NCBI GenBank assembly: GCA_964447495.1
Contig: CAYUTF010000003.1
Span: forward strand, 1-64,000
Length of the DNA: 64,000 nt
Direction of reading: 5' to 3'
Source of the DNA: an uncultured archaeon
GTDB lineage: Archaea > Asgardarchaeota > Lokiarchaeia > Sigyniarchaeales > SOKP01
Under the pieces are notes generated by a model, which was not told the DNA's origin, made no database searches, and saw nothing but the letters and a program-made list of their open reading frames with translations. Below are positions 1 to 64,000 of this stretch, in pieces. A program made the translations under genes and the position numbers. How positions within the stretch are numbered: the first letter of the stretch is position 1; the number at the start of each line of letters is the position of its first letter.

Positions 1-253
1 CATCTCTTTTTAATTTTGAGAGAATTGGATAAATAGTACCTGATTGAGCTTCCCACGTTCCTGCAAAATGATTATTTAAAATATAAATTAAATCATATCC
101 CGAGATTTGTTGATAATTAAATATTGTTTCGATAATTGTAAATTCGAGAGGGGTTAACTTGCTCTTTTTTATATTGGTAAAGATTTGTTTTTCGATTTTT
201 GAGCGTAATTCATTAATATCCTCCTCCAAATCTAAAAATTTTCCTAACCACAA
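1..253 (-). CDS. PadR-family transcriptional regulator (partial, runs off window start)
   Basis: Manually translated from TTG at 253: LWLGKFLDLEEDINELRSKIEK...LEFTIIETIFNYQQISGYDLIYILNNHFAGTWEAQSGTIYPILSKLKRD. SGYDL and GTIYPIL are PadR wHTH motifs. Not in the ORF track. Confidence 0.85.
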   Translation of the reverse strand, partial: MWLGKFLDLEEDINELRSKIEKQIFTNIKKSKLTPLEFTIIETIFNYQQISGYDLIYILNNHFAGTWEAQSGTIYPILSKLKRD

Positions 254-277
254 TTCTTCCCAAACTCCATTTTAATT

Positions 278-790
278 TTATGATTTAAGTCTTTTTTTCA
301 TTTTTTCTAACTCCTTCTCAATTGCTCTTGTTCTTTTAGAGTATAGTTTCCCATGTTCATCAATCTTTCTCTGGTAATAAAGAAGATAAGTAACGATATG
401 AAATATTAGTGCTATTCCCCAAAAAATAATAGGATATAAAACCCACAAGATTTCTGGAAGAGTAAAAACATTAATTAATATAAGGAGTAGGATAGTAAAT
501 AAATAAGCGTCTAAGTGAAATATTACGCTCCTTTTAGCCATCGGAAACACTCCTCTTGCATATAAAATGTAAGAGAGAGTATGGATCGAAACTCCTATTA
601 ACCAACCAAAGAAAGGATAAATTATCCATAAATGTAAAGGAGAAGAGACTAAATTGATGATTAAAAGAAGAGTCGAAACTATTAAATACACACTTAAATG
701 TATTCTAACAGAATATCTGAAGTTTACCTTCTGTTGAGCAATTTTTCTTAGACTTTCCTCTGAAAAACCATTATAAAATACTTTTCTCAC
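278..790 (-). CDS. Membrane protein with two tandem 2TM domains
   Basis: Two repeats of the H-L-x-x-Y...L-I-N...W-x-x-Y-P...W-G/L-I-x-x-x-x-H pattern. Probable GTG start at 790 (ORF track extends to 916). Confidence 0.7.
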   Translation of the reverse strand: MRKVFYNGFSEESLRKIAQQKVNFRYSVRIHLSVYLIVSTLLLIINLVSSPLHLWIIYPFFGWLIGVSIHTLSYILYARGVFPMAKRSVIFHLDAYLFTILLLILINVFTLPEILWVLYPIIFWGIALIFHIVTYLLYYQRKIDEHGKLYSKRTRAIEKELEKMKKRLKS

Positions 791-986
791 CTTTAGAATG
801 ATAATTGTATTTTTAAATTGATAAAATTTAGAATTATAGATAGATTCAACAATTGATATGTAGAATAGACAATAAAAGTTTTTAAATCTTATCAAGATGA
901 TTAAAAGTATCAACATTATGATAAATAGGATAAAATTTTAATAGGTGAAATTATATCTATTTTAAATCCATAAGTTAATTGATGTT

Positions 987-1637
987 ATGTCTGCATTATC
1001 GGAATATCTTGAAAAGTTAGAGGATTGGGATAATAGAACTTTCTTGAGTTTATATAATAGTGATTTTAGCCATCGAACTAAAGCTTTCGCTAAAAAATTT
1101 TCCTTTTTTGGAAGTTTATTCTTCTGGGGAGGGGTCTGGTTGGTATGGTGGTTGTATAGTTATATAACAAAGGATTATTATTTACTTGTAATATTCACTA
1201 GTGGCTTTGAGCAGTCAATTTTAATCCATATTCTTATTCGTTATAAAATTGTTAAAAGAAATCGGCCATTCATAGCCCTTAAAAATGAGGGTGTACAAAA
1301 ACATGATGCTTACATAAGAATCCCTTATGTGATGTCAGATTCCGAACATAAATCCTTTCCCAGTGGCCACGTTACCTTTTTCCTATTTTTTGGTATCATC
1401 TTTGCTTGGTATTTTAATAGTTGGCTTATTATTTCAATTTTTATAGCACTTGATATTATAATGGCAGGTTCTCGTATAATATTAGGAGTTCATTATCCTA
1501 CAGATGTGTTATTCGGATTTGTGTTTGCGATTATTTATGCTTTCTTATTTCTTGGATTCACGTATAATTACTGGGTTATATTTTATTATTGGATTGGTCC
1601 GATTTTCTCAGACATAGTACATTTTAGATTTCTATGA
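987..1637 (+). CDS. PAP2-family membrane phosphatase
   Basis: KRNRP, SFPSGH and SRIILGVHYPTDV motifs; hydrophobic helices. Confidence 0.9.
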   Translation: MSALSEYLEKLEDWDNRTFLSLYNSDFSHRTKAFAKKFSFFGSLFFWGGVWLVWWLYSYITKDYYLLVIFTSGFEQSILIHILIRYKIVKRNRPFIALKNEGVQKHDAYIRIPYVMSDSEHKSFPSGHVTFFLFFGIIFAWYFNSWLIISIFIALDIIMAGSRIILGVHYPTDVLFGFVFAIIYAFLFLGFTYNYWVIFYYWIGPIFSDIVHFRFL

Positions 1638-1740
1638 TTATATTTGATGCGATAAAATAAAAATAATGAAGTTAATAAGAATCGCTTTATATTTTACTTT
1701 CATAAACAAATTATATTTAGTAAAGACAGTTTAAGTCAAA

Positions 1741-2418
1741 ATGATTAATAAAAAATCAATTGGACCTACGTGTCATAAATGTAATAGCATTCAGTATTGT
1801 ACCATAGGAAAACCCAATGAAAATATTTCTAACTGCCCCATGATAGAAAAAAAAGAGTTAGAAGAACAAGCTATACATATCTATAATTCTGAAGAAAATA
1901 TTCAAAAATCTACAAGAGTCGCATCAATAATAGAAGCAAAAGGTTATATTGAATGGCCTCGCTTAAGAGATACGATTGAATATGCAAAAGGTATGAATTA
2001 TACTAAAATTGGATTAGCATTTTGCATAGGATTAATGAATGAAGCCAGAAAAATTGCGAAAATTTTAGAAAATGCTCACTTTAAAGTATACTCTGTATGC
2101 TGCAAAACAGGAAGTATTAAAAAGACTGATTTAGGTATCCCTAAGGAATATACAATGATTTCTAAAACAGGGTATACCATAGGCTGGATATCTTGCAATC
2201 CTGTTGCTCAAGCACTATTATTAAATGATTGTGACACTGATCTTAATTTAATTGTTGGTTTATGTGTTGGTCATGATATAACTTTTACTCAGCTATCAAA
2301 AGCACCTGTTTCTACCTTAATAGCGAAAGATAGATCCTCCCCTCATAATCCTGCATTAGTGTTATATTCACATTATGGAGAAAAAGTAATTGAAGCAGGA
2401 TTTAAAAAAGATAGATAA
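1741..2418 (+). CDS. DUF1847-family Cys-rich metal-binding protein
   Basis: IGLAFCIGL, SVCCKTG, CNPVAQA and GLCVGHD motifs. Confidence 0.85.
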   Translation: MINKKSIGPTCHKCNSIQYCTIGKPNENISNCPMIEKKELEEQAIHIYNSEENIQKSTRVASIIEAKGYIEWPRLRDTIEYAKGMNYTKIGLAFCIGLMNEARKIAKILENAHFKVYSVCCKTGSIKKTDLGIPKEYTMISKTGYTIGWISCNPVAQALLLNDCDTDLNLIVGLCVGHDITFTQLSKAPVSTLIAKDRSSPHNPALVLYSHYGEKVIEAGFKKDR

Positions 2419-2470
2419 ATCGAAATAAAAAACTAAAAGTTTCTCAAAAAGATAAATCGGATTAGACTAA

Positions 2471-3004
2471 TTAAAACCAGTCTATAAACTCATCTAAGGG
2501 TCTTCTCTCATCATCTCCTTTTTCCTTTGCTTCCATAGATTTATCAATTACTCCAACGGTGATAACACACATCAATTCATATTTATCTGGAGATAACTTA
2601 AAAATCTCATTAACTTTTTCCTTATTTTTTAAAATCTCACCTATCCAGACAGCTCCTAAACCTTTTGCGTGTACTGCTAGAAGAATATTTTGAACAAAAG
2701 CACCAATAGCTTGGATATCTTTAGTTCTGTCATATCCTCTTTCTAAATCTAAGAAAATTACAAAATTAAGGAAAGCACTTTCAATAATTCCCCCATATTT
2801 TGATTGTTCTCCAATCATACGCTTAACCGTAGGGTGAGCCACTATACATACCTTCCAAGGTTGAGTGTTCATACCCGAAGGTGCCCATCGTCCACAATCT
2901 AAGATCTCTCGTATTGTTTGATTATCTATTTTTTGATATATGAAATTTCTGACTGATCTTCTCGATCTTATAAGATTCAATAAATCATTTGATTTTGATT
3001 CCAT
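2471..3004 (-). CDS. Nitroreductase family protein
   Basis: RRSVRNF, APSGMNTQPW, QNILLAVHAKGLGAVWIG. Confidence 0.92.
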   Translation of the reverse strand: MESKSNDLLNLIRSRRSVRNFIYQKIDNQTIREILDCGRWAPSGMNTQPWKVCIVAHPTVKRMIGEQSKYGGIIESAFLNFVIFLDLERGYDRTKDIQAIGAFVQNILLAVHAKGLGAVWIGEILKNKEKVNEIFKLSPDKYELMCVITVGVIDKSMEAKEKGDDERRPLDEFIDWF

Positions 3005-3103
3005 AATTTAAAAAATGGGTTTCAACTCAATATATATTTTTCCTAAATATGAGTATCATATCATTTAAAAAAAGATTTTATTATTTCTTTGATTGAAATA
3101 TAT

Positions 3104-4771
3104 ATGCGTGAGAAAGACTTTCAATGGTGGCAAAAAACTCTTGTGTATCAGATATATCCTCGCTCTTTTCGAGATAGTAGTGGCAATGGTATAGGGGATC
3201 TAAAAGGTATTATAGAGAAATTAGATTATTTAGAGGCTTTAGGGATTGAAACAGTTTGGTTTAGCCCTTTTTTTAAATCTCCTCAAAAAGATCATGGCTA
3301 TGATGTTTCAGATTTTCGAGATATTGATCCTGATTATGGAACTATGAATGATTTTGAGCTTTTATTAAAAGAGATGCATGAAAGAAATATCAAGATGGTA
3401 TTAGATCTAGTTCTCAATCACACATCTGATGAACATCCCTGGTTTAAAGAGTCTGCTTCAAATAGAGATAATCCAAAGAGAGATTGGTATATATGGCGTG
3501 ATGGAAAGAAATCTAAAGGGAAAAAGCCACCAAATAATTGGAAAGCTTTACCAGGAGGACGAGCTTGGAAATATGATCAAAAAACAGAGCAATGGTATTA
3601 TTTTCACTTTTTACCATTCCAACCAGATTTAAATTACCGTAATCCAAAAGTAAAGGAAAAAATATTCAATATGATTAGATTCTGGTTGGATAAGGGGGTA
3701 GATGGATTTCGTTTGGATATATTGCACTCGATTTATGAAGATGAGTCATTTAGAGATGATAAATTTAGTTGGCATGTGTTACCATCGGATAAGCATGTAG
3801 CTTCCCTTTTTCGGAAGCATCTATATGATTTAAACCTTCCAGAAACTTTTAACTTTGCAATGGAATTAAGAAACGTGATAGACAAGTATAAACCAGAACG
3901 ATTTTTAGTTGGAGAAGTGTTCGGCTCGATTGAAGAACTAAGAAAATATTATGGCCCAAGAAATAATGGCTTGAATATGTGCTTCTTATTTGAATATTCT
4001 GATTCCAAAATTAAGCCCAAAGCTTATAAGGAAGTAATTTCAAGAATAGAAAAGTCCTTACCTCATCCTTATACTCCTACTTACGTATATGGTAATCATG
4101 ATAGGATGCGCTATATCTCGCGTATTAAGAATGATACAAAGAAAGCAAAGCTATTAGCGACGCTGCAACTTTCATTAAGGGGAGTCCCATTTATTTATTA
4201 TGGAGAAGAAATTGGAATGAGAAATGTGGATTTTGAATTGAAGACAAGTCAAGACCCAATAGGGAGAAAGTTTTCTAAATTCCCTATTCCACTTATAGCA
4301 AAATTGTTTGGTTTATCTTTAACTCGAGATGGTTGTCGAACTCCAATGCAGTGGGATTCTACACCACAAGCAGGTTTTAGTAGCAATGAGACGTCTAAAA
4401 CATGGCTAAAAATTCCCGATTCTTATAAAAAGATTAATATTGAAAAAGAAAGGAAAAATCCTAGTTCTCTATTGAATTGCTATAGACGTTTATTAAAAGT
4501 GCGAAAAGATCAAAGGATTTTATCTGAAGGCTTATTTGAACTCATTGAAGTGAATAAAAATAAGGCGAAATCTTTAACTTATAAGCGATTTAGTGAGAAT
4601 AACCAAATCTATATATATCTAAATTTTTCTAAAAAACAATTATTAATGAGTTGTCCAGTAAAAAAACCTGATTTATTATTTTCAACATTATCTAATAGAG
4701 TCTCGTTAGATATTGAAGCATATGGTGGAAGTATTAAACTTACTCCATTCGAAGGAATTATATTCAAATAA
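3104..4771 (+). CDS. GH13 alpha-glucosidase / oligo-1,6-glucosidase
   Basis: YQIYPRSF, DLVLNHTS, GFRLD (nucleophile), VGE, NHD, YYGEEIGM, RDGCRTPMQW. ATG start at 3104. Confidence 0.93.
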   Translation: MREKDFQWWQKTLVYQIYPRSFRDSSGNGIGDLKGIIEKLDYLEALGIETVWFSPFFKSPQKDHGYDVSDFRDIDPDYGTMNDFELLLKEMHERNIKMVLDLVLNHTSDEHPWFKESASNRDNPKRDWYIWRDGKKSKGKKPPNNWKALPGGRAWKYDQKTEQWYYFHFLPFQPDLNYRNPKVKEKIFNMIRFWLDKGVDGFRLDILHSIYEDESFRDDKFSWHVLPSDKHVASLFRKHLYDLNLPETFNFAMELRNVIDKYKPERFLVGEVFGSIEELRKYYGPRNNGLNMCFLFEYSDSKIKPKAYKEVISRIEKSLPHPYTPTYVYGNHDRMRYISRIKNDTKKAKLLATLQLSLRGVPFIYYGEEIGMRNVDFELKTSQDPIGRKFSKFPIPLIAKLFGLSLTRDGCRTPMQWDSTPQAGFSSNETSKTWLKIPDSYKKINIEKERKNPSSLLNCYRRLLKVRKDQRILSEGLFELIEVNKNKAKSLTYKRFSENNQIYIYLNFSKKQLLMSCPVKKPDLLFSTLSNRVSLDIEAYGGSIKLTPFEGIIFK

Positions 4772-4794
4772 AAAGAAAAACAAAAAAAAAGGAA

Positions 4795-5334
4795 TTATTT
4801 ATTTTTTATATCTTTTGCGTCATCCTCAATTTTATCATAGTATTCGATGTCCATGAGACCGCCTGATCGTTCTTCCCTCCAATGGGCCTTTATCGGCATC
4901 CCTACATAAGTATCTTTTACATCTATATCTGGATGTAATTCCGCGATATTGGACGTATCACTGCCATCATGATGGACCAAAACCATCGGTCTTTCTTTAA
5001 TTTCTCCCGTTTCAGAATCCTTTAAATAGGCAATGGCATAAGTTGATACACTAGCTGTATCCCTTATATCAACCCATTTATCAGGTTTCACTAAACATTT
5101 ACCGCATACTAATCTAGGGGGATAAAACACTCGATTACACCCAGAACATCTATTTGCTACAAGCTTTTTCTCTTTTAATTTATCTAAAAATGGTTTCATG
5201 TGAGTTATGTTGAATTTATATTTGTAACTAGTAAGATGCCAGGTTGCGGGCATGGTGCGGGTTCTTACATAATCCTTTTTCACATAATCTAATGATTTTC
5301 TCTGAGTCATTTTTGACATCTTTTTCACCTCCAT
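4795..5334 (-). CDS. DUF35 (Zn-ribbon + OB-fold) acyl-CoA-binding partner of thiolase-like proteins
   Basis: CSGC...PPRLVCGKC, then an OB-fold ending VGMPIKAHW; last gene of the thiolase-like operon. Confidence 0.85.
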   Translation of the reverse strand: MEVKKMSKMTQRKSLDYVKKDYVRTRTMPATWHLTSYKYKFNITHMKPFLDKLKEKKLVANRCSGCNRVFYPPRLVCGKCLVKPDKWVDIRDTASVSTYAIAYLKDSETGEIKERPMVLVHHDGSDTSNIAELHPDIDVKDTYVGMPIKAHWREERSGGLMDIEYYDKIEDDAKDIKNK

Positions 5335-6572
5335 TTTCTTTGGGGTTGATCAGACATAGCCATCAATGTAATAAGATTCAGGCTACCACCCCATCCCGAT
5401 CCTATAGAAGTATGAACTGTTTTGGGTACTTGATTGCTTGCTTTTCCCATAATTTGAAGAGCAGCTTCAGCAGGTCTTTCCATAGCAGAAGCACCTATTG
5501 CATTGGTGGAGTTTACACCCCCTGAGCAATTAACAGGTAATTCTCCCTTTAATGCAGTGACACCATTCTTATACATTTCAGGAGCGGTCGTTTCCTCAAA
5601 AAGCCCTAGTTTCTCTGTCCATAAGAGCTCTTGATTTGGAAAAGGTGCATACACTTCAGCATAATCAATTTCCTTTCTGGGAAATGAAATTCCTGCTTGC
5701 GCATAGGCTAATTCGGAGGATCTGATTGCACCTAATTGCATAGAGGGATCAACTTGAGCCGATCCCCCACCATCATATCCTAATACTGCACTTTCATTGG
5801 CAACGCTCGCCACACCATTAACATATACCGGGATATCACACATATCTTTTGCCTTTTCTTCTGTGGTAAAAAGCATCGCACAAGCACCATCACTTGCTGG
5901 ACATACCATCCCATATCGTAAAGGATATTGAACATAGGGCGTATCTAAAACATCTTCGATAGTTAAATTTGGCATTTTTAAGTGAGCCCACCATGTTTTT
6001 GCTGCATTATGTCGGTTTTGGACAACTACTCTTGCTAAATCTTCTTCGGTAATTCTTGTTTTGTTCATATATGTTGTGGCTTGATAAGCGGCAACTCCAA
6101 TTGCAGCTCCAGCTGATAGAAGACGTGTTATTTGATCATAAGAAATCCCAAGAGTATTTAAAATAGAAATTTCACCGTATGCAACGCTAGCTAAACCAAC
6201 ACTCGTGTCACCTTGAGATTGTTGTTCAAAGGCAACTGCTAAAACGGTATCAATACCGGGCAATCCTGCGGTCACCGTATAATACCCTGCGATTGCCACA
6301 CTACCACCCGTGGTTCCACCCGTGGTCACTCGCATTAGGGGTTTGTTTCGGGCTCCCATCCAATCAGTCATCCATAATTCAGGGATATTAGAGCCCTCAA
6401 AAGCTGGCATATTCCCATTAACATAGGCGTTAATATCATCAAATCCTACGCTTGGTACCTTCTTTAAACAATCTTCAACTGCTTCGCTGACCAATTCTCC
6501 CATATTGACATCTGAACGTTTTGATGCATGTTCACTAAATCCTGCAGATACAATTGCTACTTGTTTTCCCAT
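5325..6572 (-). CDS. SCPx-type thiolase-fold protein, Ltp3-like (probable retro-aldolase)
   Basis: FEGSNIPEL, RVTTGGTTGGS, CPASDGACA, AEVYAPF, VNCSGG...NAIGAS; closely parallels actinobacterial Ltp3 motifs as I recall them. Confidence 0.8.
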   Translation of the reverse strand: MGKQVAIVSAGFSEHASKRSDVNMGELVSEAVEDCLKKVPSVGFDDINAYVNGNMPAFEGSNIPELWMTDWMGARNKPLMRVTTGGTTGGSVAIAGYYTVTAGLPGIDTVLAVAFEQQSQGDTSVGLASVAYGEISILNTLGISYDQITRLLSAGAAIGVAAYQATTYMNKTRITEEDLARVVVQNRHNAAKTWWAHLKMPNLTIEDVLDTPYVQYPLRYGMVCPASDGACAMLFTTEEKAKDMCDIPVYVNGVASVANESAVLGYDGGGSAQVDPSMQLGAIRSSELAYAQAGISFPRKEIDYAEVYAPFPNQELLWTEKLGLFEETTAPEMYKNGVTALKGELPVNCSGGVNSTNAIGASAMERPAEAALQIMGKASNQVPKTVHTSIGSGWGGSLNLITLMAMSDQPQRKWR

Positions 6573-6574
6573 TT

Positions 6575-7717
6575 TTAATTACCTCCTTCTAATACATATA
6601 ATATACTATTTTGGGCGCACATCCCGATTTGACCCGAAGCGATAGCTTTTTTAACACCATTAACCTGATAAGTTCCAGCCTCTCCATTAAGTTGTTTTGA
6701 AGCTTCAATGATTCGAATAAGACCGGTCCCGCAAGGGGGATTACCTCCAATTGCCCCTCCAGAAGGGTTAATTGGTAAATCTCCTTTAATGTTTGTGTTT
6801 AACTCGGGTGCTTTACCTCTATCCGCTAGTTTTAAAGCTTCGGTAAAGATTAATTCCTCGTGAGCATAAGCCTCGTACAATTCAGCAACTTGGATTTCCT
6901 TACGTGGATCCTTAATACCAGCAGCATTATATGCCATTTTTCCTGCCAATTCGAGAGATTTAGATCCAGATAGATCTCTATCACCAAGATAATAAGTTTC
7001 CTGATTCCAACCAACTCCTGTTATCCATACGGGATTATCAGTGATCTTTCGAGCTTGCTTTTCAGGAGCTAATAATAATGCAGCTACTCCATCACATGGT
7101 TGGGCAACCATTAACTCAGTAACAGGATCAGCATAAATATCTGAATTTAAAACATCTTTAACGGTAATATTTTGATTTTGGGCTTCTTCTAAAGCTAAAG
7201 CGTTTTTGGCAGCATTTTTCCTATTTTTTACAGCAACATTAGCAACCTCTTCCTTAGACACACCATATTTTTCCATATAGGCTCTCATTTGAAATCCGGC
7301 AGCAGTAATATCATTTACATAAGCCAATGGTCTTTCCCAGGTTGGGTCTGTTTCATATAAGCGTGTAGTATGATAGGGAAAACAAGAAGGCATACTTCCC
7401 CCCCATACTACAGCAAGTTTATGGTTTCCCGATAAAATTCTCAATAAACCATATAAAACTGCGTGTGCGCCATCCATTTCAACCTTGCTCTCATCAGCTA
7501 AATATCCTCCGCCTACTTCTACGGTAAAACAATTTGATATGGTACGACCATCATAATAATCGTTTGTACATGATATAACTGTTGTGATGTCTTTCTTTTT
7601 TAATCCTGCTTTATCAATAGCGCCTCTTACAGCTTCAAAAATCATTTCATATCGTCCATAATTCGCATCGGACTGTAATTTAACTTGATTATATCCTACT
7701 ATTCCTACTTTTTCCAT
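6575..7717 (-). CDS. SCPx-type thiolase-fold protein, Ltp4-like
   Basis: DYYDGRTIS, ESKVEMDG, DGVAALLL, NPVWITG, LGDRDL, INPSGG..GNP; parallels Ltp4 (ESHVEMDA). Confidence 0.8.
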   Translation of the reverse strand: MEKVGIVGYNQVKLQSDANYGRYEMIFEAVRGAIDKAGLKKKDITTVISCTNDYYDGRTISNCFTVEVGGGYLADESKVEMDGAHAVLYGLLRILSGNHKLAVVWGGSMPSCFPYHTTRLYETDPTWERPLAYVNDITAAGFQMRAYMEKYGVSKEEVANVAVKNRKNAAKNALALEEAQNQNITVKDVLNSDIYADPVTELMVAQPCDGVAALLLAPEKQARKITDNPVWITGVGWNQETYYLGDRDLSGSKSLELAGKMAYNAAGIKDPRKEIQVAELYEAYAHEELIFTEALKLADRGKAPELNTNIKGDLPINPSGGAIGGNPPCGTGLIRIIEASKQLNGEAGTYQVNGVKKAIASGQIGMCAQNSILYVLEGGN

Positions 7718-7733
7718 ATATTCCCTTCACTCC

Positions 7734-8195
7734 CTATACTTTTATAAAACCCTTTATATCGGAAGGGTCTCCTTTTGTATTATCTTCCCATTGAATCTTC
7801 ATTTTCATTCCGATTTTGACCTCCTCAGGTTCTAAATCCAATAATCTATAGACTAATCCCGTGCTACTCCCATCGATTTTGACTATGCCGATTATTTGAG
7901 GTTTTTTTACTTTTCTATCAGACCTGTCATTTATTTTATGATAAGTAATAGTATAATTCATTAATTCTCCTGTTTCAGGTAAATCAACCCAATTCTCTTC
8001 AAAAGGAATCACTATATTACATTTTCCACATATTTTTCTTGGTGGTACGAACACATCACCACATTTAGGGCATTCATTTCCGATAAGTTTTTTGTTTTCA
8101 AGGTTGTCATAGAATTTGTCGAGGAAAATTCCAACCCAGAATGCAAATTCGGCTTTAACCAAGCCCTTATTCGTGACAATAACTTTTTCGTCCAT
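7734..8195 (-). CDS. DUF35 (Zn-ribbon + OB-fold) protein
   Basis: CPKC..VFVPPRKICGKC, VKIGMKM. Probable start MDEKVIV at 8195. Confidence 0.85.
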   Translation of the reverse strand: MDEKVIVTNKGLVKAEFAFWVGIFLDKFYDNLENKKLIGNECPKCGDVFVPPRKICGKCNIVIPFEENWVDLPETGELMNYTITYHKINDRSDRKVKKPQIIGIVKIDGSSTGLVYRLLDLEPEEVKIGMKMKIQWEDNTKGDPSDIKGFIKV

Positions 8196-8307
8196 AATTT
8201 CATTCCTCTTTTTATAGATTTCTAATATTATGAAACATATTAATATCAAATTATTTTTCATCATATTTATAATTATAACTATAAGAAATGCTATACCCCC
8301 AATTAGA

Positions 8308-8354
8308 AGAAAAATTGCCGTTTTTCTCTAATGAAAGAAAAAGTCAGTTTTTCT
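8308..8354. promoter_or_regulatory. Two tandem inverted repeats AGAAAAA-N6/N5-TTTTTCT in a divergent intergenic region; putative operator
   Basis: AGAAAAA ttgccg TTTTTCT (8308-8327) and AGAAAAA gtcag TTTTTCT (8336-8354). Confidence 0.4.
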
Positions 8355-8482
8355 CCCAGTTTTTTGATTAATTATGAATTTTAAGGTGTTAATACTAGCG
8401 TATTATAGAGTTTTATTATAACATATTTTCTACATAATACATATATATTCAATTCAAGAAGAGAATATTAATTCGTATACCG

Positions 8483-8842
8483 GTGGAAGTGATATCTCAA
8501 TTGGGAAAATTTTGGAAAAAAGTTGATGATGAATTATTAAGCTCTGCAGAAGAGACCATGGGTTTTTCTCGAGAATTCTCTTCATTAGCAAACAGTTTTA
8601 TTATTAAGAAATATGATTTTTCCTCCATCGATCAAATCGAGGATATAAAAAATGAATTATTAAGCAGAAAAATCTTAATCATTAATGCAAAAGAAATCCT
8701 TCAAAATATAGATGTCACGAAACTAAAAAGAGGCATTGAAGATCTTAAAATATTCCTAAGAGAAAATGGAGGATCAATGGCCAGACTTGGGGATCAATAT
8801 CTTATTTTAACGCCAAATAAATTAGTTAAAATAGCAAACTAA
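8483..8842 (+). CDS. sepF: Archaeal SepF-family cell division protein
   Basis: IEDIKNELLSRKILIIN...LKRGIEDLK...GGSMARLGDQYLILTP matches the archaeal SepF core. Confidence 0.8.
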   Translation: MEVISQLGKFWKKVDDELLSSAEETMGFSREFSSLANSFIIKKYDFSSIDQIEDIKNELLSRKILIINAKEILQNIDVTKLKRGIEDLKIFLRENGGSMARLGDQYLILTPNKLVKIAN

Positions 8843-8962
8843 GGTATTACTTTATTTAGATAATAACTTCTTGGCATATGACAAGACTTTAATTTAGCTA
8901 TATCTTATAAAGAAAAATTACTTATTCATGCCATACTTTAAATTAGTAATTTCTTAAGCTTT

Positions 8963-9403
8963 TTGTATGTAAAAATTATGAATTCAAATAAATTATCTGG
9001 ATTGGAAATGTTAAGGAAGGTTATTAAGGGGGAATTGAAAGCCTCTATGGACGAAACTATTTCAGTAAAGATTGATTACGCAGAAAGAGGCTTAGTTTCG
9101 GGAACAATTATAGCTGGGATCGAGCATTTAAGCCTTAATAGAGGGGTTCATCATGGTTTCCACGCAAATGTTTTAAGTATAATAACGAATTACGCATTTC
9201 AGACGATGATAGGAGCAGGAGTTGGCTTTATTCCCTTGGATGTAAATACTAAGATACTACGTTTTCTCCCTACTAATAAAGAATTCATCATTGAAGGTAA
9301 GGTAATAGACATTTTCGATCATTTTGGTGTTTCTGAGGGTTCTATAAAAGATGGAGCAGGATGTATGTACGCACATGCTACTGCCTCATTCTATATTCCT
9401 TAA
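8963..9403 (+). CDS. PaaI-like hotdog-fold thioesterase (degenerate active site)
   Basis: SGLEML, EGKVI..GVSEG...YAHATA; canonical N..G.VHGG....LD appears as SLNRGVHHG....LS. Confidence 0.75.
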   Translation: MYVKIMNSNKLSGLEMLRKVIKGELKASMDETISVKIDYAERGLVSGTIIAGIEHLSLNRGVHHGFHANVLSIITNYAFQTMIGAGVGFIPLDVNTKILRFLPTNKEFIIEGKVIDIFDHFGVSEGSIKDGAGCMYAHATASFYIP

Positions 9404-9584
9404 TACAAAATTCATTTTTATTTTCCCTTTTTATTGGATCGTTCCCAATTTTTTTTCTAACTCGTATCCTTATATCTAGCTAAAAGTATTTTGTAATTTT
9501 AGAGATGTAGTTTTGATTATTTAAGGGGTGAAAAAAAATAAATGTTTATCATAATTTTAACCAATCAATAAATTTATTATCTTT

Positions 9585-11291
9585 TTGAAAAGTTTAATGA
9601 AGTTTTCACAATCTGACGATCAATATGAGAACAGCAGTGAAAAAAAAGTAAAGAGGAAATATGAAAAGCTTGCGAAAGCCTCCTTCTTCTCTGTTTTAAA
9701 TACATATAGTACATTCATTTTCTCAATTATTTCCTCTTTTCTAATTGCAAGATTAATTGATGATATTCAATGGAGCTCTTTCACTGTAGCATTATCATTT
9801 ATTCAAATTATTGTCCTAATATTGAGATTCTTCCCCCCGGAATTAACTAATACCCTATATTATTATATCCCTCATTATCATTCTCTTGGTATGCATAGAG
9901 AGCTCAAAACTTTCATTTATAGAGCATTTACCATAAAACTAGTTTTTCTCATTCCAATTTTCCTAATTAGCGTAATATTTTTCAATTTCTTCTCGAGCAT
10001 TTTTCTAACAAATTGGACTTCAGAAAATGTGCAAATTTTAATCATCCTCTCTCCTCTCATCATAATAAATGATATCAATTTAGTATTAAACTCAATCAGT
10101 ATTGGATTTAACCGTTTCAAATTTGTTTTAATTCTTTCTATAATTCAATATTCGTGTTACATTAGCTTTTTGTTATATCATTTTATTTTTTACCAAACAA
10201 TCAATTTGATTTCTCTCTCTATAGCATTTCTAATTGCTACCACTATACCATTTATTTTTAATATAATTATAAACGTTATTAAGATGCGTGAACTGAAAGT
10301 AGAGGGTAAGAGTTCGTTTAAATTTAAACATGATTTTCAGAAAATTATTAAATATGGAGGATTTGTAAGAGCTGGTAACTTCTTTTCTGAAATTTTGGGA
10401 GATCTTCAAGTGATTGCAGTTAATTCTTTTGAACAACCCTCTGTAATGGCTATAAAAATCTCAAGGGATTTCATATCAGTTTCAAAAAATACCTCAAATG
10501 CTATTGCAAATCCATTGATAGTATCATTTACTTCTTCCATTGCTACAAAAGAAAGAGGCATAATTGTATCGATCTACAATACTATGTTGAAATATTTAAT
10601 TTTCTTCATCCATATAATTACTGGTGTGCTCTTTTTTAGTATCAGGATTCTAATTTTTTTGATATATGGCGAATCTCGCTTAATTTATTCCAATATTGTG
10701 AGCTTATATATATTTACTACAGTGTTCGTTATCATAACGATTCCTTTGGATTCATTATTGTTGGCTGATAATAAAACAAAAACTTTTTTTTATTTACGTT
10801 TTGGGGGATTCTGTTTACATCTTCCAGTCTTTTTAATATTGTTAATATTTTTTGGACTATATGAAGCCGTACTAGGGTTAAATCTCACTAATTTAGTTGT
10901 AGGGATACTGTATATGATTATAACGATTAAATCAAAAGCAATAAAGATTGATATCAAACGAATCTGCTTACATTATTTAGTATTTTTCATGGCAATAGTC
11001 TTTACTTTTGGTTTGGAATTCTTATTTCTTAACAATTTGAATAGTCTACTGTGGTCTTCCTTGAATTTTATGGTTATTAGTGACTTTAATATCTTTAGCG
11101 TTTTATCATTTGTCCTGATTTATTTCCTTCTTATAGGATTATTCAGAATTTTGACTCCGACTGACATCGAAAACTTACAGTTATTTTTAAGTAAAGAGAA
11201 GCAAATACATAAAATAACTAATAAATTACTGAATATATTTAAGAAAATCTTACAAAAATTATCACGAAATGATTCAAATCCTCCAATCTAA
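9585..11291 (+). CDS. Oligosaccharide flippase (Wzx/MOP superfamily)
   Basis: About 14 TM helices, N-terminal pattern typical of polysaccharide exporters, adjacent GT4. Confidence 0.75.
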   Translation: MKSLMKFSQSDDQYENSSEKKVKRKYEKLAKASFFSVLNTYSTFIFSIISSFLIARLIDDIQWSSFTVALSFIQIIVLILRFFPPELTNTLYYYIPHYHSLGMHRELKTFIYRAFTIKLVFLIPIFLISVIFFNFFSSIFLTNWTSENVQILIILSPLIIINDINLVLNSISIGFNRFKFVLILSIIQYSCYISFLLYHFIFYQTINLISLSIAFLIATTIPFIFNIIINVIKMRELKVEGKSSFKFKHDFQKIIKYGGFVRAGNFFSEILGDLQVIAVNSFEQPSVMAIKISRDFISVSKNTSNAIANPLIVSFTSSIATKERGIIVSIYNTMLKYLIFFIHIITGVLFFSIRILIFLIYGESRLIYSNIVSLYIFTTVFVIITIPLDSLLLADNKTKTFFYLRFGGFCLHLPVFLILLIFFGLYEAVLGLNLTNLVVGILYMIITIKSKAIKIDIKRICLHYLVFFMAIVFTFGLEFLFLNNLNSLLWSSLNFMVISDFNIFSVLSFVLIYFLLIGLFRILTPTDIENLQLFLSKEKQIHKITNKLLNIFKKILQKLSRNDSNPPI

Positions 11292-11369
11292 ATTGGTAGA
11301 TGTCTTGATGAACTTGAAGAATTAAAAAAATTTAATACTATTTAAAATTTAATACTACTTGAATAAAAA

Positions 11370-12551
11370 TTGAAAGAGCTCAAACCTCGAGTTTTGATGG
11401 TATCATATCCATTTGACAAAAATGTACCTGCAGGAGGAAGTCTTCAAGCGATAAGACTAAGTAAGGATTTAATTAAGAAGTTACCAGTTATAGCAATTGG
11501 TTCCTCCATAAGTAAAGAGAAAAAAAAAACCACTTTTGAATATGTGGAAGGAATTCCAACTTATAGATTATGCTTTCCTATGAAGAGACCAAGAGTATTA
11601 AGAACATTAGATTTATTAATTTTGATGATTAAGATAAGAAATAAATTTGATATCGTTCATTTCCATGGATTTGACATGTATCCTATTTGCGCTTTTGCAA
11701 AATTGATACTGAGGAAAAAAACTATCATAAAAATCACGTTAACCGGTCAAGATGATCCAGTTAGTAAGTTAAATGAAGCATCATTATTTTTTAACTTTAA
11801 ATTTAAATTTAGAATTATAAAATTATTCTTATTTAACCAAATTGATAAAGTTATCACTATATCTGATGAGCTTTATTTTAATTCAAAAAGAGTATTCCCC
11901 GAATCCAAGCTCATGAGAATCCCGAATGGTGTTGATATCACTACTTTTTGTGAAGTTAATAAAGAACGTAGAAATATTATATGTAAAAAATTAAATTTTA
12001 ACCTGGAGGATAATATTGCTTTATACGTGGGTCATCTTGGAAAGAGGAAAGGAATCCCAGAACTAGTAGAAGCTTGGAAACATGTCGAGAATGTTAAATT
12101 AATTTTACTTGGATCATTTTTTCTTGAGGGTTTTGATCCTAATAGCTTTCGTTCATTTGTCGATGAAATCAAAACAAATAAAAATATAATCCACTTTCCC
12201 TATAATAACAACCCTGAAGAATTTTATCAAATTGCAGACCTTTTTATTTTCCCTTCAAAAAGAGAGGGTTTACCTAATGCGGTTTTAGAAGCTATGAGTT
12301 GCAATGTTCCTATTCTTGCTCTTAAAGCAAATTGGACCAAAGGCTTGTTAGATTCAAATAATTCCATCATGATCGACAACTTAAATCCAAGAACTATAGC
12401 AGAAGAAATCAATTGCTTTTTTAATAATCATCAAAACCATAAGAAAAATGAAATCAAGAATCAGACTAGAAAAGTAATAGAAAAGAACTTCTCTTTATCA
12501 AAGATTGCTCAGAATTTTCTTTCTCTTTATTTGGAGTTATTTATAAAATGA
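11370..12551 (+). CDS. GT4 glycosyltransferase
   Basis: IPNGVD, VGHLGKRKG, PSKREGLPNAVLEAMS (EX7E). Confidence 0.92.
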   Translation: MKELKPRVLMVSYPFDKNVPAGGSLQAIRLSKDLIKKLPVIAIGSSISKEKKKTTFEYVEGIPTYRLCFPMKRPRVLRTLDLLILMIKIRNKFDIVHFHGFDMYPICAFAKLILRKKTIIKITLTGQDDPVSKLNEASLFFNFKFKFRIIKLFLFNQIDKVITISDELYFNSKRVFPESKLMRIPNGVDITTFCEVNKERRNIICKKLNFNLEDNIALYVGHLGKRKGIPELVEAWKHVENVKLILLGSFFLEGFDPNSFRSFVDEIKTNKNIIHFPYNNNPEEFYQIADLFIFPSKREGLPNAVLEAMSCNVPILALKANWTKGLLDSNNSIMIDNLNPRTIAEEINCFFNNHQNHKKNEIKNQTRKVIEKNFSLSKIAQNFLSLYLELFIK

Positions 12552-12688
12552 CTGCAAAGGCAGCAATTATAAAAATTAAAATTCTTCTTTATTAGAAATG
12601 TCTAGTTCTTATTTATTATTTGAGATAAATAGGATTAATATAATTTAATAATTATTTTCCATTTTGAAGTGCAATTTTTAAGAGTTAG

Positions 12689-13459
12689 TTATAATCCTAT
12701 AGCATGGTTACTATTCTTTTTAATATATATGAACATCCAAGCCAAATATGGCTTTATTTCTATGTTTTCTATATGAACTTTGGATAAAATTTCTCTTACT
12801 TCTCTGGCAATATAACCTGCTTTTAATGAGCCTAATGGTTCTTTAATTTCTTTCAAGGCTTTAGGCACAACAACTTTAGTAGCAAAAGTTAATAACCCAT
12901 AGAAAAACTTACGCGAGTCTCTGCGAAAATCAAAAATCAATAATGTACCTTCCCTTTTCAAAATTCGAAGTAATTCTTTAAAAGCTAATTTTGGATCAGA
13001 CCAATGATGGAGTGAAAGTGAACTAATTATAAAATCGACAGAATTATCCGGAAAGGGCAAATTTTCTACATTAGCTTTTTTAAATTCTACTTTTTTATTT
13101 AATTCAATTTTAACGGCTCTTTTTTTAGCTAAATCAAGAATTTCATCTGATATATCGATTCCTATTAAATCTAAATTTTCAAATTTTTGAGCAATTTGAA
13201 CAATCAAGTGTCCAGACCCACAACCTACATCTAAAAATAGACCATTCAGATCACATTTATCCAATTCAGAAAGTATCTTCCTCCGCAAAATCTTAAAGGG
13301 GAAAAAACTTGCCATTTTCTCGAATGCTCTTGCGACCTCTGAACTATCAAGTCCTTCGATACTAGATTGTCTTTTATTTTTTTTCCGTGGCAAGCTAAAA
13401 ATTAAAAATACAATAATAAAGATTCCAATTATTAGAATTGATACAAGCCAGATATTCAT
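12689..13459 (-). CDS. Class I SAM-dependent methyltransferase with N-terminal TM anchor
   Basis: LDVGCGSG, GIDIS, LPFPDNSVD, SLHHW. Confidence 0.9.
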   Translation of the reverse strand: MNIWLVSILIIGIFIIVFLIFSLPRKKNKRQSSIEGLDSSEVARAFEKMASFFPFKILRRKILSELDKCDLNGLFLDVGCGSGHLIVQIAQKFENLDLIGIDISDEILDLAKKRAVKIELNKKVEFKKANVENLPFPDNSVDFIISSLSLHHWSDPKLAFKELLRILKREGTLLIFDFRRDSRKFFYGLLTFATKVVVPKALKEIKEPLGSLKAGYIAREVREILSKVHIENIEIKPYLAWMFIYIKKNSNHAIGL

Positions 13460-13512
13460 AACTTAAAGAAAGTGATCAAAAATATAAATACTATGATTTG
13501 TATCTGACTTTT

Positions 13513-13938
13513 TTAGAGAAAAGATTGTAATGATGATGATCTAAACTCGTAAGCTTTTTTCAGCAATATTTTCGCATTTTTATATGTAACTTGTTTAATT
13601 GCTTTATCTATAGGCAACCATTTAAAATCTTCATGTTCATAACTTAGCTTTACATCTTTATTATTTGATTCTATCAGATAACATCTAACAAATTTATGAA
13701 TTATTTGTCCTTTAAATTTGAAAGAATATTCATAATCCTCTTTAAATCTTTTCACGATGTGAGCGTTTGTAATACCAGTTTCCTCTTTTAGTTCTCTAAT
13801 TATTGTTTCTTCTTCAGTCTCTCCTTCTTCTATATGCCCTTTAACAAATTCCCAGTGTCCTAATCCATATTTGAGCAGCAAATACTCATTATGATGATAT
13901 ACTATTGCAGCCACAGATTTCTCTTCCTTTACTCTCAT
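13513..13938 (-). CDS. Nudix hydrolase, Ap4A hydrolase-like
   Basis: HWEFVKGHIEEGETEEETIIRELKEETG Nudix box; LSYEHEDFKW. Confidence 0.88.
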   Translation of the reverse strand: MRVKEEKSVAAIVYHHNEYLLLKYGLGHWEFVKGHIEEGETEEETIIRELKEETGITNAHIVKRFKEDYEYSFKFKGQIIHKFVRCYLIESNNKDVKLSYEHEDFKWLPIDKAIKQVTYKNAKILLKKAYEFRSSSLQSFL

Positions 13939-14153
13939 TATTACTTAGAAAATTCAATTTAATTAAAATATTGCAATTAGAAACTCTTATTTAAAAAGAA
14001 GAAAGAATTCAGATGATTAATTTTCTTCTATATTAAAAATGTCTATTTTTCAGAAGATTTAATGATCTTAGGAGTATCACACTTAAATAATATTAGGAAT
14101 AATTATTCACTATTATTATATTTGAAATCATAGTTTCCAATTAGGTAAGGTAA

Positions 14154-15089
14154 ATGATAAATTTTAGTCGAGAACAACAAGTTTTAGAGATTGAAGGAAT
14201 TAAACTTGGAGGAAAAGTTGGAGAATATCCCACTGTTTTGATAGGAAGCCTTTTTCATAAAGGAGATAAAAAAGTATCTGATGAAAAAAAGGGTTTATTC
14301 GATAAAAAGAAAGTTGAAGAGTTGATATATTTACAGAAAGAACTTTCTGATAAATCGGGAAATCCATGTATGCTTGATATCGCAGGAACACACGAAAGTG
14401 CCCTACAAAAATACGTTCAATTTGTAGCAGAGATATCAAATGACCCATTTTTATTGAATGCAGTTTCTCCTGAATTAAGAATAAATCTAATGAAATATAT
14501 TATAGAAATTGGTTTAGAAAAAAGGGCAATCTATACATCGATCAATTATACTATTACAGAAGAGGAAATCAATGGTATTTTAGAGTGTAATGTTGAAACT
14601 GCTATAATTCAATCACTCAATCCGAGAAATCCACGAATTAAAGGAATAATTGATATTCTAAAAGGAACGGATAAGGAAGAGGGTTTAATCGATAAAGCTA
14701 AAAAAGCAGGATTAAAAAAACTACTGCTCTTTACTAGTGTGTTTGAAATTCCTTCCATAGGTGTTGCTTCAAGAAACATTTATACGCTAAAAGAAGAGTT
14801 TGGATTTCCTACGGGTACAGCTCCAGTGGGAGTAATAGGGAGATGGTGTATTAAAAATGATACATTTACTGGAAAATTTAAGCAAGCTTGTGAAGCGACG
14901 GGGATTGCTTTAGCATTAGCTATGGGAGCAGATTTTATTATTTATGGAACATTAGAAAAAGCCGAATATATATTTCCATCAACAGCTATAGTGGACGCAA
15001 TGATACGCAGAAACTCAAAAATGAACTTTAAACATAAATTTGAATCTACTAAAGACCATCCAATATCTAAACTCTATTTTCCTTTATAA
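14154..15089 (+). CDS. mtrH: Tetrahydromethanopterin S-methyltransferase subunit H (MtrH-like)
   Basis: GGKVGEYPTVLIGSLF, SGNPCMLD, GADFIIYG, HPISKL. Confidence 0.85.
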   Translation: MINFSREQQVLEIEGIKLGGKVGEYPTVLIGSLFHKGDKKVSDEKKGLFDKKKVEELIYLQKELSDKSGNPCMLDIAGTHESALQKYVQFVAEISNDPFLLNAVSPELRINLMKYIIEIGLEKRAIYTSINYTITEEEINGILECNVETAIIQSLNPRNPRIKGIIDILKGTDKEEGLIDKAKKAGLKKLLLFTSVFEIPSIGVASRNIYTLKEEFGFPTGTAPVGVIGRWCIKNDTFTGKFKQACEATGIALALAMGADFIIYGTLEKAEYIFPSTAIVDAMIRRNSKMNFKHKFESTKDHPISKLYFPL

Positions 15090-15227
15090 TAAATTAAATG
15101 AACAGAATTTATTATAAAATTAGAAAAGTGAAAGTAAAATTTGTTAAAAATTGGACTACTTTAAACTTAATTTTGACTTAAAAATCAATATGATATAATA
15201 TTACTCTATTAATTGATGATATAAAAG

Positions 15228-16673
15228 ATGAATAATACAAATTATGAAAGTTTTGAGCCAGAAAAAGGTACACCCTCAAGAAATGGTCATTTGTTTCAGA
15301 TAGATTTCTTAAAAGCAGTGATGATTTTTCTTGTAATTTTCGACCACATGGTATCGTGGAATATTAAAGAAAATATTGGAGTAGCTTTATGGGAAAGAAT
15401 ATCGATACCTGTATTTTTAGTAATCCTTGGGTTTAATATGGGATTATCATTTCAACGAAAAGGAGTTTCTAAATTAAAGGAATTATATTCTTGGAGTTAT
15501 TTTAAGGAAAAATTCAAAAGATTTGTAATGCCTTTTCTTATTTTATATGCAGCATCGACTTTTATTGGCTTATTCATGTATGGATTTAACTTCAATTCTA
15601 TGTATAACACACAATTCTCCCCAGATCATGGATTTATACAATTATTTACAGGTATTTTACCATTTTGGGGTCCTGGTAATTGGTTTATACCTGTTATTTT
15701 CAGTTTCATCCTAATAGCTCCATTATTATACTGGGTTTTCACGAAAAACAAGATATTCGCATTAATTCTATGTTTCTTGATTGAAATTTCTATGCAAATG
15801 ATCGTATATTTCTTAATCGGGGAAATTACATCATGGGAAGAATTATATTTCTTAAATGTATTCATGACAAACATTCTATTCTATCTCTCAGCTGTAGGGT
15901 TAGGTATGTGGTTTTCATTTGGCCATAAACTTACTGCTAAAAGAAATATATTCATGTGGATATTATTTCCAATCAGCTTGGGATATTTAATAGTTTATCA
16001 ATTCTTTGGGTTTCGGCTCAGAATTGATAATATTCCACTTATACGAGGAGATTATAGCTTATTTGTTTTTCCATACTCAGCATTCCTAGTTTTACTAGCT
16101 CTGCAATTTTTACCAAATAGCTCAAATACAAGGATTTCAAAAACTATTTCCTTAATTGGAAAATCAACATATCACATCCTACTTACCCAGATACTTGGAT
16201 ATGGAATGATCACTGCCTGGTGGGGAACACACTATGGAATGGATATACCTTTTGACCCATCTGATATAATAGATCTAGTAGTACTCTGGATTCTGTTTAT
16301 TTGGTTTGGAATTTTATGGTTCAAAATTGAACATCAAAAACATCTGACAAGAAGGATTCTATACTATAGTAACTTCTTTATGGTATTCCCCTCTCTTTTG
16401 TTTCTCTCCTTCTGGTTACAAGGTTTTTGGGTTCCAATACCACTGATCATTATTATTATTTATGCCATTGCCGCTTTAGTAATCCATTATATTATTAAAA
16501 AGCCGATATCTACAAAATTATTGGCAATCTGGACAGGTTTTCTGTTGATTAACTTTATTTCGATGATTCTTCAAGTTGAAATCCTCTTACCAAACCAATA
16601 TTGGCTTACGTTAATTCCAATTGGAGGGTATTTTCTTTTTGCTTTGATTTATACAGCAGTGAGCAAAAAGTAA
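15228..16673 (+). CDS. Acyltransferase-3 family (OafA-like) membrane O-acyltransferase
   Basis: IDFLKAVMIFLVIFDH, IPVFLVILG, KRFVMPF, WFIPV, IGKSTYHILL; many TM helices. Confidence 0.8.
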   Translation: MNNTNYESFEPEKGTPSRNGHLFQIDFLKAVMIFLVIFDHMVSWNIKENIGVALWERISIPVFLVILGFNMGLSFQRKGVSKLKELYSWSYFKEKFKRFVMPFLILYAASTFIGLFMYGFNFNSMYNTQFSPDHGFIQLFTGILPFWGPGNWFIPVIFSFILIAPLLYWVFTKNKIFALILCFLIEISMQMIVYFLIGEITSWEELYFLNVFMTNILFYLSAVGLGMWFSFGHKLTAKRNIFMWILFPISLGYLIVYQFFGFRLRIDNIPLIRGDYSLFVFPYSAFLVLLALQFLPNSSNTRISKTISLIGKSTYHILLTQILGYGMITAWWGTHYGMDIPFDPSDIIDLVVLWILFIWFGILWFKIEHQKHLTRRILYYSNFFMVFPSLLFLSFWLQGFWVPIPLIIIIIYAIAALVIHYIIKKPISTKLLAIWTGFLLINFISMILQVEILLPNQYWLTLIPIGGYFLFALIYTAVSKK

Positions 16674-16751
16674 TCTAAATTCTTCTTTTATTTTTTTAGA
16701 TTTCTTTCCTTTTCTATGATAAATGTTGGTTTTAATGTTAAATTTCTATGA

Positions 16752-17292
16752 TTAGATGAAAAAGGGAACCGCAAGCGCCAAAATACCAATTATAATTGGA
16801 AATATACTCATAATTAATAAAATTAAACCGATTATCGCTGCAATCACCTCAAATATAGGGAAATTTGTTTCATTTATGCCTTTAGCGCTAAATACCACTG
16901 CTACTATGGAAAAAGGGATTACCAATAAATATAAATAAAAATTTGCTACTGTCCCCCGAATCGTAAAATAAATAAAATCCCTCATAAAAGCTCGGCGGAG
17001 TTACAATTAGGTAAATTAATAGCCCAATAATCGCGGAAATTATTGAAATAATTGCATATTTTGTGAAATAATCTTGAATTCTTCTTGGAATCTGCCACCC
17101 AATATCACGAAGCTTTATAAGTAAAATCCCAATCCCTCCCAATACTACTAAGAGAATCCCCACAAGTATCGCTGGAAATCCACCAGAGCTTAAAAGCCCA
17201 GACGTTCCCATATCGAATCCTAATAATAACAATCCTAAAAGCATTACTAAAAGCGGAATTTTATACCTTTCTTGAAGGAAATTTCCAACCAT
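16752..17292 (-). pseudogene. Frameshifted membrane protein gene
   Basis: Two overlapping hydrophobic ORFs (16888-17292 and 16752-16985) join as ...TPPSF/MRDFIYF... if one base of the A4 run at 16986-16989 is removed. Confidence 0.55.
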
Positions 17293-17453
17293 AATAATTA
17301 TATATTTAGATGTTTATCTTTAAAAAGATTTATTCCATTCAATACCGTTGGATAATAAAGAAGGAGGTTAGTAGCCATGTTATCTTTTCTTTATTTTACG
17401 TAATACTTTAATTAAATTCTCTATTTGGTTAGAAACTTGTCTATTATCCTTGC

Positions 17454-18002
17454 TTAATTTTTTTCCTTACAATTTGGGCACACAGAGACTCCCTCATCCA
17501 ATGGAGCTCCGCAATGCTTGCAAATGCGTTCTTCCCTATCCTCAGTTTTCTTGGTTGAGGGGACGACATTTGTTTGGGCTGCCGCATCCAAATCATCTGG
17601 GGGGCTCGGAGGATTATAAATATAGGGATATGGAAACCCAGGAAAACGGTCTTTTCCAGAATCTAATAAATTTCTGCCTAAGTGTATATCTTTATCTGCG
17701 GACACTAATAGAATTGCATTTGGACCAGCCTTGGAAACTAAAAGATAGCCGTCACTCCCTTTAATGGAGAGTTCATCGAAATCTCCCCTATTCATGTCAA
17801 AGATTGCCTGTTTTGATAATGAGAATAGAGCTGCGCTCAATGCAGCAATCTTGGTCTCATCGATATCGCGAGGTAAAATCCAGGAAATCGGCAGACCTTC
17901 AGTCGAGGCGATAGCTACTGCTCTTACTCCTGAGATTGCGGCTAATAATTTTTTAAGTAAATCATCGAGCGAATCTGGTGTACTGGGCTCCACTTTGGAC
18001 AT
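17454..18002 (-). CDS. Roadblock/LC7 (MglB-like) protein with Pro-rich linker and C-terminal Zn ribbon
   Basis: VAIASTEGLPIS...IAALSAAL...LSIKGSDGYLLV; FPYPYIYNPPSPPDD; CKHC..CPNC. Confidence 0.88.
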   Translation of the reverse strand: MSKVEPSTPDSLDDLLKKLLAAISGVRAVAIASTEGLPISWILPRDIDETKIAALSAALFSLSKQAIFDMNRGDFDELSIKGSDGYLLVSKAGPNAILLVSADKDIHLGRNLLDSGKDRFPGFPYPYIYNPPSPPDDLDAAAQTNVVPSTKKTEDREERICKHCGAPLDEGVSVCPNCKEKN

Positions 18003-18182
18003 TCTCCATTTTATACCAAAAATTATTTGACGAGGATTAAAAGTCTTACGAAAAGGAATTGTTCTGTAATATTTATTTATTTCTACTCCACTATCATTAT
18101 AGATAATATAACTTTTTATGTTATTAATTTTATAATTGAATTGATAAGATAAAACCCGATTTCAAAGAGGAGGTTTCACAGA

Positions 18183-19532
18183 ATGTACGATAAGAATTTT
18201 AAAATCATCATTTTTGGAGATGGCGGAACGCCTAAACAAGAACTCGTCCAGCGATTTTTAACTAATTTATATACTACAGACTCAAAAATGACGATAGGCG
18301 TAGATTTTAATGTAAAGAGTCTCATTGTTGATAAACAGAAAGTTAAATTACAAATTTGGGTTTTTGGAGGAGAGGAACGATTTCGGTGTCTTATTCCAAC
18401 TTACGTAAGAAGGGCTCGGGGTGGTATTTTCGTTTATGATATAACCAATTACTCAACGCTCGCCCATATTGATGACTGGTTAAAGATAATAAGGAAAGAA
18501 ATTGGTGTAGAAGATTGTTTTCCCATATTAGTCGTTGGAGGAAATGCAGAGCTAAGCGAGTATCGAGAAGTACCGGCCGAGGATGTCATCAAAATAGCGA
18601 AACCAAGAGGTCTTGATGGCTTTATAGAGTGTAGCGCCAAAACGGGAGAGAATGTAGAGGAAGCATTTAAAGCCTTAACAAGGTTAATCTTAAATTGCCC
18701 TCAAACAAGAGAAACTGGAGTTAGAACTGCTATTACTGATACAAACAGATATGATGTAACACATCCTGCTAGATTAGATCAGTATAAACCAAGAGAACTT
18801 GGTGCAACAGTTCCAGCTACTCCCGTTAGTTTAAGAGGGGCAATAATGAGTGAATTAAAACAAATATTAAATACACGAGTTTCGCAAAAAAATGAGAACA
18901 GAACTAGAGATATGAAGGAAAGAAGGGAAGAAATAGAAAAAATTCTTTCCAAAATCCTTGATAATAATAGGTTTCATCCCCCAACTTCCTCTACACAAAA
19001 ATATTTGGAACAACCTAATAGTACTGTTAAAATTGGTATAGATCAAGCGAAACAGAGTATATTGGATGATCCTGAAATAAAAATAAAAAGAATTCTGGAA
19101 TTGGAAAAGGAAAAAAAGAGAGAACAATCATTTTCACGAATAATCAAACGACTACAAGAAGCAACTCAACTCAAGGATAAAATGTTTATGGAACAGGATT
19201 TAGGAGAGTGGTTAGAAACTTTGAAGGGTTTAAAGAAGGGATGTGAAGAAATATTAATGTTTCTCAGAGATAAGAATCAAGAATATTATCATCATATTTC
19301 ATTTGAACAATGGAAATATTTACTAAGGGTCTCTTCAGAAATGTTAGAAGAATTCAAAGCGAATTCCTCATCTTTTTATAAAATGAGCGATGATACTAAA
19401 ATCAACCTCTATATTTTGTTTGAAATTTTTATCCCTTGTCGGGAAATATTAGGCGACGGTTCATTTGGGAAAAATGTTAAAGTAACCTTTGAGGAATATC
19501 TAAAAATGCTCAAACGAAAAAGAAATTCGTAA
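18183..19532 (+). CDS. Rab-like small GTPase domain (degenerate G1/G3/G4) fused to a long helical C-terminus
   Basis: FKIIIFGDGGTPK, TIGVDF, KLQIWVFGGEERF, FVYDIT, ECSAKTGENVEEAF. Confidence 0.88.
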   Translation: MYDKNFKIIIFGDGGTPKQELVQRFLTNLYTTDSKMTIGVDFNVKSLIVDKQKVKLQIWVFGGEERFRCLIPTYVRRARGGIFVYDITNYSTLAHIDDWLKIIRKEIGVEDCFPILVVGGNAELSEYREVPAEDVIKIAKPRGLDGFIECSAKTGENVEEAFKALTRLILNCPQTRETGVRTAITDTNRYDVTHPARLDQYKPRELGATVPATPVSLRGAIMSELKQILNTRVSQKNENRTRDMKERREEIEKILSKILDNNRFHPPTSSTQKYLEQPNSTVKIGIDQAKQSILDDPEIKIKRILELEKEKKREQSFSRIIKRLQEATQLKDKMFMEQDLGEWLETLKGLKKGCEEILMFLRDKNQEYYHHISFEQWKYLLRVSSEMLEEFKANSSSFYKMSDDTKINLYILFEIFIPCREILGDGSFGKNVKVTFEEYLKMLKRKRNS

Positions 19533-19565
19533 ATACCTAGAAAAGTATGGGAAATCAGTATAGAT

Positions 19566-21431
19566 TTATATAGATTGATCTTTAACTGGCTTCGAACCTA
19601 ACAATTCGAGAATTCTATCAAAATCACTAAATTTAAAAGATTTAAAGATAATGCCGTTTGCACCGGTCTCTTCCATATGTCTCTCCACTTCAGAGCCAGG
19701 AAGAGTAGTAAAAAAAAATACCGGGATATCTTTCCACTTTGGATTTGATCTTATCCGTTTGCAGAGTTCATATCCACTATAATCGGGTATTATAATGTCT
19801 AGCAATATTACTTTAGGGATGTTATTGTTTAGTTCCTCAAATCCTTTTTTCCCGCCGATAACTCCTTTGCAGGAATAACCCTTACTTTCAAAATACGCCA
19901 TTGGCAATCTAATTGTATCTGGATAGCCATATCCTTCAACAAAAAGGATATCATAATAAGTACGTTCTGTTTTTTGTTTAATCTCTTCTTTGAAAAAAAT
20001 CGGAATGGAATCGGGAATAAGGAAATCATTTCTTATTCTCTTTTCAAATTGATGGAGGTGAGGTGGATAAACACCTATTTGCAATATTTTTTTAAAAACT
20101 AACCATCTAATATATGTTTCTATTGTAGATTTTATCTCTTCATTTTCTTTATCATTCAAGTGTTTTTTTAATTCCTGTTTTAATAGGTCTTCAAATCCCC
20201 TTTTTTTTTGTTCTAATTTTTTTCCATACTCTACTTTTTCTTCTTCTTCTTTTCTTCTTTCTTCAATCTTTTTGGATTCTTTCAGTCGTTTTAAACTTCT
20301 TATTTTTGAACGGAAAAATTCTTTTTTACATTCTCTCCTAGTCTTAATGGCATATTTATACAATCTCTCTAAAAACTCAATAATCTCCTTATAGTGAGTT
20401 TTTTTCTCATTGGCAAAGATGTTTAATGGCTTCGTACCCACTTTCAATGCCCTCCTTTTAAGAGTTTCAATTATGGACTTTGCCATCGAAGGACTAATCT
20501 TCGGGCTTTCCTCAACTCTCATCATTTTGTATAAATCGGGATTCAGTGTTGCTATATGATGAAGTATTTCAATTCCCGTTGCTTCTTCTTTTAATTTTCT
20601 GAGAAGCACGCCATAAAAGTTTATTAACACTCCAAATTTTTCGGGAGAGTCCAGAAAGTCTTCTTTTAGGGTTCTTAATACAGGCATTACAATTTCTAAT
20701 TTCTTATCCTTTTTTTTTTCAAATTCTTGACTTACCCTTTGTTCATCCGATTTAAGATTGCCCTTGCTTTTTGAAACTAGATCTTCGCTTTTTATTTTCT
20801 CTTTTTTAACTTTAGGCTTTTTTAAGGTTTTAATAAACTTTTTCTTTATCTTAAAAGATTGTTTTTTAATCTCTTTACCTTCTTTTTCCGAACAACTAGT
20901 AAATTTACTTTCGGTTCGTTTTAATATTAGCTGTGTCATTACTTCAAATGTTTTATTAACATTTTGCCCTGTTTTGGCAGATATCTCTGAAAATGATGCT
21001 AATTCGTTCTTTTCAGCAACTTGAAGTCCATATTCTCTTGTAATTTGACGTTGTGTTTCTGCAAGATCGAGATTTGTTCCGACAAGCATAATTGGAATAT
21101 TTCCTGATTTTTGACGTACTATATTAGTCCAATCACCAATATGACCCAGAGTTTGGGGGTTTGTAATATCATAAAGTATGAACACTCCATTTGCTCCTAA
21201 ACAATAGGTTGGTAATAAAAATCTGAATCGTTCTTCTCCTCCCACATCCCAAATCTTAAGCTTGATCTTTTTTCCCCGAACTTCAACCGTTTTTACATGA
21301 AAATCAACCCCAATTGTCAGTCTCTCTGATGGATTGAAAATATCATAGCAATACCGCTTAGTAAACGCAACTTTTTCTACGCTCTCATCTCCCAATAACA
21401 ATATCTTGAATTCATAGTAGTATGAAGACAT
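19566..21431 (-). CDS. Rab-like small GTPase - charged helical linker - response-regulator receiver (REC) fusion
   Basis: N-term FKILLLGDESVEK, TIGVDF, WDVGGEERF, EISAKTG; C-term DILFVE...PKVILLDIIIPDYSGYELCKRIR...IPVFFFT...GANGIIFK. Confidence 0.88.
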   Translation of the reverse strand: MSSYYYEFKILLLGDESVEKVAFTKRYCYDIFNPSERLTIGVDFHVKTVEVRGKKIKLKIWDVGGEERFRFLLPTYCLGANGVFILYDITNPQTLGHIGDWTNIVRQKSGNIPIMLVGTNLDLAETQRQITREYGLQVAEKNELASFSEISAKTGQNVNKTFEVMTQLILKRTESKFTSCSEKEGKEIKKQSFKIKKKFIKTLKKPKVKKEKIKSEDLVSKSKGNLKSDEQRVSQEFEKKKDKKLEIVMPVLRTLKEDFLDSPEKFGVLINFYGVLLRKLKEEATGIEILHHIATLNPDLYKMMRVEESPKISPSMAKSIIETLKRRALKVGTKPLNIFANEKKTHYKEIIEFLERLYKYAIKTRRECKKEFFRSKIRSLKRLKESKKIEERRKEEEEKVEYGKKLEQKKRGFEDLLKQELKKHLNDKENEEIKSTIETYIRWLVFKKILQIGVYPPHLHQFEKRIRNDFLIPDSIPIFFKEEIKQKTERTYYDILFVEGYGYPDTIRLPMAYFESKGYSCKGVIGGKKGFEELNNNIPKVILLDIIIPDYSGYELCKRIRSNPKWKDIPVFFFTTLPGSEVERHMEETGANGIIFKSFKFSDFDRILELLGSKPVKDQSI

Positions 21432-21663
21432 TTTAGTTTCAAATTCAGGTTAATTTTTTTTGCGTAGTATTGAAATTTAATTAATTTGAGAACCTCCCTT
21501 TACCAAATAGTGGTAATAAATTAACCTATTTAAATTCGACATTTTTGTCCCTTTCTCTAAAGAATAAGGAATATCCGCCTATACAAATATGTATATAAGA
21601 AGGTATTAGTATTATATAAATTAAGAAAACCTAACTTTTGAGTACTTTATCCAGAACTAAATC

Positions 21664-21940
21664 ATGCCTTATGATTATGATATTCTTTTAGTTGAAACTA
21701 TACACAGGATATTGGGCAACCTCAATGGACGATATTTACATCGGTTATCAAATTCTCGGTCTACTAATCATCCAGTCAAAATCTCTCATGCCGCAGGAAG
21801 TTTATGATGCCATAATGTTCTCTACGAGTTGGAAATACGATAAAACAAGAATCTGGGCAAAAGATTATATCCCATACCGAAAAAGGAATCTTCAGTTATT
21901 TAGAGATTTAATCCTTCAATGTAATAAAAATAAAGAATGA
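21664..21940 (+). pseudogene. Probable chimeric gene remnant (REC-like N-terminus plus unrelated C-terminal fragment)
   Basis: ATG at 21664 reads MPYDYDILLVE (REC beta-1-like); the protein-like reading then continues in another frame (21692-21940). Confidence 0.35.
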
Positions 21941-21969
21941 GATTATTAACACATAATTTCTAATCTTTA

Positions 21970-23232
21970 TTACTTATGTACTTTCTGTTCCAATATTTCC
22001 ATAAAGGTTTCTACTTGATTATTCATCTGCTCTTCATTAAATTTACGTGGATCATTCATATCTGCAGATACAATCAAGCAGGGAATATTATAATCTTCCA
22101 TCAAATGTCTCTTTAGATCATATAATCCACAAGAATTTGGACGACACGACAGATTTTCATGCATTATAACGGCATCAATTTTCCATTCTTTAACCGTCTC
22201 GGCAAATTTCTTTATACGGGTTTTTAAATCATATATATACCAGAAGCTTAGCATTAATTCTGCCATTGCCTCAATTGGCTTGTTTAAGACCATTTCCTTC
22301 GTAACTTTTGGATTCATATACTTGCTAAATGCATAGGTATAGGGTTCGTACACTATAATGGCGCCATACTTTTCTAAATTGCTAAACCACTTAAGCGAAT
22401 GCCAGTAAGGAATGCCTTCAAACATCAATCTATACTTCTCATGTTTCAGGGCACCTACGCCTTTCTCTACCCGTTCTTTCGCTTCTTTATACATTCTTTT
22501 GTATAGTCTAATGGGTTCCTTTAAGCCAGGCATAGTAAATAAGGGAAACAGACCTCCGAACGTATCGCGCGTTGAAATTGGACAGGGCACATTTTTCCTC
22601 AATTCATATATCTGTTGCCATACCATACTTAAATCCCAGGAATTTTTAGAGACTTCTCGTGCCTTTTCTTCATCATATTCGTTTCCGGTAACTTCCTGGA
22701 TGAAATCTAATAGTTCATAGAGTTGTTCTGAGACATATTTTTTGAAATAATTATATTGCCGATTGTTGGTGTTGCTAACGACATGAGGAACATCGATGCT
22801 ATAATGAGGGACATTAAGGCGTTCGGCTTGAACTTGAAACCAATTGACATGAGTATCACAAATGACATCGGTTGAAAGCATGAAACTTGGCTTTCGCGTT
22901 CCACCTTGAATCATATTTGCGTTACTTAACACTGCTCCCACATTAGTTTTAAAATATGAACACAAATCATAAGAATAGCCCTCGTCTTCTGCCTTTTCTA
23001 TAAAATTTTTCGAGAATTTCTGAGCAGCGGACACAGTGGCAGAATTTTCAGGTAACATCGGTTGTACGTCCATAGCATATAAGACTTCTACAGGGCTCCC
23101 TGAAGTAGCCCATGCAGTCGGTTTTCCATCTCGAAATGCCTGTTCAATCGCGAGAAAATGACGGCCCATAATATTTTTTAAGCCTTGGGTCGCGTTAAGC
23201 ATCTTATTACTAGTTTGTTGTTGTTTAGACAT
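21970..23232 (-). CDS. 2-hydroxyacyl-CoA dehydratase / benzoyl-CoA reductase-like Fe-S subunit (HgdA/BzdO-like)
   Basis: PENS, GYSYDLCSY, ICD, IDVP, SCRP, DMNDPR...QVETFME. Confidence 0.87.
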   Translation of the reverse strand: MSKQQQTSNKMLNATQGLKNIMGRHFLAIEQAFRDGKPTAWATSGSPVEVLYAMDVQPMLPENSATVSAAQKFSKNFIEKAEDEGYSYDLCSYFKTNVGAVLSNANMIQGGTRKPSFMLSTDVICDTHVNWFQVQAERLNVPHYSIDVPHVVSNTNNRQYNYFKKYVSEQLYELLDFIQEVTGNEYDEEKAREVSKNSWDLSMVWQQIYELRKNVPCPISTRDTFGGLFPLFTMPGLKEPIRLYKRMYKEAKERVEKGVGALKHEKYRLMFEGIPYWHSLKWFSNLEKYGAIIVYEPYTYAFSKYMNPKVTKEMVLNKPIEAMAELMLSFWYIYDLKTRIKKFAETVKEWKIDAVIMHENLSCRPNSCGLYDLKRHLMEDYNIPCLIVSADMNDPRKFNEEQMNNQVETFMEILEQKVHK

Positions 23233-23242
23233 AATAACACCT

Positions 23243-24295
23243 CTAAATCATTTCAGCAAACGCTGAAAATCTAGTTGATAATTGTTTATATGCTTCTCTG
23301 TTATAAGTTACTTCTACAAACAGATAAGGAATTCCAAGTTCTTTAAATTTTTTACTTAAATATGGATGATCATATAATACTGGTTCACAAAATTTTTGTG
23401 CTATATTGATAACCCCGTCAGCCTTATAAGTTTGAGCTAACATTTTTAAATGATTAAATCGTTCATAGGAAGGAAATTTAGTAGCATAGATTGGTTTTTC
23501 GAGATGATATTTAGCAAGTGCCTTGATTGGTTCCTCTCCTTCGTCTACAGTATGCCAGAAATATTTTGTCCCGACACATAAATCATCAATTACTATTGTA
23601 AATCCTAAATCTTCGAGATATTTAAGAAATTCAGTATCATCAATATCGGACCCTGTAAGTAATATCTTTTTCTTCTTATCAATTTTTTGAAGAGGGTCTT
23701 TCGATGTTATTTTGTCTAACGTCGATTTCAGCAATTTAAGTGACTCATCCTTATTTGATTGCTGGACATTTTTAACTAGCGCATGAAATTCTGAACCTGT
23801 TATGATCATTTTGGAACGAAATTCAGAGATTTTTTTCAACATTGCTCTTATTTGATTCATTTTTTTTATTTCTTCCTTAAGGCCATTTTCTGAGATTTTT
23901 ACTTTAAAAGTTTCTTCTAATTGTGCAATTAGTTCCTTTAAATCATCCATAAAAAATCTTAATGATACTTTATCTCGTTTTCTTGGTGAATTTAAAAAAA
24001 ACATAAAACCAAGCTTCACACATTCCAACCAAATATCAAATTCTCTATTTGTACGGTCGCAACCATGTGTTGCAATTAATCCTACAATGTCCTTATCTAA
24101 CCCTCTTATTGCTTGTTCTAAAAGGTTTCTAGTCCATAAACAATGCGTTGGAGGGATATGTTCATTAGCTCTGTCTACTTGGAGATTTGGATCACCAAAC
24201 AGTCTATATGGTGTGAAACCCGCAGCAAGTATAATTTCTTCGGGAGTTTCAACTCCACTATCAAATATAGCAATTTTTTTCATAATCGTTTTCAT
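23243..24295 (-). CDS. 2-hydroxyacyl-CoA dehydratase / benzoyl-CoA reductase-like Fe-S subunit (HgdB/BzdN-like)
   Basis: PEEIILAAG, HCLW, HGCD, DDLCVGT, KFCEP, TRFSAFAEMI. Confidence 0.87.
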   Translation of the reverse strand: MKTIMKKIAIFDSGVETPEEIILAAGFTPYRLFGDPNLQVDRANEHIPPTHCLWTRNLLEQAIRGLDKDIVGLIATHGCDRTNREFDIWLECVKLGFMFFLNSPRKRDKVSLRFFMDDLKELIAQLEETFKVKISENGLKEEIKKMNQIRAMLKKISEFRSKMIITGSEFHALVKNVQQSNKDESLKLLKSTLDKITSKDPLQKIDKKKKILLTGSDIDDTEFLKYLEDLGFTIVIDDLCVGTKYFWHTVDEGEEPIKALAKYHLEKPIYATKFPSYERFNHLKMLAQTYKADGVINIAQKFCEPVLYDHPYLSKKFKELGIPYLFVEVTYNREAYKQLSTRFSAFAEMI

Positions 24296-24413
24296 AAATA
24301 ATATTCATATTTCCTATAGATAATCTTGATAATTTTAAAAAAATATTTATATTTTTCATTCATTTAATAGAGTATTCTATAAGTGGATTTTGATATTTGG
24401 AATTGATTTTATT

Positions 24414-24719
24414 ATGAGCCAACAAACAATTTCTCGCACACTGTCTAAAGCTATTTTAAAGCCCGAAGTTCGCATAAAATTGAAGATATGGAATACTTAT
24501 TTAACGGGTAAATTAAAACGATTTGATAATTATATGAATTTAATTGTGGAAGATGCAAAAGAAATCTATTTTGGGCGGGGAGGAAAGAGGAGTAAAGATT
24601 TAGGTACAGTAATGATTAGAGGAGCCTCCATCATATTTATTGGTCAAGAGCGTGAGAAGTTACTTTTTACAGATAATGAAGAAAAGCTTATGTATCAGGA
24701 AGAATTTGAAGAAAAATAA
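24414..24719 (+). CDS. Sm-like (Lsm/SmAP) RNA-binding protein with acidic tail
   Basis: GKLKRFDNYMNLIVEDA (Sm1), LGTVMIRGASI (Sm2); directly upstream of rpl37e, the conserved archaeal arrangement. Confidence 0.9.
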   Translation: MSQQTISRTLSKAILKPEVRIKLKIWNTYLTGKLKRFDNYMNLIVEDAKEIYFGRGGKRSKDLGTVMIRGASIIFIGQEREKLLFTDNEEKLMYQEEFEEK

Positions 24720-24740
24720 AATAAACGTGGGGAGTGAATA

Positions 24741-24941
24741 ATGGGAAAAGGAACACCTAGTAAGGGAAAGAAAAATAAAGCGGCTAGCCATAAAACCTGT
24801 CGAAGATGTGGAAAACACTCTTATCATCGTCGCAAACATTTTTGTGCGAGTTGTGGTTTTGGTAGGACAGCAAAATTACGGAAACCAAGTTGGAGAACCC
24901 GTTATAAAGCGTTTAACGGTAATAAAGGTTTTTATAGATAA
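24741..24941 (+). CDS. rpl37e: 50S ribosomal protein L37e
   Basis: MGKGTPS.GK.N...H..CRRCG..SYH.....CASCGFG. Confidence 0.97.
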
Positions 24942-25055
24942 TCCAAATTGAAAACAAATATAAATTTCTTTTTTACCCCTACAGAGTTTATATTTTCGTA
25001 GATTATTTTTGTATCTTGAATATCTTTTTATTCTCAGTTTTCTTTTTTCTTAATA

Positions 25056-25427
25056 ATGGATTCATTGCAAGTCGAAAGTATTAACAAAGAACTAAATAAG
25101 TTTGAATTATTAGCGGGAATTCTGGGTTTGGCAATTGTTGATCGTAATGGTCTTACAATCCTTTCTCGGTTACCGCGATCAATTGAAGAACGTAAGTTTG
25201 GAGCTATGGCTACTACATTAATAGGGGCAATGGAAACCGCTACTGCTCCTTTTAAAGAAGATTTAATTAATCTAACTATTGAATTTGAAAATTCTCAACT
25301 AATAATAATGAGTTCAGATACTAATATTATCTTGGTTGTTTTTACTGAACTTGGGATTGATTTAGGATTTATGTTAATTGAAATAGAAGAGATTTTAACA
25401 AATATTAAAAATATTTTACGAGGTTAA
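25056..25427 (+). CDS. Roadblock/LC7 domain protein
   Basis: GILGLAIVDRNGLTI, FGAMATTL, LTIEFENSQLII, LGFMLIEI. Confidence 0.85.
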   Translation: MDSLQVESINKELNKFELLAGILGLAIVDRNGLTILSRLPRSIEERKFGAMATTLIGAMETATAPFKEDLINLTIEFENSQLIIMSSDTNIILVVFTELGIDLGFMLIEIEEILTNIKNILRG

Positions 25428-25433
25428 ATTGCT

Positions 25434-26186
25434 ATGCTAACAGAAGAAGAAAAGGAAAGATATAGTAGACAGATTATCTCTCCTTCAATAGGAGAAAAGG
25501 GTCAAGAAAAATTAGGTAAAATTAGTGTATTACAAATTGGTGCTGGCGGTCTTGGTTCTCCGTTTGCATTATATATAGTCTCTGCGGGGATAAAAGAATT
25601 GACGATTATAGATAATGATGTCGTTTCACTTTCTAATTTACAGCGTCAAATTCTTTACGGAGAAAAACAAATAGGTATGGATAAGGTTAATGCTGCTAAG
25701 AGTGTTTTAAAAGAACATAATTCAAAAGCACAAATCAAAGTATATAAAGATTATATTGACGATAAATCAATGAAGAAATACATTGATGAGAAGAATTATG
25801 ATTTTATTGTTGACTGTAGCGATAATTTCAAAACCAAATTTTTAGTAAATCGAACAGCTATAAACTATAATATTAAATGTGTTATAGCTGGGATTAAGGA
25901 TTTTTATGGTCAAATAATGAGTATTGATCCAAAGAATTCAGCATGTTATCAATGTGTATTTAATGAACCTTCAGAACTTCAAGGAGTTTTAGATCCACTC
26001 CCCGTTATTGGGGTTACACCTGGGATTTTGGGTACTTTAGAAGCATTAGAGGTGATAAAAACTACTTTAGGATTGCCAAATTTAGAAAATAAGTTATTAA
26101 TGGTTAATTTACTAAATCTCAAGTTTGATGCTATCGATCTCGTGAAAAATGAGAAATGTATTTGTTCTCAAAAGAGAAAAAAATAA
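25434..26186 (+). CDS. ThiF/MoeB/UbaA-family E1-like adenylyltransferase
   Basis: RYSRQ, GAGGLG, DNDVVSLSNLQRQ, DCSDN, CYQC. Confidence 0.9.
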   Translation: MLTEEEKERYSRQIISPSIGEKGQEKLGKISVLQIGAGGLGSPFALYIVSAGIKELTIIDNDVVSLSNLQRQILYGEKQIGMDKVNAAKSVLKEHNSKAQIKVYKDYIDDKSMKKYIDEKNYDFIVDCSDNFKTKFLVNRTAINYNIKCVIAGIKDFYGQIMSIDPKNSACYQCVFNEPSELQGVLDPLPVIGVTPGILGTLEALEVIKTTLGLPNLENKLLMVNLLNLKFDAIDLVKNEKCICSQKRKK

Positions 26187-26215
26187 AATAGAAAAAAATT
26201 AAAATTTTAAGTCTT

Positions 26216-26737
26216 TTAAATCCATTTGTTTGCTAATAAAAGCGATATACATCCATAGAAAAAGCCGTTTATTATTCCAGCGATGAAAATGGCAAGAATT
26301 GCTCCTAATTCTCCGTAAATAACAGTAAGTGCAAACCAATTTAATGCAAGATATGGAGAAGACAATTGTCCTAAGCCTATAAGAATAGCATAAACGCCAC
26401 ATGATAATAAAGCAACGGTGAACCATGCACCAAATCCAGTTTGACTATTTTCTCCCAATCTAGCTCCCACAATAATAGCAACAAGCGGAGGAATAATAAG
26501 ACCCAAAAATGTCAAGAGTACGGTCACTATATCAACAGCAGTAATTAAACCGACAATTCCTGAACCAATCCACGCATCACCAGGTACAACGGAAATTGGG
26601 AAAAAAATCGCCGCTATAATGTATAAAATATCGGTTTTGGGAAATAGTGGATTAGCAAACATAGCAATTAGGACAAATACAGTATTTAATCCTAGATACA
26701 CTACAAGGGTAATGAGAAAGGTTTTTAGAAAATTCAT
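26216..26737 (-). CDS. Hypothetical multi-pass membrane protein
   Basis: 173 aa, about 5 hydrophobic helices. Confidence 0.7.
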   Translation of the reverse strand: MNFLKTFLITLVVYLGLNTVFVLIAMFANPLFPKTDILYIIAAIFFPISVVPGDAWIGSGIVGLITAVDIVTVLLTFLGLIIPPLVAIIVGARLGENSQTGFGAWFTVALLSCGVYAILIGLGQLSSPYLALNWFALTVIYGELGAILAIFIAGIINGFFYGCISLLLANKWI

Positions 26738-26972
26738 TTAAATCAAATCCATTTTTTATAAAATTAAGATTTCTATATTGTATACTAAGTTCTTTTTTAT
26801 ATATAAATATTTTAGAGCTAAGGTTTTTTTTAAATAGAAAATCTAGATCTTTAAAAATAGATTGTACTTGAATTTTATTAAAATTAATTATTTTCGAGAT
26901 TGAATTATTAATAAAAATTTTGGTGCAATATAACGGGAATAACTATTGAAGCAAGAAGAGTAAAAGAGCATA

Positions 26973-27518
26973 TTATAATTTAAATCGAGGGTCCTTTTCA
27001 AAAGCCTGTTTAAATGTAGCTCCATTTATGACGTATTCTCCAGAAGTTTTTTCGCCAATGAGTTTGCCTTCTGGCTCTAATTGTTTTTTCATTTTTGCAG
27101 GGATTCCCACCGCTAGAGTTCGGGGAGGAATCTCCTTATTCACTAAAACTGCTCCAGCTCCAATCATCGTTCCTTCGCCTAATTTTGTATTATGCAAGAC
27201 ATTAGCCCCAATTCCAACCAAACACCCGTTACCTATTTCAGATGGGCCATGAATCATGGCATGATGTCCGATAATGCAGTTATCACCAATAACAACGGAT
27301 TTACCCTTCTCGATATGAATTGTAACATTCTCTTGAATACTTGTATTTTTACCAATTAAAATTTTTCCCCAATCACCCCTCAGTATTGCTCCAAACCATA
27401 CATTAGATCCTTCTCCTATAGTTACATCCCCAATAATAACTGCTGTTGGAGCAATAAATACTGATTCATGAATTTGGGGCTTTATTCCTGTTACAGGACT
27501 CGGAATTATTATTGTCAT
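26973..27518 (-). CDS. Gamma-carbonic anhydrase family (hexapeptide repeat) protein
   Basis: [33 protein letters not shown]. Confidence 0.92.
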
Positions 27519-27672
27519 TAATTATCACTTTCAAATTTACGATTTTAAAATATGTAATTAATAGAGATTTAATAGAATTTTGATCTGAGATGTTATTTAG
27601 ACTGGCTACCAAATTTTAAAAAATACTTGTAAATTATATTAGCTTATTGAATATGAAATATCTAAAACTAAT

Positions 27673-28902
27673 TTGAAAAGAGTCATGAATGATTTTAATC
27701 TTGATAAACAATCCTTGCAAAAATATTCTAATCTAACACGCTCTCTCAACGAAAAATATATAAATATCCATCCAATTCAACGTGGGGGGCTATTAACTCC
27801 ACAAGCATTAAAAGCTTTAGTTCATTATGGCGATGGTTATAGTATTTGCGATCATTGTTTAAAAGGACGAATTGATGAGATAGAAAACCCCCCAGTTATT
27901 GATTTCTTGAAAGATATGGCAAGGTTTTTAGATATAGATAATGTTATGCCCACAGCAGCAGCAAGAGAAGCACAAAGAGTGGTCATGGAATGCCTTGCAA
28001 AAAAATATACTAAGAGAAAAACTGTGATTATAGATAGTCTTGCTCATTACACCACCTATTTAGCAATAGAGACGAATGAATTAAAGGTTAGAGAAGTACC
28101 TAATTCTGGACCCCCCGAATTTAACATAATGATCAATGATTATGAAAAGACCATAAATTCTATTATAAAAGAAGAAGGTAATCCCCCACTATTAGCAGTC
28201 TTAACTCATGTAGATTATAAATATGGTAATTACAATGATCCCCAATTAGTAGGAGAAATATGTAAACAATATAATGTACCCTTTCTCCTAAATGCAGCGT
28301 ATTCTGCGGGAATATTGCCGATACGTTGTTCAAAAGATCTTGTTGATTTCATTTCGTGTAGTGGTCATAAATCAATGAGTTCTTCGGGTCCAATAGGAAT
28401 ATTAGGGTTCTCTAATGAATTTCATGATAATATAATGAAAAATTCAAAAATCCAAGGAAACATTAGTTCAAAATCATTCCCTAACAAAATTTGTACTTTT
28501 ATGGGGTGCCCTCCGGTATATGGCGCACCTCTTATTACTTTAATGGCTAGTTTTCCTACTATTGTTGAAAGAACTCAGAAAAAGAACGTTGCTGAAGAGA
28601 CAAAAAAAATAAATTATGTAATTGATAAAATAAAACAGATTCAAGGAATTGTTGTATTAGGAAAATTACCTAAAGTTCATCCTTTAACCAATATCAAGAC
28701 AGATTGTTTTGCTGAAATAGCTAAATCTCATCCGAGGAGAGGCTTCTTTTTAAGAGATGAGTTTAAAGAAAGAATGATTATAGGGTTAGCGCCGGGAATT
28801 TCCAAGGAAATGAAAATCAATACCTACGGTCTTACTTGGTCACAAATAGAGTATTTTACCAATGCCTTTTTAGAAATTGCCAAAAAGTATCATTTGATAT
28901 AG
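27673..28902 (+). CDS. pscS: O-phosphoseryl-tRNA:Cys-tRNA synthase (SepCysS)
   Basis: INIHPIQRGG, GDGYSICDHC, AHYTT, LLNAAY, SGHKS (PLP Lys), GC, RRGFFL. Confidence 0.93.
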   Translation: MKRVMNDFNLDKQSLQKYSNLTRSLNEKYINIHPIQRGGLLTPQALKALVHYGDGYSICDHCLKGRIDEIENPPVIDFLKDMARFLDIDNVMPTAAAREAQRVVMECLAKKYTKRKTVIIDSLAHYTTYLAIETNELKVREVPNSGPPEFNIMINDYEKTINSIIKEEGNPPLLAVLTHVDYKYGNYNDPQLVGEICKQYNVPFLLNAAYSAGILPIRCSKDLVDFISCSGHKSMSSSGPIGILGFSNEFHDNIMKNSKIQGNISSKSFPNKICTFMGCPPVYGAPLITLMASFPTIVERTQKKNVAEETKKINYVIDKIKQIQGIVVLGKLPKVHPLTNIKTDCFAEIAKSHPRRGFFLRDEFKERMIIGLAPGISKEMKINTYGLTWSQIEYFTNAFLEIAKKYHLI

Positions 28903-28921
28903 TTTTCAAGAAAATAACAAT

Positions 28922-29665
28922 TCATTCTTTCCAGAATTCTGCATTATATTCTTCCAAATCGTATGGGGGCCATGCTTTTGGCGCTTGTGTATTTTTGATA
29001 AATCTATGTGTGCATTTTTTACCCCCAAATCCAAGAGTTTCTGTCCTTGAGAAGCCAAATCCTAAACCCTCAGCTTCATAAAAATCTCCAAGACATATCA
29101 TCGGCAGATATTTCTCAGCATCCAATATCTTATAAGCCTGTTGCACCCCACATTGATATATATCCCATCCCCATTCAAAATCTATTCCGTTACCATCTAT
29201 GAAATCCATCACCCAATTATCGGGATAAACACGTTCTTGAGTTTCTTTAGTTAATTGTCTTTGATAATCAACATAAGCAGGTTCAAATGGATATTGAGAG
29301 GGATTTTTATTAGCTTTCTTGAGGGCTTCGCGTCTTTTTATATGTTGTGCTAAATTAAATTTATAATGAAATTCCCCAATTTCTAGAAAGGATAATCCAT
29401 TCTTCTCCAAAATTCTAAAAATAGCTAATTCAGAAACACATCTGACCAATATTTGAGTAAAAGGATTTTTAAAACCGCCCAAATAGGGTATTTTCGGAAG
29501 ATAACGTACAAATTCCTCATTCATTTGAGTAATAAATTTGCCAGGATTTTCATCTTTGAATGTTTCCTCAAGGAAAGTTTTTGCTAAATCTAACCGAGAA
29601 TTGAAATCTTTTAGGAGTTTACGCTCTTTTTTAACATAATAATTAGTCATGCTATTAGATGACAT
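28922..29665 (-). CDS. L-2-amino-thiazoline-4-carboxylic acid hydrolase-like protein
   Basis: IPYLGG, DIYQCG, ICLGD, RTETLGFGGKKC. Confidence 0.75.
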   Translation of the reverse strand: MSSNSMTNYYVKKERKLLKDFNSRLDLAKTFLEETFKDENPGKFITQMNEEFVRYLPKIPYLGGFKNPFTQILVRCVSELAIFRILEKNGLSFLEIGEFHYKFNLAQHIKRREALKKANKNPSQYPFEPAYVDYQRQLTKETQERVYPDNWVMDFIDGNGIDFEWGWDIYQCGVQQAYKILDAEKYLPMICLGDFYEAEGLGFGFSRTETLGFGGKKCTHRFIKNTQAPKAWPPYDLEEYNAEFWKE

Positions 29666-29806
29666 TATTTTATCATTTAATGATTTGATTTAAATTTATT
29701 AAAGATTTTCTACAATTGAATGGGGGATATTTTTTTTGAATAATATATATAATTTAATTATTTATATCCTCTTTAACTTCATAGTAAAAAATAAAATTAA
29801 TTTCAA

Positions 29807-30751
29807 ATGTCAGTAAAGCAAATCCAAGAAGAGATATTAAAGTTAAAGAAAGAAAAAGATGTTACAATTTTAGCTCATTATTATCAGCCCATAGAAATAC
29901 AAGAAATTGCTGACTTTCTCGGAGATTCACTCGGATTATCTCGAACAGCAAAAGAAAAAACCAATACTGAATATATTGTATTTGCAGGGGTTGATTTTAT
30001 GGCGGAAACAGCATCTATTTTAAATCAAGAAAAACATGTACTTCTTCCTAATCCTGAATCATGCTGCCCTATGGCTGCTTTTTTAACTCCGGAGATGGTT
30101 ATAAATTTTAAAAGAAATAATCCAGGATTACCTGTAGTTACTTATGTAAATAGCACAGCTAAAGTAAAAGCTGAATCAGATATATGTTGTACATCCGCAA
30201 ATGCTGTAAAAATCGTCCAAAAAATCAGTAATGAATTCAAAACCAATTCAGTACTTTTTGGACCAGATGCGAACTTAGCTGATTATGCAGAGCAGAAATC
30301 GAGAATACGATGTATAAAGATGCCAGCTGAAGGCCATTGTTATGTTCATTCGCAGTTAACTACAGACGATATTGATAAAATAAGAAATAACCATCCAAAT
30401 GCTCTTGTTTTAGTACACCCTGAATGTAAAAAAGAAGTAAATGATATTTCTGATTTTGTTGGTTCTACTTCGCAAATGTATAATCGTGTAAAAAATAGTA
30501 ACTCCGAAGAAATTGAGTTCATTATTGGCACGGAATATGGAATGCTAGAACGTATGGCAAAAGATTTTCCAGATAAAGTTTTTTACCCAGCAAAAGAAAA
30601 AATGATCTGCTATAATATGAAGAAACATACAATCGAATTGGTGAAGTATGTATTAGAGCATTTAGATGACAAACAATTTGAAGTAAAAGTTCCTCCTTCG
30701 ATAGCGAAAAAAGCTTTAAAGCCCATAGAAAAAATGTTAAAATATTCATAA
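29807..30751 (+). CDS. nadA: Quinolinate synthase A
   Basis: ILAHYYQ, GDSL, FMAE, CPMA, YVNS, CCTS, CYVH, HPEC, GST, C.NMK. Confidence 0.96.
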   Translation: MSVKQIQEEILKLKKEKDVTILAHYYQPIEIQEIADFLGDSLGLSRTAKEKTNTEYIVFAGVDFMAETASILNQEKHVLLPNPESCCPMAAFLTPEMVINFKRNNPGLPVVTYVNSTAKVKAESDICCTSANAVKIVQKISNEFKTNSVLFGPDANLADYAEQKSRIRCIKMPAEGHCYVHSQLTTDDIDKIRNNHPNALVLVHPECKKEVNDISDFVGSTSQMYNRVKNSNSEEIEFIIGTEYGMLERMAKDFPDKVFYPAKEKMICYNMKKHTIELVKYVLEHLDDKQFEVKVPPSIAKKALKPIEKMLKYS

Positions 30752-30780
30752 GCGCTTGATTACCAACTAAATTTTATAAA

Positions 30781-32271
30781 TTAAAATTTATCAAAAAATT
30801 GAGTAATCCTTAATTGTTTTTTATCATCAAGAAATTGTAAGAAACTAGTCGTTGGTTTTCCATTCCATAATGCACTACTTGAGTTTTTAGTTTCGAACTT
30901 CTCAATATCCTTGTGAGTAAAATTATAATTATTCATGTGATCTTTAAGTTTAAAAAGCCACTTTACAAAATTCTTATATAATCTTCCGTTAATTCCCGCT
31001 TTCGATTTATGATATTTCTCATAATAGATTTCATCATTTTCGGTATATTCTGTGTAATAACGGAAATTCTGCCCCATCCAAAAAAAGTTTGAAACTGAAT
31101 CCGAAAAGTCACTAATCCTACAATCAGTTAGTTTAAGCATTTCAAGCGAATTTAAATCTTCAAGGAATTCAGGAATCTTATTTATATTGATATTACCTGA
31201 AAGGTCAAGAGTTTCTAATTTCTTTAATTCCTCGATACCTTCTATTTCTTTTATGTAATTATTTTTTAAATTCAACTTCTTTAGATTTATGAAATTTTCC
31301 AGTCCTTTTATCATTGTTATTCTGTTATTACTCAAATCTAATTCTTCAATTGACTCACTAATACTATCTAAACCTTGAATATCTGGAATATGTTCTATCA
31401 TTTTATTTCTTAAATTTAGAGTATTATCAATAACTAGACCAATTAAATTATTATGATATTTTACAATTTTAAAGTCTAATTCATCATAATTTATTTGAGC
31501 TTTATTTAGGAACTTTAAAAGAGGAAATCCTCTGTAATTCTTGTATTTATTATAGATTAATTCTACGAAATTTCGTCGATAATTAAATGGAATTTTTTCC
31601 ATCGCTTTAATTAGGATCAAATATTTGTAAGAAAACTGAAATGTGCCTAAAAATTTCGTTGTTGATTTTTTAATTGAAGAGATAGAATCAGGACTATCAA
31701 TTTCACTAAGGTGGTTAGATACTTTTCTTGAATATTCATCAATACTGGGGAAATCAATATCACCTAAAACACTCTCAAACTCCTCTTCAGTTAAATAATA
31801 CAAGTAACCATTTTGGGTTAAAAATCGAACTACAGTTGGATGTCCTGTAGCATACCGAATTGCGATTTCCTCTTTAAATCGACTTTTAGCTAAGGGGTCT
31901 CCTGCATCTGCTAAAGCTTTAAGCAAAGGAAAAGCTAAATTACGATGAAGTATACGCGTATCATAATTATTATCTGCCCAAGCTTGAAGATTGGAACAAT
32001 GACCCCAAAATTCTGTTTCAGGTGGAATTAAGTTATGATTACGCTCCATTTTACGATTCAACTTTGTTGCAGCTTCATCTATTGATCTGATCTCGTCATA
32101 TTCTTCTATTTTATCAATAGGAATATTTATTAATAGATACATACACTGTCTAAAAGGTCGATTGTTAACATATATAACAGTTCTTCTATTTTCTAATTTC
32201 AAGCTCATATACTCATTGATTTTGAACTCATTATTTCTGGGTTTGCTTCCTAAACTATTATTGAGAAACAT
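30781..32271 (-). CDS. Lokiarchaeal leucine-rich repeat protein with C-terminal PIP-box
   Basis: N-term EFKINEY..LKLE...FRQC...EFWGHCSNLQAW; LRRs LDLSNNRI, LNLKNNYI, LDLSGN; C-term QLRITQFF. Confidence 0.85.
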   Translation of the reverse strand: MFLNNSLGSKPRNNEFKINEYMSLKLENRRTVIYVNNRPFRQCMYLLINIPIDKIEEYDEIRSIDEAATKLNRKMERNHNLIPPETEFWGHCSNLQAWADNNYDTRILHRNLAFPLLKALADAGDPLAKSRFKEEIAIRYATGHPTVVRFLTQNGYLYYLTEEEFESVLGDIDFPSIDEYSRKVSNHLSEIDSPDSISSIKKSTTKFLGTFQFSYKYLILIKAMEKIPFNYRRNFVELIYNKYKNYRGFPLLKFLNKAQINYDELDFKIVKYHNNLIGLVIDNTLNLRNKMIEHIPDIQGLDSISESIEELDLSNNRITMIKGLENFINLKKLNLKNNYIKEIEGIEELKKLETLDLSGNININKIPEFLEDLNSLEMLKLTDCRISDFSDSVSNFFWMGQNFRYYTEYTENDEIYYEKYHKSKAGINGRLYKNFVKWLFKLKDHMNNYNFTHKDIEKFETKNSSSALWNGKPTTSFLQFLDDKKQLRITQFFDKF

Positions 32272-32399
32272 GACTAAGAAGATGGCAATAAAACAATGAA
32301 AAGGGGGATTTTTGTTATTTTTAAGAACTTATTCTTAAATATTAAAAAACAAAGTCTATGTAGATTTTTAAAATTAGATTACATAACTAGATTAGATAG

Positions 32400-33503
32400 T
32401 CAATCTTCATCTATAGATGAAAGAATATTTAAATTTACATTGATTTTGGCATTATTCAATAATGATTCTTTCAATATCTTTCCCTCTTTAGATTGAAGTA
32501 GCTTCTTTGACTGAGCAACACCCTCCATTAACTTTTCTCGTTCTATATCTAAGAACCCCATATCTATAGCACTTTTTAAGATTAAATTCAATAATAATAA
32601 TTGAAATTGATGCTCTATCGCATTCCAAATTAACCCCATTTCTAACAAATGTTCAGATATCTCTTCAGATATGATATCTAAGTCAAGAACCATACCAGAT
32701 ATATCCTCTTGAAGATTAATAATTTCGTCAAATAATCTGTCTCTAATCAATCTTAGAGTGGTTGTTCCAAGTAAATCTTCTTCATGAAAATAGAAATCAT
32801 TATTTTCACGCTTAATTAGATAAAAACCGAAGTCACTTTGAATTAGTTTAAATCGAGCTAAATAATTTATTGCTTCCTTTGCTACCTTGTAGACTTCACA
32901 AAATTGATCTAAATTAAGTTTATAGCCTTTAAATTGTTGAGTATCGTCTTTATCAAAACGCCAATACCTGTTTGCTAATGCTCCTTGACCTAGAATTGAA
33001 TTGTAGAAAATATAAAATAGAGATAAAAATAGATCCCGATCTTGTTGTAATTCAAAAAAGTTATCTCCTATTTTAGAAACTATTCTTACGATGTGAATGA
33101 TAAAAAGATCTTCGACATTTATCTTCTTGTAAAAATCTATTAAGTCTTCAAGTTTACGAACATTCCCTTTAAGTTGATTAATCACAAATAATTCATCTTT
33201 CAATCTTAAGGGACCTTCCCCAAGTTTTTCTATGCCTTTATCGGTGATAACATAACTTTGATATTGTTTATTTGAGTTTTTATCAGTTATAATTTTTTGT
33301 TCCACATATTGATTTTTACTATGGAGTCTGAGATACTTAGACACAGTGGATCGACTTAAATTTGAATATTTCACTATATTTGTAAATCTTTGTGGACCTA
33401 AATTTCTTAAAATAAATAAAATTCTCCGACTGTTGTCTGCGATATTACTCGATTTCTTTAATAAATCATTTTTCAATTTCTTTGAGATATTCCAACTCTC
33501 CAT
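32400..33503 (-). CDS. Winged-helix (MarR/ArsR-like) DNA-binding protein with uncharacterised C-terminal domain
   Basis: ILFILRNLGPQRFTNI...LSRSTVSKYL...YVITDKG. Confidence 0.75.
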   Translation of the reverse strand: MESWNISKKLKNDLLKKSSNIADNSRRILFILRNLGPQRFTNIVKYSNLSRSTVSKYLRLHSKNQYVEQKIITDKNSNKQYQSYVITDKGIEKLGEGPLRLKDELFVINQLKGNVRKLEDLIDFYKKINVEDLFIIHIVRIVSKIGDNFFELQQDRDLFLSLFYIFYNSILGQGALANRYWRFDKDDTQQFKGYKLNLDQFCEVYKVAKEAINYLARFKLIQSDFGFYLIKRENNDFYFHEEDLLGTTTLRLIRDRLFDEIINLQEDISGMVLDLDIISEEISEHLLEMGLIWNAIEHQFQLLLLNLILKSAIDMGFLDIEREKLMEGVAQSKKLLQSKEGKILKESLLNNAKINVNLNILSSIDED

Positions 33504-33754
33504 AATTACTTAATATTAGTACAATAATATAAATTTGTACTTTTTCTCTATACTTAGACTAAATTAACAATATGTTACCTTTTGTTTTCAATTTGGTATA
33601 AAATCACAACTCTATTCTAAGTAACTATTAAAGTCGGAATATATGAAAAAAAATCGTAAAAGTGTAGTAAAATATAAATTTTAGTAAATAAAACTGTATA
33701 TCGAACCTATAAAATGAAGATAAAGAGAAAGTATTAAAAAAGTGAAGGAATAAA

Positions 33755-33940
33755 ATGACGATAAACTCTCCAAATATAAATGAAAGAATTAGAAAAATTG
33801 AAGAACGATTAGAAAGAATTGAAGCAAGACTTTCAGATATCGAAAATCGGTTGGGACGTTTTCCAGTTAGACCAGACCCTCATCCGGGACCACATCCCCC
33901 CGGACCGCCAGCTCCTCCCCTCGAACCATTTCGATTTTAA
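33755..33940 (+). CDS. Small coiled-coil + polyproline protein
   Basis: RIRKIEERLERIEARLSDIENRL heptads, then PDPHPGPHPPGPPAPP. Confidence 0.7.
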   Translation: MTINSPNINERIRKIEERLERIEARLSDIENRLGRFPVRPDPHPGPHPPGPPAPPLEPFRF

Positions 33941-34000
33941 TTGGATTTATTAGACTTTGGTTTATTTCATTAAACCATAGACCTTAAGTAAAAATTTTAA

Positions 34001-34036
34001 GATATCTATAGTATAGATATCAAATTTTATATAAAA
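34001..34036 (+). promoter_or_regulatory. Perfect 21-bp palindrome next to the TATA box of the ubiquitin-like gene
   Basis: GATATCTATA-G-TATAGATATC (34001-34021), then TTTTATATAAAA (34025-34036) about 26 nt upstream of ATG 34052. Confidence 0.6.
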
Positions 34037-34051
34037 AAGGTATGATTATAT

Positions 34052-34303
34052 ATGACCCAATATCGATTTAGATTAACAGGTGTACCTCCAGATCAAGCAA
34101 TAAAATTGATAGAGGTAGATCCGAATCAGTCCATAGCAGAGATCAAGAAAACTGTTCAACGAGAATATAAGCTCAACCCGATCCTAGCAATCCAATTTAT
34201 ATTTAAGGGTAAAGTTTTACCCGATAGTCTAAAATTTGCTAAGGTGGGAATTCATCCAAAGAAAGATGTCATTACTGTTATGGCAACGCAAGCAGGAGGA
34301 TAA
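34052..34303 (+). CDS. Ubiquitin-like protein with free C-terminal di-glycine
   Basis: IEVDPNQSIAEIK (cf. Ub LEVEPSDTIENVK), FIFKGKVL (cf. LIFAGKQL), ends QAGG-stop. Confidence 0.85.
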   Translation: MTQYRFRLTGVPPDQAIKLIEVDPNQSIAEIKKTVQREYKLNPILAIQFIFKGKVLPDSLKFAKVGIHPKKDVITVMATQAGG

Positions 34304-34338
34304 GCTTTATCCTTAGTTTTTTTCTTATTTTTTATTTT
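34297..34338 (+). terminator. Short hairpin plus T-tracts after the ubiquitin-like gene
   Basis: AGGATAA-gct-TTATCCT overlapping the stop codon, then T7 and further T-rich tracts. Confidence 0.4.
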
Positions 34339-34394
34339 AATATATTATTTGATAAATTCTAAATTTTTTTAAATTGTTAAAGATAAGTTTTCGT

Positions 34395-35618
34395 ATGGCA
34401 AATACCACAAAAATATCAATTCAAAAGATTCAACATGAAGATGTGGAAAGAGCTGTCTTTAAAGCGCTCGAAATGATAAATGCTAAAGAGTTGATGAATA
34501 AGACCGGAATGACAGTAGTCTTAAAGCCCAATCTTTTAATGGGAAAGCCTCCCGAAAGAGCTGTAAATACACATCCTGAAATACTCCGTTCGGTCATTCA
34601 TTGGGTAAAGCAATTTAGCCCTTCAAAAATTTATGTATGTGATTCGTCTGGAGGCCAAAAACCCGGAACGACAGAAGTCGCAATGAGCGATAGTGGGATT
34701 GATATTGTATGCGATGAGGAGAGTGTAGAATGTATTCCTTTTGAGAAGACAGAGAGAGTAATTTATAAGGTTGATAATCCCCTTGAGCTTTATGAGTTTT
34801 CAAGCTCATATTTGTTAAAGGAAGCAGACCTTATAATTAATCTTCCAAAAATTAAGACTCATGGGCAATGTACTCTTACTTGTTGCATTAAAAATATGTT
34901 TGGAACGATGCTTCTTGCAAATAAAACAAAAACCCACGCACAAGCAGCTACCTTAGATCGTTTTACATCTGCCTTAGCAGATATCTACTCAGTTTCTAAA
35001 CCCCAATTAACGGTTATTGATGGTTACTATGCTATGGAAGGTCAGGGACCTTCAAGCGGCGATCCAGTTAAAATGGATATCATTTTAGCGGGTTATGATG
35101 GTGTAGCGTTAGATAGAACTGTATGTGATATAATTGGGTTTAATCCTTCGGAAATACTTTATTTAGCGAAAGCTGAACAGAAAAATCTGGGAACAACAGA
35201 TATTTCTCAAATTGAATATTTAGGGGAGAGTGTTGAGAGTGTTAAAAGAAAGTTTATACCCCCAAAAATAAGACCTATTTCTATGCCTTTGCCAAAATGG
35301 CTAGCAAATTATGTAGGACGTACCATCTTTAAGGCAACGGTTAAATTTAATCGCGATAAATGTAAATTATGTTCCACATGTTGGACTAATTGTCCAGTTG
35401 GAGCAATTACTCCTCCAGAGATTTTAAAAAAGGGTAATATCCCGAAGTGGGATAAAAAGAAATGCATTACGTGTTTTTGTTGTGTGGAGTTATGCCCTTA
35501 TGAGGCCGTCAATTTTAAGATAAATTATGTAAAAAACGCTTTATTTAGTTGGGCTTGTTTAGGATTTCTATCAATATTCACTTTAATTACGTTATTGATC
35601 TTATGGCTCATTCAATAA
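34395..35618 (+). CDS. DUF362 protein with C-terminal 2x[4Fe-4S] ferredoxin domain and TM anchor
   Basis: VLKPNL, THPE, LPKIKTH, KNMFG, MEGQGP; CKLCSTC...CP and CITCFCCVELCP. Confidence 0.88.
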   Translation: MANTTKISIQKIQHEDVERAVFKALEMINAKELMNKTGMTVVLKPNLLMGKPPERAVNTHPEILRSVIHWVKQFSPSKIYVCDSSGGQKPGTTEVAMSDSGIDIVCDEESVECIPFEKTERVIYKVDNPLELYEFSSSYLLKEADLIINLPKIKTHGQCTLTCCIKNMFGTMLLANKTKTHAQAATLDRFTSALADIYSVSKPQLTVIDGYYAMEGQGPSSGDPVKMDIILAGYDGVALDRTVCDIIGFNPSEILYLAKAEQKNLGTTDISQIEYLGESVESVKRKFIPPKIRPISMPLPKWLANYVGRTIFKATVKFNRDKCKLCSTCWTNCPVGAITPPEILKKGNIPKWDKKKCITCFCCVELCPYEAVNFKINYVKNALFSWACLGFLSIFTLITLLILWLIQ

Positions 35619-35633
35619 TGGAGGCTAAATAAA

Positions 35634-35819
35634 GTGGCGTGGGGCGGTTCTTTAAATAAGGATGGGTCTGATCATATAAGAAAATTGAAAGAGGTAGAAA
35701 AAATACTTATTTTCTTAGAAAACTTTCAAAAATCCTTAAAGGATGAGGATTGCAAAAAAGTTTCTGAAGTGATAGATATTATTACTGATTATTTTAAAGA
35801 ACAATTTGAAAAGGATTAA
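35634..35819 (+). CDS. Small hypothetical protein
   Basis: 61-aa ORF with GGAGG upstream, filling the gap between genes. Confidence 0.5.
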   Translation: MAWGGSLNKDGSDHIRKLKEVEKILIFLENFQKSLKDEDCKKVSEVIDIITDYFKEQFEKD

Positions 35820-35822
35820 TTC

Positions 35823-36395
35823 CTATGTTAAAGACGCAATTAATTTTTTAATCATCTCAATAATAACATCGGCAGACATTTGAAGGGTATCCGTCAAATG
35901 GATTTCAAAAAATGGCAGATCAATATTATAATTGAGTTCTTCTATACTTAATTCATCGTTCTTAAATTGTTTGAGTTCAGTAAACCCTTCAAGGCTTTCA
36001 GGTACAAACCCAATCATGAAAACTTCCAAATTATTCAATTTATTGACTAATAAATCTATAACAATATGAACTGGAATGGTATGTGTAGATATAGGAATAT
36101 ATTCACTTAAATTTTCACGTTCTAAGATGCTGATTGTTCCAGGTTCTTCTTTTAATGTACAAGTGTCTAAAAGAACTAAATGAGATGGTTTAAATTCTAG
36201 AATATCGTCGATTCTAGCCATAGGATCGATTCCTGCATTTATAAATAAAAACTTTTGATTGGACAAGTGGAGAAGTTCGCTTATGATATATGGTCCTACT
36301 CCATCATCGCTCAATTTTTCTTCTCCAATCCCCATAAAGACTATTTTTGAAGCTCCTTTTAGCTTATTAAGGATTTTTTGATATAAATGTTCCAT
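35823..36395 (-). CDS. hycI: Hydrogenase maturation endopeptidase (HycI-like)
   Basis: MGIGEEKLSDDGVG, LVLLD, PGTI, STHTIP, IGFVP. Confidence 0.8.
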   Translation of the reverse strand: MEHLYQKILNKLKGASKIVFMGIGEEKLSDDGVGPYIISELLHLSNQKFLFINAGIDPMARIDDILEFKPSHLVLLDTCTLKEEPGTISILERENLSEYIPISTHTIPVHIVIDLLVNKLNNLEVFMIGFVPESLEGFTELKQFKNDELSIEELNYNIDLPFFEIHLTDTLQMSADVIIEMIKKLIASLT

Positions 36396-36529
36396 ATCTA
36401 TTTTTATAATTATTTATAATAAATTAATTTTAAGGAATTTTCCCTATCTATTAGAATTTAAGTTTAGCAAATGATTATTAATTAAATAACCAAGGAAAAT
36501 CTTTTATTTTGCTATAGTTTGATTTTATT

Positions 36530-37411
36530 ATGTTATTAAAAGGAAAAAACATTATTATTACCGGCTCTGGGAGAGGGATTGGGAAAGCGGTTGCAATTGC
36601 TTGTGCAAAAGAGGGGGCTAATCTTGGCTTAATCTCGCGTAGTTTAGAGGAGATTAACCAAACTAAAGAAGAAATTAAATCAATGAGCATATCAACGAAA
36701 GTAATTGTAAAAGCTGCAGATGTTACAAATTATGATGACTTATTAAAAACATTTAAGGTATTTTATGAGGAATTAGGCCCTTTCAATGGAATTATCGCAA
36801 ATGCAGGATATTCTCGGATGTGGGCAACACATGAATTTGAGAACGAGAAATTTTCTCAAATTTTGAACATAAATATCTTAGGCGTATTTTATACTTTTAA
36901 AGCTGCTTATGAATTGATGAAAAAAGACGATAAAAAAGATAAAGCCCGTTTTATAATAACGGGAAGTGAAGCATATCCAAATGCGCCATCGAGACTTACA
37001 GCATACGTTGCTAGTAAATTTGCTGTTGTAGGGATGCAAAAAGCAATGGCATCAGAATATAAAAGAGAGAATATCACATTTAATATGATATTGCCAACAC
37101 AAGTAGATACACGATTATTGAGAGGAAAAAGCGCCGGAGATGGAAATAAACCTGCTCATGTCTTAAATCCCTGGGATTTAAACGAATATTTTCTCTTTCT
37201 ATTAAGTGATTATGCCAACAGAGTTGATGATGCTCTTATCTTTACATATGATATCAATGAAGCAAAAAAATTATTAAGTGAAGCTCCAACAGAAAAAAAA
37301 CAAAATTGGGATGTATTTAAGGATTATTTGGAAGAAAAAGCACCAGAACTTTATGAAAAAGTTAGAAATCTTGGAAAATTGATAGATTTCATTATTCTAA
37401 GAGAAAAATAA
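36530..37411 (+). CDS. Short-chain dehydrogenase/reductase
   Basis: TGSGRGIG, ANAG, YVASK. Confidence 0.92.
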   Translation: MLLKGKNIIITGSGRGIGKAVAIACAKEGANLGLISRSLEEINQTKEEIKSMSISTKVIVKAADVTNYDDLLKTFKVFYEELGPFNGIIANAGYSRMWATHEFENEKFSQILNINILGVFYTFKAAYELMKKDDKKDKARFIITGSEAYPNAPSRLTAYVASKFAVVGMQKAMASEYKRENITFNMILPTQVDTRLLRGKSAGDGNKPAHVLNPWDLNEYFLFLLSDYANRVDDALIFTYDINEAKKLLSEAPTEKKQNWDVFKDYLEEKAPELYEKVRNLGKLIDFIILREK

Positions 37412-37512
37412 CAGAAATTGAAAGCATATCGGTCCCATTTAATTTAAAGTATATCATCTTTTCCCAATATAATTAAATTCATTAGAAAGAAATTATTATA
37501 TTCTAATAGGAA

Positions 37513-38130
37513 ATGACAGAAAAAGCTAATGAAAAGACGGAAAAAACTCAATTTGAGGCAATTATTGAAGATGAAAAAGTCTTTATCTTTGATAAAAATG
37601 CCATAGAAGAATTTTACAAAAGTTCTTATATTGGAATATTAGAAACATCTGATAATGATGATGTGAAATTAATTTTAGACCCTACGGAAGTTCTTCTTTT
37701 ATGTGAAAGAAACAGAATTTTAATATGGAAAGATAATGATAAAACAAAGGAATTGTATGATTTTGAAAGTTTATTAACCTATTTCACTCATTTTGACCAA
37801 AGATTATGGCAAAAATATATAATATACATGGATTTACGAAAAAGAGGGTATATTGTGAGAGCAGGATATGGTGAAGGAATCGATTTTCTTGTTTATAAAC
37901 GAGGATCGGATTTTGAAACAGATTCTGCAAAATTCTTGATTTATCCTGTTTTTGAGGGAGATCCAGTCGAACTAAAGGAGTTAGATAGGATGTCACGAGT
38001 AGCTTTAAGTTCTCGCAAGGACTTAATTGTTGCTACTGTAGACAGATTGAGTAAGCCAATTTATTATAGTGTAAACAAATTTGAAATTATTAATAAAATA
38101 AATATAAATGAAGAAGAATATGCCCGATAA
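37513..38130 (+). CDS. endA: tRNA splicing endonuclease subunit (possibly the structural subunit)
   Basis: YMDLRKRGYIVRAG...DFLVY...RVALSSRKDLIVA; catalytic His position apparently absent. Confidence 0.8.
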   Translation: MTEKANEKTEKTQFEAIIEDEKVFIFDKNAIEEFYKSSYIGILETSDNDDVKLILDPTEVLLLCERNRILIWKDNDKTKELYDFESLLTYFTHFDQRLWQKYIIYMDLRKRGYIVRAGYGEGIDFLVYKRGSDFETDSAKFLIYPVFEGDPVELKELDRMSRVALSSRKDLIVATVDRLSKPIYYSVNKFEIINKININEEEYAR

Positions 38131-39778
38131 ATTTGCATGTGATACTTCTGTTATATTTAACGGTCTTATCATAGATTTAATAGAAGATGGCGAATTAGGA
38201 GACCATCCCGCGATTTTCATATCGAATATTGTAGTGGCTGAAATTGAATATCGAACAAATATTCAAAAGGAAATTGGATTCTATGGATTAAATGTATTAA
38301 AAAAATTACGACAATTTCATAATGATGGAATAATTACCCTCCATGTCGTTGGACATCGTCCTACTCGAGAAGAGATAAAAATGGCACCCGGGGGCGAATT
38401 AGATGCACTGATTCGAGAAAGTGCTGGTGAGAATCATGCGATCTTGATAACTGCTGACAAGATCCAAGGTGATGTGGCCATATTTGAAGGAATTGAAGTA
38501 ATGCCAATAAAGGAGAAAGTGATACATAAAGAAATTCCTCCCAAATCTTTAATGATTATGAGTTTTTTTGATGAAGATACGATGAGCATACATCTAAAAA
38601 CAGGTTTACCTGCTTATGCTAAAAAGGGGAGCCCTGGAAACTGGTATATGGAAGATGTAGCTGAGGAAATCATTGATAAGAAAAAAATTGAAGATATTGC
38701 TTTAGAAATTATCGAATATGTGCGTGAAGATCCCCACTCTTTTGTAGAAATTGAAAAGTATGGAGCCGTAGTAACTCAACTACGTGATTTACGAATTGTG
38801 ATAACCCGTCCCCCATTTTCTAACGATGTTGAGATTACAGCAGTCAAACCTCTCGTTAATTTCACTTTGGAAGATTATTCATTAGATAAACGAATTAGAA
38901 GAAGATTAGAGAAAGCAGAAGGCATCTTAGTTTCAGGATCTCCGGGTGCAGGAAAAAGCACGTTTTCAGCAGCCTTAGCTAATTATTATTCAGAACAAAA
39001 CAAAGTTGTTAAAACGTTAGAAAGTGTAAGGGATTTGCAAGTGAACCCAAAAATTACACAATATACAAAGTTAGAGGGGAGTTTAGAAAATTCGGCAGAT
39101 ATTCTCCTTCTTGTGAGACCGGACTACACAATTTTTGATGAAGTACGAACTACCAAAGATTTTCAAATATTTGCGGATTTTAGGTTATCTGGTGTAGGTA
39201 TGGTAGGTGTTGTTCATTCATCTTCGGCTATAGATGCGATACAAAGATTTATTGGTCGCATTGAACTTGGTATGCTTCCATCAATAATAGATACGATTAT
39301 ATTTATTGAAAAGGGTGATGTATCAACAGTTCTTGCATTGAAAATGACAGTTAAAGTACCACATGGCTTTCGAGATAAGGATTTAGCCCGACCTGTCGTG
39401 GAAGTGAGAGATTATTTAACCAAAAAATTAGAGTTTGAGTTGTATTCCTTTGGACAAGATATTGTAGTCAATCCAATAAATCCATCAAAATCCAAAAGAG
39501 ATATGAATAGTTCAGATGATAATCTTAAACTTGATAAATGGCAAAACAGTGGTGATAAAATTCCTTTAGATATTATTGAATTTAAGAAAAAAGTTATCAT
39601 TCGTGCTGATGAAGAATATGCGAGTAGAAATATTAATGTATATGCTGATAAACGTATTATTTTTAGCGGTTCATTAAGTAGAAGTGCTGAAATATCACTT
39701 TCTTTAACCAATAGAGATGCAAAACAAGTATCAAAAGAATTAAAGAAGAATTCTGAAATCTATGGAATTTTAAAATAA
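38120..39778 (+). CDS. PIN-domain ATPase (PINA, Holliday junction branch-migration ATPase family)
   Basis: N-term PIN (DTSVI...DALIR...LITAD), Walker A GSPGAGKST, FDEVR, GMVGVVH. Confidence 0.9.
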   Translation: MPDKFACDTSVIFNGLIIDLIEDGELGDHPAIFISNIVVAEIEYRTNIQKEIGFYGLNVLKKLRQFHNDGIITLHVVGHRPTREEIKMAPGGELDALIRESAGENHAILITADKIQGDVAIFEGIEVMPIKEKVIHKEIPPKSLMIMSFFDEDTMSIHLKTGLPAYAKKGSPGNWYMEDVAEEIIDKKKIEDIALEIIEYVREDPHSFVEIEKYGAVVTQLRDLRIVITRPPFSNDVEITAVKPLVNFTLEDYSLDKRIRRRLEKAEGILVSGSPGAGKSTFSAALANYYSEQNKVVKTLESVRDLQVNPKITQYTKLEGSLENSADILLLVRPDYTIFDEVRTTKDFQIFADFRLSGVGMVGVVHSSSAIDAIQRFIGRIELGMLPSIIDTIIFIEKGDVSTVLALKMTVKVPHGFRDKDLARPVVEVRDYLTKKLEFELYSFGQDIVVNPINPSKSKRDMNSSDDNLKLDKWQNSGDKIPLDIIEFKKKVIIRADEEYASRNINVYADKRIIFSGSLSRSAEISLSLTNRDAKQVSKELKKNSEIYGILK

Positions 39779-39828
39779 CGATTTATTCATTACCAACATT
39801 TGGAAATTTGTATCTTTTCTCAGTTTGA

Positions 39829-40587
39829 TTATACAGATATATTTTCTAATTTCTTTACTGCATTTACTATTGGCGGAAGAACCTCCATAATATCTTCATA
39901 AAATCGTAAATCGGGGTTGTACTTTAATGGGATTTCCCCACGATTTAGGATAATGAGTTTTGCGCCATTTTGTTTGGCATATAAGGGTAATTCTGCAGCA
40001 GGATACACAACTAATGAAGAACCAATAACAAAAAATACATCTGATGAAATTGATCTATTTATAGCTTCTTCAAGCTCATCCACAGGTAAGGGATCGTTAA
40101 AATTTACAATGCTTGAGATAACTCTACCTCCACATTTAGGACATATTGGTTGATTTTTGCGAGGAGAGTCTGTACGATACCCATTCCCCCAGATTCTTTT
40201 ATCCCACCCAATTTCTTCATAAGTATATTTGGTATTACAGCTGAGGCATTTCATAAAATGGCGATTGCCATGCAATTCAGCTAATTTATCAAAGGGAATT
40301 CCTGATTTAGCATGTAAGCCATCAACATTTTGGGATATTACATAATCTAATTTTCCCATTTTTAAAAGATCCACTATAGCATTGTGAGCAGCATTAGGTT
40401 TAACCTGATCCCAGGGCAGAGATTTAGGAGGGGGAAGGTTCTTATCCCTTCTGGTCCAGACACCATTAGGACCCCGATAGTCAGGTAATCCAGAATGAGT
40501 TGAGATTCCCGCACCAGTAAATATAACTAATTTCTTTGAATCTACTATCCATTTAGCTACTAAGTCAATTTTCTCTTCTAAATCCAT
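39829..40587 (-). CDS. Sir2-family NAD-dependent deacylase
   Basis: TGAGIST.SGLPDYRG, QNVDGLH, ELHGN, CLSC/CPKC, GSSLVVYPAA. Confidence 0.93.
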   Translation of the reverse strand: MDLEEKIDLVAKWIVDSKKLVIFTGAGISTHSGLPDYRGPNGVWTRRDKNLPPPKSLPWDQVKPNAAHNAIVDLLKMGKLDYVISQNVDGLHAKSGIPFDKLAELHGNRHFMKCLSCNTKYTYEEIGWDKRIWGNGYRTDSPRKNQPICPKCGGRVISSIVNFNDPLPVDELEEAINRSISSDVFFVIGSSLVVYPAAELPLYAKQNGAKLIILNRGEIPLKYNPDLRFYEDIMEVLPPIVNAVKKLENISV

Positions 40588-40631
40588 AATAAGTTTAAAA
40601 AAAATCTTGTATAAAAAATTAATTGTTGGGA

Positions 40632-41900
40632 TTAAACGATTTCGCTTAGATTTATTCCTTTTGTTTCCTTGATATTCTTATAAATTAGGGGGATGTTTAT
40701 CAAAAATAATAAGCTTAAGGCAACAAATGATATTGCTAAACCTAAACTAAAAGTTATAAAAAAGCTTATCAGTAATCCAATAGTAACTCCTGAAGCAGCA
40801 ACTAATGATTTTAACCCTGTTGCGGTTCCTCTTGTCTCTGTAGGTACAATTTCTAGGGTTACAATACTTATTAAGATGCGAAAGCCCCAGTAACATAGAT
40901 TAGCTATTCCGGCTCCAAGAGCCACTACAATTAATGCACCTTGTGGCAAATTAACGCCAAAAACTACTATTAATAAGGATATGGGAAATAAAATAGAATA
41001 AAGATATAAAAGAGGCTTTCTACCATATTTATCTGCAACTATTCCTGTAATCAAATATCCCAAAATAGACGCTATCCCCATTATCCATACTATCAAATCT
41101 ACATCATCTTTAGATAATGGACTGTTTGTAAGAAAATTTTCTCCAACTAAAATAAATAGATTATTTACTCCTACGATTAAACTTATTATTAAAATTGTGT
41201 CATACTGAGACTTGCGTGAAGATTTAAAAATTAATTTAAGATTTTCTTTAAATTTATTAGAAGGTCTTTCTTCGGCTAATTTTATTTCTTTAATTTCCTG
41301 ATATTTAGATGTTTCTTTAAAAGTAAGAAGAATAATAATACTTAAAGGAATGCCCAAAGCAATTGCAAAATATGTCATTCCTCTCCAATCTACAATGATA
41401 CTATGAAAGAAAGGAATTAATAAAGCTCCAGCTACACCTCCAATCAGTACAAAATTCGTGTATAAAGCTCGTTTTTTTGGTGGGCTTTCTTCGTTTATGA
41501 ATATGACCCAGATATCCGAATTGAAGAAAAAATATAAAAAAAACAGAAAGATAGTAAACATGACAATATTCGTAGATAATGAAATTAATAGTGAGAAGAA
41601 TCCCATTCCGAATATAGTAATAACCAAAAGAATCTTCCTTCCAATCTTATCGGTTAAATATTGATTGATGATAACAAAAAACATACCTAATGTCGAAATT
41701 GCCAAAAAAAGTTGGTAATAGGCAATAGCCGCATCCTCAGCTAATAAAGGAAAGAATTCTGCAGAAATATCCGATACAACTACATTTAGATTATTAGTAG
41801 TATATGTATCTAAAATCTCTACAAACATTAATATGAAAATCATATATTTAAAATAATTTTTTGATTTATGTTGACTATTCATGGTTTTTTTAGTGATCAT
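40632..41900 (-). CDS. MFS transporter
   Basis: TDKIGRK and ADKYGRK motif A, EESP..KRA, EIVPTETRG; 12 TM helices. Confidence 0.9.
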   Translation of the reverse strand: MITKKTMNSQHKSKNYFKYMIFILMFVEILDTYTTNNLNVVVSDISAEFFPLLAEDAAIAYYQLFLAISTLGMFFVIINQYLTDKIGRKILLVITIFGMGFFSLLISLSTNIVMFTIFLFFLYFFFNSDIWVIFINEESPPKKRALYTNFVLIGGVAGALLIPFFHSIIVDWRGMTYFAIALGIPLSIIILLTFKETSKYQEIKEIKLAEERPSNKFKENLKLIFKSSRKSQYDTILIISLIVGVNNLFILVGENFLTNSPLSKDDVDLIVWIMGIASILGYLITGIVADKYGRKPLLYLYSILFPISLLIVVFGVNLPQGALIVVALGAGIANLCYWGFRILISIVTLEIVPTETRGTATGLKSLVAASGVTIGLLISFFITFSLGLAISFVALSLLFLINIPLIYKNIKETKGINLSEIV

Positions 41901-42100
41901 AATATTACTTCGTCCTAATAATATTTAAAATTAAAAAATAAATAAATAATATCCCATTATATCAAGCAATTTGACTTCAAGAACATAAAATTGAATTAAC
42001 CATGTAGTTTTTTAATATATAAAAATATACATAATTGGAAATTAGTTGCAGAAAGTTTTTATTTCTATATGGTGAAGTATATATAAAGTAATACGGTTGA

Positions 42101-42499
42101 GTGTATTTGACGTTTGCTATAGAATTTGAAGAAGATGCTATTAAAAATATTCAGAAAGATTATATTCAGGTGAAATGTGATCCTAATCAATTGAAATTGA
42201 TAAAGAGCGTATCCCAAATATTATCTGAACAAATTGATGTCCCTATATTAACCATGAGAGGGGCAACTTGGTATGCATTGAAGGAATGGCAGACAATAAA
42301 TAATAAAAACATCGCACAATTAAATAACTTTCCAATTACCGAAAAATTGTTCGCTGCAAAAGAGATTTTTGACATTGGAAAGCGTGTATTAACAGAAATA
42401 TTAAAAGATCCATGTAATGAAAATAAAAATAAGTTAGATATTGCATATGAAAAAGCATTCAAAATATATTTGAATGCGATTAATCGGATTTCTCATTAA
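42101..42499 (+). CDS. Hypothetical protein
   Basis: 132-aa ORF with protein-like composition, convergent with the PHP gene. Confidence 0.6.
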   Translation: MYLTFAIEFEEDAIKNIQKDYIQVKCDPNQLKLIKSVSQILSEQIDVPILTMRGATWYALKEWQTINNKNIAQLNNFPITEKLFAAKEIFDIGKRVLTEILKDPCNENKNKLDIAYEKAFKIYLNAINRISH

Positions 42500-43245
42500 A
42501 ATATTTTTAATACTTCTTTTCTCGTTTTAAGCGCATTAATAAAGCTTAGGAAATTAGGATCAAGCTCATAATAAGAAATCATTTGAAGAGATCCATCAAA
42601 ATCGTTTAAATTAGATAAATTATGGGAATCACATCCAATTGAGACCATGATCTCCGAATTTTTTAAGTAGCTAAAAAACGTCTCATTTCTTCTTGAAAAA
42701 TATTGAGAGTAACTTGAGTTAAATTCAAAAAAAATATTATTCTCTTTCAAAAATTTAATTAAAACTCCCAAATCGTTATATTCAAAATATGATGGGTCAA
42801 AATGGGCTAATCCTAACAATGCGAGCTCCTTTTTTCTACCATATTTTTGCTTCCAGTATAAAAGGAGGTTTCTTATAAAAGCTATCCCCTCAAAACTTTC
42901 TAGATATTCAAATAAGATAATATCAAAGTGATAGGGGTTAATTAAATTTGATAAGAATTCATAGGAACTGCTGATATCGATCTCCACTCCTTTAAAAAGA
43001 CCGAAGTTGGGAGCCTTAATTTTGAATTCTTTTTGAATATCTGAGATTTCATTTAAATATCTTCTTATTTTCACTTTATCATTTAAACTTGGAATAATAT
43101 CGGCCTTCCATGAGTTTGTGCAATGATCTGTTATGCTTATATAATTTAATCCCAGATTGATTGATTTTTCAACAATTTCTCTTATTGAGTTTTTACCATC
43201 AGAATAATTCGAATGAATATGCAGATTAATCTTTGGAAAATTCAT
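42496..43245 (-). CDS. PHP-domain phosphoesterase
   Basis: NLHIHSNYSDG, ITDH, GVE, AH, GCDSH. Confidence 0.88.
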   Translation of the reverse strand: MNFPKINLHIHSNYSDGKNSIREIVEKSINLGLNYISITDHCTNSWKADIIPSLNDKVKIRRYLNEISDIQKEFKIKAPNFGLFKGVEIDISSSYEFLSNLINPYHFDIILFEYLESFEGIAFIRNLLLYWKQKYGRKKELALLGLAHFDPSYFEYNDLGVLIKFLKENNIFFEFNSSYSQYFSRRNETFFSYLKNSEIMVSIGCDSHNLSNLNDFDGSLQMISYYELDPNFLSFINALKTRKEVLKIF

Positions 43246-43263
43246 GATTAGAGAGAAATATAA

Positions 43264-45135
43264 TTAGATTCCGAATGATTTTAACTCTTTATAATTGAAC
43301 CACATTAATATTGAACTAAATATAAGTGCAATTTCAAAAAAGATTAAAAGTCCGCTAAATATGAATTTTATAGCTAGTTGTGGAACAATAGTTATTCCAA
43401 TATTTAATTCTTGAATGATAACGATATCATTCATAAAAAGAAGGATAATGAAGAAATTAAGAACACAAAAAAATACTTCAATACTCACTAACGAAATAGT
43501 AATAAAATTTAAGACTCCGGACTTCTTTTTTCCTAATTCTATGATTTGAGCGCTGCCTAAGTTTATTGCTACTACTTGTTTATCTATTTTTTTAACAAAG
43601 TAATATACGATTTCTCGAATTGAAATAACATCGAAAATAAGCAATCCAATATTAAATAGACAAATTAAAATTAAAATTCTATTTAATAAAATAACTGAAG
43701 GATTGAGAATAGAATTATTATTAATTAACCAAATAAAGGTGCTTAAAATAAGAATTAGAAAAAACTTTATTCCTGATAAAGTTAATCTGATTGAATGCCG
43801 GTCGGTGATAGTTAATAAGTAATAAGCAACACCAACAATAGAAATAATAAACCCTATAAGAATTGCTGTTAAAGATAAGAATAAAGAGAAGAATAAAAAT
43901 AAGATACTAATAAAAATAGGCAAATATGGAAAGAAAGGTGCTTTAAATGGACGATCTAATTCCTTTCTTTTTCTTCTTAATTTAACAGCAGCATAATTAA
44001 CAGCTGCTAAACCAAAAAAATAAATAAAGCTTATAGTTTCAGCAGTTAATCCAATCTCGGCAAAAATAGTAAAGATACTGGCGATAGATGCTGTAATAAT
44101 CAAAGCAAGAGATGGAAAATTAGTAAATTTTTTTGTTTCTTTTATTTTTTCAGGGAAATAGTGATCTCTCGCAAGAGCAGTAATTACACTTACTGCAGAT
44201 CCTAATGACGCATTAATTAATATCAGTGTGGAAATTAATGTCGCTAAAGCCATTATAAAAAATCCAATAATTCCAAAAGGACCTAAAATATTCATTAAGA
44301 TATTTGCTAATAAAACTGGACTTTCGTTCAAGTTAGTTGGATCATTTCCAATATTTATTAACACCACAAAAGTGACTAGTAGGTATATTAACAGAGTAAT
44401 TAATATAGCCATTATATTTACTCTTGGAATGTTTTTTGATGGACTTTTTAAATTAATGTTCAAATACGCAAGATTTGAAGTAATAGATGAGAAAAATATG
44501 AATAAGACTGAAAAAATCGATATTACACTGAAAAAATCAGTTCCAGTAAAAAGAAAGTTAGGATTATAACTTGGTGCATCAATGAGTGGTGATACTATTA
44601 GGCCACAAATAATAAAGAAAGCAAAAATCCCGATTAAACTCATTGTGAGATAGAGTAAAGTTTTAATAGCAATGCTTTGAGCTCGAAAAATTACAACACT
44701 TGTAAATACTATGGCAATTATTGCAATTGGGGCTACAAAGGGAGAAATTGCATCTGTTCCAAATTTTTTTCCTACTTCTTTGAATACTAACGCAAAGATT
44801 TGTGCAGAAAAAGAACAGGAAGCAATATTAGCTATCCATAAAAAAAACCCAATTATAAAAGCTAAAAACCCTCCCAATCCTTCTTTGCTAAAATTATAAG
44901 ATCCACCAGCACGTGGTAAGCTTGTAGACAATTCAGCATAATTAAGCGCAGTAAAAAAGATTAAAATACCACATAGTATGAGACTGATTAAAACTCCCGG
45001 ACCTGCAATAGAAATAGCATCCCCCAATAAAATGAATATCGATCCACCTATTCCAACTCCAATCCCATAAAGGATCCCTTGATACAATTTCATATTTCTA
45101 TCGGGAAGGCTTCCTTCTTTTTTAGTTTCATTCAT
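43264..45135 (-). CDS. APC-family amino acid permease with extra C-terminal TM helices
   Basis: IGGSIF, YAELSTSLPRAGGSY, PSKNIPR, ALARD, RPFKAP. Confidence 0.88.
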   Translation of the reverse strand: MNETKKEGSLPDRNMKLYQGILYGIGVGIGGSIFILLGDAISIAGPGVLISLILCGILIFFTALNYAELSTSLPRAGGSYNFSKEGLGGFLAFIIGFFLWIANIASCSFSAQIFALVFKEVGKKFGTDAISPFVAPIAIIAIVFTSVVIFRAQSIAIKTLLYLTMSLIGIFAFFIICGLIVSPLIDAPSYNPNFLFTGTDFFSVISIFSVLFIFFSSITSNLAYLNINLKSPSKNIPRVNIMAILITLLIYLLVTFVVLINIGNDPTNLNESPVLLANILMNILGPFGIIGFFIMALATLISTLILINASLGSAVSVITALARDHYFPEKIKETKKFTNFPSLALIITASIASIFTIFAEIGLTAETISFIYFFGLAAVNYAAVKLRRKRKELDRPFKAPFFPYLPIFISILFLFFSLFLSLTAILIGFIISIVGVAYYLLTITDRHSIRLTLSGIKFFLILILSTFIWLINNNSILNPSVILLNRILILICLFNIGLLIFDVISIREIVYYFVKKIDKQVVAINLGSAQIIELGKKKSGVLNFITISLVSIEVFFCVLNFFIILLFMNDIVIIQELNIGITIVPQLAIKFIFSGLLIFFEIALIFSSILMWFNYKELKSFGI

Positions 45136-45197
45136 CGTTAATCATTAATGTCAGTTATTGAGAAAATAGGATTATATAATGATTAGATTACTTCATC

Positions 45198-46691
45198 CTA
45201 TGACTTTTCTAAATGGAAGATGCCAGAGATTATTGTAAATCCCGCACTAATTAATAATAATATACTAATAAAACTAAGGTCAAAATCACCGATTTCAATT
45301 AGATTAATGCCACCGAAATTAATAAAATTAAAGATATCTCCTAATGCTAAGATAATAAAAAAGATACCAACACATATTAATATACCACCAAAAAATTTTG
45401 AAAGCCGGTAAATCAATGAAAGCGTTTTTAATCGATTAATTCTACTTTCTTTATCTCGAATTTCCTCTTCTTGATTTTCTAATTCTACTTTTAGTTCTTG
45501 AAGGAGTGCTTTTGCATCATTTGTGCTATTTTCGATCACTTCTTTAGATTTTATTAGCTTATCGTGCTCTGCTTGCATATAACTTAGTTTTTCTGATAAA
45601 GAATTTAATCGTTCTTCTCTCTCAATATATTCATGGTTTGTGCCTTCAATATTTGCTTTTAAATCATCCAATCTTTTTTCATTAACTTCAATAAGATTTT
45701 TTTGTTTAGCAATCTGGTCATTAATAGTCACAAAAGTTTCATTTAAATTTTGAATCTTTGACTCTAATTCAATTAATGCTTGTTGCTTTTCAGTTAGCTG
45801 TACTTTATATTTAGCAAGTAATTCTTCATAAGTCGCTCTTTGTTCCTCCATTTCAGGAAAGCCTTCTTTATAGTCCTGAATTTGTTGTTCAATTAATTTT
45901 ATTCTTGATTCTTTCTTATCAATTTGTTCAGCTAATAACTTTTTTTCTTCTTCCTTTACTTCTATTTCCTTATTTGTATGTTCTAACTCAAATTTATTTT
46001 TATCGATGGTAGCTTTCATTGTGTCATTTTCAGCTTTAAGACTTTGAATCTTTTTTTCTAATGCTGCTGCTGCTTCTTTTTGCTTTTCAACAATATCTTG
46101 TTTTTCTTGGATTTCTTGCTTAAATTTAGAGATATTAGTTCTCAATTCTTCTTGAGTTGCGACTTTCTCTTTAACACTATCAGTAAGAACAATAAGATCT
46201 ACCTGTCTTGCTTCATAAGTATTTACTAATTGTTCATTTAGTTTTATTAATTCTTTATATTCCTCTTCAAGGTTTTCTTTACTCTCTTTTACAATCTCTA
46301 GACTTTCTTCTAAATTTTGCATCTCTTCATTTTTTTTATTATACTTTTCTTCTAATTCCTTGATAGTCTCTTCTAATACCGTTAAGTATTCATCTTTGTC
46401 ATCTACTTTTTTTTTTACAACATTAAATTTCTCTTCAGCTACTTTGAGTTCTTGATTTATCTCTTCAAGTTCCTTCTTTTCCTTAACTTTGATTTCTTCA
46501 TCGGAATCGTTTTCTTTGATTGTATCCGAGATATGTTCTATGCTATTCTCAAATGTTCTTAGCTTTTTATCAATTAAATCTCTAGAATTCTTAGCTTTAG
46601 ATAAGATTTCTTTATCAACTCTTTCGACATCCTTTTCAAGCTTGTTTTCTTCCTTTTTCTCCTTCTCATCTTCCTTTAAATCGTCAGTCAT
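45198..46691 (-). CDS. Long coiled-coil protein with C-terminal two-helix membrane anchor
   Basis: About 420 aa of continuous E/K/Q/L heptads without ATPase motifs, then two hydrophobic helices. Confidence 0.8.
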   Translation of the reverse strand: MTDDLKEDEKEKKEENKLEKDVERVDKEILSKAKNSRDLIDKKLRTFENSIEHISDTIKENDSDEEIKVKEKKELEEINQELKVAEEKFNVVKKKVDDKDEYLTVLEETIKELEEKYNKKNEEMQNLEESLEIVKESKENLEEEYKELIKLNEQLVNTYEARQVDLIVLTDSVKEKVATQEELRTNISKFKQEIQEKQDIVEKQKEAAAALEKKIQSLKAENDTMKATIDKNKFELEHTNKEIEVKEEEKKLLAEQIDKKESRIKLIEQQIQDYKEGFPEMEEQRATYEELLAKYKVQLTEKQQALIELESKIQNLNETFVTINDQIAKQKNLIEVNEKRLDDLKANIEGTNHEYIEREERLNSLSEKLSYMQAEHDKLIKSKEVIENSTNDAKALLQELKVELENQEEEIRDKESRINRLKTLSLIYRLSKFFGGILICVGIFFIILALGDIFNFINFGGINLIEIGDFDLSFISILLLISAGFTIISGIFHLEKS

Positions 46692-47028
46692 ATGATCAAT
46701 TTTTTATAGAATTGGTTTTACGTTTTATTAAATTAGAAGTAGAATTAAAAATATAAAGTTTAATTTTTATTTAAATATGAAAAAAAAATTGGGCTTTGAT
46801 CGACTATTTTGTTGATTATATAGATGTTTCTACTATTCATCCAATTACACTACCTAAGTAAATATATGTATTTAAGATATCTAAATTTATGATACACTCA
46901 TTCGATTCGTTTAATAGGGTAATATTTTAAACAATAAATTTAAATATGACTATTGGTGTGAATAAATAAAAATTTTAAAAAGGGATACTAGAGAATTTTA
47001 CGCACCATTTACTCATATCTGTAATTTA

Positions 47029-47256
47029 TTAGATGATATTATAAAAAGGAAATTCCTTTGCCACATATTTAGAAATATAAACACTCGCTTTTCCGATTCG
47101 CTCTTTTTCAGGAATTATGTCATATTCCATTGATAGTTGTCTAAAAAATAGAGCGATTATATCTTGTGGTTTTTGAATATAAGTATTTTCAGGGATTTTC
47201 ATCAAATACAATTGTGTTCGATTCCTAATTTGGGAAGCTGAGCTTACAGAAGTCAT
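47029..47256 (-). CDS. Small hypothetical protein
   Basis: 75-aa ORF directly downstream of and co-oriented with 47269-48759. Confidence 0.5.
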   Translation of the reverse strand: MTSVSSASQIRNRTQLYLMKIPENTYIQKPQDIIALFFRQLSMEYDIIPEKERIGKASVYISKYVAKEFPFYNII

Positions 47257-47268
47257 TTTTTCAATACT

Positions 47269-48759
47269 TTAATTTTCTTTATACAATTTTACCTCTATAA
47301 AAAGATCAAGAGTTCTTGGACCAAAAGTCGTCAATATATAAAAATTTTCTCTTGTTCCCAATTCTAACTCCCGATTTATAATTGGAATTATTAATTGCTT
47401 AGACCCATATGTACTAGCAATTCTATGATCAAGATGGTTAAAATCTGCCCGATTCTCTTTAGCTAATACCGTATGCATGAATTTTGAGCTATCTTCTTTA
47501 CTTAATTCTGCAAAATAATAATGTAAATCAAGATAATTACCAATTTCATGTTCATTGATTAATAAAGAAGTAGTTGTGTGATAAGAACGAATAAGTACTT
47601 CTCCATCATTCAAATTTGGATATTTTTTTAAAGCATCATGAAAAATCTTTTTTATGATATCTGTCAGAAATAATAATTGAGTAATACTATAACTCCTTAA
47701 TTGTATTTTATAGCGTGATAATATCTGATTACCATAGGTTTGATGATAAGATTCTTTTATTTTTATAAAAGTATTACAGTTAACTTGATTTATAGGTTGA
47801 AAAATAGTTGAATTTAATCGATTGATATTACGGAAAATCCAACTTCTTAATAAGTTTTTTTGAGAAAAAGGTAATAATTCTGTTGCTTCTAAAAAACCTC
47901 TTGTTATTTGAGAGATTTCTAAAGTGGGAGTAGCGCTTCCAATCGAGATTCTATACCAAAAATTTTGAATAAGCCCTTTTATATTAAAGATATTTTTGAA
48001 AATGTCAGTAGGTGTCATCCCTCCGAAAGCTCTTGGATCAATCTCGATCCATAAATTAACATATTTTTTTAAAATGTTAACATATCTCTCTAACTCACTT
48101 GCTACGTCAATACCACTCAAAATAATAGTATTATTAGGATATTTAGATACAAAGCTTTCAATTCGTTCAAGTGTTGTATATTCACGATGATTGTCTGGAA
48201 ATTTAAAATTACCAAGATCAATTTTTATAAAAAGGGATTTATTGCTACAAAATTTTAAGATCTGCTTCAATTGTTCGTTTGCATTATCTAAAAGTTCTAA
48301 TTTTATGAATGATGGATAAATAACGATTCCACAAACCGGGATTTGCTTTTGAATACGTTCGATTTCTATAATAGAGTTTTTTTCTGGCGCATTATTACTA
48401 AGATCAAATGATAAAATACCTTTAAAGATTGTTGGTTCCTTGCCAATTACTTTAATAACATCAGAATTAGAAATACCATACGATTTTCCTATATCCATAG
48501 CTTGAACCAAACCTCTATGAATTCCTGAACAGCTAAATTCAATTTTTTCATCCTCAATACTTAGTTTCCTTTTATAAAATAGGGGGGTTCTCTGATTATC
48601 TTTTAATTTTAAAAGGTTATTTAAAGCGTCTGAATGGGGTATGTCGCTAAATATAGGCCAAATAAGACTGTCTATTTTCCCATATGAAAAAGCATCACCA
48701 AAAGTATTACCAAAGATGCACGTAAAGTCAGGTTGATATAATCTCTCCATATCAATCAA
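47269..48759 (-). CDS. Degenerate amidohydrolase TIM-barrel fused to a C-terminal YjbQ/UPF0047 domain
   Basis: N-term GIVIYP, KYPNNTIILS, NLWIE, ISIGS..P; C-term HTTTSLLINE...NHLDH...LELGTRENFY...GPR. Confidence 0.65.
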   Translation of the reverse strand: MIDMERLYQPDFTCIFGNTFGDAFSYGKIDSLIWPIFSDIPHSDALNNLLKLKDNQRTPLFYKRKLSIEDEKIEFSCSGIHRGLVQAMDIGKSYGISNSDVIKVIGKEPTIFKGILSFDLSNNAPEKNSIIEIERIQKQIPVCGIVIYPSFIKLELLDNANEQLKQILKFCSNKSLFIKIDLGNFKFPDNHREYTTLERIESFVSKYPNNTIILSGIDVASELERYVNILKKYVNLWIEIDPRAFGGMTPTDIFKNIFNIKGLIQNFWYRISIGSATPTLEISQITRGFLEATELLPFSQKNLLRSWIFRNINRLNSTIFQPINQVNCNTFIKIKESYHQTYGNQILSRYKIQLRSYSITQLLFLTDIIKKIFHDALKKYPNLNDGEVLIRSYHTTTSLLINEHEIGNYLDLHYYFAELSKEDSSKFMHTVLAKENRADFNHLDHRIASTYGSKQLIIPIINRELELGTRENFYILTTFGPRTLDLFIEVKLYKEN

Positions 48760-48862
48760 ATAATTGAAATTTTAAAAAATTTAGATAAATTAATTTAATT
48801 ACAAAAATCAAATAATAATTATAAATTTAATTTCAACTAAAATTAAATAGAATTCTCTAAAG

Positions 48863-50848
48863 ATGCTCGACCTCGAAAAAGGAAAGTTTCCTATTATTAT
48901 AAAACCAAACTTAGGTCAACCGACTTTAATTAATTTAAGAGATTATAGAGATAAGAACGGCGTTTTCAACACAACTATAACATTAAACGCTATAGTCATT
49001 ACTATACCAAATTATCCAACTCAAAAAATATTAGAAGCTTTTTATTCAAATATTTTTATTCAACCTATTTTAAAAGATGATGGAGCTTTTTCTGAGAGAA
49101 GAGGCGAAAAAATTCCTTTGCAACCTATCCAAATAGAAGAATTAGAAGCTTTTGATTTCAATGATAAAAATATTTTGGAAGAAGAGAATTGTATATATTG
49201 GGATATTTATAATTCTTTACTCGAAGTTGAAGATGTTTTCGGTAAGAGAACTGAATTACATAAAATCACTTTTAAAATACAAAATGTAAATCAGATCGAA
49301 CAATTAATTGAAAATTCAGGAAGAGAATTCATTTTGTTTGATATCGTTCATGATATTCCTAATATGATGAAATCTAAGATAAATTATCATAGTGTTGCGA
49401 TTTATAAGAAGAATTGGAATGATTTTAACTTTATTCATGCTACAGATTTTCATATTGCGAGAAGAAATGATTTTATTATAAATTTCATAAAAGAAAAAGT
49501 TAAGATTAAAATTAAAAATCGCGCTAAACATCCAAAAAAGGTTATGAAAATTGATGATTTTATCTTACATCGAGACTTTGAATTCAAGAAAGGGTTCCAA
49601 GAAGGAAGATTAGATGAAATACAATATGCTAAACTAAATTTTAATTATAGTCTAAGAAAGTTGATTATTTTCATCAATGAGCAAGTATTACAGAATAATC
49701 TAGATTTTGTGCTCATGACTGGTGATTTAATTGATTATCTTAATATTGCTCGAGGAAATTTCCAGTATGAGAATAATTTTCATGTTTTTCTTGATATTAT
49801 CCTTGGAATAAATAGAAATTTAGATGTACCCCCTTTTCTAGGGCAAGATGATGAATTTGTGAACAAAAAAGAGATTTTAGCACCTATCTTCACTACAGTA
49901 GGAAATCATGATTATAGGAGTGATCATTATGGTATGAGGTTTGGTCAAATTCATAACATATTTGGCATGACTAGTTCCGATATTAAAGGATATTATGATA
50001 GTAAGTTTTTTAACTATTTTACAGCACTTCGCTCTCGACTTAAATATCTGAAAGATTATTTTAGATACTTAAATCCAAATCTTAATTTTAAAGTAAAAAT
50101 AGGAGACTCTTATAATTTCATTTTTCTTGACACGGGGGAAGATTCAATTGCAGATTTACATGATCTCTTAAAAGGGGGTCCAAGTACAAAAGGTATCAAA
50201 GAATATCAAGTTGATCTTCTTCGTGCATATATCCAATTAAGTCATGATGAGAAAATTATCATAGTTATGCATACACCTCCCATTGCTCCTAATTTAAGCT
50301 ATTTGAAACAAAGGAAATTTGCCAAACGATTTAAAATTAAAAAGAAAGATTTGAAATGGTCATATTTCTACGAAGAAAATTTAAAAATATATTATGAAAC
50401 TGGAAGATTAGATAAGATTTTAAATATGAAATATCAGACGATAATGTATAACTGGGGCACTCTTCTTAAAATTTTTACTGGATCAGATGATACGATTAGA
50501 AGGAAGGTAGATATGGTTATTTGTGGTCATACTCATACCTTAAAAGAATATCGCCTTAAAGAAGCAAAAGAGACTGATATTATCAATTTTGGATTTTGGC
50601 TTTTCCCGATTTATATCAAAATTCCGTGCGAAATGTATACTTCAAACTATAGTGAGAAATTTGATACATTCACAGATTTTGAAGACCTTAAAATTTGGTT
50701 TGATGTCAATAAACCATTTATATTCCAAACGCAAGCTACAGGTCCTATATCTGCCAAAAGTAAGTTTAAACCTCCTGGTTTTCGCTTTTTCAAGGTGAAA
50801 AAGAATCAAATTACCAATGCTGATATTTTTTCAATATTTTTAAAATAA
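48863..50848 (+). CDS. Calcineurin-like metallophosphoesterase
   Basis: HATDFH, TGDLID, GNHD, MH, CGHTH. Confidence 0.85.
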   Translation: MLDLEKGKFPIIIKPNLGQPTLINLRDYRDKNGVFNTTITLNAIVITIPNYPTQKILEAFYSNIFIQPILKDDGAFSERRGEKIPLQPIQIEELEAFDFNDKNILEEENCIYWDIYNSLLEVEDVFGKRTELHKITFKIQNVNQIEQLIENSGREFILFDIVHDIPNMMKSKINYHSVAIYKKNWNDFNFIHATDFHIARRNDFIINFIKEKVKIKIKNRAKHPKKVMKIDDFILHRDFEFKKGFQEGRLDEIQYAKLNFNYSLRKLIIFINEQVLQNNLDFVLMTGDLIDYLNIARGNFQYENNFHVFLDIILGINRNLDVPPFLGQDDEFVNKKEILAPIFTTVGNHDYRSDHYGMRFGQIHNIFGMTSSDIKGYYDSKFFNYFTALRSRLKYLKDYFRYLNPNLNFKVKIGDSYNFIFLDTGEDSIADLHDLLKGGPSTKGIKEYQVDLLRAYIQLSHDEKIIIVMHTPPIAPNLSYLKQRKFAKRFKIKKKDLKWSYFYEENLKIYYETGRLDKILNMKYQTIMYNWGTLLKIFTGSDDTIRRKVDMVICGHTHTLKEYRLKEAKETDIINFGFWLFPIYIKIPCEMYTSNYSEKFDTFTDFEDLKIWFDVNKPFIFQTQATGPISAKSKFKPPGFRFFKVKKNQITNADIFSIFLK

Positions 50849-50874
50849 ATTGGAATATAATTTCTTAAAATTTC

Positions 50875-51834
50875 TTATATTATTCTCATAAATTTTAAAA
50901 CTGTTTCATAGGTTGTATCTGGCATTGGTCCAAAATGCTGTACTTTTAACGCTCCGACCGCATTTGAAAAACGAGCAGCATCTAAAAGATTCCATCCCGC
51001 TAAATAACTGACAATAAAAGCCCCTCCAAAAGAGTCTCCTGCACCAGTGGGGTCAACTTCATTTACTTCATAGCTTGGTATATGTATAGGATTTTCATCT
51101 TTATTTGTATAAATAGTACAGCCTTTACTTCCTTGTTTAAGAAGTATAAGAGATATGTTTTTTTTTAATAAAGTATAACAAGCTTCTTCGAATCCCTCTC
51201 TTTGGGCTAGTGTTTCGGCTTCTTCTCTACTAGGTAATAAAATATCCGTATTTTTTAAGACTGGTTCACAAATTTGTAATATTTCTTCAATATCTAACAT
51301 TTCAGGGCGTATATTTGGATCAAATGATATTATAACTCTTGGATTTTCTTCTTTTGCTATTTTTATTGCCTTATAACATGCATCTCGAGAACTAGGACTT
51401 ATTGCTAACGAACTTCCCATAATATGTAAAACTTTAACATTTGAAAAATATGTTCTTTTTATATCTTCAGGTGAAAGATCTCCTGCGGCTCCTGCTGCAA
51501 AAATAAATTTACGCGTCCCATCAGAATTATATTGATTAAAAGCAATTCCAGTCGTTTTAGTGGTATCAATTCTAATTTGAGAAATATCGACCCCATCTAT
51601 TTGAAGTTTATTTATAATACATTCACCGAATGCGTCATTTCCTACAACACCAATATATCCTGTGGAAAAATTGAAAGGTCTAGACATCCGCGCAGCGGAA
51701 TCTATAAAGATAGCCGGAGCCCCACTTGGATACGGTCCTTTATAAATTGAACCAACCTTACTGTGAGGAATATTAACATCTTTACGCATAATTTCGACTA
51801 ATAATTCTCCAAAAGAGATAATATTTGGTGACAT
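50875..51834 (-). CDS. PfkB-family sugar kinase
   Basis: SGAPA, VGNDAFG, FDPNIR, DPTGAGDSF. Confidence 0.93.
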   Translation of the reverse strand: MSPNIISFGELLVEIMRKDVNIPHSKVGSIYKGPYPSGAPAIFIDSAARMSRPFNFSTGYIGVVGNDAFGECIINKLQIDGVDISQIRIDTTKTTGIAFNQYNSDGTRKFIFAAGAAGDLSPEDIKRTYFSNVKVLHIMGSSLAISPSSRDACYKAIKIAKEENPRVIISFDPNIRPEMLDIEEILQICEPVLKNTDILLPSREEAETLAQREGFEEACYTLLKKNISLILLKQGSKGCTIYTNKDENPIHIPSYEVNEVDPTGAGDSFGGAFIVSYLAGWNLLDAARFSNAVGALKVQHFGPMPDTTYETVLKFMRII

Positions 51835-52016
51835 TATTATGAGATAATATAGATAAATAGAGATATAATTAAAAAGGAAGAAAAAAGTAATAAAACTTAT
51901 TTTATATTTTTAACCATTGTTTTTACTAATCCAATTTTCATAATCAAGTGAATAGTTATAAATTCAGCAACATTCAATATTATATTATAAATTTTAAATA
52001 TACAAGGGTTTAGAAA

Positions 52017-53051
52017 GTGGTATTAGAGACAAAATTAACATCTATGTTTGATATTAAATATCCAATAGTTGCCGCTCCTATGGGGCCTTTTTATACTACA
52101 GAATTAACTGTGGCTGTGTCTGAAGCGGGCGGATTAGGAGTTTTAAGTCATACCAACTTATTTGGTAAAAGTAGCTTAAAAGAAATGAAAGATAATATGG
52201 AGTATGTAATTGAACATACCGATAAACCATTCGGATTCAATATTCGGACTGCAAGGCTTCAAATTGATGCGGCTACTCTCTGTAGAGTAATCCCTAAATT
52301 CATAAGTAATAATCCAAAATTAAGAGAGCAGTGTGTTTATGTTGTTACAAGCGCAGGTACACCTAAAATGATGCAAAATGGTTCCTTTAGAAGATTAAAG
52401 GAAACAGGCTCCCAAATTAAACATTTTCATGTAGCACCCGCACTTTGGTTAGCAGATAAGTGTGTAAGTGCAGGAGTTGATGGTGTTGTAGTAACGGGAT
52501 GGGAAGGAGGAGGGCATCAATCTTATGAAAAAATAAGTACTTTAGTTCTTTTGCAACAGGTTAAAAATAAGTACCCTAACATTCCATTAATTGCATGTGG
52601 GGGGTTCGCTAGCGGAGAAGGATTAGCATCAGCTCTAGCTATGGGCGCTGATGGTGTTGCAATGGGATCACGATTTATCGCATCAAAAGAAAGTGAATTT
52701 CATGCAAAATATAAAAATGTTATTCCTGATGCAAAAGCAAGCGATACTGTGTATGTTACAGGTGTCTTAGGTCCAATCCGATTATGGAAAAATGAGTATT
52801 CATTGCACCATGGAGTTATTTCAAGTAAAGAGGAGAAATTATCTGAAGAAACTCAATTAACACCCGAGAAAGCATTGGAGGACCAAAAACATTATGAGAT
52901 GACATATGAGGGAAATATTACGGATGGAGCAGTTCTATTAGGGCAGAGCATAGGCGCTATTGATTCCATCGAAAGTTGCAAAGATATAATTGAAAATATT
53001 GTCAAAATTGCTGAAAAACGTTTAAGTGAGTCCTATAGGTATATTCATTAA
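52017..53051 (+). CDS. Nitronate monooxygenase / FabK-like FMN oxidoreductase
   Basis: YPIVAAPM, AVSEAGGLG, EGGGH, IACGG, GADGVAMGSRF. Confidence 0.9.
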   Translation: MVLETKLTSMFDIKYPIVAAPMGPFYTTELTVAVSEAGGLGVLSHTNLFGKSSLKEMKDNMEYVIEHTDKPFGFNIRTARLQIDAATLCRVIPKFISNNPKLREQCVYVVTSAGTPKMMQNGSFRRLKETGSQIKHFHVAPALWLADKCVSAGVDGVVVTGWEGGGHQSYEKISTLVLLQQVKNKYPNIPLIACGGFASGEGLASALAMGADGVAMGSRFIASKESEFHAKYKNVIPDAKASDTVYVTGVLGPIRLWKNEYSLHHGVISSKEEKLSEETQLTPEKALEDQKHYEMTYEGNITDGAVLLGQSIGAIDSIESCKDIIENIVKIAEKRLSESYRYIH

Positions 53052-53125
53052 GAAATTATAAAGCTTTAATACTTCCTTTTTTTAATAATAATACAATAAT
53101 CTATGAAATACATAATGAATTAAGG

Positions 53126-53365
53126 ATGAATGCAAAAAAAAAAATCAAATTGATTAGCGAAGTATTAGATCGATATGATGAGGGGGTATGTTTTTACTGT
53201 GGAAGTACATTAAATGGAGATTTAGAAGCAGATGAATTTGATGATGGATACTCTCCAGATTGGTGCCCCGATTGTTGTAAAAACATAGATCCTCATGATG
53301 ATTGGGATGAGGCATGCCTGGATGCAATAGATAAGGTAATTCATAATGATCCTTTCGAAGCTTAG
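53126..53365 (+). CDS. Small acidic Zn-finger protein
   Basis: CFYC...WCPDC; D/E-rich. Confidence 0.65.
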   Translation: MNAKKKIKLISEVLDRYDEGVCFYCGSTLNGDLEADEFDDGYSPDWCPDCCKNIDPHDDWDEACLDAIDKVIHNDPFEA

Positions 53366-53533
53366 CCATTATTTAATTTTAAACTGTTTTTGCATCAAAA
53401 GATATCATTGAAAAATAAAATTTAGTCTTTTTATGAATTGTTATTAATAGCATAGAACTTAATTATTTGAAAAATCATAGTTAAAATAGAGAGATATACT
53501 TATTAATTTGTCGAATATTTAAGAGGTAAATTA

Positions 53534-54967
53534 ATTATCAGAACTACTCTTCCATTAATTTGTACACAATGTCGCAAAGAATATGACGTTAGTACTATAT
53601 TGTATAAATGCCCTGAATGTAATGGAGTATTATGGATAAGTACAGATATAGACGGATATAAAGAACAATTTTCAAAAATAACAACTATCACTAAATTCTG
53701 GGATATGCATTTTACTTTACCTGAAATCAACTCTGAATATATCACAAGCTTAAAAGAGGGGGGAACTCCTTGTAAAGATTCTGATAAAATTGGAGAGAGT
53801 TTAGGCTTAAAGAATTTAAGTTTTAAAAATGAAATCGAAAATCCAACCAATTCATTTAAAGACCGAGTTGGGGCATTATTAGTGTCTCATGCTAGAAGTT
53901 GGGCTTATACTAAGATAATTTGCGCTTCTAATGGAAATCAGGGCGCATCAATTGCCGCTTATAGCTCCTTAGAAGGAATGAAATGTATTAACCTTATACC
54001 AAATAAAATTGATATTGGTAAAAGAGCACAGATGATTGCCTATAATTCAGAAATTATAATTAAAGGATATCTTGTAGATGAGACTATTATTCATGCATTA
54101 GACAAGAAGTATCAAAATTTTTATCAAGCCACACCCGTATATAATCCACTTACAATTGAGGCCCAAAAAACGATAGCTTTTGAAATTTATAAACAGAAAG
54201 CTGTACCTGATTGGATAATTATTCCAATGGGAAGTGGAGCGTTGTTAGTTAGCTTATGGAAGGGCTTTAATGAATTAAAACAGTCAGATATTATCAAAAC
54301 TGTCCCAAAACTAGTTGGAGTACAATCAGAGTTATCTTCACCCATTGTAGATGAATTTATGAATAAAGAGAATATGGTTGCATTACAGAAAGACATCAGA
54401 AATTCACATGCTTTAGGAATTTTAGTACGAGACCCAATGTACAAAAAACTAGTAATTAAATTGATAAAAGAATGCAATGGAACCGTTATAGCCATTCCTG
54501 AAGATTTAATTGTTTCATCTGTTGATGAATTAGTAAGAACTGAAGGTATTTTTGCAGAACCATCATCTGCATTGACTTTAGCTGCAGTGCATGAATTAAA
54601 TCAAAATGATATCTTTGATAAAGGTGATGAAATAGTGTGTCTTATAACTGGAAGCGGTTTAAAAGCGCCTTATATCTTAGAGGCAATTTCTTCGCAAACA
54701 ACTACTTCAGGGAAGGGATCAATAATAATTACCAAATTAAAAATTTTGTCTCAGATTTCCTTATCAAGTTTTAAAGGTATAAGTGGTACCAAAATTAAAG
54801 AACTAATGAGTTCTATCAGTTTAGCCGCAGTTTACCAACACTTGTACGATTTAGAAACTAAAGGTTTGATTTATCGTAAGAAAGAGGGAAAAAATGTATT
54901 ATATTTCATAACGGAGACAGGCAAAAGGATTTTAGATGCATTAGATATTCTGCTTACTCTAATATAA
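53534..54967 (+). CDS. thrC: Threonine synthase with N-terminal Zn ribbon and C-terminal winged-helix domain
   Basis: EGGTP, NPTNSFKDR (PLP Lys), ASNGN, PMGSG, EPSSA, TGSGLK; C-term AVYQHLYDLETKGLI...YFITETG. The frame extends upstream of TTG 53600 to include CTQC; start inferred. Confidence 0.85.
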   Translation: MIRTTLPLICTQCRKEYDVSTILYKCPECNGVLWISTDIDGYKEQFSKITTITKFWDMHFTLPEINSEYITSLKEGGTPCKDSDKIGESLGLKNLSFKNEIENPTNSFKDRVGALLVSHARSWAYTKIICASNGNQGASIAAYSSLEGMKCINLIPNKIDIGKRAQMIAYNSEIIIKGYLVDETIIHALDKKYQNFYQATPVYNPLTIEAQKTIAFEIYKQKAVPDWIIIPMGSGALLVSLWKGFNELKQSDIIKTVPKLVGVQSELSSPIVDEFMNKENMVALQKDIRNSHALGILVRDPMYKKLVIKLIKECNGTVIAIPEDLIVSSVDELVRTEGIFAEPSSALTLAAVHELNQNDIFDKGDEIVCLITGSGLKAPYILEAISSQTTTSGKGSIIITKLKILSQISLSSFKGISGTKIKELMSSISLAAVYQHLYDLETKGLIYRKKEGKNVLYFITETGKRILDALDILLTLI

Positions 54968-54990
54968 CTTATTTTTCTATAACTTACGTA

Positions 54991-55590
54991 TTATGAAATG
55001 AATATCTTATCAAATGCCTGTGGGAGATTTGTTATAATATTTTTTCGAAAAGTTATGTCAAAAATAATAGTTGCAAGTGCTGCTAATCCAAATTGAATTG
55101 CACCGTTGAAGATTGATTCGATTAAAGCTGCGGCAGGTCCATAAAAGATCATCTCTACAATAAAATATCCTAAAACCATAATTGAACCCCCAATAATTAT
55201 CGCAATAATATCTCGATAGTTAAATTTTTGATTGTATTTTCTTGGATTAGCAATTAATCCTACGATAAATCCTTCTAATCCCTTAATTATTAAAGTAGGC
55301 AGAGCATATTGGGGTGCTAAAAATAAATCTGTTAATGCCGAACCGAACCCTCCAGCAATACCTCCAATTATTGGTCCAAATAAACTCCCTGTTATCATTA
55401 CACCTATATCTCCAAGATTAATATAACCATTTGTAGCTGGAATGGTAATTGGGACAAAAAATGTCAAAATACACGTTAATGCTGCAAAAAGTGCTATGAT
55501 AGATATAACTATCGAGTTTTTAGGCAAAAAATAACCCTTAAAGGTTTTAATTTTCATAAGATTATCCATTTCAGTAATTATTAACACCAT
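54991..55590 (-). CDS. ECF transporter S component
   Basis: ALFAAL, GYINLGD, FGP..G..AGG.GS...D, TLIIKGLEG. Confidence 0.9.
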   Translation of the reverse strand: MVLIITEMDNLMKIKTFKGYFLPKNSIVISIIALFAALTCILTFFVPITIPATNGYINLGDIGVMITGSLFGPIIGGIAGGFGSALTDLFLAPQYALPTLIIKGLEGFIVGLIANPRKYNQKFNYRDIIAIIIGGSIMVLGYFIVEMIFYGPAAALIESIFNGAIQFGLAALATIIFDITFRKNIITNLPQAFDKIFIS

Positions 55591-55871
55591 ATTTTATTTC
55601 TAGGATTCAACTTATATAATATTTCATTCTTATTTAAAACTTATTACAATTTGTTTCATGCCTTACTGGTTTATGATTAAGAAAAAAAAGGGTGGAATTA
55701 TTGAAACAATTTAATACACAATTGGATAATGTTAAGGATTAATAATATAGGGCTATTTGCTAATACTAGACAAAATAAAGATATAAATTCATTTAGTTGT
55801 ATTATAATTAAGATAATTTATTTCAATTAAATTAATAATTTTCAAAGAATTTATAAGGTGAAGTTTTTAAT

Positions 55872-57422
55872 ATGGTAAACGATAACCATGAAAGTAATCA
55901 GCTTAATATAGAATATTTGAACCAAATAAAAGATGGCGTTTTTAATACTTTAGTAAATGAATTCCCTGACATAGTACTAATTTTCGATGAAGAAGGTAGG
56001 ATAGTATATGTTTCGAGAAATACTTTTTCTTATTTTGATATTCAAACCGAAAATGGACTACTAGGAAAAAACTTTCAAGAATTAGCAACCTCAGACTATA
56101 AAGAGAAAATTAAAAAAGATTTAAATCAAGCAAAAGAGGGTAAAAGCCTAAGTATGTTTGAATATGAATTTTATGGAAGAAATGGATCTAAATTCATTGG
56201 AGAATTAAGCTTAAGTCACTTCATTCATCAGAAAGATAATAAAAAATATTTTTTAGGGATAATTAGGGATATTACTAATCAAAAAATCATTGAAATTGAA
56301 TTAAGAGAAAATAAGCAAATGTTACAATTGGTAATGGATAATATCCCACAATTGATATCTTGGAAAGATGTCAATTCTACATATTTAGGATGCAATAAAA
56401 ATTTTGCTCGCATAGCTGGATTAAATAACCCAGTAGATATTATAGGGAAAACTGATTATGAGTTACCATGGAAAATTAGTGAAGCGGAATCTTTCTTTGA
56501 AACCGATCAATTAGTAATAAATACCAATAAACCAGAATATCATATTATTGAGCCTCAGCTTCAAGCTGATGGAAAGCAGGCATGGTTAGACACAAATAAG
56601 ATACCATTACATAATTCTAAAGAAGAAGTTGTGGGCATTATATGTACTTATGAAGATATTACTGAACGAGTAAATTCAGATACAGCATTAAAAAATTCAG
56701 AATTGAAATATAAAGAAGCATATAATCGAGCAGAATTTTATAAAGATGTATTTGCTCACGATGTGAGTAATATTCTCCAAGGAATTTTATTTTCAGTGGA
56801 ACTATGTCGATATAATTCGAAAGAATCAAGAAAAGTTAAAGACTTAGAAAATTTCTTTGATATCATTGAAGACCAAGTTAGTCGAGGAGCGAATCTAGTT
56901 TCAAATGTAAGAAAGATATCTTCTATCGATGATATTGGGAGTAAGTTAGAAAAAGTAGAAGTATGCAATCTATTGAACGTCTCAATCGAAAACATAAAAA
57001 AAAGTTTTTCGAAAAGAAAAATAACTTTTTCATTAAAAAAAAAATATGAATATTTATACGTTCAAGCTAATCATTTAATATTAGATATTTTCAATAATAT
57101 TCTTTATAATGCTGTAAAACATAATAAAAGGCCAACTGTAAAAATAGCAATAGATATAACTAAAAAATTTATCGAAAATGAATCGGTCATCAAATTAGAA
57201 TTCAAGGATAACGGTTTTGGCATTCCAGATGCTCAAAAATTGAGTATTTTTGAACGAAATACAATAGAATCAAAAAACTTTAATCGCATAGGCTTAGGTT
57301 TATCTTTAGTGAAAAGGTTAATTGAAAATTATAATGGCGAAATTTGGGTAGAAGATAGAATTGAAGGAGATTATACTCAAGGGAGTAATTTTGTGATACT
57401 TATAAGAGAATATATAGATTAG
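55872..57422 (+). CDS. Soluble PAS-PAS sensor histidine kinase
   Basis: Two PAS/PAC domains (RDIT, EDITER); H-box AHDVSN; N-box NILYNAVKH; DNGFGI; GLGLSLV; GSNF. Confidence 0.93.
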   Translation: MVNDNHESNQLNIEYLNQIKDGVFNTLVNEFPDIVLIFDEEGRIVYVSRNTFSYFDIQTENGLLGKNFQELATSDYKEKIKKDLNQAKEGKSLSMFEYEFYGRNGSKFIGELSLSHFIHQKDNKKYFLGIIRDITNQKIIEIELRENKQMLQLVMDNIPQLISWKDVNSTYLGCNKNFARIAGLNNPVDIIGKTDYELPWKISEAESFFETDQLVINTNKPEYHIIEPQLQADGKQAWLDTNKIPLHNSKEEVVGIICTYEDITERVNSDTALKNSELKYKEAYNRAEFYKDVFAHDVSNILQGILFSVELCRYNSKESRKVKDLENFFDIIEDQVSRGANLVSNVRKISSIDDIGSKLEKVEVCNLLNVSIENIKKSFSKRKITFSLKKKYEYLYVQANHLILDIFNNILYNAVKHNKRPTVKIAIDITKKFIENESVIKLEFKDNGFGIPDAQKLSIFERNTIESKNFNRIGLGLSLVKRLIENYNGEIWVEDRIEGDYTQGSNFVILIREYID

Positions 57423-57497
57423 AACCTTTCAATCAGTAATAATAAGTTATCAACATTTCAACTAAACTTATTTAATCCTATAAATTACATAATATTA

Positions 57498-60089
57498 ATG
57501 TATGTAATCTTAAGAAATTTTACTAAAAAAGATATTTCAGAGAACGAAGATTATTTAATACCAAAACCTATTCATTTTAAAAAAAAGAATTCTCATCGTT
57601 TAGAAATCTCTGAGAAGATTGAAGTCAAAACAAATCTTTCAGAAGATTTACTTTATTTGATTGATGACTTTTTTGAAGTTTTATTTCAGAGTGAATTCCA
57701 AGATAGATTTGACATAAAAATCATAAATGATAGTGAGCCTTTAAATTTTGATCATATTCATTCTTTGATTAAAAATAATTTCCCGAAGTTAAATTATAAT
57801 GATCTTCTACTTAGTAACAACTGGATGGAGCAAGGTTATCTATTGAATTGTGACGATTCTCAAGTGTATATATATTCAGAGACACCGCAAGGTTTGTTCT
57901 ATGGACTTCAAACTTTATTGCAATTATTTAATTCTAATGATATGAAATCATCAGTAAATTCAGTTATAATCTTAGATTATCCATTATTGAAAATAAGGGG
58001 CATTTCTGATGATATTTCAAGAGGTCAAGCACCAAAGATTTCTAATTTGAAAAAATTCATTAAAATTCTGAGTCATTATAAGATAAATCAATATTATTTA
58101 GTCTATATACAGGATATGTATCAATTTCGAAATCATCCTAATATCGGAAAAGACCGTGGAGCTTATTCTAAAGAAGAAGTAGAGGATTTATTTAATTATG
58201 CAAAGAAATATTTTGTTGATTTAATCCCTATTTTTCAAACTACTGGTCACTGGGATAACATTTTACATCAAAAAGAATATTGGGAATATGGAGAATTCCC
58301 CGGTTCCAATAGTTTGAATATAGCTAATCCAAAAATTTATGATCTATTAGATGAAATGATTGGAGAATTAAGAGAAAGTTTTAAATCCGATTATTTCCAC
58401 ATCGCAGCTGATGAAAGTTGGGACGTCGGAAAATTAGCTTCAAAAGAATATATTAAACAATATGGTATTGGTCAAGCATACTTGAATCATTATAAAAAGA
58501 TTTATGACATTGCTAAAAGCCATGGCTATAAAAAGATATTGATCTATCATGATATTCTATATAAATACGATGAAGTACTTAAAGGGTTGCCAAAAGACAT
58601 GATAATAATGTATTGGGAATATAACCCAAAGAAAAAGCATCCCGTTGTTGATAAAATTAAAGAATTCAATTTCGATTTTGTTGTAAGTCCTAGTATTATG
58701 GATTTCAATAGATTATTTCCTTCCATTAGTAAAGCAGAAAAGAATATCCTAGATCTTACACACTATGGATATCAAAAGGGATGTGTTGGAGAAATCACTT
58801 CAAGTTGGGGCGATTACAATAACAAAGAGATAAGAGAAAATCGAATTTATGGATTTATTTTTTCCGGTGTAGTTGGTTGGAGTCTTTTAAAATCTTTAGA
58901 TATAATGTATTTTTGGCAATCATTATTAATTCAATTTTTTGGGACGTGCAATATGAAATATTTGAAAATTTTTTCTATCATCAGATCAATACAAGACAAA
59001 AAAAGCTTACATTTTCGAGATTCATCTTATTATAACCATTTTTTCAGCCATCCATATAACAAAAAACGCTCTTCTTATCGAAAAAGTTTAAAAATTACTA
59101 ACTTTCATAAACTTCTTTTAGATCTTGACAAAATTCTTATGTTTTGTGAAGAATTATGGGAAAAAGAAATAAAACACAAAGAAAATATTCGTAACTTAGC
59201 TTTTATAGCTAAACATATCAAATTTTTATGCAACAAACGTATTAATTCAAAAAGAATGGTGTCGTTTTTCCCAGAAAGAGCTAATCTTAAATTTATAAAT
59301 ATGTATATTGAGGAAATCGAATCTTTAAAAACTAATCTAAAGGAATTACTTAAGGAATATGAGCTATTATGGAATAATTGCGCTCAACATTATGGTTTTG
59401 ATTTAATCAAGCAGAAATATCTTTGGTTATGTAAGTTTTATGATGATATGTTATTAAAAATTGAAAAGAAACTACCATGGAAGAATCCTAACATTCCTAG
59501 TGAAACTATTTATTTAGATGCGAAAAAAAGACATACCATTTATTGTACATATTATTCAAAAGATTTTTTTATTAAAGATGATATTGAGAATGCAAACTTA
59601 CAAGTAGTAGCAGGGAGTTTTGCTAAAATTTATGTAAATAACTCTTATGCAGGATATGTCATTACAAGAAATTCTCTTAATTATATAATGAATGAAAACA
59701 ACATAAAAATATTTAATATTAAAAAATATCTTCACACAGGAGAAAATAATATCCTTATTGAAAATAGCGATTTTGAGGGAGGACTCTGTCTTCTTAATAT
59801 CTATGGTGAGATAAATTTAGTCTCTGGTAAAAAGTGTGTAATAATTACCGATAAGAGTTGGAAAGGAACTCGCAGTATGGAATTCGCTTGGAAAGGTGTA
59901 AAAAGTTTAGGGAAGCCACCTAAATTTATAGGGGGTATAGGTTATCCTGATTTTACAAAGGGAATACCCTCATCTAAATCAGATTATATTGCTCAGTATA
60001 ACTATTTAGTCGGGAAAATTTCAAAGAAATTTTATATTCTACTGAAATTAGCTTTCAAGTTAATCCATCGATATGATTTACTAGAATAA
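57498..60089 (+). CDS. GH20 beta-N-acetylhexosaminidase
   Basis: [38 protein letters not shown] catalytic pair. Confidence 0.88.
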
Positions 60090-60112
60090 ATAAAAATAAT
60101 AAAAAATAAAGA

Positions 60113-61072
60113 TTAGAAATTAGAATAAATCATAAACTTATTTGCTGAGCCCAAACTATAGATTTCAAACTTAGAACCACGCTTAGTTTCACAGAACATT
60201 TGAATTAAAGGAAATAGATATATTTGGGTTGTTATCTGAGCATCATTATCTTTATCATAGTTTTTATAGTCAGTTCTCGCTGAACTAACAGTTTTTTTAA
60301 TATTTTTATTCATGTATCCTAAAGATGCTTCAACTTTTGATTCTAATTCTTTAAAATCAGAAAATTTAATACCTTCTACGTCATCTAATACTATTTGTAG
60401 ATCATCACCAATCTCTTTTTCATATTTAGTTTGCGCACTACTGTGAAGCACGGGCATCCCTGTCACCACAGTTTGGAAGGGTACTGGAAGGATTTCATAT
60501 TTATAGAGACTTTTATGACCTTCACATTCTTTACATAACTCTTGTCTATTACCAGAACCATAACATGCGCCACATGGATAAGAAAAAGTCTTTTTTTCTT
60601 TTTTTTGTTCTTCTCCAACTAAAACAGATATGGATTCCTCTATTTTTCCTGTTCCACCGCATGTTTTACATTTGTCTTCAGTATATCCTTTTCCTTTACA
60701 TGATTTACAAGTGACGGATTGAATCGATTCAAACATCGGTACAATTTCCTTTTCATTCCATTTTTCTTTATTTAATTTCTCACTACCCTTAAAACTATAA
60801 AATTGTTCCCTTGCAACTCTTGGAGCAGTAACAATATTCTCATCTTTACCTTTGGGCGCTGGACCCAATGTTTTCTTTACTGCAAAATAAATTGCTGCTT
60901 CTTTAAGGGTATCCTTTACATATTCTGCTGCACTTATTGCATCCAAGGAAAAAATAGCTCCTTTTGTGCCAAATTGCTTTTCCATCTTCTTGTGATCAGT
61001 TTTGCTAACTTTTTGCTTCCATTTTTCAAAGATTTCATCTAAATTTGGGGTTTTAATTTTTATATCAGGCAA
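60113..61072 (-). CDS. DnaJ-type Zn-finger repeat protein without J-domain (SSUH2-like architecture)
   Basis: CKSCKGKG, CKTCGGTG, CGACYGSG, CKECEG; no HPD motif. Confidence 0.7.
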   Translation of the reverse strand: MPDIKIKTPNLDEIFEKWKQKVSKTDHKKMEKQFGTKGAIFSLDAISAAEYVKDTLKEAAIYFAVKKTLGPAPKGKDENIVTAPRVAREQFYSFKGSEKLNKEKWNEKEIVPMFESIQSVTCKSCKGKGYTEDKCKTCGGTGKIEESISVLVGEEQKKEKKTFSYPCGACYGSGNRQELCKECEGHKSLYKYEILPVPFQTVVTGMPVLHSSAQTKYEKEIGDDLQIVLDDVEGIKFSDFKELESKVEASLGYMNKNIKKTVSSARTDYKNYDKDNDAQITTQIYLFPLIQMFCETKRGSKFEIYSLGSANKFMIYSNF

Positions 61073-61295
61073 ATGAATTTCACATCCATTATCAATTCTT
61101 AACTTTAAAATTTTAAAATTATAAAATTATATAGTAGAATACTATAAATAAATTCATCAGTAACACAATTCCTTTATAAATAAAATGAATAAATTATATA
61201 AAGTGTTTTTTTAGAAATAATTAAAATAGAGTAATTTATAATTATATATAGAAATTAATTACTAAATAAAAAGTACTAAAAAGTACGGAAATATT

Positions 61296-61463
61296 ATGTC
61301 AGCAGAAGAACGTCAAGCGGTTGAGTATTTTCTTCAATGGATGACGCCATCAGGTGGAGGATTGGCTCAATGGATTGAGCATTTCTTAAACCAAGGCGAT
61401 GAAGCAAAGCTTAGACAAATTAAAGAGATTTATGATAAGATAAAAAGCATTTTTGGTTTTTAG
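61296..61463 (+). CDS. Unannotated 55-aa small protein
   Basis: MSAEERQAVEYFLQWMTPSGGGLAQWIEHFLNQGDEAKLRQIKEIYDKIKSIFGF*; higher GC than flanks, TATA-like sequence upstream, T-tract after the stop. Confidence 0.7.
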   Translation: MSAEERQAVEYFLQWMTPSGGGLAQWIEHFLNQGDEAKLRQIKEIYDKIKSIFGF

Positions 61464-61592
61464 CACTACTTTCTTTTTTTATTTACTCATCATATTCAAT
61501 AGGATTTAGATGAATTGAATTAAATTAGTAAAATTGAATTAGCGCATTTCATTACTCATATTATTCATTAAGAATTTGTAGCGATATTACTT

Positions 61593-64000
61593 GTGAGTAT
61601 TCCATCGAAAAAGTATTTCATTGTTTTAGATAAGGGTTTACAAAAAGGAGATGAAATCCATTACAATGTTAATTTCTTTTATTTGAAATCATTTAAGCAA
61701 AAAACCTCAAAGTTTTCATACGTAAGTCAGCCTTTCTTTCAAGGATATGTGATTTTTGGTTTTGATATGAGGAATAAAATAAGACCTTTATCGTTCTATA
61801 AGATTAATAAAAATGGTACGCAAGAAGCGATTAATCCTAAACTCTTCAAGAAATTTATTTTAACAGAGAATAATGTGTTTATTGGATTTTCGAGTCAAGC
61901 AAATCAAGAAGAATTTATCCCCATTAAAAAAATGCTTGATAACTTTCAATTCGATGAAAACAAAATTAAGCTTCTTACATTTTGTAGTAGATGTTTGGAA
62001 AATCGTAAATTTAAAATTCTTTCCAAAGGTTTTCAAATAAAAAATATAAATGATCAAACTATTTGTCCCGATTGTGCATTAGAGTTAGTTATTAGTCAAG
62101 CAGAGGTACGCGGGTTAATTCCAAATAAGAGAGTAAACCCTAAATTAAAGAATTTTTTTAGTCATATGATCTTAAAATTTAAAGATATAAAAAAAATTGT
62201 AAGTTCGTTTAAAACGGATTTTAACCCAGTACAAAATAAAGAAATCACGCTCTATGATGTTGAGAAAAATCCTACAATAAGTGAACGATTACTTAAATTT
62301 CCAATTGATGATTTAGAGATTCCTATAGAATTTAAGACAATTTTATTGAAACAGAATATTAAAACACTTCTACCAATTCAAGCACTTGCTATTGAAAAGG
62401 GATTGTTAAAAAATAGAACCAACCAATTAATTATGGCACCGACATCCGCAGGGAAAACATTAGTGGGAGAAATCGCAGGTGTGAGCCAAATTCTATCTCA
62501 AAAAGGAAAAATGCTGTATTTAGTTCCAATTGTAGCACTCGCGAACGTGAGAACAGAAGAATTCAAAAAAAAATATGCTCCATTGAATTTAAATGTAGTA
62601 AAAAAGATAGGAGAATCATTATTAGAAAAAAGCGACGAAAATGATATAGAAAATTTATTGGATGCAGATATTATCATTGCTACATATGAAGCAATAGATT
62701 ATATCTTAAGAAGTGGCCAAAAAGAAATTTTAGGAAATATTGGTACCATTATTATTGATGAAATTCAGACTTTAATAGATCCTGAAAGGGGATATTTACT
62801 GGATGCATTAATTTCTCGATTAAAATGCATCTACACTAATGCACAGTTCCTTTATTTGAGCGCTACAATAGGTGCTCCAGAGTTGCTAGCTAAAAAATTA
62901 AATTGTAGTTTAATAAATTACAAGAACCGCCCAGTTCCTATTGAGAGACATTTAATTATGTGCATCAATGAGGCGATGAAGCACAGAATAATAGCAAAAT
63001 TGGCAAAGTATGCTTTTCTACAAAAATCAGAATATGGTTTTAAGGGGCAATCCATAATTTTCACAAATACAAGAAAAAAATGTGAGACATTAGCAACCTA
63101 TTTGATGAACAAAGGTATTAAAACGGAGGCGTATCATTCAGGGCTAACTAGTGAAGAAAGAAGATATATCGAAGATGAGTTTCAGGCTCAAAAGATTGCC
63201 GCAGTTGTGGCTACCGCCGCACTTGCTGCAGGAGTAGACTTTGCAGCGAAGCAGGTAATTTTTGAGTCTTTAGGTATGGGAATAAAAACATTAACCGTTG
63301 CTGAATTCGAACAGATGTTAGGACGTGCAGGTAGGTTAAAGAAACATGAACTTGGTTATGCTTATATTCTTATAGAGCCAGGAAAAATATATAATCCTAA
63401 AATGAAAACCACTGAAGATAATGTAGCCATAAATTTATTAAATGGAAAAATTAAAGACTTTGAATTAGAACCAGATGAAGATAAATCATTAACAGAATTA
63501 TTAGCAATAATTTCGACTTACATTGAAGGATCAACTCTAAATACTCTTATTCAATATCAAAATTTCTTGATTAATGGGAATTACGATTTGCGTAAAATGT
63601 TAGACAAATTATTACTTTTAAACTTAGTGAAAGTAGATGATAATTCTAACTACAAATCAACTAATTTAGGGAATGCGATAGCTAAGTCTTTTATAAGTAT
63701 TACAAAGAGCTTTGAGATAATAAGTAAATTGAAAAAGAAAGAAGAAGCTTTATTTGATATTGTTCTTGAACTTAAGCCAATAAAAAATGTGTATTTAACT
63801 AAAAGCGTTGTTGCCGATTTATCAAAAAATATGAATATGAAATATTTTAGCAATAATTTCTTTAGTGCCAGTGTTCTCTCTCTAATGAATGCGGAATATG
63901 TTAAGAAAAGAAATAAGTTCTCTCAAGATTTCATTAATTATGTATCAAAATGGACAACTGATATCTTTAATTGTAAATGTAAAGATAGTCCATACTGTGG
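61593..64000 (+). CDS. Archaeal SF2 DEAD/DEAH-box helicase with Zn-binding motifs (partial, runs off window end)
   Basis: Read from GTG 61593 (in frame with motif I): CSRC..CPDC, LLPIQ, APTSAGKT, DEIQ, SAT, YHSG, TAALAAGVD, QMLGRAGR, CKCKDSPYC. Not in the ORF track. Confidence 0.9.
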   Translation, partial: MSIPSKKYFIVLDKGLQKGDEIHYNVNFFYLKSFKQKTSKFSYVSQPFFQGYVIFGFDMRNKIRPLSFYKINKNGTQEAINPKLFKKFILTENNVFIGFSSQANQEEFIPIKKMLDNFQFDENKIKLLTFCSRCLENRKFKILSKGFQIKNINDQTICPDCALELVISQAEVRGLIPNKRVNPKLKNFFSHMILKFKDIKKIVSSFKTDFNPVQNKEITLYDVEKNPTISERLLKFPIDDLEIPIEFKTILLKQNIKTLLPIQALAIEKGLLKNRTNQLIMAPTSAGKTLVGEIAGVSQILSQKGKMLYLVPIVALANVRTEEFKKKYAPLNLNVVKKIGESLLEKSDENDIENLLDADIIIATYEAIDYILRSGQKEILGNIGTIIIDEIQTLIDPERGYLLDALISRLKCIYTNAQFLYLSATIGAPELLAKKLNCSLINYKNRPVPIERHLIMCINEAMKHRIIAKLAKYAFLQKSEYGFKGQSIIFTNTRKKCETLATYLMNKGIKTEAYHSGLTSEERRYIEDEFQAQKIAAVVATAALAAGVDFAAKQVIFESLGMGIKTLTVAEFEQMLGRAGRLKKHELGYAYILIEPGKIYNPKMKTTEDNVAINLLNGKIKDFELEPDEDKSLTELLAIISTYIEGSTLNTLIQYQNFLINGNYDLRKMLDKLLLLNLVKVDDNSNYKSTNLGNAIAKSFISITKSFEIISKLKKKEEALFDIVLELKPIKNVYLTKSVVADLSKNMNMKYFSNNFFSASVLSLMNAEYVKKRNKFSQDFINYVSKWTTDIFNCKCKDSPYC

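Follow-up and report, generated by a model that had tools for sequence, protein, structure and literature searches.

A three-gene accessory module of a Lokiarchaeia-like Asgard archaeon is present at positions 17454-21431 of the window (the whole analysed stretch of 64,000 nucleotides). It comprises a Roadblock-zinc ribbon gene and two genes for Rab-like proteins, here gene 1 and gene 2, whose nucleotide-binding motifs are altered, and its parts recur side by side or fused in related genomes. Judged from their motifs, the Rab-like proteins are probably fixed adaptors rather than switches. A Roadblock-scaffolded complex of such pseudo-GTPase adaptors with receiver input is the reading that we favour, with modest confidence, and the module interpretation of the first-pass annotation is partly supported.

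Locus organization and sequence reliability

The open reading frames bear out the arrangement proposed earlier, in which the Roadblock gene (17454..18002, minus strand) is divergent from gene 1 (18183..19532, plus strand) and gene 1 is convergent with gene 2 (19566..21431, minus strand). Gene 1 starts 181 bp away from the Roadblock gene, across an AT-rich intergenic region (18003..18182, 180 bp) which may have promoter function, and GAGGAGG is read at 18167-18173, nine bases 5' of the gene-1 ATG. The local DNA has about 31-35% G+C and the frames of 449 and 621 codons are unbroken. Contigs from other metagenome runs, which may come from one sampling campaign, showed zero differing letters at the P-loop site of gene 1 (runs X2, X3 and X4) and of gene 2 (runs X2 and X3), and these matching contigs rule out assembly error as the source of the P-loop letters. 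In comparison with contig G117:C4, where MtrH-like and HgdD genes lie 36 bp apart, the module is an indel, and in the window it is flanked by genes of metabolic and housekeeping function.

The block had been described as lying between a frameshifted gene and a gene remnant. The frameshifted gene was confirmed on the left flank (16752..17292, minus strand), where both open reading frames (16888..17292 and 16752..16985) match a single intact 186-aa membrane protein of G138:C197 (1.3e-36 and 7e-16), covering its residues 4-114 and 113-186. Pfam returned zero families for this gene, and the contigs of X2, X3 and X4 are without indel or gaps in the frameshift region. The remnant was not substantiated; the 82-aa orphan frame on the right flank (21692..21940, plus strand) is without Pfam or PADLOC family and without homologue in the window's own genome, the only similarity being seven residues that match receiver proteins (E 0.27-0.97).

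Roadblock-zinc ribbon protein

The Roadblock protein of 182 aa carries a Roadblock domain (about 17700-17966), a proline-rich tail, FPGFPYPYIYNPPSPPDDLD (about 17589-17645), and a CxxC...CxxC ribbon (about 17460-17531), all on the minus strand. Robl_LC7 (PF03259) was matched at 2e-17 by residues 13-101 over profile positions 2-90 of 91, which is a whole-domain match, whereas the zinc-ribbon matches (7e-5 and 1.2e-4) are slightly under the Pfam cut-offs with two CxxC pairs visible. The closest solved relatives are the Roadblock proteins 7F8M (7e-17) and CvnB5 3LEQ (9e-8). Residues 6-182 align end to end with the C-terminal half of the fusion protein P0144 at 59% identity (9e-64); the alignment to the C-terminal half of P0022, also end to end, has 54% identity (4e-53).

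Altered motifs of the two G domains

Gene 1 encodes 449 aa with a G domain (about 18195-18692) joined by a long, charged linker (about 18693-19187) to a C-terminal cassette of 114 aa forming a helical bundle (19188-19529), all on the plus strand. Gene 2 encodes 621 aa on the minus strand, and its G domain (about 20919-21416) is followed by a linker rich in Lys (about 20691-20906), then by a middle region of helical type (about 19977-20690) and finally by a receiver domain (about 19602-19964). The Ras family (PF00071) was matched at 4.9e-37 by gene 1 and 2.9e-41 by gene 2, and the top solved relatives of both are Rabs (Rab3A, Ypt6, Rab11 and Thor-Rab) in the range of 1e-33 to 1e-35. Among the best 60 solved relatives for each domain (of 169 and 192 matches), all are Rab-type or Thorarchaeota Rab and none is named MglA. 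Within the window's own genome, both domains cluster with the Rab-like paralogues and apart from the Rag/Arf-like ones. Translations and alignment to solved Rabs confirmed that TIGVDF, KLxIW, ERFR, YDIT and SAK are kept in both proteins, and a C-terminal prenylatable Cys is absent from gene 1 (...KRKRNS) and gene 2 (...PVKDQSI) as had been observed.

Neither P-loop conforms to GxxxxGK[ST], in agreement with the earlier description. In gene 1, GDGGTPKQ (18216-18239) has Pro for the Gly before Lys and Gln for Ser/Thr in comparison to Ypt6 (GEQGVGKT) and Rab11; in gene 2, GDESVEKV (21369-21392) has Glu for Gly and Val for Ser/Thr in comparison to Rab3A (GNSSVGKT). The translation and the alignment to solved Rabs also established the loss of the G3 Asp in gene 1 (WVFGG, Asp to Val), whereas gene 2 keeps this residue (WDVGG). 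In case of G4, the first-pass annotation correctly reported that gene 1 has lost NKxD (GGNAE where GNKxD is expected, with GNAE at the NKxD columns) but missed the same loss in gene 2 (GTNLD for GNKxD, with TNLD at these columns). Lys16 and the switch-I Thr are retained in both. Each protein therefore has a G-domain fold minus at least one G motif, which is the sequence criterion for a pseudo-GTPase. By these motifs both domains would be nucleotide-dead; since Lys16, the switch-I Thr and the DxxG of gene 2 are retained, weak or altered nucleotide binding may persist.

Receiver and helical cassette

Different output domains had been suggested for the two proteins; gene 2 was found to carry a receiver, and gene 1 a helical cassette of a narrow family. 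The receiver, unnamed until now, is a Response_reg domain (PF00072, residues 511-604, 7.6e-13), and the C-terminal 374 residues of gene 2 are 76-84% identical to the stand-alone response regulators P0122, P0124, P0125 and P0127. The phospho-acceptor Asp is present (LLD of KVILLDIIIP, in the LLD/LTD column of the relatives), whereas the N-terminal acidic pair is missing (VEGYGYPDT versus VEDD/VDDD in P0124-P0127), the Pfam match starts at profile position 15 and Lys-Ser is found instead of Lys-Pro. Given this atypical pocket, the receiver may not be phosphorylated. A scan of 39 window ORFs (278-39778) revealed no histidine kinase, and the middle region of gene 2 had no convincing match in the genomes of 160 other species of the class.

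Only 5 clusters of 1.84 billion representatives contain the gene-1 cassette, none of the same 160 genomes has it, and it occurs as a stand-alone gene in metagenome locus L045. Its nucleotide identity among the window and four metagenome contigs is about 90%, compared with about 65-70% for the G domain, and pS is 0.19-0.25 for the cassette versus 0.71-0.77 for the G domain. The structure model of the cassette has a pLDDT of 66, and a fold search with it gave zero matches above helical noise.

Linkage, fusion and conservation in relatives

The proposed linkage is conserved, as a full-length gene for Roadblock, tail and zinc ribbon adjoins a G-domain gene in six of eight other loci. With a rough chance estimate of about 0.08 per locus the binomial value for this count is 6e-6, which overstates the linkage because the related genomes are not independent. 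In the same genus (G110:C139), a gene-1-type G-Roadblock-Zn gene is convergent with a gene-2-type G gene, and the locus is bordered by PIN-type toxin-antitoxin-like genes. All three parts are present in another genus (G088:C72), and in the metagenome loci L043 and L044 the gene-1 orthologues adjoin G/receiver genes. Fusion proteins join a gene-1-type G domain to Roadblock and zinc ribbon (P0022), a gene-2-type G domain to both (P0144 and P0146) or to Roadblock (P0129), and the gene-1 cassette directly to Roadblock, tail and zinc ribbon (P0352). The orthologues of gene 1 are P0001-P0013, of which P0001 and P0004 carry the same tail and zinc ribbon, while P0002, P0003 and P0014 have the tandem arrangement G-G-cassette. 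Roadblock-G pairs related to these are widespread and lie on chromosomes.

Non-canonical P-loops were found in 9 of 13 G domains beside genes for Roadblock, tail and zinc ribbon (the window's two counted) and in 7 of 71 G domains of the window's whole genome. In this genome, a Roadblock gene lies within 3 kb of 3/7 non-canonical and 9/64 canonical G domains, a tie that is only suggestive.

The substitutions are not private to this genome, which the first-pass annotation had named as a possible sign of simple decay. G3 WV and GGNAE are common to P0001, P0004 and P0006, and the Glu before Lys is common to the gene-2 group; the sole private change is the Val that follows Lys in gene 2. Relatives with the same substitutions are 25-45% divergent, and a dN/dS of 0.09-0.23 shows that the G domains are under purifying selection. 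In multidomain relatives (246-1087 aa), 184 of 230 complete G1 motifs are non-canonical, while the closest 120 single-domain relatives (96-308 aa) include six with a non-canonical P-loop, a comparison in which queries and length windows differed. Kept in the relatives are Lys16 (204/222), the switch-I Thr (220/232), the G3 Asp (195/234) and the G3 Gly (208/234). Acidic residues dominate the replacements: of 89 at the Gly position, 38 are Glu and 11 are Asp, and of 110 at the Ser/Thr position, 33 are Glu. The G4 motifs are highly varied (NRAH, SKLH, IVPE, TNLD and others).

Discussion

In the proposed mechanism, the protein with Roadblock domain, proline-rich tail and zinc ribbon would form the usual Roadblock dimer platform, and the two Rab-derived G domains would dock onto it. 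Their phosphate-binding loop and base-recognition motif are altered at positions corresponding to Ras G15, S17 and N116/K117/D119, where mutation of Ras lowers nucleotide affinity and traps exchange factors. Ras mutants of the S17N and G15A types bind nucleotide with reduced affinity and serve for exchange-factor capture, according to the available part of PMC4905258. Since both the loop and the base motif are changed, the proteins would be permanent, nucleotide-poor pseudo-GTPase adaptors and not timed switches. A Rag/Ragulator-like or MglA/MglB/RomR-like assembly may then unite the gene-2 receiver, a possible phospho-input with an atypical acidic pocket, with the lineage-specific helical cassette of gene 1, which could serve as effector or adaptor.

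The locus resembles MglA-MglB(-RomR) of Myxococcus and other prokaryotes in that a small Ras-like G protein gene lies beside a Roadblock/LC7 gene and a receiver protein with a proline-rich region (RomR) participates; mglB is within four genes of an MglA gene in 390 of 449 cases in the accessible portion of PMC4316618. On the other hand, the window's G domains are Rab-like with non-canonical G1 and G4, its receiver shares a chain with a G domain, the Roadblock protein bears the proline-rich tail and zinc ribbon, and the single Roadblock gene is accompanied by two G-protein genes. Roadblock/longin dimers are known as small-GTPase platforms, and Asgard genomes fuse Roadblock or longin to GTPases, while the GTPase genes of MK-D1 are generally outside operons with Roadblock genes; in the part of that source available to us, no mention of degenerate P-loops was found (Tran et al. 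2024, PMC10933270). As in Rag/Ragulator, two distinct G domains would be united via Roadblock domains, and P0022, P0144, P0146 and P0129 share the order G domain then Roadblock. In the window, however, Roadblock is a separate gene, the G-protein chains are without Roadblock domain, and neither protein gave a Gtr1_RagA Pfam match at E 0.01. Eukaryotic pseudo-GTPases (CENP-M, the pG domains of p190RhoGAP and Rnd proteins) likewise use a G-domain fold minus G motifs as scaffold or interaction domain, as summarized in the available text of a review (PMC10211241). The window proteins differ in being archaeal and Rab-derived, in keeping Lys16 and switch motifs and in being tied to Roadblock-Zn partners, and our literature search found no description of archaeal pseudo-GTPases. 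The conservons (CvnA-D/Mfp) of Streptomyces and Mycobacterium also encode a Roadblock protein together with a small GTPase of Ras type and a signalling protein of two-component type, whereas here the two-component part is a receiver fused to a G domain, and the 39 window ORFs scanned (278-39778) include no CvnA-like sensor kinase or DUF742 (CvnC) protein.

The retained phosphate/Mg residues (Lys16, the switch-I Thr, the DxxG of gene 2 and SAK in both) are also compatible with nucleotide binding that is weak or altered. Both proteins could on this basis be nucleotide-regulated switches of low affinity, fast cycling or altered specificity (e.g. with guanine specificity lost), with the Roadblock-Zn protein as GAP/GEF like MglB. 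Such residues and the G3 Asp and Gly are mostly kept in the relatives, the dN/dS values indicate constraint over the whole G domain, and MglA is an active GTPase without the G3 Asp, as stated in the available part of PMC4316618. We nevertheless regard such switches as rather unlikely, as five key residues (G1 Gly, G1 Ser/Thr, G3 Asp, G4 Lys and G4 Asp) are missing together in gene 1, gene 2 has Val at the Mg-binding Ser/Thr, and the varied G4 motifs of the relatives are unlike a new shared specificity.

The patchy spread of the module, with the cassette confined to five clusters and absent from the class genomes, its heavy domain shuffling and its presence as an indel relative to G117:C4 could point to a fast-evolving conflict or mobile-element-linked system, in defence or decoy counter-defence, whose degenerate domains serve as sensors or decoys. 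The cassette DNA, about 90% identical beside synonymously saturated G domains, suggests recent exchange, and the congeneric locus has PIN-type toxin-antitoxin-like genes on its flanks. PADLOC, however, gave zero family matches for the five proteins tested, neither an integrase or nuclease nor any other effector domain was seen, the flanks are metabolic and housekeeping genes, and the related Roadblock-G pairs are widespread and chromosomal; this reading is considered improbable. Drift of duplicated GTPase genes to pseudogenes, with incidental linkage, would agree with the adjoining frameshifted gene, the private Val of gene 2 and the atypical receiver pocket. Simple decay is already largely refuted and highly improbable in view of the long open frames despite AT-rich DNA, the low dN/dS, the substitutions common to divergent relatives, the recurrent linkage and fusions and the agreement, letter for letter, with contigs from other runs.

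The Roadblock-scaffolded complex of pseudo-GTPase adaptors thus seems to us the better account of the locus. Non-canonical G domains of this kind seem to derive, in many separate events, from a single canonical paralogue that is itself conserved. Because the cassette is absent from the 160 genomes and the gene-2 middle region is unmatched there, the module is rare and not a core cellular system.

Organization of the locus and domain composition

All three genes of the locus were found to be intact. The Roadblock-Zn gene (17454..18002, minus strand) encodes a 182-aa protein with a Roadblock/LC7 domain (Pfam, 2e-17), for which Zn-ribbon models scored slightly below the Pfam cut-offs. Gene 1 (18183..19532, plus strand; 449 aa) has a Ras-family G domain (4.9e-37), and gene 2 (19566..21431, minus strand; 621 aa) combines a Ras-family G domain (2.9e-41) with a response-regulator receiver at residues 511-604 (7.6e-13), the domain left unnamed in the first-pass annotation. 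The Roadblock-Zn gene and gene 1 are divergent across a 180-bp AT-rich spacer, with GAGGAGG nine bases 5' of the gene-1 ATG, whereas genes 1 and 2 converge with their stop codons 33 bp apart; the open reading frames thus bear out the layout described earlier. The genome (3.81 Mb in 223 contigs, 98% complete) contains 74 Ras-family matches. Promethearchaeota and Lokiarchaeota archaeon are among the sources recorded for homologues, which places the organism with the Loki-type Asgard archaea.

A 228-aa version of gene 1 starting at Met222 (P0351; 18846-19529) is present in the protein collection. This short form is probably a gene-calling variant, because full-length orthologues match the 449-aa frame, which also carries the Shine-Dalgarno-like GAGGAGG. 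An RNA-library run (X16) gave three short contigs, at 17436-17712 and 20060-20216, and such contigs do not demonstrate transcription.

Nucleotide-binding motifs and receiver pocket

Alignment with solved Rab structures showed GDGGTPKQ in gene 1 in place of GEQGVGKT, WVFGG in place of WDTAG and GGNAEL in place of GNKSDL. In gene 2, GDESVEKV stands at GNSSVGKT and GTNLDL at GNKCDM, and WDVGG is kept. Three features are thus missing from both genes: the Gly preceding the P-loop Lys, the Ser/Thr that binds Mg, and Asn/Lys of NKxD. Gene 1 has in addition lost Asp at both G3 and G4. TIGVDF and SAK are retained in both, and a C-terminal Cys is absent from both. These alignments, together with the Pfam matches and the gene layout, confirm the earlier description of a Roadblock gene beside two altered Rab-like genes with differently broken P-loops. 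The altered Gly and Ser/Thr positions are those of Ras G15 and S17. Mutants at these two Ras positions are described as having reduced nucleotide affinity and as being used for trapping exchange factors (PMC4905258).

The gene-2 receiver retains the acceptor Asp (LLD), Thr and Lys, and has VEGYGYPDT at the site of VDDD/VEDD in close relatives.

P-loop state across relatives

The 230 proteins of 246-1087 aa retrieved with genes 1 and 2 yielded 230 complete G1 motifs, of which 184 were non-canonical. Among the best 96-308-aa relatives of the gene-2 G domain 114 of 120 were canonical, these samples differing in query as well as in length window. In the genome itself 64 of 71 G domains are canonical. 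The replacements are non-random: Glu (38), Pro (14) and Asp (11) are commonest among 89 changes at the Gly position, and Glu (33), Lys (16) and Gln (15) among 110 at the Ser/Thr position. When the G1 and G4 columns were masked in building a G-domain tree, non-canonical forms from multidomain proteins fell among canonical proteins of a single domain, which suggests that the pseudo-GTPase state may have arisen repeatedly. This is a lead only, because the alignment is short and the supports are moderate.

The canonical paralogue of the gene-2 G domain (GDASVGKTSF) lies on contig C21 of the same genome (~10779-11290, minus strand) and in two other genomes, at L049 (G113:C33, ~4800-5333, plus strand) and L050 (G139:C25, ~4790-5400, minus strand). 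In all three, no ATG, GTG or TTG precedes the conserved N-terminus; an in-frame TAA lies two codons upstream, and ATT, preceded by GGTGT, occupies the place of the gene-2 ATG. This looks like a conserved ATT start codon.

Linkage and fusion of the Roadblock-Zn protein with G domains

Comparative evidence argues that the Roadblock-Zn gene and genes 1 and 2 form a module. The parts occur in single chains: P0022 joins a gene-1-type G domain to Roadblock and Zn ribbon, P0144 and P0146 do so with a gene-2-type G domain, and P0129 carries a gene-2-type G domain with Roadblock. Residues 6-182 of the Roadblock-Zn protein are 59% identical to the C-terminal half of P0144 (9e-64) and 54% to that of P0022 (4e-53), closer than the best species-genome matches (49-53%). 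In P0352 the end of the gene-1 cassette is joined directly to Roadblock, tail and Zn ribbon, and its Roadblock part opens with PSTPDSLDDLL, as in the window protein. Tail and Zn ribbon also follow the cassette in P0001 and P0004, and P0002, P0003 and P0014 have a second degenerate G domain ahead of the gene-1-type protein.

Gene neighborhoods point in the same direction. On a contig of the same genus (G110:C139) an apparently frameshifted gene-1-type G-Roadblock-Zn gene converges on a gene-2-type G gene (GDESAEKS). A contig from another genus (G088:C72) groups a Roadblock-Zn gene with a gene-2-like G domain (GDPSSGKE) and with a gene-1-like G domain that is divergent and has a P-loop shorter by one residue. 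Of two metagenome loci, L044 pairs a gene-1 orthologue with a divergently oriented gene for a G-domain protein (GDASVDKT), and L043 has its orthologue converging with a small G gene, next to which comes a protein regarded as a pseudo-receiver because Thr replaces the acceptor Asp. A G-domain gene lies alongside in six of the eight other loci with a full-length Roadblock-tail-Zn gene. Such genes have 13 neighboring G domains, counting the window's two, and nine of these are non-canonical. The linkage is thus conserved; its absence had been named beforehand as evidence against a module. Complex prediction with alignments for two Roadblock domains (1-118) and the gene-1 G domain (1-178) gave a median of 0.63, but one unrelated-partner control reached 0.53, and the prediction counts neither for nor against binding.

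A few further features of these loci were recorded. Next to the congeneric module (L046, i.e. G110:C139; 96-1616) stand two PIN-domain genes and a small gene resembling an antitoxin gene, as judged by sequence appearance. An unnamed domain (EFWGHCSN...AGDP.A..VFK.EIA.R..SGYP), often doubled, recurs after G or receiver domains in relatives, and a Zn ribbon often closes the chain; carriers are L043:1817-3070, L044:1630-3174 and L046:3042-4322 (all minus strand), P0123, P0063 and P0128. A second pair stands elsewhere in the genome, at a contig end: a G domain (GEASTEKT, Glu preceding Lys; C45:1-661, minus strand) 260 bp from a Roadblock gene (C45:921-1388, minus strand). A strict pattern for the proline-rich tail with Zn ribbon had one match in the genome, and a role of the tail as a hub there was rejected, the remaining tail-profile matches being short C-terminal stretches taken as generic Zn ribbons.

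Mosaic structure and distribution

Gene 1 is a mosaic. Its last 345 nt (cassette, 19188-19529) are ~90% identical to four metagenome contigs (L042-L045), and the cassette pS of 0.19-0.25 stands against a saturated 0.71-0.77 in the G domain. The drop in identity coincides with an internal ATG, the position at which a stand-alone 116-aa cassette gene starts in L045. The simplest reading is that the cassette was recently exchanged. An RNA element behind this nucleotide conservation was rejected, since covariation was absent (0/100 predicted pairs compensatory); the sole Rfam match was at chance level (E 0.59) and elsewhere in the stretch. Further, the C-terminal 374 residues of gene 2 are 76-84% identical to stand-alone response regulators, so that gene 2 has the appearance of such a regulator to which a copy of a G domain was fused.

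A search of 160 other species genomes of the class, 41 congeneric ones among them, did not turn up the cassette, and among 1.84 billion representatives only five clusters carry it. Those genomes also lacked the gene-2 middle region, save one marginal match (9.7e-4). G117:C4 has 36 bp between the flanking MtrH-like and HgdD genes, which makes the module an indel relative to that contig. On the left the module adjoins a membrane-protein gene with the frameshift noted in the first-pass annotation; the gene remnant proposed on the other side was not confirmed, the 82-aa ORF there having no detectable relative, and its reading as a receiver remnant is unsupported (a match of just 7 residues).

No fold could be assigned to the cassette (model pLDDT 66), Foldseek against the PDB giving nothing at E 0.001 or better. 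The IST1 N-terminal domain, top of the VIA wide search (Z 7.7, rmsd 3.4, 105 aligned), is within helical-bundle noise, and Cullin_binding/PONY (Atlas 0.86, 128 shared features) is below the Atlas trust level and absent from Pfam at E 10. The gene-2 middle region (pLDDT 55) had no usable Atlas match.

Other genes were seen nearby. A Roadblock gene (25056-25427, plus strand; 1.5e-9) lies directly upstream of a ThiF/E1-like gene (25434-26186, plus strand; 2e-64), and in G117:C4 a Roadblock gene lies just downstream of the HgdD pair. The window also encodes a 496-aa leucine-rich-repeat protein (30781-32271, minus strand) and a 556-aa protein with PIN and T2SSE/STAND-like ATPase matches (38108-39778, plus strand).

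Proposed mechanism and alternative explanations

A Roadblock-Zn dimer scaffolding nucleotide-poor G-domain adaptors, with the receiver coupled to the cassette, is the mechanism we infer and consider somewhat probable. Roadblock dimers such as MglB and Ragulator are described as small-GTPase platforms (PMC10933270). Here the dimer would hold the two G domains in a predicted 2:1:1 assembly, and these in their nucleotide-poor state would bind stably, like a nucleotide-free GTPase to its exchange factor, and the complex would couple the gene-2 receiver to the gene-1 helical cassette. The Lys-rich linker of gene 2 and the proline-rich tail with Zn ribbon may give localization or further partners. 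A broader proposal is tentative and, taken jointly, doubtful: in Lokiarchaeia-type Asgard archaea, a single conserved canonical Rab-like GTPase (GDASVGKTSF / WDVGGEERF / GSKID) would have been copied, and its copies would have become pseudo-GTPases repeatedly and convergently, usually as a copy joined a multidomain protein, by taking up residues, mostly acidic, where Ras has G15 and S17 and by scrambling NKxD. The acidic side chain may occupy the empty phosphate hole and stabilize a nucleotide-free form, which would bind Roadblock-Zn platforms permanently.

Simple decay of both Rab-like genes is highly improbable at best. Full-length gene-1 orthologues (among P0001-P0013) are 45-57% identical across their length, and in this group the P-loop is variable and mostly non-canonical, with a G4 of NRAH or GNAE type; WV at G3 is common to gene 1 and its nearest orthologues P0001, P0004 and P0006, and GGNAE/GGNVE to P0001 and P0004. 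The gene-2 G domain clusters in the masked tree with P0233 (GEASVEKT), P0129, P0063 and P0153 (support 0.94), in a group that adjoins canonical single-domain proteins. Members of this group have Glu before Lys in common, which leaves the Val that follows Lys as the one private change, so the P-loop changes are not the peculiarity of one genome that decay had been expected to leave. Values of dN/dS against relatives were 0.09-0.23 for the G domains, with synonymous sites saturated, and 0.14-0.18 for the Roadblock gene. Identical letters were read at the gene-1 P-loop site in contigs of metagenome runs X2, X3 and X4, and at the gene-2 site in X2 and X3, runs with coded study identifiers that may belong to one common campaign. 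The main rival to the scaffold mechanism, that nucleotide binding persists in an altered form, is rather unlikely; it has in its favor the retained Lys16 (204/222 in relatives), switch-I Thr (220/232) and DxxG; the G3 Asp is present in 195/234. A conflict-system or mobile-element-linked module is quite improbable; it would suit the patchiness and shuffling, but the five proteins tested gave no PADLOC match and an effector domain is absent. The adaptor interpretation of the first-pass annotation thus withstands comparison on the two points that could be decided, linkage and P-loop uniqueness, and a scaffold of this kind would be its putative mechanism.

Novelty and significance

Roadblock-GTPase pairs (MglA/MglB, conservon, Rag/Ragulator), Asgard G-Roadblock fusions and eukaryotic pseudo-GTPases are already known. 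What appears to be new is that an archaeon has a pseudo-GTPase state derived from Rab and conserved within a clade, that this state is tied to a Roadblock-tail-Zn partner, and that a G domain is fused to a receiver. Archaeal pseudo-GTPases were not found in the literature sampled on pseudoGTPases in archaea or Asgard Rab-like P-loops, and the MK-D1 GTPase trees and alignments supplementing PMC10933270 may show P-loop states relevant here. The archaeal passages of one review concern pseudokinases (PMC10211241). The G domain-receiver fusion was not found in literature on Asgard GTPases with response regulators, as judged by title and abstract.

The locus offers a compact, testable trio of one Roadblock protein and two G domains with different lesions, with a canonical paralogue in the same genome as control, and supplies biochemistry with a naturally occurring set of G15/S17-type variants. 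Among the Asgard 'eukaryotic signature' systems are small GTPases that have Roadblock or longin partners, and these are usually treated as switches. If a large fraction of multidomain Rab-like proteins are nucleotide-poor adaptors tied to Roadblock-Zn proteins, counts of Asgard 'GTPases' would overstate the number of switches, and the use of G domains as scaffolds (Rag/Ragulator, CENP-M-like) would predate eukaryotes. Permanent Roadblock-Zn binding, if true, would represent a prokaryotic forerunner of Rag/Ragulator-type and pseudo-GTPase scaffolds, wired to a receiver.

Follow-up and report, generated by a model that had tools for sequence, protein, structure and literature searches.

Overall architecture of P0001

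A Ras-type GTPase domain and a receiver (REC) domain are genuinely united in one Lokiarchaeial (Promethearchaeota) polypeptide. The protein, P0001, is encoded by a single 621-codon ORF in the window, by which we mean the whole 64,000-nucleotide stretch of DNA analysed, and consists of an N-terminal Rab-like G domain, a Lys-rich linker, a helical middle, a pre-REC module and a C-terminal REC domain (Table 1). We propose, as a reading with an even chance of being correct, that P0001 would serve as a scaffold independent of phosphorylation, similar to the MglA/MglB/FrzS-RomR module of bacteria.

The Pfam Ras profile (PF00071) matches residues 9-170 of P0001 with an E-value of 2.9e-41 (141.2 bits, cut-off 21.6); positions 1-161 of its 162 are covered, which makes it a full-length match, and NCBIfam small_GTP matches as well. 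Response_reg (PF00072) matches residues 511-604 with an E-value of 7.6e-13 (49.1 bits, cut-off 30.2). Both matches are far above chance, and this HMM check bears out the original prediction of one 621-aa ORF in which a Rab-like G domain is fused to a REC domain. Neither Robl_LC7 nor PatA_N of Pfam is matched within P0001; Roadblock is present as a separate gene at the locus.

Table 1. Positions of P0001, its parts and two neighbouring genes in the window
Feature	Positions	Strand	Basis or content
Whole ORF, P0001	19566..21431	-	621 aa/codons: G domain, Lys-rich linker, helical middle, pre-REC module, REC
Rab-like G domain, residues 9-170	20922..21407	-	Pfam Ras, PDB matches, tree
Altered Walker A GDESVEKV, residues 14-21	21369..21392	-	Motif reading, 115-domain comparison
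Lys-rich low-complexity linker, residues 176-249	20685..20906	-	Composition; A10 run at 20710-20719
Internal ATG (Met250), module boundary	20682..20684	-	Starts of P0004, P0005 and P0007; divergence point of P0002
Conserved helical module, residues 250-348	20388..20684	-	Alignment, AF2; without Pfam family
Long charged helix, residues 349-425, Lys/Glu/Arg-rich	20157..20387	-	AF2 helix 99-175 of P0121; composition
Pre-REC module, residues 426-492, with DKENEEIKSTIETYIR and IPDSIPIFFKEEIKQKT	19956..20156	-	Alignment of 8 proteins
'EG type' receiver domain, residues 493-611	19599..19955	-	Pfam Response_reg; residue table
Roadblock/LC7 + zinc-ribbon protein, 182 aa	17454..18002	-	Pfam Robl_LC7, E 2e-17
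Convergent neighbour, 449-aa Rab-like GTPase	18183..19532	+	Altered motifs; private C-terminal domain

The G domain

All the G-domain motifs quoted in the original prediction are found in the ORF, namely GDESVEKV, TIGVDF, KLKIWDVGGEERF, ILYDIT, TNLD (residues 119-122) and EISAK. The best matches of the G domain among solved structures are eukaryotic Rabs, with Rab3A first (E 9.3e-35) and Sec4, Rab8 and Rab10 following, in agreement with the Rab-like assignment. The Walker A motif GxxxxGK[ST] is altered: in GDESVEKV the second Gly is replaced by Glu and the Mg-binding Ser/Thr by Val, which places the domain among the 7 of the genome's 57 G domains that lack a canonical Walker A. The switch I Thr and the DxxG motif are kept (LT39IGVDF and WD62VGG65), and the catalytic Gln after DxxG is replaced by Glu66 (DVGGE66). 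In G4, which reads TNLD, the Lys is changed to Asn and the Asp is kept; the SAK of G5 is kept too, and the C-terminus of P0001 carries no prenylation Cys.

Across 115 related G domains, hardly any variation is seen in switch I (LTIGVDF) or switch II (WDVGGEE), and most of the domains listed have Glu at the position of the catalytic Gln. The second Walker-A Gly is retained in 62 of the 115 and the Ser/Thr in 78, with Val at the latter position in five. The P-loop Glu is common to 14 sequences that form one clade (support 96/87) with P0001 inside it and is, judging by this tree, a trait of a whole Lokiarchaeial clade and no private defect. The G domain of P0001 is sister to that of P0010 (76% identity, support 100/95), and its end branch is short (0.13, the median being 0.19); no sign of relaxation is visible, and the domain appears to be under constraint. 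The GTPase activity of P0001 is probably weak or absent, and the 'pseudo-GTPase scaffold' of the original prediction is a reasonable reading.

The receiver domain

The REC domain of P0001 retains the phospho-acceptor D545 (VILLD545), T575 (FFFT575) and K597 (IIFK597), just as had been predicted. Further features had been overlooked. In the MAFFT alignment A4, on which the assignment of the acidic pair rests, the pair is E499-G500 accompanied by a two-residue insertion, with [ED]-D in the relatives; the Pro that usually follows the conserved Lys is Ser598 (K597-S598); and the Response_reg match is limited to profile positions 15-106 of 111, so that among the 13 REC matches of the genome it is the sole one without positions 1-14. 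As set out in PMC12632262, a pseudo-receiver is a domain lacking any one of five conserved residues, and in about 80% of pseudo-receivers the second acidic position holds a non-acidic residue. Since the metal-binding second acidic residue is lost, the REC domain of P0001 is, by its sequence, a pseudo-receiver under this definition. Asp505, in the longer β1-α1 loop, could in principle stand in for the lost metal ligand. P0009 has Asn at the position of Asp505.

The loop that carries the altered pair, VEG[YLG]GYP[DN]T (the EG loop), is kept in six proteins of differing contexts, P0001, P0002, P0003, P0009, P0272 and P0293. Counted over related proteins and not over independent events, at least one of the five REC residues is missing in 10 of 11 GTPase-fused RECs, in contrast to none of five HisKA-REC relatives, the residues of P0277-P0280 having been scored by eye. 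The fusion P0127 lacks even the phospho-acceptor.

The same residues bear on whether P0001 could be a true phosphorelay output, in which a histidine kinase would phosphorylate Asp545 and thereby switch the conformation, the nucleotide state or the partner binding of the G domain. The conservation of D545, T575 and K597 is consistent with such a switch. So is the presence of phosphorelay parts in the genome, which had been expected and was found in the form of the 13 REC matches and 12 HisKA matches (11 over the cut-off), with a PAS-PAS-HATPase kinase encoded in the window at 55872-57422. The nearest REC paralogues of P0001 (57-65% identity) sit in HisKA-REC proteins, and all five residues are kept in the related fusion P0133. 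However, the residue replaced by Gly is a direct metal ligand, and the K-S in place of K-P, the profile start that the genome's 12 other RECs all match and the losses in most GTPase-fused RECs weigh on the other side, as does the fact that no kinase gene adjoins P0001. Phosphorelay output is in our view an improbable role for this protein, and the earlier suggestion that it is 'switched by phosphorylation' is doubtful.

The locus and a proposed partner of the G domain

A gene for a Roadblock-Zn-ribbon protein lies two genes from P0001. Along its full length the protein shares 59% identity with the C-terminal half of P0028, a GTPase-Roadblock-Zn-ribbon fusion, and its identity to the corresponding half of P0010 is 49%; P0028 and P0010 are both GTPase-Roadblock fusions from the G clade of P0001. 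Covalent fusions indicate functional partners. Because its homologues are fused to sister G domains, the Roadblock-Zn-ribbon protein is proposed, on this Rosetta stone argument, as a partner of the G domain of P0001.

The convergent GTPase gene is altered in several motifs as well (G1 GDGGTPKQ, switch II WVFGGEE, G4 GGNAE), so that both G domains of the locus are among the seven without a canonical Walker A, and for its last 269 aa a comparison with 41 other genomes of the genus gave no full-length homologue. Synteny with relatives extends no further than HgdD, a neighbour of the locus: G007 and G017 share the HgdD/HgdA genes, and beyond them the neighbourhood differs, which makes the locus a variable island. 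There is no sign of a mobile element, since no tRNA gene lies within 10000-30000 and no meaningful flanking repeats are present.

The linker, the helical middle and the rarity of the fusion

The original prediction had described the stretch between the G domain and REC as one Lys/Glu-rich spacer. It is instead composite, with a Lys-rich low-complexity linker, a helical module that begins at Met250, a long charged helix and a pre-REC module. Residues 251-486 are 89-92% identical to P0002, P0004 and P0005. The helical module is matched solely in P0004 and P0006 by exhaustive search; the match to P0006 falls in three stretches, and by our reading of the sequence P0006 carries the module twice. 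AF2 applied to residues 251-486 with an 8-row alignment gave a helical model of low confidence (mean pLDDT 56, pTM 0.35), and the charged helix may form a coiled coil. The pre-REC module has many columns that do not vary among the eight aligned proteins, and P0123 and P0124 match it as well. The ESM Atlas returned no usable match to the middle region, and in a scan of genome contigs with P0005 every match, all in Promethearchaeota MAGs, was to the REC domain, the mid module going unmatched. A scan of metagenome contigs with alignment A1 hit, on low-complexity patterns, five unrelated REC loci from gut metagenomes.

The full-length fusion was found in one of 31 related genomes. For the helical middle, 150 other genomes of the order yielded nothing credible, the lone hit having an E-value of 8.6e-4 at 25% identity. 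The exact fusion is thus, on the genomes compared, species-specific. The wider combination of GTPase and REC, by contrast, is no singleton and recurs in 11 protein clusters with at least four arrangements (P0001, P0003, P0127, P0130, P0133, P0125, P0272 and P0277-P0280). The G domain is MglA-like in six of the 11. That of P0272 matches MglA with an E-value of 1.7e-19 and Arf with about 1e-9, and the REC of P0272 is of the same EG type and 75% identical to that of P0001. No published description of an Asgard GTPase-REC fusion was found in the parts of the literature covered by our search, in line with the earlier statement that no characterised example was known.

Such rarity raises a second possibility, to which we likewise give a low probability: the fusion may be young and effectively neutral or decaying, with adjacent genes for a G domain and for a helical-module-plus-REC protein starting at Met250 having merged by loss of a stop codon or a short spacer. 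The functional products, if any, would then be the separate halves, made for example by internal initiation at Met250. The nearest relatives of the C-terminal part of P0001 do begin at this internal Met, for P0004, P0005 and P0007 start exactly there and P0002 diverges there. The junction is of low complexity, with the A10 run 26 nt upstream of the Met250 ATG, and a slip of +/-1 in this run closes the frame within a few codons. The single genome among 31, the missing middle in the rest of the order, the variable island, the private C-terminal domain of the convergent GTPase and the two altered P-loops at one locus point the same way. Against this stand the short end branch of the G domain, a frame of 621 codons that has stayed free of stops despite a GC content of about 31% and that is nearly the same in contigs from three samples, the Glu-P-loop and the EG loop that are each kept in several proteins, and the recurrence of GTPase+REC in 11 clusters.

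Support for the junction from independent contigs

The intactness of the joint was checked at the level of Logan contigs from three samples. In X1, the likely source run, an independent 7130-nt contig spans the whole ORF with 0 differences. The contigs of two other samples, X2 and X3, together tile the ORF including the junction with no indels: record 14 of X3 covers 20610-20912 (303 nt, 0 differences, 0 gaps) and bridges both the A10 run and Met250, the run being flanked by about 100 nt and by 193 nt, while record 7 of X2 (20873-21033) fills the gap between two X3 contigs. The ORF differs in X2 by two single bases. These correspond to S220L and V164L, at a depth of 3-4.

P0001 is not an assembly or frameshift artefact, because the X2 and X3 contigs tile its junction without indels; that a chimera or a homopolymer error joined two genes, as the metagenome-assembled origin of the genome and the A10 run at the junction might suggest, is very improbable indeed against the contigs of three samples, the single joint reported inside the ORF belonging to an unrelated 41-kb contig matched over only 21-24 nt per side. 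The lone hint of transcription is a 157-nt contig from the RNA library X24 (20060-20216), which may be DNA carry-over and which leaves the junction outside it.

Proposed function of P0001

We return to the scaffold reading stated at the outset. P0001 would have arisen when domain shuffling set a Rab-like G domain of the Glu-P-loop clade before an existing helical-module-plus-receiver gene, and its role would be that of a signalling scaffold rather than of a phosphorelay output. Its G domain keeps the switch I and switch II surfaces intact but no longer has the Mg-binding Ser/Thr or the second Gly of Walker A, and the catalytic Gln and the Lys of G4 are gone as well; the domain probably binds nucleotide weakly or without hydrolysis and would serve mainly as a docking surface, the likeliest docking partner being the Roadblock/LC7-Zn-ribbon protein. 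Oligomerisation, localisation or the binding of partners, all independent of phosphorylation, would probably fall to the pseudo-receiver together with the long charged helix. As a working analogy, the MglA/MglB/receiver module comes closest, here joined in cis.

The losses of GTP binding, hydrolysis and phosphorylation are predictions from residues, and we infer likewise the absence of phosphorylation, the scaffold role and all the binding partners of P0001. A predicted complex between the G domain (alignment A3) and REC (A4) reached a score of 0.11, the mark being 0.32, and gives no call either way.

Comparison with known systems

The Myxococcus system of MglA (a Ras-like GTPase), MglB (a Roadblock GAP) and FrzS, AglZ and RomR resembles the proposed setting of P0001, in that a small GTPase, a Roadblock/LC7 protein and a receiver protein with a long helical region belong to one functional neighbourhood. 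As described in PMC4316618, MglA interacts with the receiver-domain proteins AglZ, FrzS and RomR, and as described in PMC12632262, FrzS is a pseudo-receiver. The sister fusion P0272 strengthens the likeness, in that it unites an MglA-like G domain with the same REC subtype. The differences are as follows: by PDB matches the G domain of P0001 is Rab-like and not MglA-like, REC and G domain are covalently joined, the host is an Asgard archaeon, the middle module has no counterpart in the bacterial system, and P0001 is known from sequence, with no role in polarity or motility attached to it.

Asgard GTPase-Roadblock and GTPase-longin fusions (Tran et al. 2024, PMC10933270) are of the same kind as P0001, in that a Rab- or Rag-like G domain is combined with a regulatory domain, and the G domain of P0001 is sister to that of one such GTPase-Roadblock fusion, P0010. 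The domain added in P0001 is a receiver, unlike the Roadblock or longin of those proteins, and the word 'receiver' occurs 0 times in the main text of PMC10933270, supplements being outside this count. P0001 is a variant on the known Asgard theme of a GTPase with a regulatory domain. Among the bacterial pseudo-receivers and atypical response regulators treated in PMC12632262, deviation at the second acidic position is commonest, and the REC of P0001 deviates there too. It differs from them in its archaeal origin and in its fusion to a small GTPase; the main text of that paper has the word 'GTPase' 0 times.

Eukaryotic Rabs (Rab3A, Sec4, Rab8, Rab10; E about 1e-34) have the switch I Thr, DxxG and SAK in common with P0001, which differs from them by GDESVEKV, by Glu for the catalytic Gln, by TNLD, by the lack of a prenylation Cys and by being a G domain within a 621-aa protein. 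In bacteria, the PatA-type regulators (PATAN + REC) have a similar layout, in which a helical region separates an N-terminal domain from a C-terminal REC within about 630 aa. PatA_N+REC proteins were the top feature-search leads for the whole of P0001; their scores of 0.85-0.88 fall under the 0.9 mark, and they serve as a lead only. PMC4316618 describes PATAN genes near some mglA and mglB genes.

Significance for Asgard GTPase signalling

Asgard archaea carry dozens of eukaryote-like small GTPases, and to our knowledge almost nothing is known of how these are regulated. That GTPase+receiver proteins recur in 11 clusters suggests an action on Asgard GTPases by modules of the receiver fold, most of them pseudo-receivers. 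A receiver occurs with Rab-like as well as MglA-like G domains, and the G clade of P0001 is also fused to Roadblock; in this way the MglA/MglB/receiver logic of bacteria would be connected with the archaeal lineage that stands nearest to eukaryotes. The decay of nucleotide motifs beside invariant switch regions in the clade further suggests that many 'Asgard Rabs' are possibly pseudo-GTPases. The gene of P0001 itself is rare and species-specific, and its own biological weight may be small; the GTPase+REC fusions as a group offer compact proteins for expression, nucleotide-binding and structure work.

A broader proposal, which we put forward tentatively and hold to be somewhat doubtful, is that Lokiarchaeia possess a dedicated class of GTPase-partner pseudo-receivers, made up of the EG-type RECs (VEGxGYP[DN]T) and the Lys-less RECs of the MglA-like fusions, that would bind Rab-like and MglA-like GTPases and regulate them without phosphorylation. 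If true, the fusions would be Rosetta stones for a widespread, trans-acting REC-GTPase layer in Asgard archaea, and this layer would correspond, in archaea, to the MglA-FrzS/RomR link of bacteria. It would also be a candidate for early control of GTPase families that were passed on to eukaryotes.

Domain composition and setting

The 621-residue product (P0001) contains all the motifs quoted in the original prediction, and the proposed pairing of a Rab-like G domain with a C-terminal receiver (REC) domain is borne out by profile searches: Pfam Ras matches residues 9–170 (E 2.9e-41, 141.2 bits) and Response_reg residues 511–604 (E 7.6e-13, 49.1 bits, cut-off 30.2). NCBIfam small_GTP matches too, and the best matches of the G domain by sequence among solved structures are eukaryotic Rabs, with Rab3A (E 9.3e-35) followed by Sec4, Rab8 and Rab10. 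The gene lies in ordinary chromosome, with MtrH, HgdAB-like dehydratase genes, LSM, ThiF, NadA and tRNA-intron endonuclease in the window (GC ~27–38%). The source genome (G000) comprises 3.81 Mb in 223 contigs and is 98.4% complete; homologues that carry names belong to Lokiarchaeota/Promethearchaeota MAGs.

Coordinates of the query gene and associated features
Feature	Position	Strand	Remark
621-aa ORF (P0001)	19566–21431	-	single open frame
Internal ATG, Met250	20682–20684	-	start that relatives use
449-aa Rab-like GTPase	18183–19532	+	convergent to query gene
Roadblock/LC7 + Zn-ribbon protein, 182 aa	17454–18002		in window
Second Roadblock/LC7 gene, 123 aa	25056–25427	+	directly upstream of ThiF-family gene (25434–26186)
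LRR protein gene	30781–32271	-	in window
PAS-PAS-HATPase kinase	55872–57422		in window

The convergent 449-residue GTPase departs from the usual motifs (G1 GDGGTPKQ; switch II WVFGGEE, with Asp lost; G4 GGNAE) and sits on a long branch in the tree (0.91). Its C-terminal 269 residues have a full-length homologue in none of the 41 other genomes of the genus, and its C-terminal domain is carried by P0011 and P0014, metagenomic tandem GTPase–GTPase proteins. LRRs are combined with REC in metagenomic P0128 and with Rab-like GTPases in P0090 and P0094, a ROCO-like theme.

Recurrence of the GTPase–REC architecture

Among the 120 best whole-protein matches, both Pfam domains occur in two, P0001 itself and P0003. 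Scanning 27 of the closest REC relatives with Pfam gave four further fusions: P0127 and P0133 (both Ras plus REC, the middle of P0133 being HTH-like by eye), P0125 (Arf/MglA-like plus REC) and P0130, in which the order is reversed, with REC first and Ras last. P0272 was found by a REC-only word search, fusions then being 3 among its 10 matches; with P0272 as the query, eight GTPase–REC proteins stand among the best 120 (P0272, P0277, P0125, P0278, P0279, P0280, P0003 and P0001). The first six form an MglA-like family, 65–79% identical over 93–100% of their length, and the G domain of P0272 matches MglA with an E-value of 1.7e-19 versus ~1e-9 for Arf. In P0279 the MglA-like and REC domains are followed by a third, Rab-like G domain. 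The architecture is thus no singleton: 11 clusters were found, with four or more arrangements among them, each cluster small (1–6 member sequences), and 10, all except that of the window, come from metagenome contigs.

A domain of ~250 residues containing 'FWGHCSNLQAWYE', of no Pfam family, is present in P0012–P0060, P0003, P0008, P0009, P0126, P0130 and P0134; it is usually followed by a CxxC...CxxC zinc ribbon and is fused to Rab-like GTPases, REC, or both.

The receiver domain

The REC profile match starts at position 1 or 2 in 12 of the 13 matches in G000, and at 15 in the query. In a 32-row alignment, the acidic-pair region reads [IV]-[ED]-D-D in the relatives versus V-E-G-Y-G-Y-P-D, with two extra residues, in the query, which keeps D545, T575 and K597 and has Ser in place of the Pro after Lys. 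Passages of PMC12632262 class a REC without any one of five conserved residues as a pseudo-receiver, and state that the second acidic residue is a direct metal ligand and that ~80% of pseudo-receivers have a non-acidic residue there. The EG loop (E499-G500 in the query) recurs in conserved form in six proteins (P0001, P0002, P0003, P0009, P0272 and P0293), a pattern that speaks for an alternative being maintained and against random decay.

At least one of the five residues is missing in 10 of the 11 GTPase-fused RECs (P0277–P0280 read by eye) and in none of five HisKA–REC relatives in the same alignment, a contrast that is descriptive and not a statistical test because the proteins are related. 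Loss of the second acidic residue is seen in P0001, P0003, P0272 and P0130; P0127 has Asn in place of the acceptor Asp, P0279 has Pro in place of Thr, and Lys is lost in P0125, P0277, P0278, P0280 and P0130, being replaced by Q, A or H in four of the six members of the MglA-like family; only P0133 is canonical. That P0001 is a true phosphorelay output, a reading for which the retained Asp, Thr and Lys speak and against which the lost acidic residue stands, appears unlikely to us. Of the originally proposed connection, the physical joining of receiver fold and Rab-like G domain is real, and the phosphorylation switch is probably not.

The closest REC paralogues of the query in G000 (65% and 50% identity) are encoded by two adjacent HisKA–REC genes, of 319 and 345 aa (contig C12:22607–24340). 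An Arc-type RHH–HisKA–REC architecture in Lokiarchaeum is noted in a passage of Galperin et al. 2018.

The G domain

In Ras, the P-loop Ser/Thr serves as an Mg2+ ligand, and the second Gly lies in contact with the β-phosphate. The Walker A motif of the query is GDESVEKV. Of 115 related domains among the whole-protein matches listed, 62 retain the second Gly, 22 have Glu there and 13 Asp; at the Ser/Thr position, 78 have T or S and five have Val, so that Val at the Mg-binding position is rarer than the P-loop Glu. Switch I (LTIGVDF) and switch II (WDVGGEE, with Glu replacing the catalytic Gln) are nearly invariant in this set, and G1, G4 and G5 are widely degenerate, the final D of G4 often being H, Y or N. 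Many of the Rab-like proteins P0010–P0120 may be pseudo-GTPases or have altered nucleotide specificity. Given the Ras P-loop chemistry and the altered GDESVEKV, the query would bind nucleotide weakly or atypically, without canonical hydrolysis.

A maximum-likelihood tree of 43 rows places the query as sister to P0010, a GTPase–Roadblock fusion (support 100/95), within a starred 14-row clade (96/87) that contains the Glu-P-loop proteins, and gives it an end branch of 0.13 versus a median of 0.19. Thus Glu is a trait of the clade and the G domain is not fast-evolving. A canonical Walker A is present in 50 of the 57 G domains of G000; the query and its convergent neighbour are both among the other seven.

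Modular origin and integrity of the fusion

The search set of 31 genomes comprised G000, 18 others of its genus and 12 of its order; a full-length match is found in G000 only. Elsewhere in this set, the G domain finds its best matches (68–74% identity) in stand-alone frames of 176–186 aa with a canonical GDASVGKT P-loop and conserved synteny, a type of which G000 too has a copy (contig C21), and the REC finds its best matches (57–65%) in HisKA–REC frames of 314–351 aa. The stand-alone canonical GTPase of the genus (loci L002–L012) always has a 320-aa gene with an HTH-like stretch after it, and in P0034 the two proteins are fused.

The middle region (residues 251–486) matches in two of 151 genomes of the order, G000 itself and a marginal one (E 8.6e-4, 25% identity). 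In an exhaustive HMMER search of residues 250–621 against 1.84 billion representatives, the first helical module (query positions before ~100) was matched only in P0004, end to end, and in P0006, which matches in three stretches and by reading of its sequence has the module twice; the pre-REC module plus REC was matched in P0003, P0006, P0009, P0123 and P0124, and more weakly in P0146. P0004, P0005 and P0007 are 75–79% identical to the query overall and 85–92% in the middle. Their first residue is exactly the one matching Met250, and in P0002 the sequence upstream of the equivalent position is unrelated to the query; Met250 is therefore a module boundary. AF2 modelling of the middle (8 sequences) gave an all-helical structure with one 77-residue helix at low confidence (pLDDT 56). 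The gene stands in a variable island, the adjacent HgdD gene being 81–84% conserved in four relatives and the flank differing.

The junction is Lys-rich and has an A10 run at 20710–20719, 26 nt upstream of the Met250 codon, with stops abundant in both other frames; a +/-1 slip there would close the frame within a few codons. Slippage at A10, or internal initiation at Met250 yielding separate products, is conceivable. A young neutral or decaying fusion with separate products, to which the single-genome occurrence would be congenial and the conserved EG loop and short G-domain branch less so, is in our estimate improbable.

Contigs of four sequencing runs were compared over 19400–21600, and no indel was reported in the ORF region. 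The likely source run (X1) yields a contig of 7130 nt, assembled independently, that spans the whole interval with 0 differences. In X3, another salt-marsh sample, a 303-nt contig covers 20610–20912 with 0 differences and 0 gaps, and therefore bridges the A10 run and Met250; record 7 of X2 (20873–21033) fills the space between two X3 contigs, X2 and X3 possibly being from one sampling campaign and hence not fully independent samples. The junction is thus tiled by three runs without an indel, confirming the predicted fusion. The GTPase–REC fusion is no assembly chimera or frameshift error; the sole joint listed comes from an unrelated 41-kb contig matching just 21–24 nt per side, and an artefact is extremely improbable. 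A 157-nt RNA-library contig at 20060–20216 hints weakly at transcription without reaching across the junction.

A proposed Roadblock partner and the MglA parallel

Over its full length, the 182-residue Roadblock protein has 59% identity to the C-terminal half of P0028, and it has 49% to that of P0010; both are GTPase–Roadblock fusions belonging to the same G clade as the query. This gives Rosetta-stone support to a G-domain/Roadblock pairing, in which the two proteins would bind each other. In a parallel system, passages of PMC4316618 report that MglA interacts with the receiver-domain proteins AglZ, FrzS and RomR, and that MglB belongs to the Roadblock proteins; PMC12632262 counts FrzS among the pseudo-receivers and describes it as meeting MglA-GTP via SgmX.

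A short proline-rich motif, PPxPP[DE]D[LV], recurs in several proteins, where it follows Roadblock domains or lies in the linker that precedes REC (the 182-residue protein, P0028, P0125, P0272, P0049 and P0059). P0028, which also has a Zn-ribbon, and P0293, a stand-alone EG-type REC protein, are each listed with a 14701-nt JGI contig as the longest, and their genes may be neighbours.

Significance

Literature searches on Asgard/Lokiarchaeota small GTPases, receiver domains and the archaeal two-component census, which took in the main texts of PMC10933270 and PMC5847659, gave no description of a GTPase–REC fusion. Fusions with longin and Roadblock are described by Tran et al. 2024 (PMC10933270), in whose main text 'receiver' does not occur, and 'GTPase' is likewise absent from the main text of the census (PMC5847659). 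The JGI record of P0280 is auto-named 'CheY-like chemotaxis protein/GTPase SAR1 family protein', and the combination is therefore visible in databases.

We propose that P0001 acts as a scaffold or pseudo-enzyme, a reading with an even chance of being right. The gene itself is a rare variant, and belongs to known kinds, the multidomain Asgard small GTPases and the pseudo-receivers. From this single gene, a recurrent, undescribed theme of GTPase plus pseudo-receiver in Lokiarchaeia was reached.
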